A stretch of DNA of 64,000 bases from a virus. The notes under the pieces were generated by a model, which made no database searches, was not told the origin of the DNA, and was given only the letters and a program-made list of their open reading frames with translations. The stretch lies in the IMG/VR virus record IMGVR_UViG_3300008952_000019, positions 27,449 to 91,448 of that record; one strand, 5' to 3'. Positions 1-64,000 of this stretch are shown piece after piece (within the stretch, counting starts at the first letter, position 1; the number at the start of each line of letters is the position of its first letter). The position numbers and the translations under genes are program-made.

Positions 1-989
1 CTGTATGCACCATTCATTCCATAAATCCAATTAAAATATAAATTTTTAGCAGATTTATCGTCTAATACTTTTTCTAAATTTGTTGAACCATCTATCTGTT
101 GAATACCATAATATATTCTGCAACGAATTCTATTTACACCGTTACCTTCCATCGTTTCGTAAAAACCACCATTTGTAATACCTAAATAATGATGACTGTT
201 TACGGCGGCTTGATGAGAACTTGCAAGATCAATTACAGGAGTAGCAGGATTCAAAAATACTGCTTCTTTACGTTTTCTATTATATGATGTAGATCCTTTA
301 GTCATGCCTGTATTACCAGGTATGTCTTTTGTAGATGTTGCAGTTGCTTTACCATGAAGTGTCATAAATCTATTTTGAAGAGCTAATTTCTCTCTAACAT
401 ATGATACATAATATCTATTATCTCGTACTTCCCAAGAACCTATCTGCCCCATTTCTCGTCGCCTAAAATCACCTATGTGATGATTATAATACCCTATAGT
501 ACCTGCGGCGCCCATTTTAAGCCTATAATGTCCTAGCTCACCTACTGCATCTGTTCCGTTAATATAACAATGACTTGTGGAAGCATAACATGCAGTATCT
601 AACCAACAATGATTTCCGCCATGATGAAATGATTGAATATCGGCCCAACCATGATGACCATAATTTCCATCACATCCTGATGTACAATGATACCCCATAT
701 ATTTTCTTGAATCATATATTTCTAAATTACTATCATATACGGCCGAGCCACCGCCAGTATGAGAGTGATTAGAATTTCTACCACTCCAAATAACAAACTC
801 AGGATCTCGTTCAAAGTATAATTCTTGAGGACCTGTAGGTCGTTTACTAAAAATTTTATCTTCAGGTACGATTTCCTGAACATTATTTAATGATTTAGCC
901 AATTGAGATAGCTCTGTTGCATTTGCTGTTGCAACTTTATTGTCAATTTGGTCTAAAAGTGTTTGTTTTGTTGTCGATCCTGTTGCCAT
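1..989 (-). CDS. Partial hypothetical protein (at least 329 aa, runs off the left edge) with a His/Cys-rich segment; probably virion/fibre-associated
   Basis: Not in the ORF track. Manual translation from ATG at 989 (AAGGA SD upstream, 11 nt after the 1970-aa stop): MATGSTTKQTLLDQIDNKV...YHCTSGCDGNYGHHGWADIQSFHHGGNHCWLDTACYASTSHCYING..., open to the window edge. Confidence 0.85.
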   Translation of the reverse strand, partial: MATGSTTKQTLLDQIDNKVATANATELSQLAKSLNNVQEIVPEDKIFSKRPTGPQELYFERDPEFVIWSGRNSNHSHTGGGSAVYDSNLEIYDSRKYMGYHCTSGCDGNYGHHGWADIQSFHHGGNHCWLDTACYASTSHCYINGTDAVGELGHYRLKMGAAGTIGYYNHHIGDFRRREMGQIGSWEVRDNRYYVSYVREKLALQNRFMTLHGKATATSTKDIPGNTGMTKGSTSYNRKRKEAVFLNPATPVIDLASSHQAAVNSHHYLGITNGGFYETMEGNGVNRIRCRIYYGIQQIDGSTNLEKVLDDKSAKNLYFNWIYGMNGAY

Positions 990-1000
990 ATTTTATCCTT

Positions 1001-4000
1001 CTATGGTGTGTTCGGGTCCCCAGTGCCTGCTACCCTGTCGTTATCTAATGTAGACATTATACCGGCTATTAATTGTTGTGTTACAAAATTATCTTCAAAA
1101 TAACCTCTAGATATTAAAGTATTTTCAGTTGTAACTGTACCAGCATATTGCGGTTCGCCTTCTGTTGTGTCAAATGTAACCTTACCACTGGCTGCCTTTA
1201 AATTTAAGTTGTTAGTTGATTCAGTTGTTGTACTTATGGTATTGCCGGAAATGTCAACGGTACCTATTGTTGCTGTATTTACCTCTAGAGCGTTCTCACC
1301 ACCACCTAACTGATTAGTTATATATGTTTTTATTGCTTTTTCAGTAACCAATGCATTATCCGAATTACCACTTAATGTTCCATCTGTGGAAAATTCATCA
1401 ATGGTTGCACCATACCCTGCAAATTGTAATGCTCCTAATTTTAATTGTTGTAATCCATTTAATGAAAATTGTTCAGCATTTAATGTTGCAGTACCTGTTG
1501 CCTGTTGTACTGAAAATAATCCGCCAACACTAAAGTTACCATCTTGGTCAGTTGATGTAAAGAATACTCTACCTCCGCAATGACCTTGAGTTTCGTTGGT
1601 CGGATTTGATGGCTGAGTTGGTGTACCAGGATAATTTGATGTTACAAATGTTCCTGTACCTACATCTAAAAAGTCATGACCTGTTAATCTACAACTAGAA
1701 TATTCTTCTCTAAATTGTATTGATGAATTATGAACAGGTGCTTTTGATGCCACCATTGATGGCGATATTTGTACTCTACCAGTACCGTTTGAGCCCCCTG
1801 AATTAACGTATCCGATAGTATTAACAACTTGATAGTATGTTGGGTCGCCTGCTATTTCTAAATTAGAACCATCCTTTGGTTCGCGTTGTAATCCTGTTAC
1901 TTCTAGATATGATCCAGTTTGAGGTACTTCGGCAAAGCCATCTCCACTTACGATTGCAACGGTAGTACCCGGAGTTGTTGCACCACTTGTCATACCTGTC
2001 GGATAACCGCCGCCACCTGAAGTTCGTGTCCATACTGGTACACCATTTTTAATTCTTATTGTACTATTAACTGCTTGAGATCCTAAAGTAATTAAAGGAT
2101 CAGTAATAGTTACAGTAGTAGGTGGATTACTAGCATCATAACCCGATCCTGGATTTACTATTAAAAGTTGTTCTATATCACTTAACGATGAAACCTGACA
2201 CCGTATGAATGCTGCATCAGTTGGTGCAGATCCGCCTGATAATGTGACTGCTGGTTCAATTTCATAAACAGAAGTTGTATCAGGAACTGCCGTTGCACTT
2301 CCGGTCATAGAAATCCATTGGCCATCTAATGTTGCGACTTTAGAAGCATTATCATAATCTTTAACAATAGCATATTGTCCGCCACCTGTTCCGCTTAAAA
2401 GGTTACATACCATACCATTAATTGCATCATCTGCTATTGTATTAGCAGTTGCAGTTAATGTAAGGGTAGCATCGCCCGAAGTTGGATTAGTACCACCTTG
2501 AGCATTACCTGTGTATCTATTAAGATTAGATACATTGTTTATCATATCAATTCTATTTATACCCCCATTAACATGTGCTGCCGTAAATGTAGCCGCTCCG
2601 CCTGCAGCAGTGGTTCCTGCATCATTATCACCTGCAGCAGTAAATGATACAGTAGCATTAGAATAATTTTCTCCTGCGTAACTCCATTCTATTCGTTGGA
2701 CTTGGCCAGTAGATTCATTTACAACAACCCTATAAGGTACAGACTCGCCTGTTCTATTATCTATTTGTCCTGTTTTTTGTGTTAAAATTGCTTCTGAGGC
2801 ATAATGTCCTTCAGATATTGAACCATAATTACCATACGAATTATTACCATTTGCAGAACGTATAATACCACCATGGGTAGTTGCATAACCTACATGGCAA
2901 TAATATGTAAACACCGAGACTGCCTCGATTCTTCCTTTATTTGTTGCAAATAAACCAAAGCCGTTTGAATTAATCTGTGTAAAATCATTTGTACAAAAAC
3001 TTGCATATCTTCCATTAGGTGCATGTGTACCATCACAATAAATACCACCTCCTCCGTCATTAATTGAACAGCAATTCTGAATAAATGGAGATTTAAGATT
3101 AACCTCACCATTAGGATCTAACTGAAAACATACTCCTTTGATTGTAGGTTCTGTATGAGGATTACCTACACCTATAACAGTACCGCCTAGACCTCTGAAT
3201 GTGAACCCTCTAACAGTTATAGCATCGTTGCAATAAAACATAGCACATTCATTATTTGCTATACCGCTCCCTAACATTGATATACCTACGCCGTTGCCAC
3301 CATCATCTTCCATGTTAGGCTCAATAAATGTTGTACGCATTTCAGTGCCGAAAATACCGACTCCTGCTGGAATTGTAATAGGTAAAAATTCTTTAAATAC
3401 ACCTGGTGCACACTTAATTTGATCACCTGTTCTAGCTCTTGCACATGCATATCTTATTGTTTTAAATGCTGCACTTGGATTTTTACCCCATGTAATAACA
3501 CCTGTTACTTGATTATCAGAATCAACTTTTACACCATTTAATACTTCTCGCCAACCTTCATTAATAGCACCTGATTCTGCATTCGCAGGTTCTACACCTA
3601 CACGTTCTTTTATAGCCATATAAACTTTATATTTTACAGCAGAACTATTATAATTAGCAGAAGTTGTACTATCATCTTTTCCGTACAATCTATCTTTTCC
3701 ATAATATATATGAACTGTATTGGATGGGTTCTGAGCTGTTGTTTGTGCTATTGGAGCCGAAGGTGATATTTTAACCCATGGTGCTCCTGCTACTGCATTT
3801 GTCATTGGTGCTACTGTATCTGCATTAGTTGTATCTTTACATTTATACCAATCCATTGTTGCAGGAGTCGGCGCTGTATCTACATGTGATACTATTTCAC
3901 CTATAGTATAAGTTCCGCCTGACTGCCATGCAGGAGGAGCCCATCGAGTAACCTGACCTGGAAGATAAGTTGCAGTAGAACTATAATCCTGAACAGCTAC

Positions 4001-6913
4001 GCCAGAACTAGAACTACCGGACGCTTGTGACGCGACTGCATTGGATATAATAGTTGCCTGACTAGATGTTATATCGTTAAATGCTGTAGTTGCATTAGCT
4101 GAAGCATTTGTTATTGCAGGATACGTTATTGCGGTACCTACAGAAGTATTATTTTTAACTGCATCTTCTATAACTTGTAAATTTGTATCTACTATTGTAG
4201 TTTCTGCACTTGTTCCTGCGGTTCCTGAAGTATCTTGGGTTACTGCAGATTGTTCTGGATTCCAAGAAGTATTTTCTTCAATACAATACTTAAATACATC
4301 TGCCATATAATTATATGCTAATCCGGTAACTACTCTATGATTTGCAGGTATCTGAGATGCTCCGCCATCAAAAAATGAGTTAGCAGATATTATAGTACCA
4401 AAATCACCACCATACATTAAATCATAACACATAGCATCAACAAAATATTTTGTGTCTCGTGTACATTTTGTTGCATCATGAACATAACTAGCACTACCTG
4501 CAACAGATGCTACCGCCGCCGATATAATTGTAGTTTGATCCGTTGTAACTTCTGTATGTGCAGTTATATAAGTTGAAGTAGCAACATCTACCGCTGTAGG
4601 GGCCGGAATTCCTGCGGCACTATTAGCAGTAATTGCATCTTCTATAATTTGTACTAAACTTGAACATATTGTGCCTTCTGCGGCTGTTGCGGGTGTACCA
4701 AGTATATCTTGTGTTTCGGTATTTCCTGTTTGAGGAGTTACTGTTGTTTCTTGAACAATATCACTTGCAATTGATGCTAAATGATCGTATGCTAATACAG
4801 TTACATTTCTTTCTGTTGGAGTTGTTAATTGAGAAACACCTCCATCAAAAAATGATTTAGCCATTATTGTCATTGCAGTATCGCCACCGTACATTAAATC
4901 ATAAGTTAAAGCATCAACAATATAACCCGAATCTCTTGTACATTTTGCTTCATCGTATGTTGAAAAGTGAGAGGCATAATTTTGTGTTACCCACGCATTT
5001 ACATCTGCGGCTATAAAATCTTTGTTTGCTTGTAATTGGTCACCACCATTTTTTCTATCTGTCCAATCTGATCTACCTGTATTAAAATCTGGAAAAGTCA
5101 AAGCATTAGCACTACTAAGACCATTATCCATAATATCTTTAATTTCTGCATAGGCGGCAACTACTGCGGTTTCTGCCGCACCAGTTACATTAGCTAATGC
5201 TTTAACAGCAGTTTCGGAATGGTCAATTGCATCTTGAACTCGTACTATATCTGAAGAAGTTGCATACAGGCTATAATTCATTCTAATACCAGTAATAACT
5301 GCCATATAATTTGAGCCAATTGCCATATCATTTTTTGCGGCATCAACAACATAACCTAAATCTCTTGTACATAAATCTTGTTCTGCTTGTGTCATTGCAC
5401 TAATATAATCTTCTACCCAAGCATTTACTTCTGCGGCTATAAAGTTTTTATTTGCCTGCATTTGTGCTACTGCATTTTGTTTATTTTGGGTAGCACCAAA
5501 GGCTGGCAATGTTACAGGATTTGCTGCGGCATGACCGTTGTTTATAATATCTGTTACTTCATTAAACCCGTTTGTTACGTCTGTTAGTATTGAATTTACT
5601 GTTTTAACACTATTAATATCTACAGTTGCTAACTTTGCATGATTAATGGCTCCTAACACTCTTATTCTATCAGCGGTTGTTACAGATACACCATATTGCA
5701 TTCTATGACCAACTATGGTTTGCATATAATTTGTGCCTATTGCCATATCATATTTTGAAGCATTTAACACATATCCTAAGTCTCTTGTACATAATGTTTG
5801 TTCATTACTTGTCATAGCTCCTGTTGACGTTACACCTGGGCTATAAGTAAGATTTTCTTCGTCTTCACCTTTATGAGCGTCTACATACCAAGTGTATGAT
5901 TCGTCATCTGGATCCCAATGTACAGGATGACCTTGACCTTCGTCTGCTCTTAGTTTCCACCCTTTTTGACCAACATTTAATGCTACATTAGTACTTGTAC
6001 GTATCATTATATCACCAGGAGAATTCATTACAATTTGTGTATCTCCAGCTGATAATGTTTCCCAAAATGTTGTGTTTGGCGGTTTTGTTGTAGCAGATCC
6101 GTCACCTAAATGTTCGTCTTTACAAACATATGAACTATTTGTTTCTTTAACAACATCACCTAAATAATACGTTACACTATCGGCCCAATCACCTATAAAT
6201 TTAAAACCTGAATTTAACTGGTCCCAATAGGTTGAATTAACTATTGTTTGATTATAAGTTGGAGAACTGCTATCTCCATCTTGTACTGTAGGAGAATTAC
6301 CTGTAGTATCTGCGTTTGCAACATATGTATATCCGTTTCGTCTAATTACACTACCTGGTTTATATGCAGTACCTGAGTTATAATCTCCCATTACTGTAAA
6401 TCCAGTAGTTACAATCTCCCAATTAGCAGTATCGGTAGGTAGATTTTCTTTTGTATCTTGTTTTGCAGTATATGTGTAACCACCATAAGTTACAACATCA
6501 CCTGTTTGGTATTGTTTACTATTAATATAGGAATCTTCGAATTCTAGACCTGGTACAAACAGTACCCATTTTGCATTGTCAGTAACAAAACCTGAATTTG
6601 CATCAGCATCTGATGTATGATGTGTTTTACAAATATATAAATTAGAACCCCACCTAACTACATCATTTAATTTATATGCCGTACCTGCTTGCCATGCTGG
6701 TGTGGTTGTATTATATGAAAAACTTTCTGTATGTAACGACCAATAAGAATTACTATCTAAATCTGTATAAAATGCTGCATCAGCAGTATGGTTAACTACA
6801 CATACATAAGTGTTAGCCCCATACTTAATAATGTCATCTATAATATATGCGGTGCCTGTAACCCAGTCACCTTTCCATTTGAACTTCAGTCGTCCTAAAA
6901 TAAAATCAGCCAT
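1001..6913 (-). CDS. Giant virion/fibre protein: N-terminal CBM5/12-like repeats, four phycobiliprotein-like CxRD helical domains, pectin-lyase-like beta-helix
   Basis: 1970 aa; about 6 repeats of W/Y..GT.Y...DVV.YG...Y.C...H; four CTRD motifs (Cys375, 515, 658, 817); beta-helix cap motif AFKTIRYA...APGVFKEFLPITIPAGVGIFGTEMRTT; ATAAATA and AAGGA upstream. Confidence 0.75.
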   Translation of the reverse strand: MADFILGRLKFKWKGDWVTGTAYIIDDIIKYGANTYVCVVNHTADAAFYTDLDSNSYWSLHTESFSYNTTTPAWQAGTAYKLNDVVRWGSNLYICKTHHTSDADANSGFVTDNAKWVLFVPGLEFEDSYINSKQYQTGDVVTYGGYTYTAKQDTKENLPTDTANWEIVTTGFTVMGDYNSGTAYKPGSVIRRNGYTYVANADTTGNSPTVQDGDSSSPTYNQTIVNSTYWDQLNSGFKFIGDWADSVTYYLGDVVKETNSSYVCKDEHLGDGSATTKPPNTTFWETLSAGDTQIVMNSPGDIMIRTSTNVALNVGQKGWKLRADEGQGHPVHWDPDDESYTWYVDAHKGEDEENLTYSPGVTSTGAMTSNEQTLCTRDLGYVLNASKYDMAIGTNYMQTIVGHRMQYGVSVTTADRIRVLGAINHAKLATVDINSVKTVNSILTDVTNGFNEVTDIINNGHAAANPVTLPAFGATQNKQNAVAQMQANKNFIAAEVNAWVEDYISAMTQAEQDLCTRDLGYVVDAAKNDMAIGSNYMAVITGIRMNYSLYATSSDIVRVQDAIDHSETAVKALANVTGAAETAVVAAYAEIKDIMDNGLSSANALTFPDFNTGRSDWTDRKNGGDQLQANKDFIAADVNAWVTQNYASHFSTYDEAKCTRDSGYIVDALTYDLMYGGDTAMTIMAKSFFDGGVSQLTTPTERNVTVLAYDHLASIASDIVQETTVTPQTGNTETQDILGTPATAAEGTICSSLVQIIEDAITANSAAGIPAPTAVDVATSTYITAHTEVTTDQTTIISAAVASVAGSASYVHDATKCTRDTKYFVDAMCYDLMYGGDFGTIISANSFFDGGASQIPANHRVVTGLAYNYMADVFKYCIEENTSWNPEQSAVTQDTSGTAGTSAETTIVDTNLQVIEDAVKNNTSVGTAITYPAITNASANATTAFNDITSSQATIISNAVASQASGSSSSGVAVQDYSSTATYLPGQVTRWAPPAWQSGGTYTIGEIVSHVDTAPTPATMDWYKCKDTTNADTVAPMTNAVAGAPWVKISPSAPIAQTTAQNPSNTVHIYYGKDRLYGKDDSTTSANYNSSAVKYKVYMAIKERVGVEPANAESGAINEGWREVLNGVKVDSDNQVTGVITWGKNPSAAFKTIRYACARARTGDQIKCAPGVFKEFLPITIPAGVGIFGTEMRTTFIEPNMEDDGGNGVGISMLGSGIANNECAMFYCNDAITVRGFTFRGLGGTVIGVGNPHTEPTIKGVCFQLDPNGEVNLKSPFIQNCCSINDGGGGIYCDGTHAPNGRYASFCTNDFTQINSNGFGLFATNKGRIEAVSVFTYYCHVGYATTHGGIIRSANGNNSYGNYGSISEGHYASEAILTQKTGQIDNRTGESVPYRVVVNESTGQVQRIEWSYAGENYSNATVSFTAAGDNDAGTTAAGGAATFTAAHVNGGINRIDMINNVSNLNRYTGNAQGGTNPTSGDATLTLTATANTIADDAINGMVCNLLSGTGGGQYAIVKDYDNASKVATLDGQWISMTGSATAVPDTTSVYEIEPAVTLSGGSAPTDAAFIRCQVSSLSDIEQLLIVNPGSGYDASNPPTTVTITDPLITLGSQAVNSTIRIKNGVPVWTRTSGGGGYPTGMTSGATTPGTTVAIVSGDGFAEVPQTGSYLEVTGLQREPKDGSNLEIAGDPTYYQVVNTIGYVNSGGSNGTGRVQISPSMVASKAPVHNSSIQFREEYSSCRLTGHDFLDVGTGTFVTSNYPGTPTQPSNPTNETQGHCGGRVFFTSTDQDGNFSVGGLFSVQQATGTATLNAEQFSLNGLQQLKLGALQFAGYGATIDEFSTDGTLSGNSDNALVTEKAIKTYITNQLGGGENALEVNTATIGTVDISGNTISTTTESTNNLNLKAASGKVTFDTTEGEPQYAGTVTTENTLISRGYFEDNFVTQQLIAGIMSTLDNDRVAGTGDPNTP

Positions 6914-6939
6914 TCGACCATTCCTTATGTAATTTAATA

Positions 6940-6946
6940 TATTTAT
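6940..6946 (-). promoter_or_regulatory. T4-like late promoter (ATAAATA)
   Basis: ATAAATA 26 nt upstream of the ATG at 6913, in a 47-nt intergenic gap. Confidence 0.6.
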
Positions 6947-6960
6947 TTAAAATATACTTT

Positions 6961-7398
6961 TTAAACCGCAGTGGATCCACCTGTTGAGGCGTACACAAAA
7001 TCTTGTTTATATCTTGCTACTAATTTACCTGCAGAATTCAAATAATAAAATAATTTTAAGTTATCAAATCTAAACTGTTCATGATTTCTATTACCTATAT
7101 TTGTTTCATGGGCTGCTCTACCTGTTTCTGATGTACCAGTTTGCCACATGTTGTAATCAGTACCATCATCTGTTTTACCTTCTAACATATCTTCTATGCC
7201 GTTAAAAGAAAAACCATCATCATTTGTAAGCTCAATAGATTCTGTACCATTCATTAATACTCTTGTGTATGTTAATAATCCGTCTGAGTCTCTTTTTAGT
7301 GCATGATAAGCATATTGATCTGATATTTGATTAACTTGACCTGATCCGGTAACAGAACTACTCGATGGACTTAAAAAATCTGAAAGATAAATTGCCAT
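6961..7398 (-). CDS. Hypothetical virion-associated protein (about 145 aa)
   Basis: Start reassigned to MAIYLSDF at 7398, which forms a TAATG overlap with the upstream stop. Confidence 0.7.
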   Translation of the reverse strand: MAIYLSDFLSPSSSSVTGSGQVNQISDQYAYHALKRDSDGLLTYTRVLMNGTESIELTNDDGFSFNGIEDMLEGKTDDGTDYNMWQTGTSETGRAAHETNIGNRNHEQFRFDNLKLFYYLNSAGKLVARYKQDFVYASTGGSTAV

Positions 7399-7820
7399 TA
7401 AAATACTCTCCATGTCGAACCATTATACGATAAACCAAATGATGCATTATTATAATCTACAATCATATCATCTGCTAAATCCATAATAGTATTTCCATTT
7501 CTTAAAACTGTAACATTTAAACTTGCAAAATTGCCGCCGCCATCAGATATGTGAACTGCATCACCGGTGTTAGGCGAAGCAGGTAATGTTACATTAATAG
7601 GATTAGATCTAGTATCAACTTGAACATTATCACCTGCAGCGATAGTAAAATCCGAATTTTTATATGTTACAGTCGGTTGAGCACCGTGCAATGTTTTAAA
7701 AACTAAATTACCTGAACCGTCGGTCGCAACGGCATCTCCGGCTGTGGCCGAATTTGTTGTGCTAAGTGTCGATGCTGTTACTGAATTATCTGAAATTAAC
7801 CCTGTAGTTTTTAAAGCCAT
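7398..7820 (-). CDS. Small fibre connector with T4 gp9/gp10-like domain
   Basis: VDTRSNPINVTLPASPNTGDAVHISDGGGNF...VLRNGNTI...SYNGSTW pattern typical of gp9/gp10-like connector domains. Confidence 0.6.
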   Translation of the reverse strand: MALKTTGLISDNSVTASTLSTTNSATAGDAVATDGSGNLVFKTLHGAQPTVTYKNSDFTIAAGDNVQVDTRSNPINVTLPASPNTGDAVHISDGGGNFASLNVTVLRNGNTIMDLADDMIVDYNNASFGLSYNGSTWRVF

Positions 7821-7843
7821 TATTCATCCTGTACTCCGTATAA

Positions 7844-7850
7844 TATTTAT
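7844..7850 (-). promoter_or_regulatory. T4-like late promoter (ATAAATA)
   Basis: ATAAATA overlapping the stop of the 289-aa gene, 23 nt upstream of the ATG at 7820. Confidence 0.5.
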
Positions 7851-8716
7851 CGTACAAGCAAGAATGAGACGGTTATAATAACTGAACAAAGGAACACAAC
7901 AAAGGTATAATACGTAATTAGGGGAGTTTTAAAATACATTTTACCTATTATAAAACATTTATGGGTGGGACTTAGCATATAACCTGCATAATCTATAGCA
8001 AAAAACATAGGAAGATATTGAACGCCAAAGATACTTGTAAGAATAGCAGTAAATGCAGCAAAGCGAGATGAAGATCCTAATAAAAAACTACCGGCAAATC
8101 CTAACCAAGCACCTGTAATAAGAGACCATTCGTTGTTTTCGATATATCCTTTAATTTCATTTGTATAAGATTTGATGTAATTTCCTAAAATAATAACTAA
8201 AGCAACCGCAATTAATAATTTCCAATTAACCCAATTTACTTTATTAAATTTTTGTATAGGATTAGCCCATACAACATCTTCATCTTTTAAAAAATAAAAT
8301 ACTAATATTAACGGAAGAACTATACCAATAGTAGCAAGTGGCCCCATTATATACATAAACTCTGTATATGTCAATCCTAAAACTGCCATCGGTATAATAA
8401 CAGATTTCTCTAAAGGCGACCACAAATAGTAATGATGTGTACTGAGATAATCTATAATACCATACCATTTACGTTTATCATCCTTGGGTGCCATAGTATC
8501 CAAAATACCTGCAGATACTGATACTCGACCAGGTATAGGTAATACACCACATACAGAACTAATTATAATAATAAATAACCTATTGGATTTTATATATTTG
8601 TTTAAAAAATTTAATGTTGGATACACCCAACCTTTACGTTGAATATATGCTGAGATAATCATGATAGCTGCCAAATATATAATATACCATTGATTATTAA
8701 ATATTATTTCTAACAT
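7847..8716 (-). CDS. Multi-pass membrane protein, DUF401-like (ion transporter superfamily)
   Basis: 289 aa, many hydrophobic helices; GVLPIPGRVSVSA, THHYYLWSPLE and GYMLSPTHKC recall the DUF401 motifs GLLPMPGG, RH..E..WP and G..LSP.HLC. Confidence 0.65.
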   Translation of the reverse strand: MLEIIFNNQWYIIYLAAIMIISAYIQRKGWVYPTLNFLNKYIKSNRLFIIIISSVCGVLPIPGRVSVSAGILDTMAPKDDKRKWYGIIDYLSTHHYYLWSPLEKSVIIPMAVLGLTYTEFMYIMGPLATIGIVLPLILVFYFLKDEDVVWANPIQKFNKVNWVNWKLLIAVALVIILGNYIKSYTNEIKGYIENNEWSLITGAWLGFAGSFLLGSSSRFAAFTAILTSIFGVQYLPMFFAIDYAGYMLSPTHKCFIIGKMYFKTPLITYYTFVVFLCSVIITVSFLLVR

Positions 8717-9425
8717 GATTTTCGTATAGTCTTTTAATTATATGTCTAGGATATTGGAAAGAAAAGTAATTTAAATATTTTCTTTTCTTTAGCCAGAGCT
8801 TATCGTTCTTAGTTTGATCTCGTACTATAACATCATAACTTTTCTCTGTCAATGGAATTAAATGTGCAATAGGGGTTCCTGCTTTTATAAAAGTAGTTCC
8901 ATTAGGGTAATTCCAGTATCCTTGAATATTTACTTCTGTACTATAACCAGGATCTAAAATACCTATGCAACATTCAAAATCTATAAATTCTGTGTATGAT
9001 ATAGGTACCATTAAAAACTTAACACCTTTAGGTGCCATGACATGCCATGGGGTATTAACTTTAACAATATCAGGCCAACTCCATGGTCGCTTAGGTAAAT
9101 GTTTTCCTATTTTATCACCTAGCTGTAAACTAACTGTATCTTTACCTAAAAACTCATTTATAGACCTATCAGGTACTGACCACTTTTCCCTTGATATTTC
9201 AAGATCATGCCACATAGGAACAATATAACCAGTCGTAAACAGATGGAAAATTCCAGGACATCTAGTTATATGCTGAAAACTAGTTTTTTCATTTTTTTGT
9301 GATATTAAGAAGTCTTTTCTTGCTTCATTAACCCATGAGGGGGTAAATTCTTTTGCAGGTTGTATAGGAAATGATTCTGCTAATCCTTCTACAGATGAAA
9401 AAAATTCAATAGCATTTTTACCCAT
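8697..9425 (-). CDS. dUTPase-fold/DUF6065-like phage protein of unknown function
   Basis: PIQPAKEFTPSW...TRCPGI..LFTTGYIVPMW...PWHVMAPKG...GILD...IKAGTPIAHLIP; lacks the Gly-rich dUTPase motif V. Confidence 0.55.
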   Translation of the reverse strand: MGKNAIEFFSSVEGLAESFPIQPAKEFTPSWVNEARKDFLISQKNEKTSFQHITRCPGIFHLFTTGYIVPMWHDLEISREKWSVPDRSINEFLGKDTVSLQLGDKIGKHLPKRPWSWPDIVKVNTPWHVMAPKGVKFLMVPISYTEFIDFECCIGILDPGYSTEVNIQGYWNYPNGTTFIKAGTPIAHLIPLTEKSYDVIVRDQTKNDKLWLKKRKYLNYFSFQYPRHIIKRLYENHVRNNI

Positions 9426-19348: not shown

Positions 19349-22300
19349 TTACGTATAAGATGTGTTAGATCTTCTCCTTGCTTTAAAATAATGATATGTT
19401 CTTGTACCGTTTCCATGTGGTACAGTATGAAATGTTGAACTTGTACCAGGTATAACTCCATTTTCTGCTTCGAATTCGTATTCTACATTATTAATTAAAA
19501 AAGGAGATGTGTACGTAAGTGTCATTAATGGGTATATGGTTTGCATATTTATAGTAACTATTGTTCCTGTAGGATTCAAATGGACTATACTTGCAGGCAG
19601 ACTTGTGTCTCCATAAACATTTTGAGTTAAAATTTCTCCTATATTTGTTACAGATGAGTTATGGATTATGTTACCGTTGCCGTCTACTGGAAATGCTCCT
19701 CGATGTATTGCAAACCACCATACACTACTATCACCGGCAATCCCATCAGAGCCCCAACCCGACCATGCTCCCCAGGCAGTATTTACATATGTGTCATCAT
19801 ATTGTGTACCTATAACTTTTGATCCTGTGTCGTTAAAAGTTATTTGGTTTATATTTGTATTTGCTCCACTATTACCTTTTATAATATATCCTGCTATACC
19901 GGCGGCTCCTCCTAAGGCTCCGCCCGAACCGGCAGTTCCGGCATTACCTGGAAATCCAATATATCCTCCGTCGCCGCCGTTTCCTGCCTGATCATTACCG
20001 TTACTTGTATTATCATTTCCATCTGTTCCAATGGTACCGTTTGTTAATGCAACATTATGGCCCATACCTGTTCCACCATTACCACCTGTACCTGCATTAA
20101 CTGTTGTTGCTGGTCTTCTTCTTATGGCATATCTAGTAATAGATCTATATGGATCCCATACATCCCATCCACTACCTGCACTATAACTATTACTATTGCT
20201 AGTATCGACATCATATTGATATTGCGATTCAGTAAAACCATAAAATTCTCCTGTTCCATTACCTGAAGTTCCATAGGCAGAATTATCTGTAGTACCTGCA
20301 TAATAATTACTTCTGCCATCCCAACCTTTACTACCATCTTGTGATATAGACTGATCACATATAGCATTCCAAAATGCAGCATTATCAGATTGAAATTGTG
20401 AATTCATATATTGTGTAAGATAACCATATGTACTACCATTCCATCTAATAAACCCATCTATTGTTTGCAAATTTCCATAATGTCCTGTGGTAAAATTATT
20501 AATACTATAAGTAAATCCATAGTTGGTTGAAGTATCAGATGCATTTGATTCTGATGAGATATTCCATCCAGACCATGTTCCCCAGCCTGCTGTATCATTG
20601 CCGGCGCCGCCGCCTCCGCCGCCTCCGCCGCCGCCTTTAATTACGCCATTTGAAAGGTTATTAACAGTTAATGTAGAACCTTCTAATATAGAATAATTAA
20701 AATATATTCCAGTTCCTCCTGCTCCTCCTTGGTCACCTGGTTGTCCCTGATATGTTGATCCTGCTCCGTTTGCTCCTGCGGCACCATAAATATTTCCACT
20801 ATTGTTTATTGTTATAGTAGTTCCTTTTTCCCAATTATAAACTGCAAGATCTTGTCCTGTTATTATTGCAGGATTAGCCGGGTCATTTGAATAAACATTA
20901 ACACCTTGATCTATATCTACTGTAAGATATCCTTGTTTAGAAAGATCCCATCCTGCAGATATCGCTTCTGTTTGTAAATTATAATTTTGAACATCAGTTG
21001 AAATAGTTAAGGTTAATTGTTGTTCTGGTCCGGTTGTAATATTCACTGTTTTGTATAAACTAAAAGATGAATTAACATTATCTACTGATCGTATTTTATA
21101 AGTGAATGTATCACCATACCATGCAGTAAAATCTTGATATAACAATACTTCTGAAGTTGTAGTCGATCCATTTAACATATGAGTAGTTCCATCATGTGTT
21201 GTGATTTCATAATTAGTTACAAATGGTACTGATGACCAATCTAATCGTACACCTAAAATAGTATTGCCTACTCCGTCGGTTGTAGTAAATTCAGTTGCTG
21301 TAAAAGTTGCTGGTTGTTGTAAACTAAAATTAGTCGAAAATTGATGTTCAAAATATGTTATCATTCCTTCTGCACCTTGATCATTAGTTGCAGAAATACC
21401 AAAATATACATAATCGCCAGGATTACCTGAAATTTCAACTGACATTGGAGTATCTTCGCCTCCAGGATCTGTAATAGTTTGATTGACAGTTGTTGGATTT
21501 ATTGTAACATCTTTATATAAAGTATAATAGTCAACAGCTTCGCCTATATATGCTTGTGTCCAAGAAATAATTATATAGTGACCTCTATCAGATACTGAAT
21601 GTGCTAAAGCTGATGGTGTAAACGGATCTGGTTCGGGCGGAATTTCATATCTAATAATTACTGTACCAGAACCTCCGGCGCCACCATGTTGTGTATTATC
21701 ACCTGAGTAATTTGTATATCCAGTAACTAATTGTCGACCTGGTTCAGAAGATGCTCCTCCGCCTCCACTACCACTTCCGTCTCTTCCTGCTCCTGGTGTT
21801 TGACGATAGGCAGCTCCCCATATAGTTATTGCATTACCTACAGAGCCTCCATGACCGCCTCCATATGTTACAGTTTCGGTTCCTTCAGAACCATCACCTC
21901 CCCAAGCATGTACTGTTCCTGGCCATGCAATATGTGGATAACTATTATGACCCCATCTCCAAGGAGCCAAAGCTCCACTAGAACCACCGCCGCCTCCGCC
22001 ATAATATCTAGTAACCCCATCTCTGTATGTGTTAGTAAGACCAGGTCCTCCACTACCTCCGTGACCTGCATGTCCGTTATACGGAGCTCCGACAACAGAT
22101 GGAAGTGACCAATATCCTTGTGTTCCTGCACCACCGATGCCTCCACCTCCTCCGGCTGCTTCTGCTTCATGTCTTATTTTTAAATATGTAGTATAAACAT
22201 TAGATGTATACCATTTTACTGGAATTCCTTGGGCTCCATCAAAACCTGTTCCGTAACCCATAGTACTATTTTGAATAGAGTTACCTGGTTCTCCGCGCCA

Positions 22301-25300
22301 CGGAGGCCAAAGCCACCAATTATTTAATATATAACTCTGTAAATTTGCAGCTCCGTACGCATCAGTTTCGTTCCAACTACCTCCAGCAGTATATGTTTTT
22401 CTACCTCCGCCGGCCCCTCCGCCGCCGCAACCGCCATGTTGGCCATCTGCCATTACATAAGTAAAACCATCTCCTGCGGTTTTATTTCCTTGATTAGATT
22501 TATATTGTATATATGGCTGAGCATGTTCATGTTGAGATCCTGTACCAGCAGGAGTGCTAATATGATCGTAAAACATATTACCACCGCCTCCACCGCCCAT
22601 AGCAGTAAGCAATGTGCCTAATTTAGTATCTCCACCTCTTTGAGGATCTTGCGGAAATCTATTATGTTCTCGAAAACTAGAATATAGTGTATCATTTTCA
22701 TCTAAATTTGGATTTGCTCCTGCACCACCTGTACCAACTGTTACAGGAATATTAGCAGCAGACATTGAATAACTAGTTTCATGAACTAGTCCTCCGGCGC
22801 CTCCGCCGCCCCCACGAGCAATACCACCTCCACCTCCACCTCCGACCATAAAAACGTCAGCCGTTATATTAAAAGGTAATACAAATGTACCGTCAGATGT
22901 AAATGTGTGACCATAATACGACTGTCCATTTACAACATATAATATTTCATGATTACCTCCTCTAGGTCTAACTAAAGCAGGTTCCGATAACCCTGACCAA
23001 TTCGATGTTCCTATTATATTTCTTGATCTAATTTTAAAAAAATACCATGCCATGTCATCGAATAAATTTGCAGGAATAGTATCTGTATATTGTCCTGTTA
23101 TTCTAATAATTTTAGATCCAACCATATAAGCAGATTTTGAAAATTCTATTTCATATTCTTCTGCACCACTAACAGGAGTCCATGTAGCAACCATGGCTCC
23201 TGCATATATATCACTTGCAACTAAAGTCAATCCAGTAGGAGTTGCAGGTGTTCTTCCTGTAGGTTTAGCATATCGAATTACAAGAGTACCGGATGCTCCA
23301 CTTGCAGCCGAGCAAGGAAAATATCCACCGCCACCGCCGTCGCCTGGGCCTGCTCCAGCAGTTGCATTAGAACAATAAGGTGAGGAATGCCACCTTTCGG
23401 GTAAATCTCTTCCACCTCGACCATGTCCTGCTTGGCCATCTCCTAATCCTGCCCATGTCGAATCATGAAAATATGTGTAACCTCCAACTGTTACGTCATC
23501 ATATATCAATAATCCTCCCGTTCCGCCACCTCCATGAGCATAATTTTTATCAAGCCCAGTAGCATAATCATTTATTCCGGGAGGTCCTCCGTCACCACCA
23601 TGATATTCGTCATAATATGTAGGTGATCCATTAATGTAAGGATCTCCATTTACTGCATTATCTGTAATGTACGCATCTTCACCTGCTCCCCCTGCTCCAC
23701 CACCACCGCCTCCAGAATTTGGGAAATATCCTTTTCCTCCTGAATAGCCTGGTCCGTAGTTATAAGTAGAAAATTGTGTTGAAATTCCACCGCTCCCCAT
23801 TGTTACATTAGTCGGATATGTATCTGTCTGAGGAGTATTTCCATAATAAGGGGCTCCTGCCCCACCTCCTCCTTGACCTCCTGGCCTACCATCCCATTCT
23901 GCTGAATGGCTTCCTTGAGCATTGTCGGTTGTTCCACCTCCGCCTCCACCTAATACTTCATATGATATTTGCATAGAAGTTGTTCCACCGGAAGTATATG
24001 CAGTAAAAGACGTACCATCTACAGGAAAATAAAAATTATCATCTGTATATAATTCTAATCGATTAGGAATTGTTTTTGTTAACGTGCCGCCGGAAGTATA
24101 TGCAGTAAAAGACGTACCATCTAATGCAGTTGTCAATCCTACATCTGTATATAAATCTATTGTATTTGCATCTATTTTTTTGACATAATATGTGTTATCA
24201 TTTAATTCTGTAGTGCCAACAACACCTGTTATAACTATAGGATCTGCATCAACAAAAGGATGAGCATTAACGGTTAATTGAACGCTTGGTGTTAATTGAA
24301 CTACTGCATCTATAGTATCTGTTGTAACAACTTGTGCTACATTTTTTACATAATAAGAATTATTGTTTAATTCTGTTGTTCCAACTACGTTAGTAATTGT
24401 TAAATGATTTCCATCATAATAATTTTTAGTACTAACATTATCATGATTTTGCATTTTTAATTGGATAACAGGAGTTAATTGATGAATACCAGTAATAGTA
24501 TCTGTTACTAAAGGTCCTTCTATTTTTGTTATTCCTCCATCATTTCCTTGCGTTGTGTTACCTGTATTAGTATCAGAAGTTCCACTTGTTCCGCCTTGAC
24601 CAATTGTAATAGAATAAGTTCCTGGGTTTAATCTAACGCCTGTTATTTCGGCATAACCTCCGCCTCCACCGCCGCCGCCAAATCCAGCTCCTCCTCCGCC
24701 TCCACCAACAAGAAGCATATCAACATTCCATGAATTATCTAGTGTAAACGTATTAGTAATATTTGGATCATATACAAATGTGTGTCCGTGCCATACTATA
24801 TCATTTTTAGTATATTCAACCTCTTGACCACCTGTAAAGTTAAATCCATGACTACTAACGACACTTGACTCTATAGAATCTCCTATAGAATTTACCGCAG
24901 TAACTTTATACCAATAAGGTATCCAATTAGTTACTACATGATCATAAAACACATCTGTTATACCTGCTACTATTATAGGATTATTAGCAAATAACGAATC
25001 AGTACCTATAGTTACTTTATATGTTACAGCTCCGTCTGATTCATTCCAAAATAATCTAATATTACCGTTTGTATTTGTAGTTTGTAAATTAGTAGGCTGA
25101 AACGGAACTCCCGAAACAGAGGTTATTAGCGTATTTTCATCTGTGTTTATAGTATAATCTATTCCTGATTGTTTAGTATACGCAATACCTGCAGGACCAG
25201 GTTCTGACCAGCCACTATAATTATAACCTGTCCCACCTTGTTGTCCTATTGCTCCGCCTGCACCAGCAGAAATACCTCCAAATCCAGACCAATAACCTGC

Positions 25301-26866
25301 AGCTCCTGGTGCATCTCTTGTTGCAGTTCCTCCCCACCAAGGTCCTAATCCGCCTATTTGTCCATATGCACCTGCACTACCCCAGGATCCATCTGATTCT
25401 GGATACCATGTACCTGATGTAAATAACGGAGGATGCCATCCTGAGGACAGCTCACCTGTCCAATAAAAATTAGGATTAGGAGTTGAAGTTGAATGAGGCA
25501 TAACACCATCGCCATTAGCAGATAATCCAAAAGGTTGTCCACCTCCACCAAATATACCATTATTATTCCATAGAGCTCCTGAAGTTGCAGCACCACCGCC
25601 ACCGCCACCTTTTACTTTATGTTGCCCTTCTACTGTTATGTTAGAAGATCCTAAGAATATTGCACTTCCGCCACTCTGACCTATATGTCCTGGACCAAAA
25701 TATCCATTAGAACTTTTATTTGCACCTCTATCAAACCTAGATAATTCTTTTTTCCAACCAACATAATTTCCAAAATAAGCATACAACCCGCCAGTTACAG
25801 GTTCATTGGGATTATTTAAAAAATCCCATTCTCTTGTATCATAAGGACTTGTATTCCAATTAGGACCATATCCTTGAGGTGGACCAGAATCATGTATAGG
25901 TACTGCTCCCGCACCTCCATGGCCCCATACGTGTCCTCTAATTGTAATTTTAGTAGATGATCCTCCGGGCAACGAACCTACAGTTATAGCGTATTTGTCA
26001 ACACTAGGTGCAATAATATATGTATCTTCCGCAACAACAACTTTAGCATTAACCTTTGTTAGTCCGTCCCAGCCATACGTTGTCATTTTTGCATTTAAAT
26101 CATAACCTGTTAATAAATCTTGAGTAATAATATCTGTAAAATTAAATACACCATCAATAACTGTACCAGTAGTAGATGGTGACCTATCAATTTCCATTGC
26201 AGTTATAATAATTTGAGAATTTTCTGCAATGCCTATTTCATTTGAATCTCCTGCCGAAGTTGTTCCACATATACCATGTAAATGATATTTAGGTGTAAGA
26301 GAAAGAGATTGCTTATCTAATAAAGATATTGTTAAAGGAGGATATCTATGTGTGGTTTCTTTATTTGCAGGAACATCAACAAAACCTATCGGAATACCTG
26401 GCGAATGTTGGGTGCTTGAATTACTTCCTGCATCAGTATATACTGTATTAGACATCATGTCTTGTTCTAATCTATATATTTCTTGGACTTGGGCTCCTTC
26501 AGTCACAAAAAAACGACCACTAGCTCCGCCGGTAGATCCTGATACATTTAAAGCATTAATAACAGGAACAAAAGTGATATGAACTAAAACATAATTATTA
26601 ATATTTGATAAGGTTATTAATCCAGTAGATGTACGAAATAATTCGTCTGGAATACCCGGAACAGGAGTACCTGCCGATTGGTCTCTTTTAGTAGTAATTT
26701 TAACATCAACGTCTATTACTTCTATTTTTGTTTGGATTATTTGATTAAGATGAGAATGATCTGTCCATGAAAAGTTTTCTCCTAACGCCCAGCCAATATA
26801 ATTTGCGTCAGCAACAACATTTCCTTGAGAATCAAGAATTTTATCTGTTTTAAGAATACTAGACAT
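19349..26866 (-). CDS. Giant glycine-rich multi-adhesin fibre protein (FN3, gp38-like, Gly-rich and E1-FCCH-like domains)
   Basis: 2505 aa; FN3-like P.TPTGLT...TWTPVSGAEEYEIE...IRSRN..G.S; two VGGGGGG...SG...(I/V)RY domains; two gp38-like blocks; nested GTTELN repeats. Confidence 0.7.
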   Translation of the reverse strand: MSSILKTDKILDSQGNVVADANYIGWALGENFSWTDHSHLNQIIQTKIEVIDVDVKITTKRDQSAGTPVPGIPDELFRTSTGLITLSNINNYVLVHITFVPVINALNVSGSTGGASGRFFVTEGAQVQEIYRLEQDMMSNTVYTDAGSNSSTQHSPGIPIGFVDVPANKETTHRYPPLTISLLDKQSLSLTPKYHLHGICGTTSAGDSNEIGIAENSQIIITAMEIDRSPSTTGTVIDGVFNFTDIITQDLLTGYDLNAKMTTYGWDGLTKVNAKVVVAEDTYIIAPSVDKYAITVGSLPGGSSTKITIRGHVWGHGGAGAVPIHDSGPPQGYGPNWNTSPYDTREWDFLNNPNEPVTGGLYAYFGNYVGWKKELSRFDRGANKSSNGYFGPGHIGQSGGSAIFLGSSNITVEGQHKVKGGGGGGAATSGALWNNNGIFGGGGQPFGLSANGDGVMPHSTSTPNPNFYWTGELSSGWHPPLFTSGTWYPESDGSWGSAGAYGQIGGLGPWWGGTATRDAPGAAGYWSGFGGISAGAGGAIGQQGGTGYNYSGWSEPGPAGIAYTKQSGIDYTINTDENTLITSVSGVPFQPTNLQTTNTNGNIRLFWNESDGAVTYKVTIGTDSLFANNPIIVAGITDVFYDHVVTNWIPYWYKVTAVNSIGDSIESSVVSSHGFNFTGGQEVEYTKNDIVWHGHTFVYDPNITNTFTLDNSWNVDMLLVGGGGGGAGFGGGGGGGGYAEITGVRLNPGTYSITIGQGGTSGTSDTNTGNTTQGNDGGITKIEGPLVTDTITGIHQLTPVIQLKMQNHDNVSTKNYYDGNHLTITNVVGTTELNNNSYYVKNVAQVVTTDTIDAVVQLTPSVQLTVNAHPFVDADPIVITGVVGTTELNDNTYYVKKIDANTIDLYTDVGLTTALDGTSFTAYTSGGTLTKTIPNRLELYTDDNFYFPVDGTSFTAYTSGGTTSMQISYEVLGGGGGGTTDNAQGSHSAEWDGRPGGQGGGGAGAPYYGNTPQTDTYPTNVTMGSGGISTQFSTYNYGPGYSGGKGYFPNSGGGGGGAGGAGEDAYITDNAVNGDPYINGSPTYYDEYHGGDGGPPGINDYATGLDKNYAHGGGGTGGLLIYDDVTVGGYTYFHDSTWAGLGDGQAGHGRGGRDLPERWHSSPYCSNATAGAGPGDGGGGGYFPCSAASGASGTLVIRYAKPTGRTPATPTGLTLVASDIYAGAMVATWTPVSGAEEYEIEFSKSAYMVGSKIIRITGQYTDTIPANLFDDMAWYFFKIRSRNIIGTSNWSGLSEPALVRPRGGNHEILYVVNGQSYYGHTFTSDGTFVLPFNITADVFMVGGGGGGGIARGGGGGAGGLVHETSYSMSAANIPVTVGTGGAGANPNLDENDTLYSSFREHNRFPQDPQRGGDTKLGTLLTAMGGGGGGNMFYDHISTPAGTGSQHEHAQPYIQYKSNQGNKTAGDGFTYVMADGQHGGCGGGGAGGGRKTYTAGGSWNETDAYGAANLQSYILNNWWLWPPWRGEPGNSIQNSTMGYGTGFDGAQGIPVKWYTSNVYTTYLKIRHEAEAAGGGGGIGGAGTQGYWSLPSVVGAPYNGHAGHGGSGGPGLTNTYRDGVTRYYGGGGGGSSGALAPWRWGHNSYPHIAWPGTVHAWGGDGSEGTETVTYGGGHGGSVGNAITIWGAAYRQTPGAGRDGSGSGGGGASSEPGRQLVTGYTNYSGDNTQHGGAGGSGTVIIRYEIPPEPDPFTPSALAHSVSDRGHYIIISWTQAYIGEAVDYYTLYKDVTINPTTVNQTITDPGGEDTPMSVEISGNPGDYVYFGISATNDQGAEGMITYFEHQFSTNFSLQQPATFTATEFTTTDGVGNTILGVRLDWSSVPFVTNYEITTHDGTTHMLNGSTTTSEVLLYQDFTAWYGDTFTYKIRSVDNVNSSFSLYKTVNITTGPEQQLTLTISTDVQNYNLQTEAISAGWDLSKQGYLTVDIDQGVNVYSNDPANPAIITGQDLAVYNWEKGTTITINNSGNIYGAAGANGAGSTYQGQPGDQGGAGGTGIYFNYSILEGSTLTVNNLSNGVIKGGGGGGGGGGAGNDTAGWGTWSGWNISSESNASDTSTNYGFTYSINNFTTGHYGNLQTIDGFIRWNGSTYGYLTQYMNSQFQSDNAAFWNAICDQSISQDGSKGWDGRSNYYAGTTDNSAYGTSGNGTGEFYGFTESQYQYDVDTSNSNSYSAGSGWDVWDPYRSITRYAIRRRPATTVNAGTGGNGGTGMGHNVALTNGTIGTDGNDNTSNGNDQAGNGGDGGYIGFPGNAGTAGSGGALGGAAGIAGYIIKGNSGANTNINQITFNDTGSKVIGTQYDDTYVNTAWGAWSGWGSDGIAGDSSVWWFAIHRGAFPVDGNGNIIHNSSVTNIGEILTQNVYGDTSLPASIVHLNPTGTIVTINMQTIYPLMTLTYTSPFLINNVEYEFEAENGVIPGTSSTFHTVPHGNGTRTYHYFKARRRSNTSYT
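23988..24123 (+). repeat. Perfect 34-bp direct repeat inside the 2505-aa gene
   Basis: ccggaagtatatgcagtaaaagacgtaccatcta at 23988-24021 and 24090-24123; encodes DGTSFTAYTSG twice. Confidence 0.9.
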
Positions 26867-26876
26867 ATTATATCCA

Positions 26877-27650
26877 TCACTGTTGTTCTACTGCTATTTC
26901 TTCTGCAGACATTAATGATATCCATGTACCACTCCAATTAGCAGAACTACTGCTAGAATGATTAACATATGTTGTATTTCCTGCTTCTGCCCAACCATGC
27001 AAGGCATATGTTCTTGTAGTTAGATTATTAGCATCTGTATAAAGAGAAAATCTCATCTGACCCATATCATTACTATCATATGCAGCTTGGGCTCTATATG
27101 CAAAATGAACTGGTCGTCTACCTGAACTTCCTGATCCTAACGGAGCAACATATGTAGTATTTGTTATATCATAAAATGCAAAATGAAATAACACATTTGT
27201 ATTAGTCCAATTTGCATTCAATTCTATTGTTAAATGAATTTTAGATGTTGCAACTAATGGTGTTATTGTTACTCTATGATGGTTACCTCCATCAGAATAT
27301 GTTCCTTCTGATAAATCGGCAGTTGTTTCTGTATCTACTGTAGGATATATTATTGTATAAAGATTTGTCCATTGTGCTACCTTTTTTTGCAATAACATAC
27401 CTGGAGCAATAATAGATCCTAAATCATAACCTTTGAATTTGTTTCCTGTAGGCATATTAATTATGCCTGTAGATGTATCTGCTTCTAAAGTTGCTAAAGA
27501 TGTTATTTTAGGGGTTGATACATCTGTAGATGCAGTTATAGAATCTGTATTTAAACCGAATCCTTGATGCAAATTCCATTTTGTTCCTGTTGAAGATAAA
27601 ACAGTATTACCTGTTAAATCTTCTATTTTATTAACTTTTAATGTACTCAT
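26877..27650 (-). CDS. Fibre-associated protein (MSTLKVNKI family)
   Basis: 257 aa; MSTLKVNKI start, PGMLLQ, VTITPLVATSKI, C-terminal SAEEIA. Confidence 0.6.
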   Translation of the reverse strand: MSTLKVNKIEDLTGNTVLSSTGTKWNLHQGFGLNTDSITASTDVSTPKITSLATLEADTSTGIINMPTGNKFKGYDLGSIIAPGMLLQKKVAQWTNLYTIIYPTVDTETTADLSEGTYSDGGNHHRVTITPLVATSKIHLTIELNANWTNTNVLFHFAFYDITNTTYVAPLGSGSSGRRPVHFAYRAQAAYDSNDMGQMRFSLYTDANNLTTRTYALHGWAEAGNTTYVNHSSSSSANWSGTWISLMSAEEIAVEQQ

Positions 27651-27874
27651 ACGATTGTCAATGTTCCGCCATTACCTACCGTTATAGTTTTATTGCTAGG
27701 TATAGTTAAAGGTCCTATCATCAACGAATTTGAATTACCAGGGGTAGATATATCTTCTGTTGCAGTTGCTATTCCTGAAACTAAAAATGGTGACATAGTT
27801 GTCATATCTGTTGTTTCGGTTTCAGAAGATACAATATTTCTATTAGTTGTTGCTAAATCTAATCCTCTACTCAT
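27647..27874 (-). CDS. Small fibre adaptor (about 75 aa) with C-terminal GPLTI domain
   Basis: Start reassigned to MSRGLDLA at 27874 (ATGA overlap); ends NSLMIGPLTIPSNKTITVGNGGTLTIV. Confidence 0.6.
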   Translation of the reverse strand: MSRGLDLATTNRNIVSSETETTDMTTMSPFLVSGIATATEDISTPGNSNSLMIGPLTIPSNKTITVGNGGTLTIV

Positions 27875-28119
27875 GATGTTACAGCTCCTGTTGTTACTTT
27901 TACCCAACTACCATTAACATAAATTTGTATTTCGTTAGAAGTAGAATTATAAATCATCATTCCGTTTGTTGCAGTTAATGCATCTCTAGTAGAATTAGGT
28001 ATTTCTGCTAATTTAATTGTGTTTGTAATTACAGTATCTGCACTAGAAATTTTAGATATAACTACATTACTTGTGCTATCTGTATGTGTAATTTCGTTTA
28101 CTAATATTTTGCTTGCCAT
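27871..28119 (-). CDS. Small fibre adaptor (82 aa)
   Basis: MASKILVNEI start; RDALTATNGMMIYNSTSNEIQIYVNGSW module also seen at the N-termini of the 1261-aa and 2037-aa proteins. Confidence 0.6.
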   Translation of the reverse strand: MASKILVNEITHTDSTSNVVISKISSADTVITNTIKLAEIPNSTRDALTATNGMMIYNSTSNEIQIYVNGSWVKVTTGAVTS

Positions 28120-31100
28120 TATATCACCGTTACTGTTCCTTCAATTGTTACTTGTTCTGACATTGTTAAAGGTCCGACTAATGCAGTATTTTTATTAGAG
28201 GCACCATACGTACTTACTGTACTTATCGTGTCATCATTTTGGTATTGATATGGAATTATTGTAAAATCACCATCAAGACTTGCGTTCATCATACCACCTG
28301 TTACGGAATTGGCACTAGGAACTAAGGCTTGTGAAACAGAGGTTTGAAGATGTTTTACTAATATTTTTTGACCATTAACTAATGCATCCGTAAAATTTAA
28401 TGTATTATTGCCTACTGTATAATCACTTACAGGAAGTATTACGTTATTTTTTATAACTAATACACTTTCTTTAGTCGGTGGTGTAGCAGACAGAGCCATG
28501 CTTGTTTCTCCACCTGCAGCAGTCATAGAATCTTCAATAAAATTTTGTACAATATTAGCAGATCTAGGTTTAAATGCCATTATTTCAACTTCATCTCCTA
28601 CATTTAAAATAAAACCCAAATCTATTTTAAAAGTATTAGCATTTAATGTGTAATCAGATCCTGATAATTTAACACCATTTAAAAATACCTCAAAATGTCC
28701 GTTTGTTAATGCCGAAGAACTATTTACTGTTGTTTCTCCTCCAGCAGCAGTATAAGTAGATTTACTATAAATCGCTAATGTCGAATCAGTCGATGTAACA
28801 GTTCTTGTTGCAATAATTTCAAAAGAATCACCATTAGTTAAAGTAACATTATTTAAAAATACACGATATGGTGCTTGTGTAGCGGTTGCAGTATAATCCG
28901 AACCTTTTAATTTGGCACCTTTGTGATAACATTCTACATAACCTGTAGCATAAGGTTCTGCAAGATCAAAATATGTTTCACTGCCTGTTGCAGTCCATTC
29001 TTGTTTGAAGTATATAACATTAGCACTTACTAATTTACCACCTTGGTTAACCATATCAATTGTATCACCTAGTCTTGCGGCAGTTGCTAATCTAATAGTT
29101 GAACCATCTAAAGAATCAAAATCGTCTTGGAGTAATTTAATACCGTTTAAAAATACATCTACGTTACCAGGAGCATATGAAAAATTAAATACATCTTTAG
29201 TAGTTTCGTTTATTACTTCTGAATACCGTGTAATAGTAGTACCAGATGCTGTATTAACCCATTTATCAGCTGAACTATTATAAATTAATGTATCTCCATC
29301 TCCTAAAGCACTTATTTCAGAATCTGACAGTTGGGCGACTGTAGTAACTGCATCTCCTAATTCAAATTGGCCTGTGTTTGCATTATATGATAAAATTTTT
29401 CCATCTGCTAAACCTGTTACTGCATCAACATTACCTAATGTGTTTAAATTTATTGGTTCTGCTTTCCATGTTGTATCACTGGCATCATATACTAATCCGT
29501 AACCCGAAAGTAATGTTCCGGTTGTGCTTACATTACCTAAATCTCCTAATGCTCCGCCTAGCGGAGTTTCTGTGTTTACTGAAGATACATAATAAGGTTT
29601 TCCTGATTTAAAATAAACTGTTCCTCCTGTTGTAGGTTGGGTCGGAGGCGTTTGTAAATCTGTTTCTAAATGTATACCTAATTGGGCAGTTAATGGAGCT
29701 CCGTGAGGAACATATAATGGTTTATTAAGTCCGTCTTGGACAATTATTGGATCAGACGATTCTGATTCTTGTTGATTAATAACAAATTTACCACTTGGGG
29801 CACTTGTACCTATACCTACTCTACCTTCGCTATAATAGATGCTACCTAAAATTGTGCCTGCCAACCATTGTGATGCAATATCTTTTAATACAAATGTTTT
29901 ATTTAAATCATCCCATACTATTGTCCATCCTTCTCTAGTACTATCTAATACACCAGTTTGAATATCAGATAATTGGTTAAAAGTTTGTGATGTTATATCT
30001 GTTAAATAACCTGCACTTGCGTGATTACCCCAACCATGGGCAGTAACTCCTAATTGTGAATTAGATAGTACCCCAGGATCGATTTCTAAAGTATCACTAG
30101 TTGTTATTATAGCATTACCAGAACTAGTTGTTATACCTGTTCCGGCAGTAATAGATGTTAACCCTGTAACCCATTGTAATGCAGATCCGTTTGTACTTAA
30201 ATATTGCCCATTAGTTCCTGTTCCTACATCTAATTCAGAAATAGTTATAGAATTTGCAGGTAGATCTAATCTACCACCATTATTAACTAATGTTACACCA
30301 TTTCCTGCACCAATTTGAGTATCTGTTCCTAAAACAATTTTTTCTACTTGTAAACCATCAGCACTAGATTTTATAGTTACAGGATTTGCGCCTCCTAATA
30401 TCATTGCAGGAGGCATAGATAATATACCATTTGATTCTGTTATTAAGTTAGAACCTAGATCTAAAGTATTAGCAAAAACAGTTCTCCATGGTAATGTTTC
30501 TGCTCCTATATTATAAGTTCCTGATACACCAGGTATAATATTTTCTCCAACAGATGTTAATGATACAGATATTGTTATTTCTTTATCGCCTGATGCATTA
30601 TCTGTTGTAATACCTATACCTGCACCTTCAATAAATTCTAATGATCTAGAACTATCCATAGATATTACAGGTTGTCCACTAACTATTATTGTTTTTAGAT
30701 AATCTGTAAAACCTACTTTTAATACACCTGTACTAGTTTCTGTTAATGTATAACCTTCTGTAACATCAAATTCTAAACTTTTAGCATTAACAAATGTTTG
30801 ATTGTTATATATAAAATCTGCAGATGCTGGTGATATCCATGTTAATCCCCCTGATGATCCTAAACCTAGTACTTGACCAGCAGTACCTGATCCTCCTCCT
30901 ATATCCATTTGAGGAATTCCTACACCGTTTGGAGCAATAGCACTTGTTGTAGAAAATGTTACTCCCATAAATCTAACTTTTACGATTGCATTGTATACAG
31001 GAGCATTTACAAATGTTAATGTTGTTCCATCAACCGAATATGCATTATCAGCACCCGGGTTTTGTACTATTCCATTTACTGTTATTAAAAGTTGATTGGC

Positions 31101-31904
31101 CGAAGCTGCAGACTGAGAAAGTGTATATACTTTAGTAGTTGCGTCACCATAAAATGTATCTACATAATATGTACTTTGAGACAATTTTATAGGAGTTATA
31201 CTTCCATCTGCAACGGTTGCTTGAACTGTATCCATATTAAGATAAGTTACAGTAACATCCATTCCATTAGGTATATTGCCACTAAATACTAATTTTGACG
31301 GAGCAGTACCGACAATAGTATATGATGCCGGTGGTTGATATAAATTATCTACAAATACTAAAATATCTGTAGGTGACGGGGGGACTCTAGTTAATGTAAA
31401 TTCTGAAGTTGAACCATCAGCAGAAAAAGTATCTACAGATAAATTTGCTTGAGTCGTAGTTGCTAATGTAAGTTTACCCGTTGAGGCATCAGTTGTAAGT
31501 TGTATACCCGAACCAGCAATAAATTCAACTTCTCCTGAGGGAGGAACATTTAAATTAGACTGTCCTGAAACTGTTATAGTTTCAAATCCGCCTTTAGCAG
31601 GGATGAACGTGCCAGTAGAATGTTCATACTTAAGAACATCACCGTCTACTAAACCTGTTTCGTTAACATCTCCTAAATCGAGAATATTACCGCCACCAAT
31701 AGATGTCCAAATAGAATTAGTTAAATCATTGGGGTTTTTAGAATATCCTTCAAATTTACCAGTATTAGTATTATATCGTATAATACCTTCTGCTGGACTA
31801 GAAGGTCGTTGGGCAGTTGTACCAGTAGGAACTGTCAATCCTTCTGTTCCACGAATAACTGGATCTATTTTTATTGTTTTTCCTGAAACATATGTTCTGC
31901 TCAT
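28119..31904 (-). CDS. Modular fibre/baseplate-associated structural protein
   Basis: 1261 aa; PTGTTAQRPSSPAEGIIRYNT module, about 6 copies of the V..NG....DY beta-domain, L.DV...G..L.Y repeats, GRVGIGTSAP, C-terminal GPLT domain. Confidence 0.7.
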   Translation of the reverse strand: MSRTYVSGKTIKIDPVIRGTEGLTVPTGTTAQRPSSPAEGIIRYNTNTGKFEGYSKNPNDLTNSIWTSIGGGNILDLGDVNETGLVDGDVLKYEHSTGTFIPAKGGFETITVSGQSNLNVPPSGEVEFIAGSGIQLTTDASTGKLTLATTTQANLSVDTFSADGSTSEFTLTRVPPSPTDILVFVDNLYQPPASYTIVGTAPSKLVFSGNIPNGMDVTVTYLNMDTVQATVADGSITPIKLSQSTYYVDTFYGDATTKVYTLSQSAASANQLLITVNGIVQNPGADNAYSVDGTTLTFVNAPVYNAIVKVRFMGVTFSTTSAIAPNGVGIPQMDIGGGSGTAGQVLGLGSSGGLTWISPASADFIYNNQTFVNAKSLEFDVTEGYTLTETSTGVLKVGFTDYLKTIIVSGQPVISMDSSRSLEFIEGAGIGITTDNASGDKEITISVSLTSVGENIIPGVSGTYNIGAETLPWRTVFANTLDLGSNLITESNGILSMPPAMILGGANPVTIKSSADGLQVEKIVLGTDTQIGAGNGVTLVNNGGRLDLPANSITISELDVGTGTNGQYLSTNGSALQWVTGLTSITAGTGITTSSGNAIITTSDTLEIDPGVLSNSQLGVTAHGWGNHASAGYLTDITSQTFNQLSDIQTGVLDSTREGWTIVWDDLNKTFVLKDIASQWLAGTILGSIYYSEGRVGIGTSAPSGKFVINQQESESSDPIIVQDGLNKPLYVPHGAPLTAQLGIHLETDLQTPPTQPTTGGTVYFKSGKPYYVSSVNTETPLGGALGDLGNVSTTGTLLSGYGLVYDASDTTWKAEPINLNTLGNVDAVTGLADGKILSYNANTGQFELGDAVTTVAQLSDSEISALGDGDTLIYNSSADKWVNTASGTTITRYSEVINETTKDVFNFSYAPGNVDVFLNGIKLLQDDFDSLDGSTIRLATAARLGDTIDMVNQGGKLVSANVIYFKQEWTATGSETYFDLAEPYATGYVECYHKGAKLKGSDYTATATQAPYRVFLNNVTLTNGDSFEIIATRTVTSTDSTLAIYSKSTYTAAGGETTVNSSSALTNGHFEVFLNGVKLSGSDYTLNANTFKIDLGFILNVGDEVEIMAFKPRSANIVQNFIEDSMTAAGGETSMALSATPPTKESVLVIKNNVILPVSDYTVGNNTLNFTDALVNGQKILVKHLQTSVSQALVPSANSVTGGMMNASLDGDFTIIPYQYQNDDTISTVSTYGASNKNTALVGPLTMSEQVTIEGTVTVI

Positions 31905-31918
31905 TCATAAATTCCTTA

Positions 31919-34879
31919 TTAATTTGTTCCCCATTGGGCATCACCTTGAAGCACTTTCAGTTCGTCTCCTGCTGCAGGTGCAGGAACTAATCCAGCAGTA
32001 CCAGCCGCACTAGCCGAAGCAGCACCAAACGGAAATAATGCAGTAATATCTACTATTTTTATAACACCATTCATATTAGAATGGGCACCACATTGGTAAA
32101 CGTAATCACCCGAAATAGTTTGTGGTACTGTCCAAAATACTAAATTATCTACTTGCCCTTGGGCATTCGCTTCCGTAAACCATTGTTGAGACGTTGAATT
32201 CCAAAATCGCAATCCTGTATTATAATCATTTGTTGCACCAGTTACTCCTTCTCCGGTTGATGTTTTAATTCTAAATGGATGGCCACTACAATCTAAATCA
32301 AAACAATATGTATGTCCAGACATTAAATAAATTGTTGGACTTACCGCTGCGGTTACTCCATCTATTTTTTTCATAGTAGTTGTATCTAATGTTATATCTT
32401 CTATCACATAATCATATGTAGGAGTTGTTACTTTAAATGTTCTTGCCGCAAATGACTTAGAATTGTATTGTATATCACTAGTATCGGGTAAAGAATTAGT
32501 AATTGTTATACTGTCATTGATAGTACTAGTAACTAGAGTTATACCAGTACCAGCAACCATAGTTAATGTATCTGCAGGATCACTTGCAGATATAGTACCT
32601 TGTCCTGCTACTGCAATATTTTTATATGTATCTTGGCTTGTTGCTGACGCAGAAATTATTACTTTATCGTTTGTAGCATCTGTTGTTAATGTTACATTTG
32701 ACCCTGCTTCAAAAGTTAATGTATCTGTAGGTGTATCTGCTACAACATTAGTTTCGCCTGAAACTGCTATTGTTGTAAATGCAGTACTAGCATTTGCAGA
32801 GTTTGTAATAGTTATTTCGTCTGCTGAAGAATCTGAAGATATATTAATACCAGTTCCTGCAACAAAAGTTAAAACATCAGGTGCTTGATCTGCTACAACA
32901 TCAGCAAAACCAGATACACTAATAGTACCAAATGCATTTGTAGACGACCCTCCACCCCCGGATGCAGTAGAATTAATTGTAACAGTTTTTGCAGACGAAT
33001 CTGTTGCTATTATAACATTATCTCCAGCAACAAATGTTACTGTATCTTCTACACCACTTGCTATTATACTAGGTTGACCTGACACTGAAATTGTTTTAAA
33101 CAAATTTGAAGCATCTTGAGAAATAGTTAACACATCTGCAGATATCGAAGTTGTAATACCTGTTCCGCCTAATATTGATAATGCATCTTCGGAACTGTTA
33201 GCAATAGCTGATCCTGCATCCGAAGTTATAGTTTTCCATAAATCTTGGGTAGTTCCGCTGCCTGATCCGCTACCGGTAGAATTAATTGTAATTGTATTTG
33301 TGCTTGCATCTAAAATAGTATCAACATTTGTGCCTCCGGCAAATATAAGTTCTTCTGTTACATCTGTAGCAGTTTTAGATCCACCTGTATCAGCAGTAAC
33401 TTTATAAAATACACCTGTAGGCACTTCTGTTGATTTTGCTACCCGTAACCATTCTCCACTATTACTTGTTGCAGAAAAATATAATTCGTTGTTTGCTACA
33501 CCAACACAACCCGGATATGTACCAGCAGGTATAGCACTTTCTAAACCACTTTTTAAACTAAAACTATTTTTAAATAAAACATTATGAGGTACTATTAAAT
33601 TACCACCAACAGTTAGATCCCCTAGAAATTCTGATTCTGTAGCTGTAATTTTAAATCTTGTATTACCTTGATTAGTAAAAGTAAATAAGGGTCTATTTAT
33701 TACTGCTGCAGGTGTCCCATATGCATAATCTGTAACATCACTACCTCGTCTGACAGTAAATTCCATCATAGAAGTAGTACCTGTATCTTTAGCAACAGCT
33801 ACTTCTGATATAATATTAATAGGAGATATTGCTGAATTAGATTCTACTCCTCCCCGTAGTGCAGGAGCTAAAGATGATGTAGATGTCGAAGCATTAGATA
33901 ATTCTAAAAAATCATCTGTTGCATCTGCTAATTTGCCCCTTAAAAATATTTCTTTATCTGTAGTACCAGGTTGATTAATAGTAATAGTATTACCAAATTG
34001 TAATGTATTTTGAAATATCAAACTTCCGGCAAATGTTAAATCTCCTGCTAATGTAAAATCACCTGTATTTTTTACATAACCAGATTCTAAAGAAAATACA
34101 TTATTTGATAAATCTAATCCTGTACCTGCGGTATAAGCAATAGCCGCAGCATCTATAGTTATTTCATCATTTGTTTGAGAAACGGTTATGTTAGTGCCTC
34201 CTAAAATACTTCTAAATTGTAAAGCATTAGTAGTACTGTCTTTAGCATAAAAAACTTGGCCTTCGCCTGCGCCTCTATTTGATCCTAAATTTTCTTCACC
34301 TGTGTTTTCAACAAATTCTAATGCTCCTTCGGCAGTATTAACTCTTAAAAATTTATGTTGTTGACCGGTAAATGTACTAGGAGTATCAGTTAATAATGTA
34401 AATTCTGAAACACCTGATCCGCCGCTGCTTCCAGCAGGCTTATCTACTGGTTGCCATTGGCTTGCACTTGAAACCCAATGAAGTATTTGACCATCAGTGG
34501 CACCTATAGTAACATCATTTAAATTAGTTAATGTTTGGGCTGTTATACTTGTTAAATAATTAAATGATGCATGATTACCCCAACTGTATGCAGTTTGAGC
34601 ATTTGTTAATGTGTTTTGGGTATCAATAGTTAATGCTATTGATCCTGAAGCAGTAATAGGTCCACCTGTTAATCCAGTTCCTGTATCTATTTGTGTAACA
34701 GTACCTGTTCCTGTACCAACAAATTCACTATGTAATAACACTCTATGACCACCTACAGTAGCACCATCATGTATTCGTATTGTATTAAGATCAGTATCTA
34801 CAGTTACTTCACCTTGAGCTCCGGTAAATGTTGCGTGTTGGACTGTACTGCCTCTTCTAAATTTAACTTCTGTACTCAT
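31919..34879 (-). CDS. Fibre protein with Mtd_N-like N-terminus, tandem stalk repeats and C-terminal cupredoxin-like domain
   Basis: 986 aa; VKFRRGST..HATFTGAQGEVTVDTD..TIRIHDG..VGGH; six (F/Y/W).TI.V.G....A....D.LTF.AG repeats; SGHPF...YQCGAHSNM. Confidence 0.7.
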   Translation of the reverse strand: MSTEVKFRRGSTVQHATFTGAQGEVTVDTDLNTIRIHDGATVGGHRVLLHSEFVGTGTGTVTQIDTGTGLTGGPITASGSIALTIDTQNTLTNAQTAYSWGNHASFNYLTSITAQTLTNLNDVTIGATDGQILHWVSSASQWQPVDKPAGSSGGSGVSEFTLLTDTPSTFTGQQHKFLRVNTAEGALEFVENTGEENLGSNRGAGEGQVFYAKDSTTNALQFRSILGGTNITVSQTNDEITIDAAAIAYTAGTGLDLSNNVFSLESGYVKNTGDFTLAGDLTFAGSLIFQNTLQFGNTITINQPGTTDKEIFLRGKLADATDDFLELSNASTSTSSLAPALRGGVESNSAISPINIISEVAVAKDTGTTSMMEFTVRRGSDVTDYAYGTPAAVINRPLFTFTNQGNTRFKITATESEFLGDLTVGGNLIVPHNVLFKNSFSLKSGLESAIPAGTYPGCVGVANNELYFSATSNSGEWLRVAKSTEVPTGVFYKVTADTGGSKTATDVTEELIFAGGTNVDTILDASTNTITINSTGSGSGSGTTQDLWKTITSDAGSAIANSSEDALSILGGTGITTSISADVLTISQDASNLFKTISVSGQPSIIASGVEDTVTFVAGDNVIIATDSSAKTVTINSTASGGGGSSTNAFGTISVSGFADVVADQAPDVLTFVAGTGINISSDSSADEITITNSANASTAFTTIAVSGETNVVADTPTDTLTFEAGSNVTLTTDATNDKVIISASATSQDTYKNIAVAGQGTISASDPADTLTMVAGTGITLVTSTINDSITITNSLPDTSDIQYNSKSFAARTFKVTTPTYDYVIEDITLDTTTMKKIDGVTAAVSPTIYLMSGHTYCFDLDCSGHPFRIKTSTGEGVTGATNDYNTGLRFWNSTSQQWFTEANAQGQVDNLVFWTVPQTISGDYVYQCGAHSNMNGVIKIVDITALFPFGAASASAAGTAGLVPAPAAGDELKVLQGDAQWGTN

Positions 34880-34888
34880 TTTATTTCC

Positions 34889-36895
34889 TCAAACTACTGT
34901 TTGTCCTAAAAATTTATAAACTTTGCCTGTGTCATTTGAACCATAACCAGTTCTTGTTATGACATATAATTCTTTATTAATATCTTCTCCAAATCCTATA
35001 ATAAATTCAGATAAACTAATTGCAATAGGATTTAATTGAGCTATCGAGTATACTCCTGTTAGCGGTTCTTTTAAATAATATATAACACCCGATGCATCAC
35101 TCCAATCCTTACTCCAATCTGCAAAAACATATTTTCCGATTAATTCTGTACAAGTAGATCCCCTATAAATATTTCCGCCTATAATAGATAATCCTTGGGT
35201 ATGATCATATTCTGCCGCAGGAGATATCATTCCATTCATAAATGTCTGCACATCAGTTCCTTCAGCAGTAGCAACAGAAATACCATGATTTAAATCATAT
35301 ACATTTGTACCTTCTTTAACACTCCACCCATGGTTTTCTCCTTTACCTACAATTTTAATACTTTCTTTATTACTTTGCCCTACATCTCCTACCCATACTT
35401 TATTTGTTGTTTGGTCTATACTTATTTTATAAGGATTTCTAAATCCTCTAGCAAAAATTTCTTCTTTATTTGTTGAATGATCTTTATATGGATTATCAGT
35501 AGGTATTGAATACAATCCATATTCTGAAGAACCTTGATCAATGTTTATTCTTAAAATTTTTCCTAATAAACTAGTTTTACTTTGTCCATTTGCTTGTGCA
35601 GTTGCCTGACCATTGCCTCCATCACCTGTACCTATATACAAATAACCATCTGTTCCAAACGCTAGAGCTCCGCCATTATGTGTCGAAAATGGTTGATCGA
35701 ATCGCATTATAATATCTTCTGTAGTACCCGATACATCGTCATTTGCTGGATCTGCTACTGTATATTTTGCTATAATACTTTCATGATCTATTCCTGCTCC
35801 TGATTTAGGTGCAGAATAATAAACAAAAACCCAACCATTAGAATTAAAGTTAGGATGAAATGCTAACCCTAGTAAACCTCGTTCATCATATGAACTTGTT
35901 AATGTTTGTATTTTAGACGATAAATCTAAAAATGGGGTTGACAAAAGTACCGCACCCTTGTATACTTTAATTTTGCCTCCTTGTTCAGCAATAAACAATC
36001 TAGTATCATGTCCTGTATTAGTTAATACTGTCGGTGCATTTAATCCTGAAGTTATTACAGGATCTATATTAACACCGACATCATCAGATATAAATCCAAA
36101 ATCAGAACTAGATGTTGATAGTTGTAAATTACCATTATCTGTTGGCAATAATCCTCTATCTTCTTTATTAAGTGTATAATCAGGTGTTTTTATTCTTATT
36201 AAATTTTCTTCACTTGTAATAACAATACCATCGCCTGCTATTAATCTTTTAAATTCTAAATTAACATTACTTTTTGCTTTAAACACACCTATACCATCTG
36301 TATTGGTACCAGCATTACTTGCAGTATTTGCTTCTCCTCCGACAGCTCCTGGAGGTGTTTGCCATGTTAATGTACCGCTTCCGTCAGTCATTAAAAATTG
36401 GCCTGATGTACCGTCAGCACTAGGATATGAAATATCACTAATTTGTACTTTACCGCCTGAGCCGGGTGTTAATTTTAAATTAGACGAAGGAGCCGATTTA
36501 ATACCATGAGTATTAACATTTAAGTCTCCTCCTAAAACAGGGGTAGAATCATCAATTACAGCAGTAAATTGTTCTGTATACGCCAATGTTTGACTTGCAC
36601 CAGGTATTGCTCTATACACTATAAGAGCTGTTTCGTCTTCTTCTAGTGTTGAACTGAATGCAATCTGGGTTCCATTAGCTAAATTTGTTACACTATAATC
36701 AACTCCTGGTTTTTGTGTTACACCATCTATACTAACATCTAAGGCTGCAACATCTTTAGGTGCTCCTGTTGTTAGAGTAAACGAAGTACCTGGTCCGGTC
36801 ACAGTTTCATGTTGAAAATTAGGTATATTTTGTATATCATCATAATCAACTGCGGCTAATACCGCTTCATATCGTTGACCGTAATAAACACCCAT
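34889..36895 (-). CDS. Fibre-stalk fusion to a PQQ-dependent sugar dehydrogenase (GSDH family) beta-propeller
   Basis: 668 aa; C-terminal about 390 aa with RLFIAEQGGKI, ERGLLGLAFHPNF, QPFSTHNGGALAFGTDGYLYIGTGDGG, GFRNPY, GDVGQ; N-terminal modules shared with neighbouring fibre proteins. Confidence 0.85.
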   Translation of the reverse strand: MGVYYGQRYEAVLAAVDYDDIQNIPNFQHETVTGPGTSFTLTTGAPKDVAALDVSIDGVTQKPGVDYSVTNLANGTQIAFSSTLEEDETALIVYRAIPGASQTLAYTEQFTAVIDDSTPVLGGDLNVNTHGIKSAPSSNLKLTPGSGGKVQISDISYPSADGTSGQFLMTDGSGTLTWQTPPGAVGGEANTASNAGTNTDGIGVFKAKSNVNLEFKRLIAGDGIVITSEENLIRIKTPDYTLNKEDRGLLPTDNGNLQLSTSSSDFGFISDDVGVNIDPVITSGLNAPTVLTNTGHDTRLFIAEQGGKIKVYKGAVLLSTPFLDLSSKIQTLTSSYDERGLLGLAFHPNFNSNGWVFVYYSAPKSGAGIDHESIIAKYTVADPANDDVSGTTEDIIMRFDQPFSTHNGGALAFGTDGYLYIGTGDGGNGQATAQANGQSKTSLLGKILRINIDQGSSEYGLYSIPTDNPYKDHSTNKEEIFARGFRNPYKISIDQTTNKVWVGDVGQSNKESIKIVGKGENHGWSVKEGTNVYDLNHGISVATAEGTDVQTFMNGMISPAAEYDHTQGLSIIGGNIYRGSTCTELIGKYVFADWSKDWSDASGVIYYLKEPLTGVYSIAQLNPIAISLSEFIIGFGEDINKELYVITRTGYGSNDTGKVYKFLGQTVV

Positions 36896-37227
36896 TATGT
36901 TCTCTCCAGTATACTTGCAAATATTTCACAATCTGTATGTGTAGATGCTACTCTAAGTTGATCATTTGCTTCTAAGTTAATAGGTCTATCTAAACTTAAT
37001 GTTGTATTTGGTGGTATTGGTACTTTTGACAATATAGTCATATCTGCTGTACCGCTATTATCATACACCTTTATTGTTATTTGCAAATTAGATGTCGCGT
37101 GTTTATTTGCTATATATAAACCATGAATAATAGCCGCTATCTGATTTGCTTGATTAGCCGTATACATAGTTTCATCTGTATTTGCTACACTAATTGTATG
37201 AGCTGCGTTTTTAAATGCACTTGCCAT
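36895..37227 (-). CDS. Small virion adaptor protein (110 aa)
   Basis: MASAFKN...MYTA...GLYIAN...VPIPPNTTL...INLEANDQLRV...ASILE jelly-roll-like pattern; follows a gene ending AIAFAIAFS. Confidence 0.6.
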   Translation of the reverse strand: MASAFKNAAHTISVANTDETMYTANQANQIAAIIHGLYIANKHATSNLQITIKVYDNSGTADMTILSKVPIPPNTTLSLDRPINLEANDQLRVASTHTDCEIFASILERT

Positions 37228-37237
37228 AATTTATCCG

Positions 37238-40200
37238 TTAACTAAAAGCAATAGCAAAGGCTATTGCGTCATCTTCTTCTATAAAACTACCACTAGCACC
37301 ACCTACAGAAGTATTAATAATTTGTATATTATCTCCTACTTGACTTATAGATATTCCTGCGCCGGCTGATATATTTCTAAATTCTAAATCTACTCCTGTT
37401 TTTGTTTTAAAAATTTCTCCTGTTCCTGTGCCTTGATTACTACCTGTATTTGCTTCTCCTTGTGACCCAGGAGCTGTACCAGGTTCCCATTTGCTATTTG
37501 AATCATTATATATTAAAACATCATTAAGAGCAGGTGCATTTGTATACGCTACATCTCCGACTGCACTTAAATTAGAAGTGTCTAATTTAGTATCAACTCT
37601 TGCATCTGTATAATATTTATTTGTATTTCCTTCTTGAACATTGTCAGTTGAAACAGAACCTGAGGTATAATTTGTTAAATTAGATGCTTCAACCATATTC
37701 AAATTTGAAGGAGAACTAAATGCAATAGTTTGATTTGCAGAAACTGTTAAAAAATAACCTGTAGATCCTGCATAAGAAGCAGGAGTATCACCTAAACTTA
37801 AAAATGTACTGCCTGGAGCGTCTGTCCATTCTAATGCAGTACCGCCTGTATTAACTTTTAAATATTTTCCTGCGTATCCTGATAATGTTCCGGGTCCGTC
37901 TGTTAATCCTGAAAAGGTTGTGTTATCTGTTGGAGCATCAATAAATTCTAATCCGGTTCCTCCTACATTAACTTTTAAATATTTTCCGGCACTTAATGTA
38001 GATATACCTGGCGTATCTGTTAATGCAGAAAATGTATCGATTTGGGCAGGAGGATTAACAAATTCTATAGCATCCTGTGTAGATTTTACTGCTAAATATT
38101 TCCCACCTTGTCCTGAATAAGAACCTGGAGTATCTGTTTGGTTTTTAAATTGGTTAGGAAGAAATACTAATTGATTACCTGCACTATTAACTGATACTAA
38201 TTTATCTGCTGATCCAACAAAAGAACCAGGAGTATCATTTAATCCTAAAAAAGTAGTAACAGAATCCGGAACAGGTTCATATTGTAATCCTGTTTCACCT
38301 GTGTTAACAACAACCATTCTTCCAGCATTACCTGCGTATGTCGGTGGTGTGTCTGTTTGTCCTTGAAATGTCGGGTTACCCGGTATAGTAACTTCTATGT
38401 TATCACCTGTAGCTACTGCATTAACTCCGGGCCCAATAAAATCCAACGAAGATGTATTATATGTTAATGTTGTACCTTCGTTTTTTACTTCTACTTTTGG
38501 AGGATCGGCCCATTTAAATTTGCTATTTGTAAAATCATATTGTAAAAATCTGCGATCGTCTCCTTGATAAACAGGATCTATATCTGATATTTCTGATACT
38601 TTTAAATCTTTCCATTTATATGTACCCGACGAATTGTTATAATATAAAACTTTTTTATCATCTAATTGTGTGGTAGCATCAACATCTTCTAAAAATGTTA
38701 AACTATAATCTTTATATTTAAATGTAGCAGTCGAATGATTATAATAAACTACTTTCCCATCATCATTTTGTACAGGAATATCTGTATCTAATAATGTAGT
38801 AAAAGTGAAATCTCTCCATTTAAACGACCCCGAATTTCCATCATAATATAATACATCATTATTATTACCTGATGTTATAGGTGTCACATCATACAGATCT
38901 GCTAATCTTTCGTTTGTAATATCTTCTAAATATGCAGCAGTGGTAAAAACAATACTTGTTCCGTCACTTTTAACTTTTAAAAAAGCATTAGCACTATTAT
39001 ACATATCAGCGTTAGATGGTGTATCATCTAACCCTGTAAAAGTAGTTGCACCGGTCTGAGGCGGATCATCAATAATCCAGGTACCATTTAAATATTTTAA
39101 AATTTTACCATTTGTTACGTTTGATACATCAGTATCTGATAATCCTGCTATTGTATTTGAACCAGTGTCTGTAAAAGGTATCCATTTATTACCATTATAT
39201 TTTAATACTTGATTATTAATAGGTGTATTACTTGTTAAATCTACATCTTGAAGATCATCTAACCCAACTGGTATTGTTTTAAGTACAGGTTTCCATTTTT
39301 GATCTCCTGAATTCCATTCTAACATATAACCGTTAGTTGCTAAATTCATCGCTGAAGTATCAAAATCTGTCAAATTACCTATAGTATGAACATCTATATC
39401 AAAATAATTTTGAACTGCATGATTTGCCCAACCATATGCTGTGTTCCAATTTGTAATTTGTTGTGAAGTTATACTTGATGTTACATGAGAAGTAAATATA
39501 GGATCAGTTTCAGAATAAGTTTTAAGATATCCTTCAGTCCCATGGTCGCCCCAACTATGGGCAGTATTCCAATTATTAATAAACGTATTAGTAATGTTAT
39601 ATGCTACACTTCCTGTAAAAACAGGATCTTGTTCTGCTAACGGTGTATAAGTGAAGACACCTGTATTATTATTATAAGTTAAAGTTGATACCGCAGATTC
39701 TTGAGCATTTGTAACAGACAGATCAGTTAATGCTATACCTCCACTTCCTCCGGTACCTCCTGAAACAGTAGATGCAACCCACCCACCTGTACTGTTACTA
39801 TACACAAGCGACTGACCGTCAGTAGGTGAAGTAGATAAATCTACATCAGACAGTTCGCCTAAACTTAGACCATCAAATACCAAATCAGTACCAGATGAAG
39901 GTACTTTAATAACTTGGCCTGATGTGCCTACAGTTGAAGGTAATGTGTATGCACCTTTTATTTGAACTTTGCCTGTACCATTTGGGTTTATATTAATAGT
40001 TGTATTTGTACCAGAAGTAATTAAAGGAGTTACTATTTCAGATACTGAAATAGCACCTGTCGAAGATCGTTGTACTAATGTACTATTAGTTGCCAAATTT
40101 GTTGCATTATCTACAGTTGTTTTTGTATTAGACCAACCGGTCGAAACATCTACTCCATTAATTTTATAAACTTTACCGTTTGCAATATCTATATTTTCTG

Positions 40201-41743
40201 AAAAATCCCAATCGTCATTTGCCCAAGATATAGTTTTGTCAGTTGCACCTTTAAGAGAAATACCTCCGCCTGTTGCAGTGGTATCATCTGGGTTAGTTAC
40301 AGTACCTAATTCTATTAATTTATCATCTACTTCTAATGTTGTGCTATTAATTGTTGTGGTTGTTCCGTTAACAGTTAGATTACCACTAACTGTCACATTA
40401 CCACTACTATCAACTAATGGGTTATCTATTTTTAAAGTTTTCTTAATAGCACTAGCACTACCACCCATATTAGTATGGGCACTAGTTTTACATGCATAAT
40501 ATAAATTTGGTGTGTCATTGTCAATTACTACCTGGACCCATGCATTAGCAGAACCGTCGCCGTCTGCTCCTGATCCTTTTGTATAATCAGCATTTGACCA
40601 TTCAGCAATATTGCCGCTATTGCGACCATCTACAAAAGTAGATAAAAAGAATTCATGACCACTATTTGAGCTATCCTTAACATCAAATTTATATGTACCG
40701 CCAGCAACTAATTCTAAAGACGGTTGTTGAACTGCTCCGCTACCTGTATCTATATAATATACACCATTTGCGACTGTAACTGTAAAAGTTGCAGTACCTG
40801 AAGGGGGTGCTTTAGTAGTTAGGGTTATTCCGTTCCCTTGCTCTATTCTAATTTGGTCTACTGCATTAGCAGTTAATACATCTTGGCCATCTACATTCCA
40901 ATGTTTAAAGGTGCTTTCCATAGCAACTTTAATCTTTTTATTGCCCATGTCTGTAAGAGCAAAACCACTATCTACATCAAATTGAATTTCTGTAACATCA
41001 GCCATTGAAACATTAGAACTAGGATCGTTAATTTCCTTTACTGCTAATGTCCATGCATTTCCACCTCCACCAGGGTTATAATTTTGTAAACCTACAGTTC
41101 CGTGATACCTAAAACCTTGTATTAAATATACAGAATAATCATATGTACCTCCTGTTTTAGATAAAATATCAGAGGGAGGATCGCCATTAGGATTTCCCAT
41201 GAAAGAAAATACACCCGATTCATAATCAAAATAATATTCTTCGTTGGTTGTTTGAGGATATATTTCCCTGTATCCTGAAAAGATAGATAAATCATAATTA
41301 CCATTACCTTTTCCTGAAGGAGCTATTGCAAATTTAGGTAGATATGTTGCTCCATATGTTGCCCTGAGCCAATCGCCTATTCGTGTACTATCTGTACCGA
41401 CAGTTGAACATGTAAGATGTGTTCGTTGATTTACTACTGTCGGATCTCGTGTAAGTTCTATAACACCTTGAACATGGCCTATATCTGGACTTGGATTTGT
41501 ATTAGGATTACCTGCACTTGTATTATATTTGTATACATAGACATACGCATCATTTGTTGTATTTGCTACTGTACCAATTTGATGACTATCTACCCATAAG
41601 TTATGACTAGGATTCGGAATGGGGCTAACAATGGCTTCGTTATTAGGTCCTTTTTCAACATCAAAATTAGTTCTTGCTTTACCATAGTTGACTTTTTTGT
41701 CAATTCTATTGGTTATTACATCATTTAATGTATATGTGGGCAT
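37238..41743 (-). CDS. Long repeat-rich fibre/appendage protein with a cupredoxin-like insert
   Basis: 1501 aa; N-terminal about 480 aa paralogous to the 1726-aa protein; SGHEF...YACKTSAHTNM; about 7 TF..L.DTP.SY.G.AGK.L.VN repeats. Confidence 0.7.
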   Translation of the reverse strand: MPTYTLNDVITNRIDKKVNYGKARTNFDVEKGPNNEAIVSPIPNPSHNLWVDSHQIGTVANTTNDAYVYVYKYNTSAGNPNTNPSPDIGHVQGVIELTRDPTVVNQRTHLTCSTVGTDSTRIGDWLRATYGATYLPKFAIAPSGKGNGNYDLSIFSGYREIYPQTTNEEYYFDYESGVFSFMGNPNGDPPSDILSKTGGTYDYSVYLIQGFRYHGTVGLQNYNPGGGGNAWTLAVKEINDPSSNVSMADVTEIQFDVDSGFALTDMGNKKIKVAMESTFKHWNVDGQDVLTANAVDQIRIEQGNGITLTTKAPPSGTATFTVTVANGVYYIDTGSGAVQQPSLELVAGGTYKFDVKDSSNSGHEFFLSTFVDGRNSGNIAEWSNADYTKGSGADGDGSANAWVQVVIDNDTPNLYYACKTSAHTNMGGSASAIKKTLKIDNPLVDSSGNVTVSGNLTVNGTTTTINSTTLEVDDKLIELGTVTNPDDTTATGGGISLKGATDKTISWANDDWDFSENIDIANGKVYKINGVDVSTGWSNTKTTVDNATNLATNSTLVQRSSTGAISVSEIVTPLITSGTNTTININPNGTGKVQIKGAYTLPSTVGTSGQVIKVPSSGTDLVFDGLSLGELSDVDLSTSPTDGQSLVYSNSTGGWVASTVSGGTGGSGGIALTDLSVTNAQESAVSTLTYNNNTGVFTYTPLAEQDPVFTGSVAYNITNTFINNWNTAHSWGDHGTEGYLKTYSETDPIFTSHVTSSITSQQITNWNTAYGWANHAVQNYFDIDVHTIGNLTDFDTSAMNLATNGYMLEWNSGDQKWKPVLKTIPVGLDDLQDVDLTSNTPINNQVLKYNGNKWIPFTDTGSNTIAGLSDTDVSNVTNGKILKYLNGTWIIDDPPQTGATTFTGLDDTPSNADMYNSANAFLKVKSDGTSIVFTTAAYLEDITNERLADLYDVTPITSGNNNDVLYYDGNSGSFKWRDFTFTTLLDTDIPVQNDDGKVVYYNHSTATFKYKDYSLTFLEDVDATTQLDDKKVLYYNNSSGTYKWKDLKVSEISDIDPVYQGDDRRFLQYDFTNSKFKWADPPKVEVKNEGTTLTYNTSSLDFIGPGVNAVATGDNIEVTIPGNPTFQGQTDTPPTYAGNAGRMVVVNTGETGLQYEPVPDSVTTFLGLNDTPGSFVGSADKLVSVNSAGNQLVFLPNQFKNQTDTPGSYSGQGGKYLAVKSTQDAIEFVNPPAQIDTFSALTDTPGISTLSAGKYLKVNVGGTGLEFIDAPTDNTTFSGLTDGPGTLSGYAGKYLKVNTGGTALEWTDAPGSTFLSLGDTPASYAGSTGYFLTVSANQTIAFSSPSNLNMVEASNLTNYTSGSVSTDNVQEGNTNKYYTDARVDTKLDTSNLSAVGDVAYTNAPALNDVLIYNDSNSKWEPGTAPGSQGEANTGSNQGTGTGEIFKTKTGVDLEFRNISAGAGISISQVGDNIQIINTSVGGASGSFIEEDDAIAFAIAFS
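37740..38370 (-). repeat. Tandem coding repeats of about 35-38 aa
   Basis: TFQGQTDTPPTYAG / TFLGLNDTPGSFVG / QFKNQTDTPGSYSG / TFSALTDTPG / TFSGLTDGPG / TFLSLGDTPASYAG. Confidence 0.8.
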
Positions 41744-41749
41744 TAATTA

Positions 41750-44700
41750 TCATCCCCAATCTTCAATAGACACAGCAGTTACTGATTTTCCGCTTGCTAT
41801 ACCGAACCTTACAAGAACAGTTGGGTTAGGAGCAGATCCTGTATTTGCAGTACCTAAATCTAAATTAGCATATGCATCTGTTAATGCGGTATTAACTGCA
41901 AAAGATCCTTGATCGCTTGCTCCGCCTAATCTACGCACACCATCGGATCCATTACCACCTGCACCTGTATCTGCACCCGGGAAGCCACTTCCACCAAAGT
42001 TTGTACTACAATCTAACCATCCGTTTACTGAACTTGTGTTATCAGTATCATATCCAGGTATAGCAATATATAATGATGTTACTTCCCCTGATATTTTAAT
42101 ACCCATTTTTGCTAAACCTGTTCGTTTAAATGCAAAAGTAAAATATTGTGTAGTAGAAGAATTTCTATCTGTTCCTGTACTTAAATTATCTCCGGCAGGT
42201 AAAAATCCTGTTGAATAATCTGTTATAGTATGTTGTATAGCATCTAAAAAACATCCCGCTTCATATGTATTCATTAATGTATCTGTTGTACTATTCCACG
42301 GATATGCAGTATAAAAATCACTACTTGCATTACCTGAATAATCTGGAGTTGCTGCATTTGTTGTAGGCCATGCATATTTTACACGTTTACATACAGTTGC
42401 TCCACTTACTGCTCCGCCCATTGTAATATTAAGAGGAATAGCATTTTCATCTAATGATGGACTAGAAAACCAATACATTAAATTTGTTGTATCGGACACC
42501 TCAGTACTACTACCATTTACATTTATAGCAGATGATTTTATAGTTCCTGTCGTTCCTTTGCCTGAACCATTTAGATTAACAGTTAATATTGCTGATGTTA
42601 ATGCAGAACTTACACCTACATTTTGATCAGGAACTGCATTTAATCCTAAATCAACATATGAATATGTTTGGGATGCAATAGCTGTTCCTGCATCAGGTGC
42701 TACTGTTAGCGGAGTTGTGGTATTCCTATAAGTTCTACCTGTTAATTTAGAAATTTGTAAACCTGTTATGGTTAATGTTGCTCCTGTGTTATAAAACTTA
42801 ACACCTGACATAACTCTGTATGTTCCAGTTCCTTCGGCTACAGTACCAAATGCAGCAATAGCAGGATTATCTTGCATGTCATCATACACAAAACCTACTT
42901 TATCACTTGTAGTAGTATCGGTATGTTTTAATTGTATTGTATTATATCCTGCACTTATTAAAGCACTTGTAACATGAACTTTTGATTTATATTGCTTATA
43001 AAAATTATCAGGATATGTGTCAGAATCAAATGCATTAGCATCTTGCTCTTGTGTAACTTCTAATAAACCATTAGCATCTACAGAACCTGCATCATCATAT
43101 CTAGCAACCTTATTTGCTCCAGTAAACTCTACTTGTCCATTATCTGCAACAGATTCGTTTACATGAGCAGTTAATGTTCCAGTATATGTGCCATTTGATG
43201 CAAATTCATTTGCCCAACCTGATTGTTCTTCTGTAATAATTGTTTGTGTTTCTACTCTTACAACATCTGTTCCACCTGTCGGAGCCGAACTACCTACAGT
43301 ATTATCTGTTGTATTAGCACAAATTTTTGGACTTGTTCCTTGATGGTAACTTGAAGGTATATTAATAGTATAACCTGTTAGTCCCGCCGGAGCACTTGGC
43401 GCCGGTTTAATTGTTACATAATTAGTTCTAGTTTTAACAGAGTCCGTTGTACTAGTTGCTCCGCCGCCGTAACTATTATCAGTTGCGGCAATTAAACTAG
43501 GAGATCGTTGTATATCACTGCCTGTGGCATTTTCATATGTATGCGTAGGGTTTGCTGACGAAGAAGTAGCAGAACTATCATCAAAATCATATGTATAATT
43601 TACAGTTGTTAAATTACTATTACTATCTATTGTAACACCAGTTGATGTATTTGTAAAATCAATTACTTTAGAAGGACCATTACTATCCTGACCTCCTGCA
43701 GAAGGATCATATTTTGTAAAATCAAATCCTATTAATGGATTAACATAACTTGGACTACCATTAGCAGATGTGTTTTGATTTTTAAAAGCCGCTGTAAAAT
43801 TAGCTCTTGGATCAGTTTTTGTTGTAATAACAGTTGCTCCAGTAGTTGTTGAGTTATTTGCTGATCTTTGATTTGCTGCCGTTAAGGTAACATTAAATGT
43901 TTCTTCCGTTCCATTTGTTGCAAGATCAAAATATTTTTCTATTTGTTGTGACACATCACCTGCGGCACCTGAACCTCCAGACATCGAAGTAGTCCCTTGG
44001 CCGGTTCCCCAAGTCCATGTATATTGTGTATCGCCCCATGTACCAAGATTAGGTGTAGTATTTGTAAATTTAACTGGATGCCCTTCTTCTGAATTTGTAT
44101 CAGTATTAGCATTTACATCACCTGCCCTATCGTTATTACCTGAGGTTACACCTTGAACTGTAAATGTAGGCGCAGGTGTCACATAACCTTTAATATGATT
44201 TGCTTTTTCTAAAGCCACAGTATGACCAACTAATCCTCTAGCGGTTAAACTTCTGCAATATACTTTTGGTGAAAATCTAGTATCAGAAGTATATGTACTA
44301 GAAGCATTATAATCATGTATATGAGTTTTTGTTGTATCCCAACTAACCCAGGCTGCACTACCACTAACTCCTGAAACAATATCATTATCTGTTTCTGTTG
44401 GATCTGCAGCAGTAGGATACTTAGTCCCATCACCGAATTCAATCATCCACCATTTTGTATATAAAGATGTCGAAGTATCAAACTCTATTTGCCTATCAGA
44501 TGCAGAAGCACTATCTAAATCAACAACCGTATCTCCGCTTGTTGTTGTCCAAGAAGGTTCTGGATCAGGTGTCCATAGAGTTAATCCACCTACTTTTTTA
44601 TAAGTTACATAACTACCTTCAGTCATACCTGAAGTTGCTCCTGCAGCACATTTTAATGTCATTGTAACATCAACACTACCACCAGCAATTTCGGTAAATT

Positions 44701-46930
44701 GCTGAGTAATAGAACCATTAGATATTGTGCTTTGTGAATCATTTACATTTATTGTAGTACCGGTATCTGTATTTTTAAATTCCCAATCTGCATGAGTTGC
44801 ATCATGTTCATCTGCAATAGTAAATGTAACAGATAATGGTGCTGCCGGCGAAGCGCCTCCAGCGGCAGGACTTACAGTAAACGTAGATCCTTGAACATAT
44901 TTGCTTAATTTTATATTCTTTATAGTTTCATTAACTGCATCTAATGCATCTGCTACTGTTCCTGTTGTTTCTAATCCTGTTAAATATGTACCACCCGAAA
45001 CAACCGCATTTTTTTGTCCATACGCACCATCTTGAAATGTAGTATCTGTAGGGGCTCCTAATGTTAAACCTGATTGTCCAGGAGTTGCTAGTACAAATTT
45101 ACTTGAGCTATTATCCCAAGTTACTACTTTACCATCTTCGCTTGTACCTGGTGAACCTACATTAACATCTTTTATTTCATCTAAAGGTGTTTCGCTTAAA
45201 TCAAATGTGCCGACGTCTCCAGAATATACTTCTGACAAATTTGTTCCATCAGGTATAAATGTAAATTTTCCTGAACTATCATCTAAACCAAAAAAGCCTA
45301 CATTAGCGGCAGTTGATAAAATAGCAGTACCTGTTCCTTGGCTTGGTACTCCGGCTACTGACGCTGTAAATTTTGTTCCTGGTTCACTGTCGGCGGCACC
45401 TAAAGTTGTCCAATCTGTGGTACCTGTAGTTTTAATAATATATTCAGTATTTTGAACAATAGCAGTTGCAACAATATCTGCAGACCCATCATTCCATTTA
45501 AATTCAACACCTCTATCTTTATTATCATCTACTAAAATATAAGTGTCGTCACCTCCTAATGTAATAACAGGATCGTCTAATGTAGTAGTTGTTGAGTTAA
45601 CTGTAGTAGTTGCACCATGCACTACTAAGTTACCTGTAACAGTAACATTACCTGAACTATCAACTAATGAGTTTTTAATTGTTAATGTTTTTTGTTGTGC
45701 AGAAAACGTAGCGGTTGACCCATCTCCCGTGCCTCCTGAATCTGCGTTAAAATCGTATAAAGTTGCAGGAGTATCGTTCTTTCCTTTTATTTGTAAAAAT
45801 GCCCCAGCGGTTCCGTCTGCTATTCTTGATCCACTTGACTCACCATAACTAACACCAGTAGTATAAATTGTACCTGAATTGTGTGTTCCATCAGCAGTAA
45901 TTGAAAATTCAAACTGACTGCTTGCTAATGTTGTATTACTTAAATCAAATATATAAGTACCAGAAGCGACAAAATTAAAAGATGTAATAGCAGTACCTGC
46001 ACCAACTATTCCGGTTGCATCTTCAAAAATATACTTGCCTCCACTAAATTTTACATAATAAGTTTGTGTACTAGAAGGTGGAGCAGTTGTTGTTAATGTT
46101 ATTCCGTCACCTTCTGCAATAGTTATTTCATCTACTGCTGTTGCGGTAAGTTTATCTTGCCCTGATACGTTCCAATGTTTGAACGTACTTTCCATAGCAA
46201 TTTTAATTTTATTACTACCTAAATCAGTTAAAGCAAAACCACTATCAACATCAAAATGAATTTCATCTACACCTGTAACACTAACATTAGCACTAGGATC
46301 ATTTATTTCTTTTACTACTAACGTAGAAACTGAATTTGGATTAACAAAATTTGATAGACCAACTGTTCCAGCATACTTAAAACCTTTTGTCATGTATAAT
46401 GCATTACCTGAAAGCCCTGAAGGTATGTTATCACCAGCAAATGCAAATACACCCGAATCATAATCAAAATACCATTCTTCGCCACTTGTAGCAGGAAAAA
46501 TTTGAGTAAACCCTAAGCCTGACCAATTTGTATTGCCATGATTTCCTGCCGCACCAATATAGAATTTCGCATCATATGTCGCACCAAATGTTGTCGGAAT
46601 CCATCCTCCTAATAAAGTAGATACATCGCTATTTGTACCACATGCTAGATAAGCTCTACCACTAGATACAGTAGGATCCTTTGTCATCTCAATGATACCT
46701 GAGGTTCCTGAGGCAGCATATTGATATACTTGAACAATGCTCGTAGTTGTTGTCGGTGCTAGAGCAGGTATTTGTTCAGATTGTACCCATAGTTGATGAG
46801 TACTTTGCGATAAAGGCGATGCTATTGCCTCGTTAATCGGACCTTTTTGTGCATCAAAAGCCGTCCGAGCTTTGCCGTAGTTTACTTTTTTGTCTAGTCT
46901 ATTGGTTAAGACCGTTTGCGAAATGGCCAT
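41750..46930 (-). CDS. PKD-domain virion structural protein
   Basis: 1726 aa; PKD-like units (WMIEFGDG, YTWTWGTG, YTYDFDD..S.SANPTHTY); N-terminus shared with the 1501-aa gene, C-terminal region shared with the 2037-aa gene. Confidence 0.7.
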   Translation of the reverse strand: MAISQTVLTNRLDKKVNYGKARTAFDAQKGPINEAIASPLSQSTHQLWVQSEQIPALAPTTTTSIVQVYQYAASGTSGIIEMTKDPTVSSGRAYLACGTNSDVSTLLGGWIPTTFGATYDAKFYIGAAGNHGNTNWSGLGFTQIFPATSGEEWYFDYDSGVFAFAGDNIPSGLSGNALYMTKGFKYAGTVGLSNFVNPNSVSTLVVKEINDPSANVSVTGVDEIHFDVDSGFALTDLGSNKIKIAMESTFKHWNVSGQDKLTATAVDEITIAEGDGITLTTTAPPSSTQTYYVKFSGGKYIFEDATGIVGAGTAITSFNFVASGTYIFDLSNTTLASSQFEFSITADGTHNSGTIYTTGVSYGESSGSRIADGTAGAFLQIKGKNDTPATLYDFNADSGGTGDGSTATFSAQQKTLTIKNSLVDSSGNVTVTGNLVVHGATTTVNSTTTTLDDPVITLGGDDTYILVDDNKDRGVEFKWNDGSADIVATAIVQNTEYIIKTTGTTDWTTLGAADSEPGTKFTASVAGVPSQGTGTAILSTAANVGFFGLDDSSGKFTFIPDGTNLSEVYSGDVGTFDLSETPLDEIKDVNVGSPGTSEDGKVVTWDNSSSKFVLATPGQSGLTLGAPTDTTFQDGAYGQKNAVVSGGTYLTGLETTGTVADALDAVNETIKNIKLSKYVQGSTFTVSPAAGGASPAAPLSVTFTIADEHDATHADWEFKNTDTGTTINVNDSQSTISNGSITQQFTEIAGGSVDVTMTLKCAAGATSGMTEGSYVTYKKVGGLTLWTPDPEPSWTTTSGDTVVDLDSASASDRQIEFDTSTSLYTKWWMIEFGDGTKYPTAADPTETDNDIVSGVSGSAAWVSWDTTKTHIHDYNASSTYTSDTRFSPKVYCRSLTARGLVGHTVALEKANHIKGYVTPAPTFTVQGVTSGNNDRAGDVNANTDTNSEEGHPVKFTNTTPNLGTWGDTQYTWTWGTGQGTTSMSGGSGAAGDVSQQIEKYFDLATNGTEETFNVTLTAANQRSANNSTTTGATVITTKTDPRANFTAAFKNQNTSANGSPSYVNPLIGFDFTKYDPSAGGQDSNGPSKVIDFTNTSTGVTIDSNSNLTTVNYTYDFDDSSATSSSANPTHTYENATGSDIQRSPSLIAATDNSYGGGATSTTDSVKTRTNYVTIKPAPSAPAGLTGYTINIPSSYHQGTSPKICANTTDNTVGSSAPTGGTDVVRVETQTIITEEQSGWANEFASNGTYTGTLTAHVNESVADNGQVEFTGANKVARYDDAGSVDANGLLEVTQEQDANAFDSDTYPDNFYKQYKSKVHVTSALISAGYNTIQLKHTDTTTSDKVGFVYDDMQDNPAIAAFGTVAEGTGTYRVMSGVKFYNTGATLTITGLQISKLTGRTYRNTTTPLTVAPDAGTAIASQTYSYVDLGLNAVPDQNVGVSSALTSAILTVNLNGSGKGTTGTIKSSAINVNGSSTEVSDTTNLMYWFSSPSLDENAIPLNITMGGAVSGATVCKRVKYAWPTTNAATPDYSGNASSDFYTAYPWNSTTDTLMNTYEAGCFLDAIQHTITDYSTGFLPAGDNLSTGTDRNSSTTQYFTFAFKRTGLAKMGIKISGEVTSLYIAIPGYDTDNTSSVNGWLDCSTNFGGSGFPGADTGAGGNGSDGVRRLGGASDQGSFAVNTALTDAYANLDLGTANTGSAPNPTVLVRFGIASGKSVTAVSIEDWG

Positions 46931-46942
46931 TTACATTACTCC

Positions 46943-49900
46943 TCAATAATCCTCTATGGAAAGGGCAGTTACATTCTTATTTACCGCAATTCCGAACCTT
47001 ACTAGCACAACTTTATATGTTGAACTGCCGGTATTTGCTGTTCCTAATTGAACATTACATGTTTGGTTGTTTGCATTTGTATTAATTGCAAATGTGCCTT
47101 GTTCTGTAACACCACCTAGGTTTCTAACCCCGTTCGATCCGTTACCACCTGCATTTAAATCAGCACCTGGAAAACCTGCTCCGCCAAAATTTGTACTGCA
47201 ATCAAGCCAGCCATTTAGTGTGCTAGTACTATCTGTTGTATACCCAGGTATTGCTATAAACAATGAAGTAACTTCTCCTGATAATTTAATTTGAAATTTA
47301 GCAATAGCATCACGTTTAAATGCGAATGTAAAATATTGTGTGCTATTACTCCTGCCTGTGCTTAAATTAGGACCTACAGGAAGATATCCACTAAAATCAT
47401 CTAACATATGTTTAATTTCATTAAGATAACATACTGCTTCTGCCCTGTTAATAACAGTTGACAATGAACTCCATGCATATGTAGCATAAAAATCCGAACT
47501 AGCATTACTTGAATAGTCAGGTGTATCTGTGTTAGTAGGCCAACTATAATCTATTCGTTTTCCGTTTGCAGCTCCTGATACTGCTGATCCTAACGAAGAC
47601 ATATTATTTGGTATTGCAGTCTCATCTAATGTTGGTGTATCGTGCCAAAAATGAATTGGTTGTGTGCTATTAACTTTAGATCCATTACCATTACAATTTT
47701 GTGCAAATACTCTAAAATATCCTGTACCTAAAGTGCTACCTCCTGTCATATTAATGTTAAGATCACTTAATGTATGCGGAGAACTTACTCCTACATTTTT
47801 TGGAGGTGGATTAGTTAATCCTACATCAGTATATGAATATGTTTTTTGAGAAAACATATCATCCGAAATACCATTACCATAATTAACATCTTCTATTTTT
47901 ACTTCTCCATTATTTCGATATGCTTCACCAGTAAAATTACTTACAGTTATACCATTTACTTTAATAATAGCACTAGATTGATAAAATGGTATAGAAGACA
48001 TTGTTCTTAATGTACCTGCACTGACTTGGGATACTGTCCAAGTGCCTGCTATTGTTGGAGCATCTGTTACAGGATCTCTAACAAAATTAGTTGTATCAGA
48101 TTCTGAACCATCTGAGTGTGTAATTTTAAATTCGTTATATCCTGCTGGTGTGCTTGTTTTTTCTATCTGTGCTTTTATTACTTTATAAAAATTTGCAGGT
48201 ATAGTTGGTTGGTGTACTGTTAATGTATTAGCATCTACATCAGCAGTTACAGTTAACGAACCGTTAGTTGCATTAGATTGATCTGTTGCATTTAATTGAA
48301 TAGTTCCATCTCCTGCTCCGTTTATATTTGCAATTAATGTTGCAGTTGTTGTTCCATTTGATGCTATTTTATTAACATAATCACTTAGTTCGCCTAACTG
48401 TACTGTCGAATTTGTTACTCTAACTGTATCTGCTCCGGCAGTTAACGACGTACTTGTATTATTTGATGTGTCGGAACAAATTTTCGGTGAAGTTCCAACA
48501 GACGAAATACTCATAGTTTTCCCTGTCATGTTTGCAGGCGCTGTTGGCGCCACTTTGATTTCTATGTAATTAGTTTTAATTTCTGTATCATCAACAAAAG
48601 ACGAAGCTCGCCCTGGTACACTACCTGTAGTTTTTGAATTAGGACCACTTGCTTCGAGTTCTACTGTATATGTCCCTGCAGCATAATTATGATTTGTTAC
48701 ATTTGTTGTTGTTGCAGTTGTTGTACCGCCATCTAAATCCCATGCATATGTATTTGCATTTACACTTGCATTTGCAAAAGTAAATAGACTATAATCATTA
48801 GCATCATAACCTATAAATTCAAACCCTATTTGTTGGGAACTGTAATTTGAGTGTCCAGTCGAATCATTTACAGTAACACCTGTAAAATCTGCTCTAGGAT
48901 CTGCTTTTACTGTTATTGTTATTGTATCTGACACTGGTGCAGATGTATGTCCGTTATCAACAGATAATTTACATGTATAAGTTTCGTCTACACCTGTATT
49001 TGTTGTATGTTTATAAAAATGTTCTACTGGTTGACTCGGAGTACCTGCTGATCCTGAACCATAATCAGTTATTTGATAAAAAGATGAGGTTGCAGTACCA
49101 CCACTAGTATATGCACTCCATGTACTATTGTTATAATATGATGTTAATCCTGATTGATTATATAATGTTAATGTGTTACCACTAACACCTACATAAATTT
49201 TTCTACCATTTATTTGTGTAGTTCCTGCAACGTCTCTAAATAGTATTTGATCTCCATTACTAAAAATAGAACCATCTGCTACTGTTATTGTAGAAGGTGT
49301 TAATACTACCCATACATTATTTTGTACTTCGGCAGTTGCTAAAGTTATACCAGTTACAGTTGTTTTAATATCTCCCCAATCATATTCATAAGAAGCATGT
49401 CCCCATGTCCCCATATTAGGTACAGTTGGTGTAAATACTACTCTCCATCCTTCTTTATTATCATATCCTGCTACAACATTATCACTTGCTTCATCACTTG
49501 TACCTGTAGTTGTAGTTGAATTAAAAGTTAATGAAGGAGCAACATATACATTCATATAATTGCTTCTTGTTTGGTTAACTATCTCGCCTTGACCAGTAGG
49601 ACCAGCAGCGGGCCCATATACGTATAATATAGGTGTGAATCTAGTATCCGATGATACTGTATATGTATGATCTATATATGTAACTGAACTTATGTTTGCC
49701 CATGCAGTATTAGAACTACCTGTAGGATCAGTTGCATTTGCTCCTGTAGGATAAACACTTCCATTACCAAAATCCATCATCCATGTGCTTGCATATTGTG
49801 TATTCTGCACATAATATCTAGTCGATGATCCAGAATCTATAGTTGTATCACTTGCATAAAAACTAGGTATTGGTGTCGGAGCATAAACTACAACATAATC

Positions 49901-52900
49901 AGTTCGTTTAAATTTAGCAAAACTTCCTTCACTACCTGAAGATAAAGCAGTTGTGCATTTTGCTTCTAATTCTACAGTAAAAGGCGAATTACCTTGATCT
50001 GCAACAGAATATGTATGAGTTGTTGTAGGTGTAGTAGTTGTAACAGTATTTCCATCACCAAAATTCCATATATACTGATTTGCATTATATTGACTTGTTG
50101 TTGTAAATGTAACGTCCAAAGGAGCATTACCTGTTAATGGTGTTGCAGTAAAATCTGCATGTCTTACATATGTTTCGTTTCTAACATTAAGCATTACTTC
50201 ATTTACTGCATCAAATGCCTCTGTTACAGTACCGGCAGTATCAAATCCTGACAACGGAGTACCTGAACTATATGTTTGATTTTTTTGTAAAAATGCACCA
50301 TCATGAAATGTAGTATCGGCCGGTGTTCCTAATGTAGATGTTGTACCTGTAGCACCTGTTGAACTTATCGTTATTTGGTCATCTCCACCTGTACTTTGAC
50401 TATTAACAATAGACACGTTATCGCCTGCAATAAATGTTAATGTATCTGCAGAGCTTGCCGCTACTAATTGAGCTCCACTTGAGCTACCTGTGCCTCCGGA
50501 ACTACTATTATCAGTCACAGTAATTTGTTGATATGCATTACCACCTTCAATATCAACATTTAATGTACCACCAATACTAGGATTTATTCTAGAATGATAG
50601 TATAATGTAACAGGAGCATCCATAGGAACATTAAACAATAAATCAAATGCAGTATTAGTATTACCAGAACCTACTGTACCTGAGGACGATACACCAGTTG
50701 TATATTCTCCTACTGCTGGTAAATTGCTAGGTATTTTAGATAATGTTTGTGAGGTTCCATCTCCTATTGCCTTATTAACTTGTAATGTAGTATTATCTGT
50801 TATTTGAGTAACTTTAGCTCTATCACCTCCTGAAAGAACCAAGTAATCACCTACCAAAATTTCAGTAGAAAATGCAGTTCCTGAACCAGAAACTGAAGTT
50901 GAATTATTAACAGAAGTTGTTCCTACCATTGGAGTTGTTGTAGGTCCTCCTGTTGCTGATGTAGAAATATATATTTGATTATCTACATTGCTTGTATCTT
51001 CTTGAATAAAATGATATAAAAATCCTTTGTATATTCTTATAGTTTGTTGAGAATTACCATTTAATGCTAACTTATCATTTACAACCGTAACCATTTGTGT
51101 TGGGCCTTGAGCTTGTACTCCGGAACCAAAAATAAATCTAGAAGTATTATTATTCCATACTAAATGTAACCCATCTTGCGATGAACCTGGATAACCTATG
51201 TTTACATCTTCTAAACCTCTTATATAACCATAACCTTGGCTTCCACCACTAGTTGAACCTGCATCCGAACTTAATATCCATGAACTAGTACCTGACGCCC
51301 AACGCAATATTTGTCCATCTATTGCTCCTGTTGTATTAACATCATATAGATCTCCCAAATTTGCTGCACCAATTCTAGCATCTGCACGAGCAGATGTAAA
51401 ATATAAATTATTATTTCCTTCTACTAAGTTATTTGTTGTTCTGTTTGCAAGATCAGTATCAAAATTATTAGTATCATAATGATCTATAAATTCAAAACTT
51501 GACGTACTATCATTATATGCTAATATTTTTGCATCGTCTGCAGAAGTAACAGACGCAACATCTGTTAAATCTGTAAGACCTGTTAGTGCAATTCTAGCAT
51601 CAACTAATGTATTACTATAATATTTGTTAGTTGATCCTTCTGTTAAATCATCTGTACTTTTGTTTCCAAAATCTGTAGTAAATAAAGTTGTACTATAATA
51701 TTTGTTTGTTGTACCTTCTGGCACATCATCTGTGTCACCACCCCAACCAATTACACCTGTTGTTGTGTTATAAATTATAGGATTAGATGCTGACATCTTT
51801 GTTCTAACATTTACATTAGAAGCATATTTGTTAGATGTTCCTTCAGATAAATTATCAGTTGTTTTAGCATTAAAATCAGTATTAAAACTAGTTGAGGTAT
51901 ATAAAACCGTATCACCTGCTAATGCCTGACCTGCACCAGTACCTATTGTTAATGCAGTATCTGTTCCTGCTTCCCAATAACCGGCAACATTCCATTTTAA
52001 TATTTGTCCAGCACTAGGAGTACTAGGTACCGAAACATCATTTAATTCGTTAAGTTTTTTGCTAGAAAATGCATTATTAAATCTTGTAGGAGTATAATAT
52101 AAATTTGTAGTTCCTTCAGATAAATCATCAGAATCTTTTGCATTAAAATCTGTGTTAAAATTTGTAGATGTGTATGCCGCCGGAACAGTAGACCAAACAA
52201 ATTTTGTATTTATATGATCGTATTTTAAAAATTTTCCATCATCTGTATTTGAGACAGTATTAACATCTCCTAATAAAGTAATCGATGCTGCCGCAATTCT
52301 TGCATCTGCTCTGCCAGGAGTAAAATATTGATTAGCACCTTCTGATAAATCATCAGTTGAAAATGGAATTAGAGAAACACTTGCTGTTAGTTTATTTTGT
52401 ATATCATCATATATAGTTTGAAAACCAGTCCCAGTCTGTATTAAAGTTGCAACTCTATCATCTACTCGTTCGTCAGTATAATATAAATTTGATCCTTCTT
52501 GTAAATCGCTTGTATCTTTTAAATTAAATCTTGCATCAAATGTTGCATTTGTAAAAGGATCCGATAACTTAAATGTACCATTAACATCTGTTTCTAATAC
52601 TTTTCCTTGGGAAGGCGTGCCTACAACAGAAACGTCTGATAAATCATTTAATTCTAATACGTAAGGTTTAAATGTATTCGAACTGTCATATTTTAAAACA
52701 GTTCCGTTTTGAAGGCCTGATGTTGTATTAACATCATTCAACTCATTTAATGTTAATGTAATATTTTCTACTTTAGTGCCATTATATTTTAAATATTCCG
52801 ATCCTCCGCTAGGTGTAACTAAAGTAACATCATCTAATTCTAATAATTTTTCTTTCGTACTTACCGAATTCCAAGCACCATTAATATATTGTTGTAATTT

Positions 52901-53056
52901 AGTTTTATCAGTATCGTATCGAAGTTGTCCTTCGATAGTTGAAGTTGCTTGGACCGTAGTACCAGAAGGTAGTATTAAGGCACCAGTAGTATTTAAAGTT
53001 AAAAGCTGACTGGTTGTAGATAATTTGTCACGTTGATGGTCTAAGTTTATGGCCAT
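46943..53056 (-). CDS. Giant PKD-domain virion structural protein
   Basis: 2037 aa; ADFTATPLTGNAPLDVTF...YIWNFGDG PKD motif; about 7-8 TDDL.EG.TN.YY repeats; FCCH-like insert; own late promoter and SD. Confidence 0.7.
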   Translation of the reverse strand: MAINLDHQRDKLSTTSQLLTLNTTGALILPSGTTVQATSTIEGQLRYDTDKTKLQQYINGAWNSVSTKEKLLELDDVTLVTPSGGSEYLKYNGTKVENITLTLNELNDVNTTSGLQNGTVLKYDSSNTFKPYVLELNDLSDVSVVGTPSQGKVLETDVNGTFKLSDPFTNATFDARFNLKDTSDLQEGSNLYYTDERVDDRVATLIQTGTGFQTIYDDIQNKLTASVSLIPFSTDDLSEGANQYFTPGRADARIAAASITLLGDVNTVSNTDDGKFLKYDHINTKFVWSTVPAAYTSTNFNTDFNAKDSDDLSEGTTNLYYTPTRFNNAFSSKKLNELNDVSVPSTPSAGQILKWNVAGYWEAGTDTALTIGTGAGQALAGDTVLYTSTSFNTDFNAKTTDNLSEGTSNKYASNVNVRTKMSASNPIIYNTTTGVIGWGGDTDDVPEGTTNKYYSTTLFTTDFGNKSTDDLTEGSTNKYYSNTLVDARIALTGLTDLTDVASVTSADDAKILAYNDSTSSFEFIDHYDTNNFDTDLANRTTNNLVEGNNNLYFTSARADARIGAANLGDLYDVNTTGAIDGQILRWASGTSSWILSSDAGSTSGGSQGYGYIRGLEDVNIGYPGSSQDGLHLVWNNNTSRFIFGSGVQAQGPTQMVTVVNDKLALNGNSQQTIRIYKGFLYHFIQEDTSNVDNQIYISTSATGGPTTTPMVGTTSVNNSTSVSGSGTAFSTEILVGDYLVLSGGDRAKVTQITDNTTLQVNKAIGDGTSQTLSKIPSNLPAVGEYTTGVSSSGTVGSGNTNTAFDLLFNVPMDAPVTLYYHSRINPSIGGTLNVDIEGGNAYQQITVTDNSSSGGTGSSSGAQLVAASSADTLTFIAGDNVSIVNSQSTGGDDQITISSTGATGTTSTLGTPADTTFHDGAFLQKNQTYSSGTPLSGFDTAGTVTEAFDAVNEVMLNVRNETYVRHADFTATPLTGNAPLDVTFTTTSQYNANQYIWNFGDGNTVTTTTPTTTHTYSVADQGNSPFTVELEAKCTTALSSGSEGSFAKFKRTDYVVVYAPTPIPSFYASDTTIDSGSSTRYYVQNTQYASTWMMDFGNGSVYPTGANATDPTGSSNTAWANISSVTYIDHTYTVSSDTRFTPILYVYGPAAGPTGQGEIVNQTRSNYMNVYVAPSLTFNSTTTTGTSDEASDNVVAGYDNKEGWRVVFTPTVPNMGTWGHASYEYDWGDIKTTVTGITLATAEVQNNVWVVLTPSTITVADGSIFSNGDQILFRDVAGTTQINGRKIYVGVSGNTLTLYNQSGLTSYYNNSTWSAYTSGGTATSSFYQITDYGSGSAGTPSQPVEHFYKHTTNTGVDETYTCKLSVDNGHTSAPVSDTITITVKADPRADFTGVTVNDSTGHSNYSSQQIGFEFIGYDANDYSLFTFANASVNANTYAWDLDGGTTTATTTNVTNHNYAAGTYTVELEASGPNSKTTGSVPGRASSFVDDTEIKTNYIEIKVAPTAPANMTGKTMSISSVGTSPKICSDTSNNTSTSLTAGADTVRVTNSTVQLGELSDYVNKIASNGTTTATLIANINGAGDGTIQLNATDQSNATNGSLTVTADVDANTLTVHQPTIPANFYKVIKAQIEKTSTPAGYNEFKITHSDGSESDTTNFVRDPVTDAPTIAGTWTVSQVSAGTLRTMSSIPFYQSSAIIKVNGITVSNFTGEAYRNNGEVKIEDVNYGNGISDDMFSQKTYSYTDVGLTNPPPKNVGVSSPHTLSDLNINMTGGSTLGTGYFRVFAQNCNGNGSKVNSTQPIHFWHDTPTLDETAIPNNMSSLGSAVSGAANGKRIDYSWPTNTDTPDYSSNASSDFYATYAWSSLSTVINRAEAVCYLNEIKHMLDDFSGYLPVGPNLSTGRSNSTQYFTFAFKRDAIAKFQIKLSGEVTSLFIAIPGYTTDSTSTLNGWLDCSTNFGGAGFPGADLNAGGNGSNGVRNLGGVTEQGTFAINTNANNQTCNVQLGTANTGSSTYKVVLVRFGIAVNKNVTALSIEDY
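51350..52520 (-). repeat. Dispersed TDDL.EG..N.Y(Y/F) coding repeats
   Basis: TSDLQEGSNLYY, TDDLSEGANQYF, SDDLSEGTTNLYY, TDNLSEGTSNKYA, TDDVPEGTTNKYY, TDDLTEGSTNKYY, TNNLVEGNNNLYF. Confidence 0.8.
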
Positions 53057-53083
53057 TCATAAATTCCTTAAGGCTAACTTAGA

Positions 53084-53090
53084 TATTTAT
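53084..53090 (-). promoter_or_regulatory. T4-like late promoter (ATAAATA)
   Basis: Directly downstream of a terminator and 27 nt upstream of the ATG at 53056, with an AAGGA SD in between. Confidence 0.65.
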
Positions 53091-53092
53091 CT

Positions 53093-53127
53093 GAAAAAAG
53101 GTAATGGGGCAAAGAAATGCCCCATTA
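53093..53127 (-). terminator. Rho-independent terminator
   Basis: Minus strand TAATGGGGCA-TTTCTT-TGCCCCATTA followed by CCTTTTTT, just after the stop at 53132. Confidence 0.8.
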
Positions 53128-53131
53128 AATA

Positions 53132-53623
53132 TTAGTCTGTTTTAAATTCAGCACCGGAATTAGCAATTTCAAGTTCTTCTAATTGAACTGTTTTAATTGA
53201 CCCAGGATCTGAACCTGCAGCAGCTGCCGCGGCACTAAATCCCCACATAGCTCGTACATTTGTTGTAGAACTATCGGCTTGGTAAATTAATGTTCTATTC
53301 ATGAGCTTCATAACTCTGTGAATTTCATTTTGATCATCTTTACAGTTCATAATCATTTCATCTGCAGCTAATGCTGGATTAGTGTCTTGATTACCTGCTC
53401 TTTCAGGTTTATTAACCAATGTACAAATACCAGTATTTCCAGCAGTATCTCTAACATAAAATTTGTTAGAACCTTTTTGCTCTAAAATTGTATATTCTGC
53501 GGCGGCGTTTGAACCAATTTTACAAACACCAAATATTTTTTCGTTACCTGCGGCATTTCCTGATAATGTTGCATTAGCAGTACCTTCGAGGTTAAGCCAT
53601 CTTCGATTTACGGGTCGTCCCAT
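53132..53623 (-). CDS. Virion protein downstream of the capsid gene (about 163 aa), possible head decoration
   Basis: Start reassigned to MGRPVNRR at 53623 on the basis of the AAGGAG SD; has its own promoter and terminator. Confidence 0.7.
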   Translation of the reverse strand: MGRPVNRRWLNLEGTANATLSGNAAGNEKIFGVCKIGSNAAAEYTILEQKGSNKFYVRDTAGNTGICTLVNKPERAGNQDTNPALAADEMIMNCKDDQNEIHRVMKLMNRTLIYQADSSTTNVRAMWGFSAAAAAAGSDPGSIKTVQLEELEIANSGAEFKTD

Positions 53624-53689
53624 AATAACTCCTTTTTGACGTTCTAGGTCATCTTCCCTGTGAAGGGCGAACTCATTTCTGAGCAATAA

Positions 53690-53696
53690 TATTTAT
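53690..53696 (-). promoter_or_regulatory. T4-like late promoter (ATAAATA) preceding a structured leader
   Basis: Immediately after the capsid-gene terminator, 66 nt upstream of the ATG at 53623. Confidence 0.65.
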
Positions 53697-53699
53697 CAT

Positions 53700-53731
53700 A
53701 AAAAAAGGGTATATCCGAAGATATACCCTTT
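53700..53731 (-). terminator. Rho-independent terminator of the major capsid gene with C(UUCG)G tetraloop
   Basis: Minus strand AAAGGGTATATC-TTCG-GATATACCCTTTTTTT. Confidence 0.92.
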
Positions 53732-53752
53732 AAACCATATAATAGTTAACTA

Positions 53753-54928
53753 TTACTGGAACTTCATATTGTCGTCATTGACACCAATATTTGCAACATA
53801 ATCAGCAGCGTTACCTAAGGACGATGCTTGGTTTGTTAACTCAACATAACCATAGCGTGTCATAAAGGAAACGACTGGTTCAAATGTGCTTGGGTCTAAC
53901 ACAACACCGGAACTCATTAACGGAATGTATGGGCAATAAAAAGATGCGGCATCCATTTCGCCTGGGCCTTTGTAACCAACAATGACATTAGAATCATCTG
54001 CTGCATATTGGTTAACATAAACTCTCATTGAGCTATTTAAAGTTCCAACGAACTTTGTGTTTGTCGGTGCTTCAAAAGTACCTTCAGTTGTTCTTGCGAA
54101 AGCCGAAGTTGTTGCACTTTGAAGTACTGTTAATACAAACGGGCTAACTACACACCAGTTACCTGCGCCTCGACGTGTGCGAGATGCGATAATATTTGCG
54201 GCTCTATTAATAAGAACTGCAAGTGCGGCATGTTCGTCACCAACAAAAGTTGCTGTACCTGAAACTGCGGCTTGGTTATATGTATCAATAGCAGTTCCTG
54301 CCAATGTACCCAAAGAACCAAGGATTTCTTGATCAATTTCAGTTGTAATTTCTTGTGCTAAAGCAGCCATTACTTCTGCTTCAACGTCAATACCATGCTG
54401 GCTTTGGGCATCCTGAGATGCTTCAAAAGTCCAACGAGCGGACAGTCTGCGAGTCTTCGCTTCAACTGTTTGCTTCAAGATTTGGATTGACATTTTGTTA
54501 CCAGGAATACCTTCCATTGTACCTGTTGGGCTAGGAGCCGAACCTGTACCTGATGCTGGCATACCTGAATATGTTGAAGCAATCTTAAATGGACTAAGTG
54601 CTTCTTCGCCTGCTGTTGCAGCGTTTCCTGTGTCAGCATAGCGAACACGTAATGTATGAATTTGTCCTACTGGACCTGTCATAGGTTGAACACCAATGAG
54701 CTCATTAGCGATAACAGTTGGCATAACCCTTCGTATTACAGGAAGGATTACCTTATTTAAAGTTGCTACGTTACCTGCATTAGTTGCACCGGCAGTTGAT
54801 GTTTCCATCAGTGCTTGTCGTGTGTTTTCTAATGTGGTTTCCATAACCGTTCTTTTGTTGCCTTCTAGTCCTTCGCACAGAGCGTCCTTAGTTGGTTGCC
54901 AGTTGGACTCAAAAAGTGCGTCTGCCAT
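53753..54928 (-). CDS. gp23: Major capsid protein (T4 gp23-like, short form)
   Basis: PVIRRVMPTVIANELIGVQPMTGPVGQIHTLR, VEAKTRRLSARWTFEASQD, FYCPYIPL, FMTRYG; GGAG SD. Confidence 0.95.
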   Translation of the reverse strand: MADALFESNWQPTKDALCEGLEGNKRTVMETTLENTRQALMETSTAGATNAGNVATLNKVILPVIRRVMPTVIANELIGVQPMTGPVGQIHTLRVRYADTGNAATAGEEALSPFKIASTYSGMPASGTGSAPSPTGTMEGIPGNKMSIQILKQTVEAKTRRLSARWTFEASQDAQSQHGIDVEAEVMAALAQEITTEIDQEILGSLGTLAGTAIDTYNQAAVSGTATFVGDEHAALAVLINRAANIIASRTRRGAGNWCVVSPFVLTVLQSATTSAFARTTEGTFEAPTNTKFVGTLNSSMRVYVNQYAADDSNVIVGYKGPGEMDAASFYCPYIPLMSSGVVLDPSTFEPVVSFMTRYGYVELTNQASSLGNAADYVANIGVNDDNMKFQ

Positions 54929-54945
54929 AATTAATTCTCCTTAAA

Positions 54946-56082
54946 TTATATTCCTGCTAGTTTTTTAAGGTTAATAATTTCAGCACCTACATCCGTTGTT
55001 GTCGGATCCACGTGGACTGGTTTATTACCTGTTATCACAGTTTTCTGTGTTCTAGCTTTTGGCTCTACGTTCTCATTTAATGTCTTTTTAGAAGCGGTAC
55101 TTTTTGCTTGTTTTTTAACATTTTCATTAAGAACAGTTGGTAAATACTTCTCATATTGCTTTTTAAGATTGTCAGTTTGCACTGATTCTAACAAATCTTG
55201 CATAATCTCTTTCTTATCCTTAGAAAGAGGGTCAAGCAATTCTGATAAAATTTTATCTCGCTTTGCAGAAGATTCTGCTATACGAGCTTTCTTTTGTGCC
55301 TCAGAAATTTCAACTTGTTTTGACGTAATTTGTACTTGCGCCTCTTCAAGTGATCCTTCTAAATCTTTAATTTTTCCGGACAGTTTTTTAACTTCTGTCC
55401 CTTCAGCTAAATGACTTGTCATAAACTCTGCCGCAAATGCTTCAAACATTTTTCTTCCAAAAGCATTTTCTCGGGCCGATTTGATATCCTCTTTCAAGGA
55501 ACCAATTTCTCCTCTGAGCGTACTTTCAACAATGCTTTCTACTTTTTCAGCTGCTTTTCTAACAAAATTAGCTTTTGTGTTACGTAAAAGTTGCTTTCCT
55601 TCTTTAACGAGCTTAACCTTCTGTTCTACAACAGCTTGTTTATCGCTATGAAATTCGTTCAACTCTTTTGTTAACTGTTTCAAGACAAAACCTTCTAATT
55701 TTTTAAAGTTCGTGCCTTGGGTGTTTCGATCTTCTCGAAGTTCAGTTATTTCCTTCTTAAGGGCATTCATTAAGAACTTATCCAATACTTCTGCGTGTTC
55801 TTGCATTTTTTGTTTGTATTGAACTCGTGCCTCAACTAATGCACCTTTATCGTGGGCAAATTCTTCAACCTCTTGCTTAATAGCATCAGTTAACATGTTG
55901 TCCATTGCTTCTACAATCTGCTCTTTATCGTTATTGTAACGACCAGCAAATTCGTCGCGGACTTCATTAGTAATCTGCTCACGGGCTTCGGTTAATTTCT
56001 TTTCCCAAGCCTCTGTTAACGAAGTTTTAACATCTTCCGACAGGACGTCTCCACCTAATAGTTCTTCAAAAGCGTCTGCCAT
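54946..56082 (-). CDS. gp22: Prohead core scaffold protein (T4 gp22-like)
   Basis: 378-aa charged coiled coil between protease and capsid genes; FGRKMFEAFAAEF; ends LKKLAGI. Confidence 0.85.
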   Translation of the reverse strand: MADAFEELLGGDVLSEDVKTSLTEAWEKKLTEAREQITNEVRDEFAGRYNNDKEQIVEAMDNMLTDAIKQEVEEFAHDKGALVEARVQYKQKMQEHAEVLDKFLMNALKKEITELREDRNTQGTNFKKLEGFVLKQLTKELNEFHSDKQAVVEQKVKLVKEGKQLLRNTKANFVRKAAEKVESIVESTLRGEIGSLKEDIKSARENAFGRKMFEAFAAEFMTSHLAEGTEVKKLSGKIKDLEGSLEEAQVQITSKQVEISEAQKKARIAESSAKRDKILSELLDPLSKDKKEIMQDLLESVQTDNLKKQYEKYLPTVLNENVKKQAKSTASKKTLNENVEPKARTQKTVITGNKPVHVDPTTTDVGAEIINLKKLAGI

Positions 56083-56093
56083 ATTAAATTCTC

Positions 56094-56723
56094 CTAAATT
56101 TTAAGATCACTAATAAAATTAGTAATCCCTTTAGTAAGGTGCTTTTGTGCCTTTTTATCGTGCCTAACTGCTTCAGCTAATTCCAACAATGATCCACCTT
56201 TTTTGTAATTTTCCAGCTTCTCGTAAATTGGATCCGGGTAAGCGTTAGGGGCACTCGGTTGTGCAACAATATCAACTGTCACAATTTCAAAATCGGAGAC
56301 CTTTCCACCTTCACTTACATTTCCGGATCCCCTTGAACTAACACCTAGTTTAACACCACTTTCTAATAGTGTTTTAACTAAGTTACCCATAGGCGTTGGT
56401 AAAATTTTAAGTTTTCCGACTCCATCGGCTCCATGCATATCCATTTCTGTTATTACATGAGAAACACGATCTAAGTTTACTGTTAGATCTTCTGGATGGT
56501 CGGCTTCTCCTAATACCGAAAACCCTGAGTTAATTTTTTCTGATAATGATTTAACTGCTTTGTTAATTTCATTAATTGGGTAAACCCGTTGATTTTGGTT
56601 CTTAACATCACCTTGAATGAAAACACCTCTCATAAAGAGATTTTTCATTCCATTATCATCAACAGATTCTACTTGTATATTAGCTTGGTCAAAACTTAGT
56701 TTTTCTACTAATGTTACACCCAT
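56094..56723 (-). CDS. gp21: Prohead protease (T4 gp21-like)
   Basis: GVFIQGDVKNQNQRVYP, LGEADHP, RVSHVI, LGVSSRGSG, DIVAQPSAPNA. Confidence 0.95.
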   Translation of the reverse strand: MGVTLVEKLSFDQANIQVESVDDNGMKNLFMRGVFIQGDVKNQNQRVYPINEINKAVKSLSEKINSGFSVLGEADHPEDLTVNLDRVSHVITEMDMHGADGVGKLKILPTPMGNLVKTLLESGVKLGVSSRGSGNVSEGGKVSDFEIVTVDIVAQPSAPNAYPDPIYEKLENYKKGGSLLELAEAVRHDKKAQKHLTKGITNFISDLKI

Positions 56724-56733
56724 TTATTTTTCC

Positions 56734-57621
56734 TTATGCATGGCTCGATGCTACAGGTGATTTTTTATTAGCCGCGGCATCACTGTTGCTTGGATCAGAA
56801 ACATTTGAAGGTCCTGATTTCGCTGCTTTTCCACCTGGTACGTTTACATTACCGTGATTGTCTTCTTTAACTGATTGATCTCCATCACTACCGTCTGATC
56901 CATCATTAATCTTTACCGCAGTTCCGCCCATATCATTTTTACCTGCTACGGGAGACTTTTTACCTACTGCGCCTGCAGATCCAGAAGCACCAACCATACC
57001 GGTTTCGCTCATGCTTGGCTCTGGTACATTAACTGCGCCTTCGCCGATTTCTTCGTAGTCGAGTTCTTCTTCTACTGGTTCTTTATCGTTACCGCCCATC
57101 ATTAATGGATCTTCTTCTTCTGCGTCTACCATATCGGACATGTCGTCTGCTGGCATTTCATCGCCCATTTCATCATCCATAGGCTCTTCATCACCCATTA
57201 ATTTAGCAAATTCTGCTTTGAGCTCATCTAAAGCATCTTCTACATTCATGAAAGCATCATCAACAGGATCTTCACCTTCTTCGTCACCCATCATTTCGTC
57301 ATCCATAGGCATTTCGTCGGCCAAAGGATCTTCTTCTGATACTTCTTCTTGATCTATCATTTCGCTGTCGGTTTCGACTTCGTCTGCAAATTGATCTTGA
57401 ATGTCTGCTTCGTCTACTTGTTCTTTATCGTCGTCATCGGCTTTTGCCTCTTCGACGTCTTCTTCTGTTGCTTCCTCGATCTCTTCATCTTCGGTTGCAA
57501 TCTCTTCGTAAATGCCACGAGCCTTTTCCACAAATACATCATGAAGGAGGTCGCTGGCCTTTTCATTTTCCTCGTTTATGATAAATTCGAGGACTTTTTC
57601 GAGTTTTTCTCGCGTGGACAT
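56734..57621 (-). CDS. Highly acidic prohead core protein (gp67/gp68-like position)
   Basis: 295 aa, very D/E-rich, many (I/V/L)-x-E protease-type sites; lies between portal and protease. Confidence 0.7.
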   Translation of the reverse strand: MSTREKLEKVLEFIINEENEKASDLLHDVFVEKARGIYEEIATEDEEIEEATEEDVEEAKADDDDKEQVDEADIQDQFADEVETDSEMIDQEEVSEEDPLADEMPMDDEMMGDEEGEDPVDDAFMNVEDALDELKAEFAKLMGDEEPMDDEMGDEMPADDMSDMVDAEEEDPLMMGGNDKEPVEEELDYEEIGEGAVNVPEPSMSETGMVGASGSAGAVGKKSPVAGKNDMGGTAVKINDGSDGSDGDQSVKEDNHGNVNVPGGKAAKSGPSNVSDPSNSDAAANKKSPVASSHA

Positions 57622-57658
57622 ATAATTACTCCTAAAGAAAGCGTTTTGAAACTATTAA

Positions 57659-57664
57659 TATTTA
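57659..57664 (-). promoter_or_regulatory. Late promoter variant (TAAATA)
   Basis: GTAAATATTAAT in the 101-nt gap upstream of the AGGAG SD of the core gene. Confidence 0.5.
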
Positions 57665-57722
57665 CAATTTGAGAGAGAAATATGCCGAAATAAGGTCTAA
57701 AAAACACCTTTTTAGAAAAAAC

Positions 57723-57983
57723 TTACATAGTTGGAGGTGGTGCTGGTGGGATTCCGTAAATATCTTTAAAGAATTTGTATCGTTTATCAAGATCTATCTT
57801 CTTTAATTTACGCATTTTTTTCAATTTATTTAAATGTGTAAGAGTCAGTCTAGGTCGTCTACTATCATCATATTCATAGTTAGATTGATCATCTATTTCT
57901 TCATATTGTGTACCTACATTATCGGGTATTGGTGCTTCAGATAGTTGCCTAAATTCTTTCATCATCTCTACATAATTTTTCAT
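57723..57983 (-). CDS. Small basic head-region protein
   Basis: 86 aa; SRRPRLTLTHLNKLKKMR; TAATG-coupled to the portal gene. Confidence 0.7.
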   Translation of the reverse strand: MKNYVEMMKEFRQLSEAPIPDNVGTQYEEIDDQSNYEYDDSRRPRLTLTHLNKLKKMRKLKKIDLDKRYKFFKDIYGIPPAPPPTM

Positions 57984-59716
57984 TATACTGCTCCTGGGAT
58001 TGGTGCCCCGCCTTGTTCGTTGCCTGCAATAGGTGATGCAGTTCCTTCAGCTGGAGGCATTCCTCCAGGTCCGCCTATGTCTCCTTCTTCGCCTGGCATA
58101 CCTTCATCAGTTGGCATAGGTTCCATCATATCTGTATCCATAGGTTTAACACCTACTGCTCCTAAACCACCTAGGTCTTCTGCTTCTTGATCTAATTGTG
58201 TATCCTGTTCGCCATTTTCTTGTCTCCACATTTGCTCATTTTCTACTATTTCATCTTCTGAAAGTCCTAAGTATTTTTTCATTGCAAAACGCTTAGACAT
58301 AAATGGTGCTTCTGCAAGTCCACTGAATACTGCTGATCTTGCTTGATCTACTTCTACTTCTCTATACTGACTAAAACTTTGTGGTTCTACAAAATTAAGT
58401 TCAAACGTACCCGAATCAATATTAATACCTTTCCACTTTAAAAACATTTTAAATTCTTTGTCAAATGTAGGTCCTAATAATGATTGTATACGCTGACAAT
58501 ATTTTGTAAATCTAAATTCTTGAATAAATGCCGTACCTACTCGTCCATCTACATAACTAGCCGTTCCGTCATCTGGGCCTGTAGGAAGGTAAGAACTAGG
58601 AATTCGTAACGCTCTTAAAATTTTATTTGTAAAGTACCTTAAATCATCAATCTGTCCTAAGTTCTCACCTCCCGGCAAAACTTCTACTTTAGATCCTCTT
58701 CCTTCTGATGTTTGTGCAAAGAAATAATCTTCCATTATTGAAAGAGGATTGTAACTAGCATCCATGATCGTTGTACCGCCCCCAGTTTTATTAGGTATTC
58801 TACGCTGATGGATTTCATTTTTCACACGTTCTACAAAACCCATTGCTTTGTGTGATGGCATGTTTCCTACATCTATGTAAAATACTCTACGTTCAGGGGC
58901 TCTTTGTACTCTGTAAATTATAATAGAATCTTCTAGTAATTCTTTTTGCTTGTACGTTTTAAATACAGGATCAAGTATGCTTTGTCCAAAAGGCCAATTT
59001 ATATCCATGCCTTCTGTCATACCTAAATGGACTATGTGGGTTGCATCAACACCATACTCTTCTTGCTCACCTCCACCATAACCCGAATTACCTTGACCGC
59101 CTCCAGTACCGTACTGACCTCGATCAATTATGCCTCCTCGTTGCATCGAAGTTACGGATGCAAATTGATCTTGGTGTGGTATAATATTTGAAGCAGTTTT
59201 TTCTTGTAAATTTAATGCTAAATTTCTAATAACATACTGTTCTGGTTCTTTACCTTTTGATTCATTAATGATAACTTTTGTAACATCCATCGGATTAACC
59301 CACATCCATTCGTATGTTTCTGGATCACGAATAAAAAACTGGTCTCCGTATTTGCATGTATTTCTATAAATTCTCCAAATTCGTTTATCCCAGTCGTTTA
59401 AGTTATTCCATTGTTCTAATGCTTTTTCTAATAATGCTACTTCTGTTTCTGTTGAATCTTCTTTCCAATTAACCTCAAAAGGTATATTTGTTTTATCATC
59501 AAATTGAGTTGAAAATTCTGCAATAGTATCTAAGGCTGCATTAACCTCAGAATCTATATCCATTTGGTCGTATTGAACATAACGTTCAATTCTATTTGGT
59601 TGTCCTGTATATACTTCTGGCAACCAAGAACCAAACTTGTTTGCACTTGTATGTGATTGTCCTACTTTTTTTGTGTTACCAAATTGGTAAACTGTAAAAT
59701 GTTTTTTCCAACTCAT
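57983..59716 (-). CDS. gp20: Portal protein (T4 gp20-like)
   Basis: LEDSIIIYRVQRAPERRVFYIDVGNMP, EDYFF...EGRGSKVEVLPGGENLG, ALRIPSSYL. Confidence 0.95.
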   Translation of the reverse strand: MSWKKHFTVYQFGNTKKVGQSHTSANKFGSWLPEVYTGQPNRIERYVQYDQMDIDSEVNAALDTIAEFSTQFDDKTNIPFEVNWKEDSTETEVALLEKALEQWNNLNDWDKRIWRIYRNTCKYGDQFFIRDPETYEWMWVNPMDVTKVIINESKGKEPEQYVIRNLALNLQEKTASNIIPHQDQFASVTSMQRGGIIDRGQYGTGGGQGNSGYGGGEQEEYGVDATHIVHLGMTEGMDINWPFGQSILDPVFKTYKQKELLEDSIIIYRVQRAPERRVFYIDVGNMPSHKAMGFVERVKNEIHQRRIPNKTGGGTTIMDASYNPLSIMEDYFFAQTSEGRGSKVEVLPGGENLGQIDDLRYFTNKILRALRIPSSYLPTGPDDGTASYVDGRVGTAFIQEFRFTKYCQRIQSLLGPTFDKEFKMFLKWKGINIDSGTFELNFVEPQSFSQYREVEVDQARSAVFSGLAEAPFMSKRFAMKKYLGLSEDEIVENEQMWRQENGEQDTQLDQEAEDLGGLGAVGVKPMDTDMMEPMPTDEGMPGEEGDIGGPGGMPPAEGTASPIAGNEQGGAPIPGAV

Positions 59717-59734
59717 AAATTATCCTGTTAGTAA

Positions 59735-59742
59735 TATTTATA
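59735..59742 (-). promoter_or_regulatory. T4 late promoter, exact TATAAATA
   Basis: 18 nt upstream of the portal ATG, with an AGGA SD in between. Confidence 0.8.
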
Positions 59743-59766
59743 TTATACATGAAAAGATTTGCATTG

Positions 59767-62280
59767 TCAACCAATAACTTCAGGCCCAGCGTGACCGCGG
59801 GTTAAAGGATCGTTATTTAATCTAGTATTTTCTTGGACTTGATGGGTTGCACTAGCCGTAAATTCACCTGCTTTTAGTAATTCATCTAACCTATCAATTA
59901 AAGCATCAAACTTTTGTAATATGCTTGTAGATGAAGCATCATTTTTTGCATCTGCTTCTTCTTTTGTATTTTGCAACAAATTTTTAATGTATTCGAACCC
60001 TTCTTCTCCTAATAATGTGCCTGCAATACCTCCACCTACACCGCCCATTAACATTCCTAAAGGACCAAGTAAAGCTCCTAATGATGCTCCCAATTTTGCT
60101 CCTGCAAAACCTCCTGCTATCCCTGAAGCAGTTTTACCATACATTGAGTAGAGTAAAGAATCTCTTTCTTCTGTTAGTTTTTTTCCTTCTTCAGTGTCTT
60201 CGCCGCCTGCGGCTTTAATTTTAGATTCGTATTCTTTATTAATATCTTCTCGTTTTGAAGCGGTTGCGGCTATGTTTAATGCAGCACCAACCCAACCTGC
60301 GGTTTTACCTACAAGTCCTCGGCCTGTCATTAATGCCTTCTTACCTTTAGCAGTAGGTTCTATACCATCCCTAAGTCCATTTGTATTTTTATATTCAACT
60401 CCATCTCGAACAAACGTGCCACCTTTTGGTATTGGTTTACCACCTATTTCGATTTCACCTCCGGTGAGTTCTTTTGCGCCTTCTCGTACATGACCCATAA
60501 TAGTTTTTTGAACTGCTTGTGTAATCTTGGCATTTTGGTCTTGGCTTCGATTAAGTGATCCTAAACCTTTATTTAACATTATCCCACCGCCAACAACAGC
60601 AGATCCTGCGGCAGTAGTTCCCATTGCTTCATTCATCGGTATACCAGCAAATGTGTTAAAAATTGCTTCACCGTAATCGAGGGCACTTGCATCAGATCCC
60701 ATTTTTTGATTTACATTTGCCATATTTCGAGCAAACGTGTTAACACTATCTGTAACCCATTCTAAAGATTTTTGAAATCCACTAGAACTAGTTAATGATT
60801 CAACAACTCCCATTAAAACAGATTGTAATTGTGCAGTAGTTTTATATAATAATCTATCGCCTTTTAGGATATCTTCGCCTGCCGCGTCCTGATCCTGCTG
60901 GGCCTTTAATCTGTCTGCAGCATTATTCCTGCCTTCTTTTGTAGTTCGTCGTTCTTCAGTTCTTAATGATTTCATTAACTGCATTGTTTGATTACTATGT
61001 TGTAATATTGCATATGTTTCGGCATCAAACGAATTTTGGCTATTTTTCATTGCAACGCTTAATCTTTCAAACATAGCAGGATCAATGTCTCCTTTAGTAA
61101 ACATTGCAATCATTTCATTTAGTACACCTCCTGCTTCTCCGAATAATGCACCAAATTCTGCACCAGCGTCAGTTGCTTCTAAACCCCTGCCTTGCATAAC
61201 TGCTTGTATTAACATTTCTTTTACTTCATCACCAGCAGTACCGAATCTAGCAAATAACTCATTAGAAACAAGACCTAAATTCTTTTCAAATTTTAGTGCA
61301 GCTTTGTCTTGACCTTGTTCTCGAAGCATCATGGCATGTCCTGCGGCATCTTCTCTAGATAATGTTTCTATTTGATTTTTGATCATATCTTTTCTATTAC
61401 GCCCAGTATCAATAGCATATAAAGACGCTTCTGCAGCTAATTTACTAAAGTTATCAACTAAGTTAGATGTACTTGTTTCAGCTGAAACTCCTCGCTTTCT
61501 ATCAGCATTTAAATATTCGCCAAGATAATCATTTATTTCCTCTACTTTAAGACCAAATGCTCCCCAAGGTTGCATTTGATTTTGAATATCATTTGACATT
61601 TGAGCAAATCGTAATGCTCCTTTATTCACTCCTTTTTCTAATGCTGCATTTCCGTTTACTATCTCAATCGAAGAATCATTTAAGTAATCTAATGTTGTGC
61701 CATATTGACCAGCTATCCGTTGAAAATCTGCAATACCTAAATTTCTTGCACTTAATGCCTGAGCAGTAGCAGTAATAGAGGCTCCTAACCCTTGACCTGT
61801 ATCTGTTAATGTACGTTGAACATCTGCTAATTTTGTTGCTGTTGCTATTGCTGCACTTGCTACTTGAGGTATAGTGCCAGGTATTAAATCTAACAGATTT
61901 TTTAAACCTCCAGAACCGGACATCATGTTAGTTATACCTCTTAACATTTGAGGTGCTTGGCTTCCGCCAAATTTCTTAACCCATTTAGTTTGTTCCTTAC
62001 CTTGTTTTAAAACTGCGGCAAACCAACTTTGAGATTGACGAACATTTTTATTAGAACTATGAGCAATATTACCTAAATGAGACGTTTGTTTACCTGATTG
62101 TGAAGCAGTAACTTGACTGGCTACTCCTACTCCTCCAATTGCTCCTGCTAAGTTACCAAAAGAAGTTTGTTGTTCCGCACTCATGCCCGACATTATACTA
62201 AGCAAATTAGATAATGTAGCTTCAGAAGCGTAATCAGGTAATTCTACTGTCGAACCGTCAGGTAATTGTGCTATTGCCAT
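59767..62280 (-). CDS. Tape-measure-like protein (about 837 aa)
   Basis: Helical, Ala/Gly-rich, C-terminal GGFAGAKLGASLGALLGPLG segment; start reassigned to MAIAQLPDG at 62280 because the listed start overlaps the divergent gene. Confidence 0.65.
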   Translation of the reverse strand: MAIAQLPDGSTVELPDYASEATLSNLLSIMSGMSAEQQTSFGNLAGAIGGVGVASQVTASQSGKQTSHLGNIAHSSNKNVRQSQSWFAAVLKQGKEQTKWVKKFGGSQAPQMLRGITNMMSGSGGLKNLLDLIPGTIPQVASAAIATATKLADVQRTLTDTGQGLGASITATAQALSARNLGIADFQRIAGQYGTTLDYLNDSSIEIVNGNAALEKGVNKGALRFAQMSNDIQNQMQPWGAFGLKVEEINDYLGEYLNADRKRGVSAETSTSNLVDNFSKLAAEASLYAIDTGRNRKDMIKNQIETLSREDAAGHAMMLREQGQDKAALKFEKNLGLVSNELFARFGTAGDEVKEMLIQAVMQGRGLEATDAGAEFGALFGEAGGVLNEMIAMFTKGDIDPAMFERLSVAMKNSQNSFDAETYAILQHSNQTMQLMKSLRTEERRTTKEGRNNAADRLKAQQDQDAAGEDILKGDRLLYKTTAQLQSVLMGVVESLTSSSGFQKSLEWVTDSVNTFARNMANVNQKMGSDASALDYGEAIFNTFAGIPMNEAMGTTAAGSAVVGGGIMLNKGLGSLNRSQDQNAKITQAVQKTIMGHVREGAKELTGGEIEIGGKPIPKGGTFVRDGVEYKNTNGLRDGIEPTAKGKKALMTGRGLVGKTAGWVGAALNIAATASKREDINKEYESKIKAAGGEDTEEGKKLTEERDSLLYSMYGKTASGIAGGFAGAKLGASLGALLGPLGMLMGGVGGGIAGTLLGEEGFEYIKNLLQNTKEEADAKNDASSTSILQKFDALIDRLDELLKAGEFTASATHQVQENTRLNNDPLTRGHAGPEVIG

Positions 62281-62291
62281 AATTTTTAGCC

Positions 62292-62315
62292 TATAAATAG
62301 TTATATATATATTTA
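62292..62315. promoter_or_regulatory. Face-to-face late promoters for a divergent gene pair
   Basis: TATAAATA on + (62292-62299) and TAAATA on - (62310-62315) in a 46-nt gap; AGGAGG SD before the ATG at 62327. Confidence 0.7.
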
Positions 62316-62326
62316 GTAGGAGGAAA

Positions 62327-63406
62327 ATGCCCGAAGATGCGAATGTCATTTTAAACGAATTTTACGACATTAAAGACTCTAAAGAAGAATTAGAAAAATT
62401 CATAGAAACATACAAAGACAATCCAGAAGCAGAACCTGTATTAAAAATAGCAAATCAAGCATTAGACAATTTTTCAACTGTACCTAATACACCTAAACCT
62501 GAAATAAAAAAGAAAACAGAAATAAAAAAACAGGCCGAAAAACCTAAAACATTTAGGCATACAGTTATTGAAACAGAATCTTCTAATCCTTTAATGCAGT
62601 ATTTTAGACCCCCTGGAGCGTATGTTGTTTTGCCTAGTAAAGGTAATTTTTACAAAGAAAAACCCGATCTATCAGTTTTAGGTGAAGTTTTAGTTAAACC
62701 TATGACTGCTAAGGACGAATTACAATTCAAATCACCTGATATTTTAATGAACGGAGATTCATTATTAACTGTAATAAAATCTTGTGTTCCTGGGATTAAA
62801 GATCCTAATGAAATACCGGCACCTGATTTCAGTGTTATTATGTTAGCAATTAGATTAGCAACATACGGTCAAGAATTACCGTATACTGCTCTTTGTTCTG
62901 ATTGTACAAATGAAACTGAGTTTATAGTAAATATTGAAAATTTGTTAGAAACAAAAATATCTACATTAAGTGATAACTATGTAATTGATTTAAACCAATT
63001 ACAAGTATATGTTAAACCGTATGATGTGTATTGTCAAACACGATCCTCTATAGCCAATTTTGAACAGGCTGCATTAACAAATAATATTATTTCAAATAAT
63101 GATTTATCGCAAGCAGAAAAAGCAAACGAATTTTCTAAATCATTTAATAAAATAACTGAAATATCATATGAACTTGTTTTAAAGTCTATTATAAAAGTTG
63201 CTACTCCTGATGAAGAAATAATTGATTTCGATCTAATAGCAGAATGGTTATACAATGTTGACAAACAAACATTTGAAAAAATAAGAGACAAAATATTAAT
63301 TGCAACAAATGAAGGGTTTGATGGTACTGTAAAGGTTAATTGTGAAAAATGCAGTAAAGAAAATAATGTATTTGTTCAATTCGATCCTACATCTTTTTTC
63401 GGCTAA
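62327..63406 (+). CDS. Baseplate hub / tail assembly chaperone (T4 gp26-like)
   Basis: NPLMQYFR...LPSKG, VKPMTAKDE, IRLATYG, two CxxC pairs (CSDC, CEKC), ends PTSFFG. Confidence 0.8.
   Translation: MPEDANVILNEFYDIKDSKEELEKFIETYKDNPEAEPVLKIANQALDNFSTVPNTPKPEIKKKTEIKKQAEKPKTFRHTVIETESSNPLMQYFRPPGAYVVLPSKGNFYKEKPDLSVLGEVLVKPMTAKDELQFKSPDILMNGDSLLTVIKSCVPGIKDPNEIPAPDFSVIMLAIRLATYGQELPYTALCSDCTNETEFIVNIENLLETKISTLSDNYVIDLNQLQVYVKPYDVYCQTRSSIANFEQAALTNNIISNNDLSQAEKANEFSKSFNKITEISYELVLKSIIKVATPDEEIIDFDLIAEWLYNVDKQTFEKIRDKILIATNEGFDGTVKVNCEKCSKENNVFVQFDPTSFFG
63394..63400 (+). other. Predicted -1 ribosomal frameshift heptamer T TTT TTC
   Basis: In-register X XXY YYZ heptamer one codon before the TAA; the -1 frame is open through 63630. 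Confidence 0.7.
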
Positions 63407-63630
63407 GGCTTTTGCAACTTCTTCCTGAAGAAATAGAGGAATTTGTTCAGGGTTATAAGAACGATGTAAAGGCCAGCATAAATGAAATAGTAGAGTTGGT
63501 AGTATTTTCTGAAGTGTTAGATTACAATCAGGCCTGGAACATGTCTAGGCTAGAAATAGAAATTTTTCTTGAGGCCCTTAAATCTAAGGCCGATGCTAAG
63601 TCTGGGAAGAAAAGGCAACAAAATCTTTAG
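63400..63630 (+). CDS. gp51-like/gpT-like C-terminal extension, probably expressed by -1 frameshift
   Basis: RLRLLQLLPEEI...LDYNQAWNMSRLEIEIFLEALK; only a TTG start without a properly spaced SD. Confidence 0.65.
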   Translation, partial: RLRLLQLLPEEIEEFVQGYKNDVKASINEIVELVVFSEVLDYNQAWNMSRLEIEIFLEALKSKADAKSGKKRQQNL

Positions 63631-64000
63631 AAGCCAATTTTTTCTAATTGTGTGATAGAGTTGCTTGCTGAAGTATGATGAACGCCAATACCTCCTGCTT
63701 TATTCCATTCATTAATATTTTGTTGATGGTCATCAATTAATACATTAGATCGACCGTCGTGCGATTTAGCAAAGTGTTTTTTATCCGGGCGTTTTACTGC
63801 ATACACTCTATCTTTGCTAATACCTAAGTTTTTTTCACACCACATTGCTTTTTGAATTCCTGCTGGAGGATCCCATATTAATCGAACAGCAGGAACAGCG
63901 GTTAATATATAAGGTTGGAAAGTTGATATAAATCCCCAAAGTTGTTTCATATCAGGCATAGGAGGTAACTCTGCCCAAAATAATTTTTCTTCTGCTAATT
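63627..64000 (-). CDS. HAD-family 5'(3')-deoxyribonucleotidase-like protein, partial
   Basis: Frame open to the window edge (LAEEKLFWAELPPMPD); ILTA, QKAMW, LIDD...NINEWNKAGGIGVHH motifs. Confidence 0.8.
   Translation of the reverse strand, partial: LAEEKLFWAELPPMPDMKQLWGFISTFQPYILTAVPAVRLIWDPPAGIQKAMWCEKNLGISKDRVYAVKRPDKKHFAKSHDGRSNVLIDDHQQNINEWNKAGGIGVHHTSASNSITQLEKIGF

Follow-up and report, generated by a model that had tools for sequence, protein, structure and literature searches.

The window, the whole 64,000-nucleotide stretch of viral DNA that was analysed, derives from an uncultured marine jumbo myovirus and carries the gene for a giant protein, P0001, with the following layout.

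1001..6913, minus strand: gene of P0001, assigned as a tail-fibre-type virion protein of 1970 residues (open reading frame list and translation)
6014..6913 (bounds approximate), minus strand: N-terminal region, about residues 1-300, with five predicted CBM5/12 carbohydrate-binding repeats (Pfam PF02839)
5447..5866, minus strand: unit 1, phycobiliprotein-like, residues 350-489, Cys375 (codon 5789-5791); unit HMM 85.5 bits, with Cys, Arg, Asp and a second Asp
5018..5446, minus strand: unit 2, phycobiliprotein-like, residues 490-632, Cys515 (codon 5369-5371); unit HMM 98.6 bits
4541..5017, minus strand: unit 3, phycobiliprotein-like, residues 633-791, Cys658 (codon 4940-4942)
4034..4540, minus strand: unit 4, phycobiliprotein-like, residues 792-960, Cys817 (codon 4463-4465)
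1001..4033, minus strand: C-terminal 1010 residues, putative fibre shaft and distal part, without a family assignment (tblastn to tail-fibre proteins)

Fibre homology and genomic position together support the assignment of P0001 as a tail-fibre-type virion protein. The sequence matches PHROG 9851, annotated as 'tail fiber protein', with an E-value of 6.4e-158, and tblastn aligns its N- and C-terminal parts with tail-fibre proteins of S-CAM3, P-SSM2 and Pelagibacter phage Mosig, the cyanophage and pelagiphage matches extending to about residue 1870. The gene lies within a structural module, surrounded by baseplate, fibre, capsid, protease and portal genes. On this basis, the virion protein of the original prediction can be specified as one of tail-fibre type. 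PF02839 is matched in five stretches of the N-terminal 300 residues (E = 5e-22, 78.1 bits against a cut-off of 26.2), and the C-terminal 1010 residues match no Pfam family at E ≤ 1.

The four units between these regions each contain a C-T-R-D motif, at residues 375, 515, 658 and 817. The Cys codons are exactly where the original prediction had placed them, and the spacings of 140, 143 and 159 residues and the helical character of the units, each about one globin core in size, are likewise confirmed. CTRD occurs four times when the whole window is translated in six frames (127,996 residues), every one in P0001, and the looser C-x-R-D is absent from all 31 other open reading frames checked in the window. 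Unit 2 is 43% identical to unit 1. The segment of unit 3 singled out at the outset, KCTRDSGYIVDALTYDLMYGGDTAM, does align without gaps to the phycocyanin alpha chain of 6xwk, with 12 of 25 positions identical (HMMER alignment, counted manually). Conservation of the Cys among homologues, raised as a point to check, is borne out in close relatives, all four motifs being present in each of eight full-length P0001 orthologues (32/32 motifs), and across the wider family.

That family is large, with matches at E ≤ 1e-3 in 658 clusters (defined at 50% identity), nearly all of them giant phage fibre-type proteins. The fibre-type proteins with the repeat carry varied adhesin modules, and repeat number reaches 24 matched stretches in one protein and 26 profile matches in one record. 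A tblastn search of 50,697 isolate records gave 54 matches to the repeat, all of them in cyanophages, the hosts of which make bilins; S-PM2 has nine units. Similar motifs had been expected in other aquatic phage structural proteins, and they prove to be common there. Mean column identity across 86 aligned units is just 23%. The Cys/Arg/Asp triad is complete in 2243 of 2495 units from 264 proteins (89.9%), with individual conservation in the same set of 93.4% for Cys, 91.5% for Arg and 97.3% for Asp; other conserved residues are a second Asp (98.2%), a Tyr (96.2%) and an Asn (97.1%).

Sequence comparison alone gives a marginal case for relationship to phycobiliproteins. These proteins make up 29/31, 27/28 and 27/28 of the PDB matches in three sequence searches, with best E-values of 0.039-0.14, and the HMMER alignments place the unit Cys on the Cys of the KC(A/V)RD motif in C-phycocyanin alpha chains, which is taken here, as in the original prediction, to be the alpha-84 chromophore site. 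Whole P0001 gives no match to PDB sequences at E ≤ 1, and P0074 none at E ≤ 0.01. PF00502, the phycobiliprotein family, is the sole Pfam family with matches to two or more units (5 of 86), and single units of P0001 do not match it. The four-unit segment of the window scores 17.1 bits (E = 0.0058), below the gathering score of 22.2 bits, whereas six homologous giant proteins exceed it with 26.9-41 bits (E = 2.5e-10 to 5.5e-6) over profile positions ~27-155. The family is therefore best described as a distant relative of phycobiliproteins, and P0001 itself is not a PF00502 member by the Pfam rule.

Structure prediction provides further insight into this relationship. The model of unit 3 (pLDDT 92.1, pTM 0.86) returns phycobiliproteins as all of the top ten Foldseek matches, at probabilities of 0.94-0.99 and TM scores of 0.55-0.59, with nothing at E ≤ 0.001, and phycobiliproteins also lead a structure search independent of Foldseek. 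The structural alignment spans the whole globin core with an rmsd of 2.1-2.6, and the lead of phycobiliproteins over haem globins is 3-6 Z units. In the ESM Atlas, the best score for unit 3 is 0.85, with no named family, an uninformative outcome. In phycobiliprotein nomenclature, each unit would be a globin core of helices A/B-E-F'-G-H; phycobiliproteins have in addition an N-terminal X-Y hairpin that serves alpha/beta pairing and ring assembly. The unit models align only from phycobiliprotein residue ~34-50 onward and lack this hairpin, and pairing of the alpha/beta type is therefore not expected. The sequence before unit 1 is non-helical by inspection, and successive units are predicted to be joined by near-continuous helices. 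Two structure comparisons and three sequence searches thus support the original reading of the units as phycobiliprotein-like domains of predicted globin fold.

The co-occurrence of the repeat with bilin synthesis genes, a further point to check in the original prediction, is only partial. All three complete repeat-bearing jumbo genomes (271, 364 and 519 kb), none with psbA, encode a bilin reductase adjoining a haem oxygenase, and a CpeT lyase is additionally encoded in one of the three. G003, a genome syntenic with the source phage and with a 73% identical fibre, has a cassette of haem oxygenase, bilin reductase and coproporphyrinogen oxidase ~13.6 kb beyond the point corresponding to the end of the window's record. 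That record, 91 kb long and 42% complete, contains no match to PF05996, PF01126 or PF06206, and thus no haem oxygenase, bilin reductase or CpeT, a result that is uninformative because the record stops 13.6 kb short of the position of the G003 cassette. The link is weak in fragments and has counter-examples. A bilin reductase is found in only 3 of 83 repeat-bearing fragments, as compared with ~13.8 expected from the sum of CheckV completeness if every carrier had one, and the idea that every carrier makes bilin was rejected on this count. Two large repeat-bearing fragments (60% and 53% complete) have no reductase, nor does S-PM2, and Mosig and P-SSM2 have the reductase and no repeat. In favour of the link, both the repeat and the reductase are missing from the four cultured jumbo phages closest by capsid. 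The distance from cassette to fibre gene is 35-70 kb, never adjacent, which rules out a tight gene cluster. CpeT is present in 1/5 and CpeS in 0/5 cassette-bearing records, a distribution consistent with self-attachment of a bilin.

Four domains with a predicted phycobiliprotein fold and a pigment-attachment motif raise the prospect that the virus particle may carry bile pigment. The favoured reading, with a probability of roughly 0.55, is that each fibre domain carries a covalent bilin. The middle part of the giant fibre would then be an array of four distant phycobiliprotein relatives, each a globin core that lacks the X-Y hairpin and retains the C-x-R-D chromophore motif. On the pattern of phycobiliproteins and BBAG globins, a thioether would link the Cys to ring A of the linear tetrapyrrole, with the Arg and Asp holding its propionate and pyrrole nitrogens. 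Infected cells would produce the bilin with a phage-encoded haem oxygenase and ferredoxin-dependent bilin reductase or, in the case of cyanophages, the host would supply it, such that the assembled fibre would display a row of chromophores. Attachment might proceed unaided or via a lyase. Light sensing that gates adsorption is the leading candidate for the role of such a pigment, followed by photoprotection.

Alternatively, and with lower probability, a phycobiliprotein-like globin descendant might serve as a rigid, pigment-free building block of the fibre, with Cys, Arg and Asp retained because they are needed for folding or for holding units or chains together. The high repeat numbers, in fibre-type proteins with varied adhesin modules, are compatible with this role, and the near-continuous helices from unit to unit suit a rod. 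The 80 of 83 repeat-bearing fragments that show no bilin reductase, the nine reductase-less units of S-PM2, and the strong conservation of a second Asp, a Tyr and an Asn without known bilin role point in the same direction. The residues conserved, however, are those of the chromophore triad, in the register of the Cys84 helix, and packing alone would poorly explain why an extracellular protein should keep a free Cys almost without exception. Bilin synthesis in three of three complete non-psbA jumbo genomes with the repeat also argues against a pigment-free block. In cyanophages, a missing phage reductase does not count against binding, as the hosts supply bilins.

It is distinctly unlikely that the Cys pocket instead binds a non-bilin ligand (haem, another cofactor or a metal) or cross-links fibre chains. 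No haem-ligating His or Met is conserved (column maxima of 10.8% and 10.3%, respectively), and haem binding was rejected because no His is conserved. The lead of phycobiliproteins over haem globins in structure comparison is a second argument, as is the published role of C-x-R-D, in phycobiliproteins as in BBAGs, as the bilin site (PMC10151467). That a helical repeat without shared ancestry came to resemble phycobiliproteins by chance or convergence is highly improbable given the six homologues above the PF00502 cut-off, the first rank of phycobiliproteins in both structure searches, the alignment of the entire globin core, and the location of the motif at the same helix position.

A bolder extension of the bilin-carrying fibre, rather unlikely at present, is that the arrays are bilin photoreceptors by which the virion itself senses light and gates adsorption. 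The repeat is present in all three tested cyanophages that require light for adsorption (P-HM2, P-HM1 and S-PM2; for S-PM2, Jia et al. 2010, as cited in PMC6628666) and in neither of two dark adsorbers (P-SSM2 and P-SSP7), a correspondence among five cyanophages that is a lead only. If true, a virion photoreceptor would explain the light-dependent adsorption of some cyanophages, which is independent of host photosynthesis, as well as the presence, in phages whose hosts are apparently non-photosynthetic, of genes for haem oxygenase and bilin reductase that lack a known acceptor for their product.

The bilin-binding globins known so far are antenna proteins or small proteins of the cell, and none is known as a virion component. 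Literature searches, largely outside subscription journals, yielded neither an account of phycobiliprotein-like domains in structural proteins of phages nor a pigmented virion. Should the fibres carry bilins, they would represent a first example of a phage appendage that is pigmented and possibly senses light, and an acceptor could be named for the products of phage haem oxygenase and bilin reductase; a 2024 paper (PMC11480375) states the purpose of bilin genes in phages of non-phototrophs as unknown. Bench tests are feasible because cultured carriers, S-PM2 and P-HM2, exist.

Among known systems, photoglobins, or photocobilin proteins (8j2w, 8j2y), score below phycobiliproteins against the phage units, and are non-viral and fused to B12-binding or signalling domains. 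BBAG-1 and BBAG-3 are described as non-photosynthetic phycobiliprotein relatives that bind bilins without a lyase, some BBAGs carry CXRD, for which a role in bilin binding is given, and BBAGs as a group are linked in genomes to a haem oxygenase and a bilin reductase gene (Rockwell et al. 2023, PMC10151467). Compared by description only, BBAGs are small cellular proteins encoded beside bilin genes, whereas the phage units are repeated within a virion protein encoded tens of kb from the cassette. The phycobiliproteins (PF00502) themselves are closest, C-phycocyanin alpha by sequence and phycoerythrin beta and allophycocyanin by predicted fold. The phage units share with them C-x-R-D at the Cys84 position and differ in the lack of the X-Y hairpin, in a second invariant Asp without phycobiliprotein counterpart, and in a long, confidently predicted loop. 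Phycobiliproteins are subunits of ~165 residues, in contrast to the tandem arrays of 4 to >20 units found inside giant virion fibre proteins. ApcE, the core-membrane linker of the phycobilisome (4xxi), combines a single bilin-binding domain with linker repeats, whereas the phage fibre contains several phycobiliprotein-like domains.

The C-T-R-D repeats lie in a 1970-aa tail-fibre-type protein, the reading frame of which encloses the region of the original prediction:

1001..6913, minus strand, open reading frame of the 1970-aa fibre protein

A motif search places C-T-R-D at residues 375, 515, 658 and 817, and both the Cys codon positions and the intervals between motifs (140, 143 and 159 aa) agree exactly with that prediction. 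Six-frame translation of the window (127,996 residues) yields CTRD four times, always inside this frame, and C-x-R-D of any kind is absent from all 31 other window ORFs checked. Units 1 and 2 are 43% identical and units 3 and 4 are 41% identical, with the remaining pairs at ~21–25%; C, T, R, D and a second Asp are invariant in the four-unit alignment, and all eight full-length orthologues retain the four motifs. The sole Pfam match of the protein is to five CBM5/12 carbohydrate-binding repeats in its N-terminal 300 aa. It matches "tail fiber protein" in PHROGs (E 6.4e-158), and annotated tail-fibre proteins of cyanomyoviruses and Pelagibacter phage Mosig match its N- and C-terminal thirds.

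The surrounding structural module comprises the fibre and baseplate proteins, major head protein, prohead protease and portal.

window 53753–54928, major capsid protein gene

This capsid protein, with more than 602 relatives among viral contigs, is 74% identical to that of Sinorhizobium phage Phosso, 69% to that of a Vibrio phage, 67% to that of PA5oct and 66% to that of GAP32; its nearest phages are jumbo phages of heterotrophs. Because the capsid is 66–74% like that of heterotroph jumbo phages, yet the fibre ends are cyanophage- or pelagiphage-like, comparison of the genes points to a mosaic ancestry of the structural genes. A ~45-kb block (window 7820–53130) holds eight large ORFs (lengths 668–2505 aa), and several of these match tail-fibre PHROGs; a short ORF elsewhere, at window 63627–63959, matches the PHROG for 5′-3′ deoxyribonucleotidase. 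The 45-kb block is missing from G003, the otherwise syntenic record of a close relative with a 73% identical fibre, where the gene order runs from the capsid side directly to the genes adjoining the fibre gene; the block has the look of a variable repertoire of fibre genes.

The resemblance of the units to phycobiliproteins extends from sequence to predicted fold. The gapless phycocyanin alpha alignment of the original prediction holds against solved chain 6xwk, with 12 of 25 residues identical. Sequence searches of the PDB ranked phycobiliproteins first (29/31 with a four-unit profile, 27/28 with an 86-unit profile, 27/28 with unit 3), aligning the motif Cys onto their Cys84; the E-values are marginal, from 0.039 to about 7. 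The 22.2-bit cut-off of PF00502, the Pfam phycobiliprotein family, is exceeded by six giant homologues (26.9–41 bits); the window's four-unit segment falls below it at 17.1 bits, and its single units give zero matches to the family. Five of 86 units match PF00502, and no other family matches more than one. An AlphaFold2 unit model built from the 86-unit alignment (pLDDT 92.1, pTM 0.86) retrieves only phycobiliproteins in its top ten Foldseek matches (probability 0.94–0.99, TM 0.55–0.59), with haemoglobins ranked below them and nothing at E<=0.001.

Searched against 1.84 billion representatives, the four-unit segment has matches in 658 clusters (E<=1e-3), of which 264 reach E<=1e-30; almost every one is a protein of 800–6400 aa, and a single protein can contain as many as 24 matched stretches. 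A local HMM identifies 2636 units in 264 family proteins. Mean column identity is only 23% over 86 aligned units; in a set of 2495 units, conservation reaches 93.4% for the motif Cys, 91.5% for Arg, 97.3% for Asp and 89.9% for the full triad, alongside a near-invariant second Asp (98.2%), Tyr (96.2%) and Asn (97.1%). BFVD contains the predicted fold in two groups of entries: cyanophage proteins labelled "tail protein", "structural protein" or "tail fiber-like", and proteins of uncultured phages that also have a chitin-binding, collagen or lectin module.

The original prediction had proposed looking for bilin genes in the rest of the genome and in related phages. Searches for bilin reductase, haem oxygenase and CpeT in the window's own record (91,448 bases, 42% complete by CheckV) were negative; G003 has the first two, adjoining one another ~13.6 kb past the point where that record ends, and six sister contigs all end short of the cassette position by coordinate comparison. 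Also present in G003 is a coproporphyrinogen III oxidase, found near the cassette with an ammonium transporter, a class II tRNA-synthetase-like protein and a radical SAM/SPASM protein; the cassette itself has 2OG-Fe(II) oxygenases on its flanks.

L059 (G003 40001–60000) 2919–6509 and 9000–9878, genes near the bilin cassette
G060 (complete 271-kb jumbo phage genome) 218192–218758, CpeT-type bilin lyase, 75.8 bits
L056 (Mosig) 7641–12726, bilin/haem genes; the homologous tail-fibre gene is 6 kb away

The analysis covered 86 viral records with the repeat: a protein-pattern scan supplied 27, a DNA-pattern scan 50 (of 63 distinct contigs among the matches listed), and a set of 20 capsid relatives no shorter than 16 kb added 9 new ones. 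Bilin reductase occurs in 6 of the 86 (for the DNA-pattern part, among the matches listed). All three complete genomes (271, 364 and 519 kb) have it, each with an adjoining haem oxygenase, and all three lack psbA; CpeT is found in one, G060, which has 19 profile matches to the unit. Only 3 of the 83 fragments carry the reductase (with the same limit on the DNA-pattern part), where ~13.8 would be expected from summed CheckV completeness if all carriers encoded it at random positions, and fragments of 60% and 53% completeness are without it. Among the 20 capsid relatives, one has repeat and reductase, 11 the repeat only, eight neither and none the reductase only. Repeat and reductase are both missing from the four cultured jumbo phages with the closest capsid proteins. 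In Mosig and P-SSM2 the reductase occurs without the repeat, a profile search of Mosig finding no phycobiliprotein-like unit, and S-PM2 has nine units without the reductase. The link between repeat and bilin genes is suggestive, not general. The structural module of Mosig, which has a heterotroph host, contains ferrochelatase, four 2OG-Fe(II) oxygenases, haem oxygenase and bilin reductase.

A tblastn search of 50,697 isolate records with the repeat gave 54 matches, all cyanophages, a method that overlooks some carriers, P-HM2 for one, that are detected by the profile search.

P-HM2 (NC_015284) 54754–57630 and 83087–83956, unit-bearing regions in two giant ORFs of 4458 and 3682 aa
S-PM2 (NC_006820) 55600–58146 and 166408–170415, unit-bearing regions in two giant ORFs of 3340 and 3792 aa

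According to Liu et al. 2019, dark adsorption is absent in P-HM2 and P-HM1 and present in P-SSM2 and P-SSP7, and S-PM2 is among the cyanophages reported to require light for adsorption (PMC6628666). The profile search finds four units each in P-HM2 and P-HM1 and nine in S-PM2, and zero in P-SSM2 and P-SSP7. That the presence of units goes with light-requiring adsorption across these five phages, two of one species and one a podovirus, is a lead on function and not a test.

We found no description of phycobiliprotein-like domains in phage structural proteins in the literature covered, most subscription journals lying outside it. A 2024 paper treats as open what bilin genes do for phages that infect non-phototrophs, and names globins like the BBAGs (bilin biosynthesis-associated globins, non-photosynthetic relatives of phycobiliproteins) as one possibility (PMC11480375). 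We propose, at a probability of roughly 0.55, that each fibre unit would bind a bilin covalently, either by self-attachment or via a lyase where present. The proposal is made because in the CXRD motif of phycobiliproteins the Cys forms a thioether to bilin ring A while Arg and Asp bond other parts of the chromophore, and because BBAG-1 and BBAG-3 bind bilin lyase-free with the same motif (PMC10151467).
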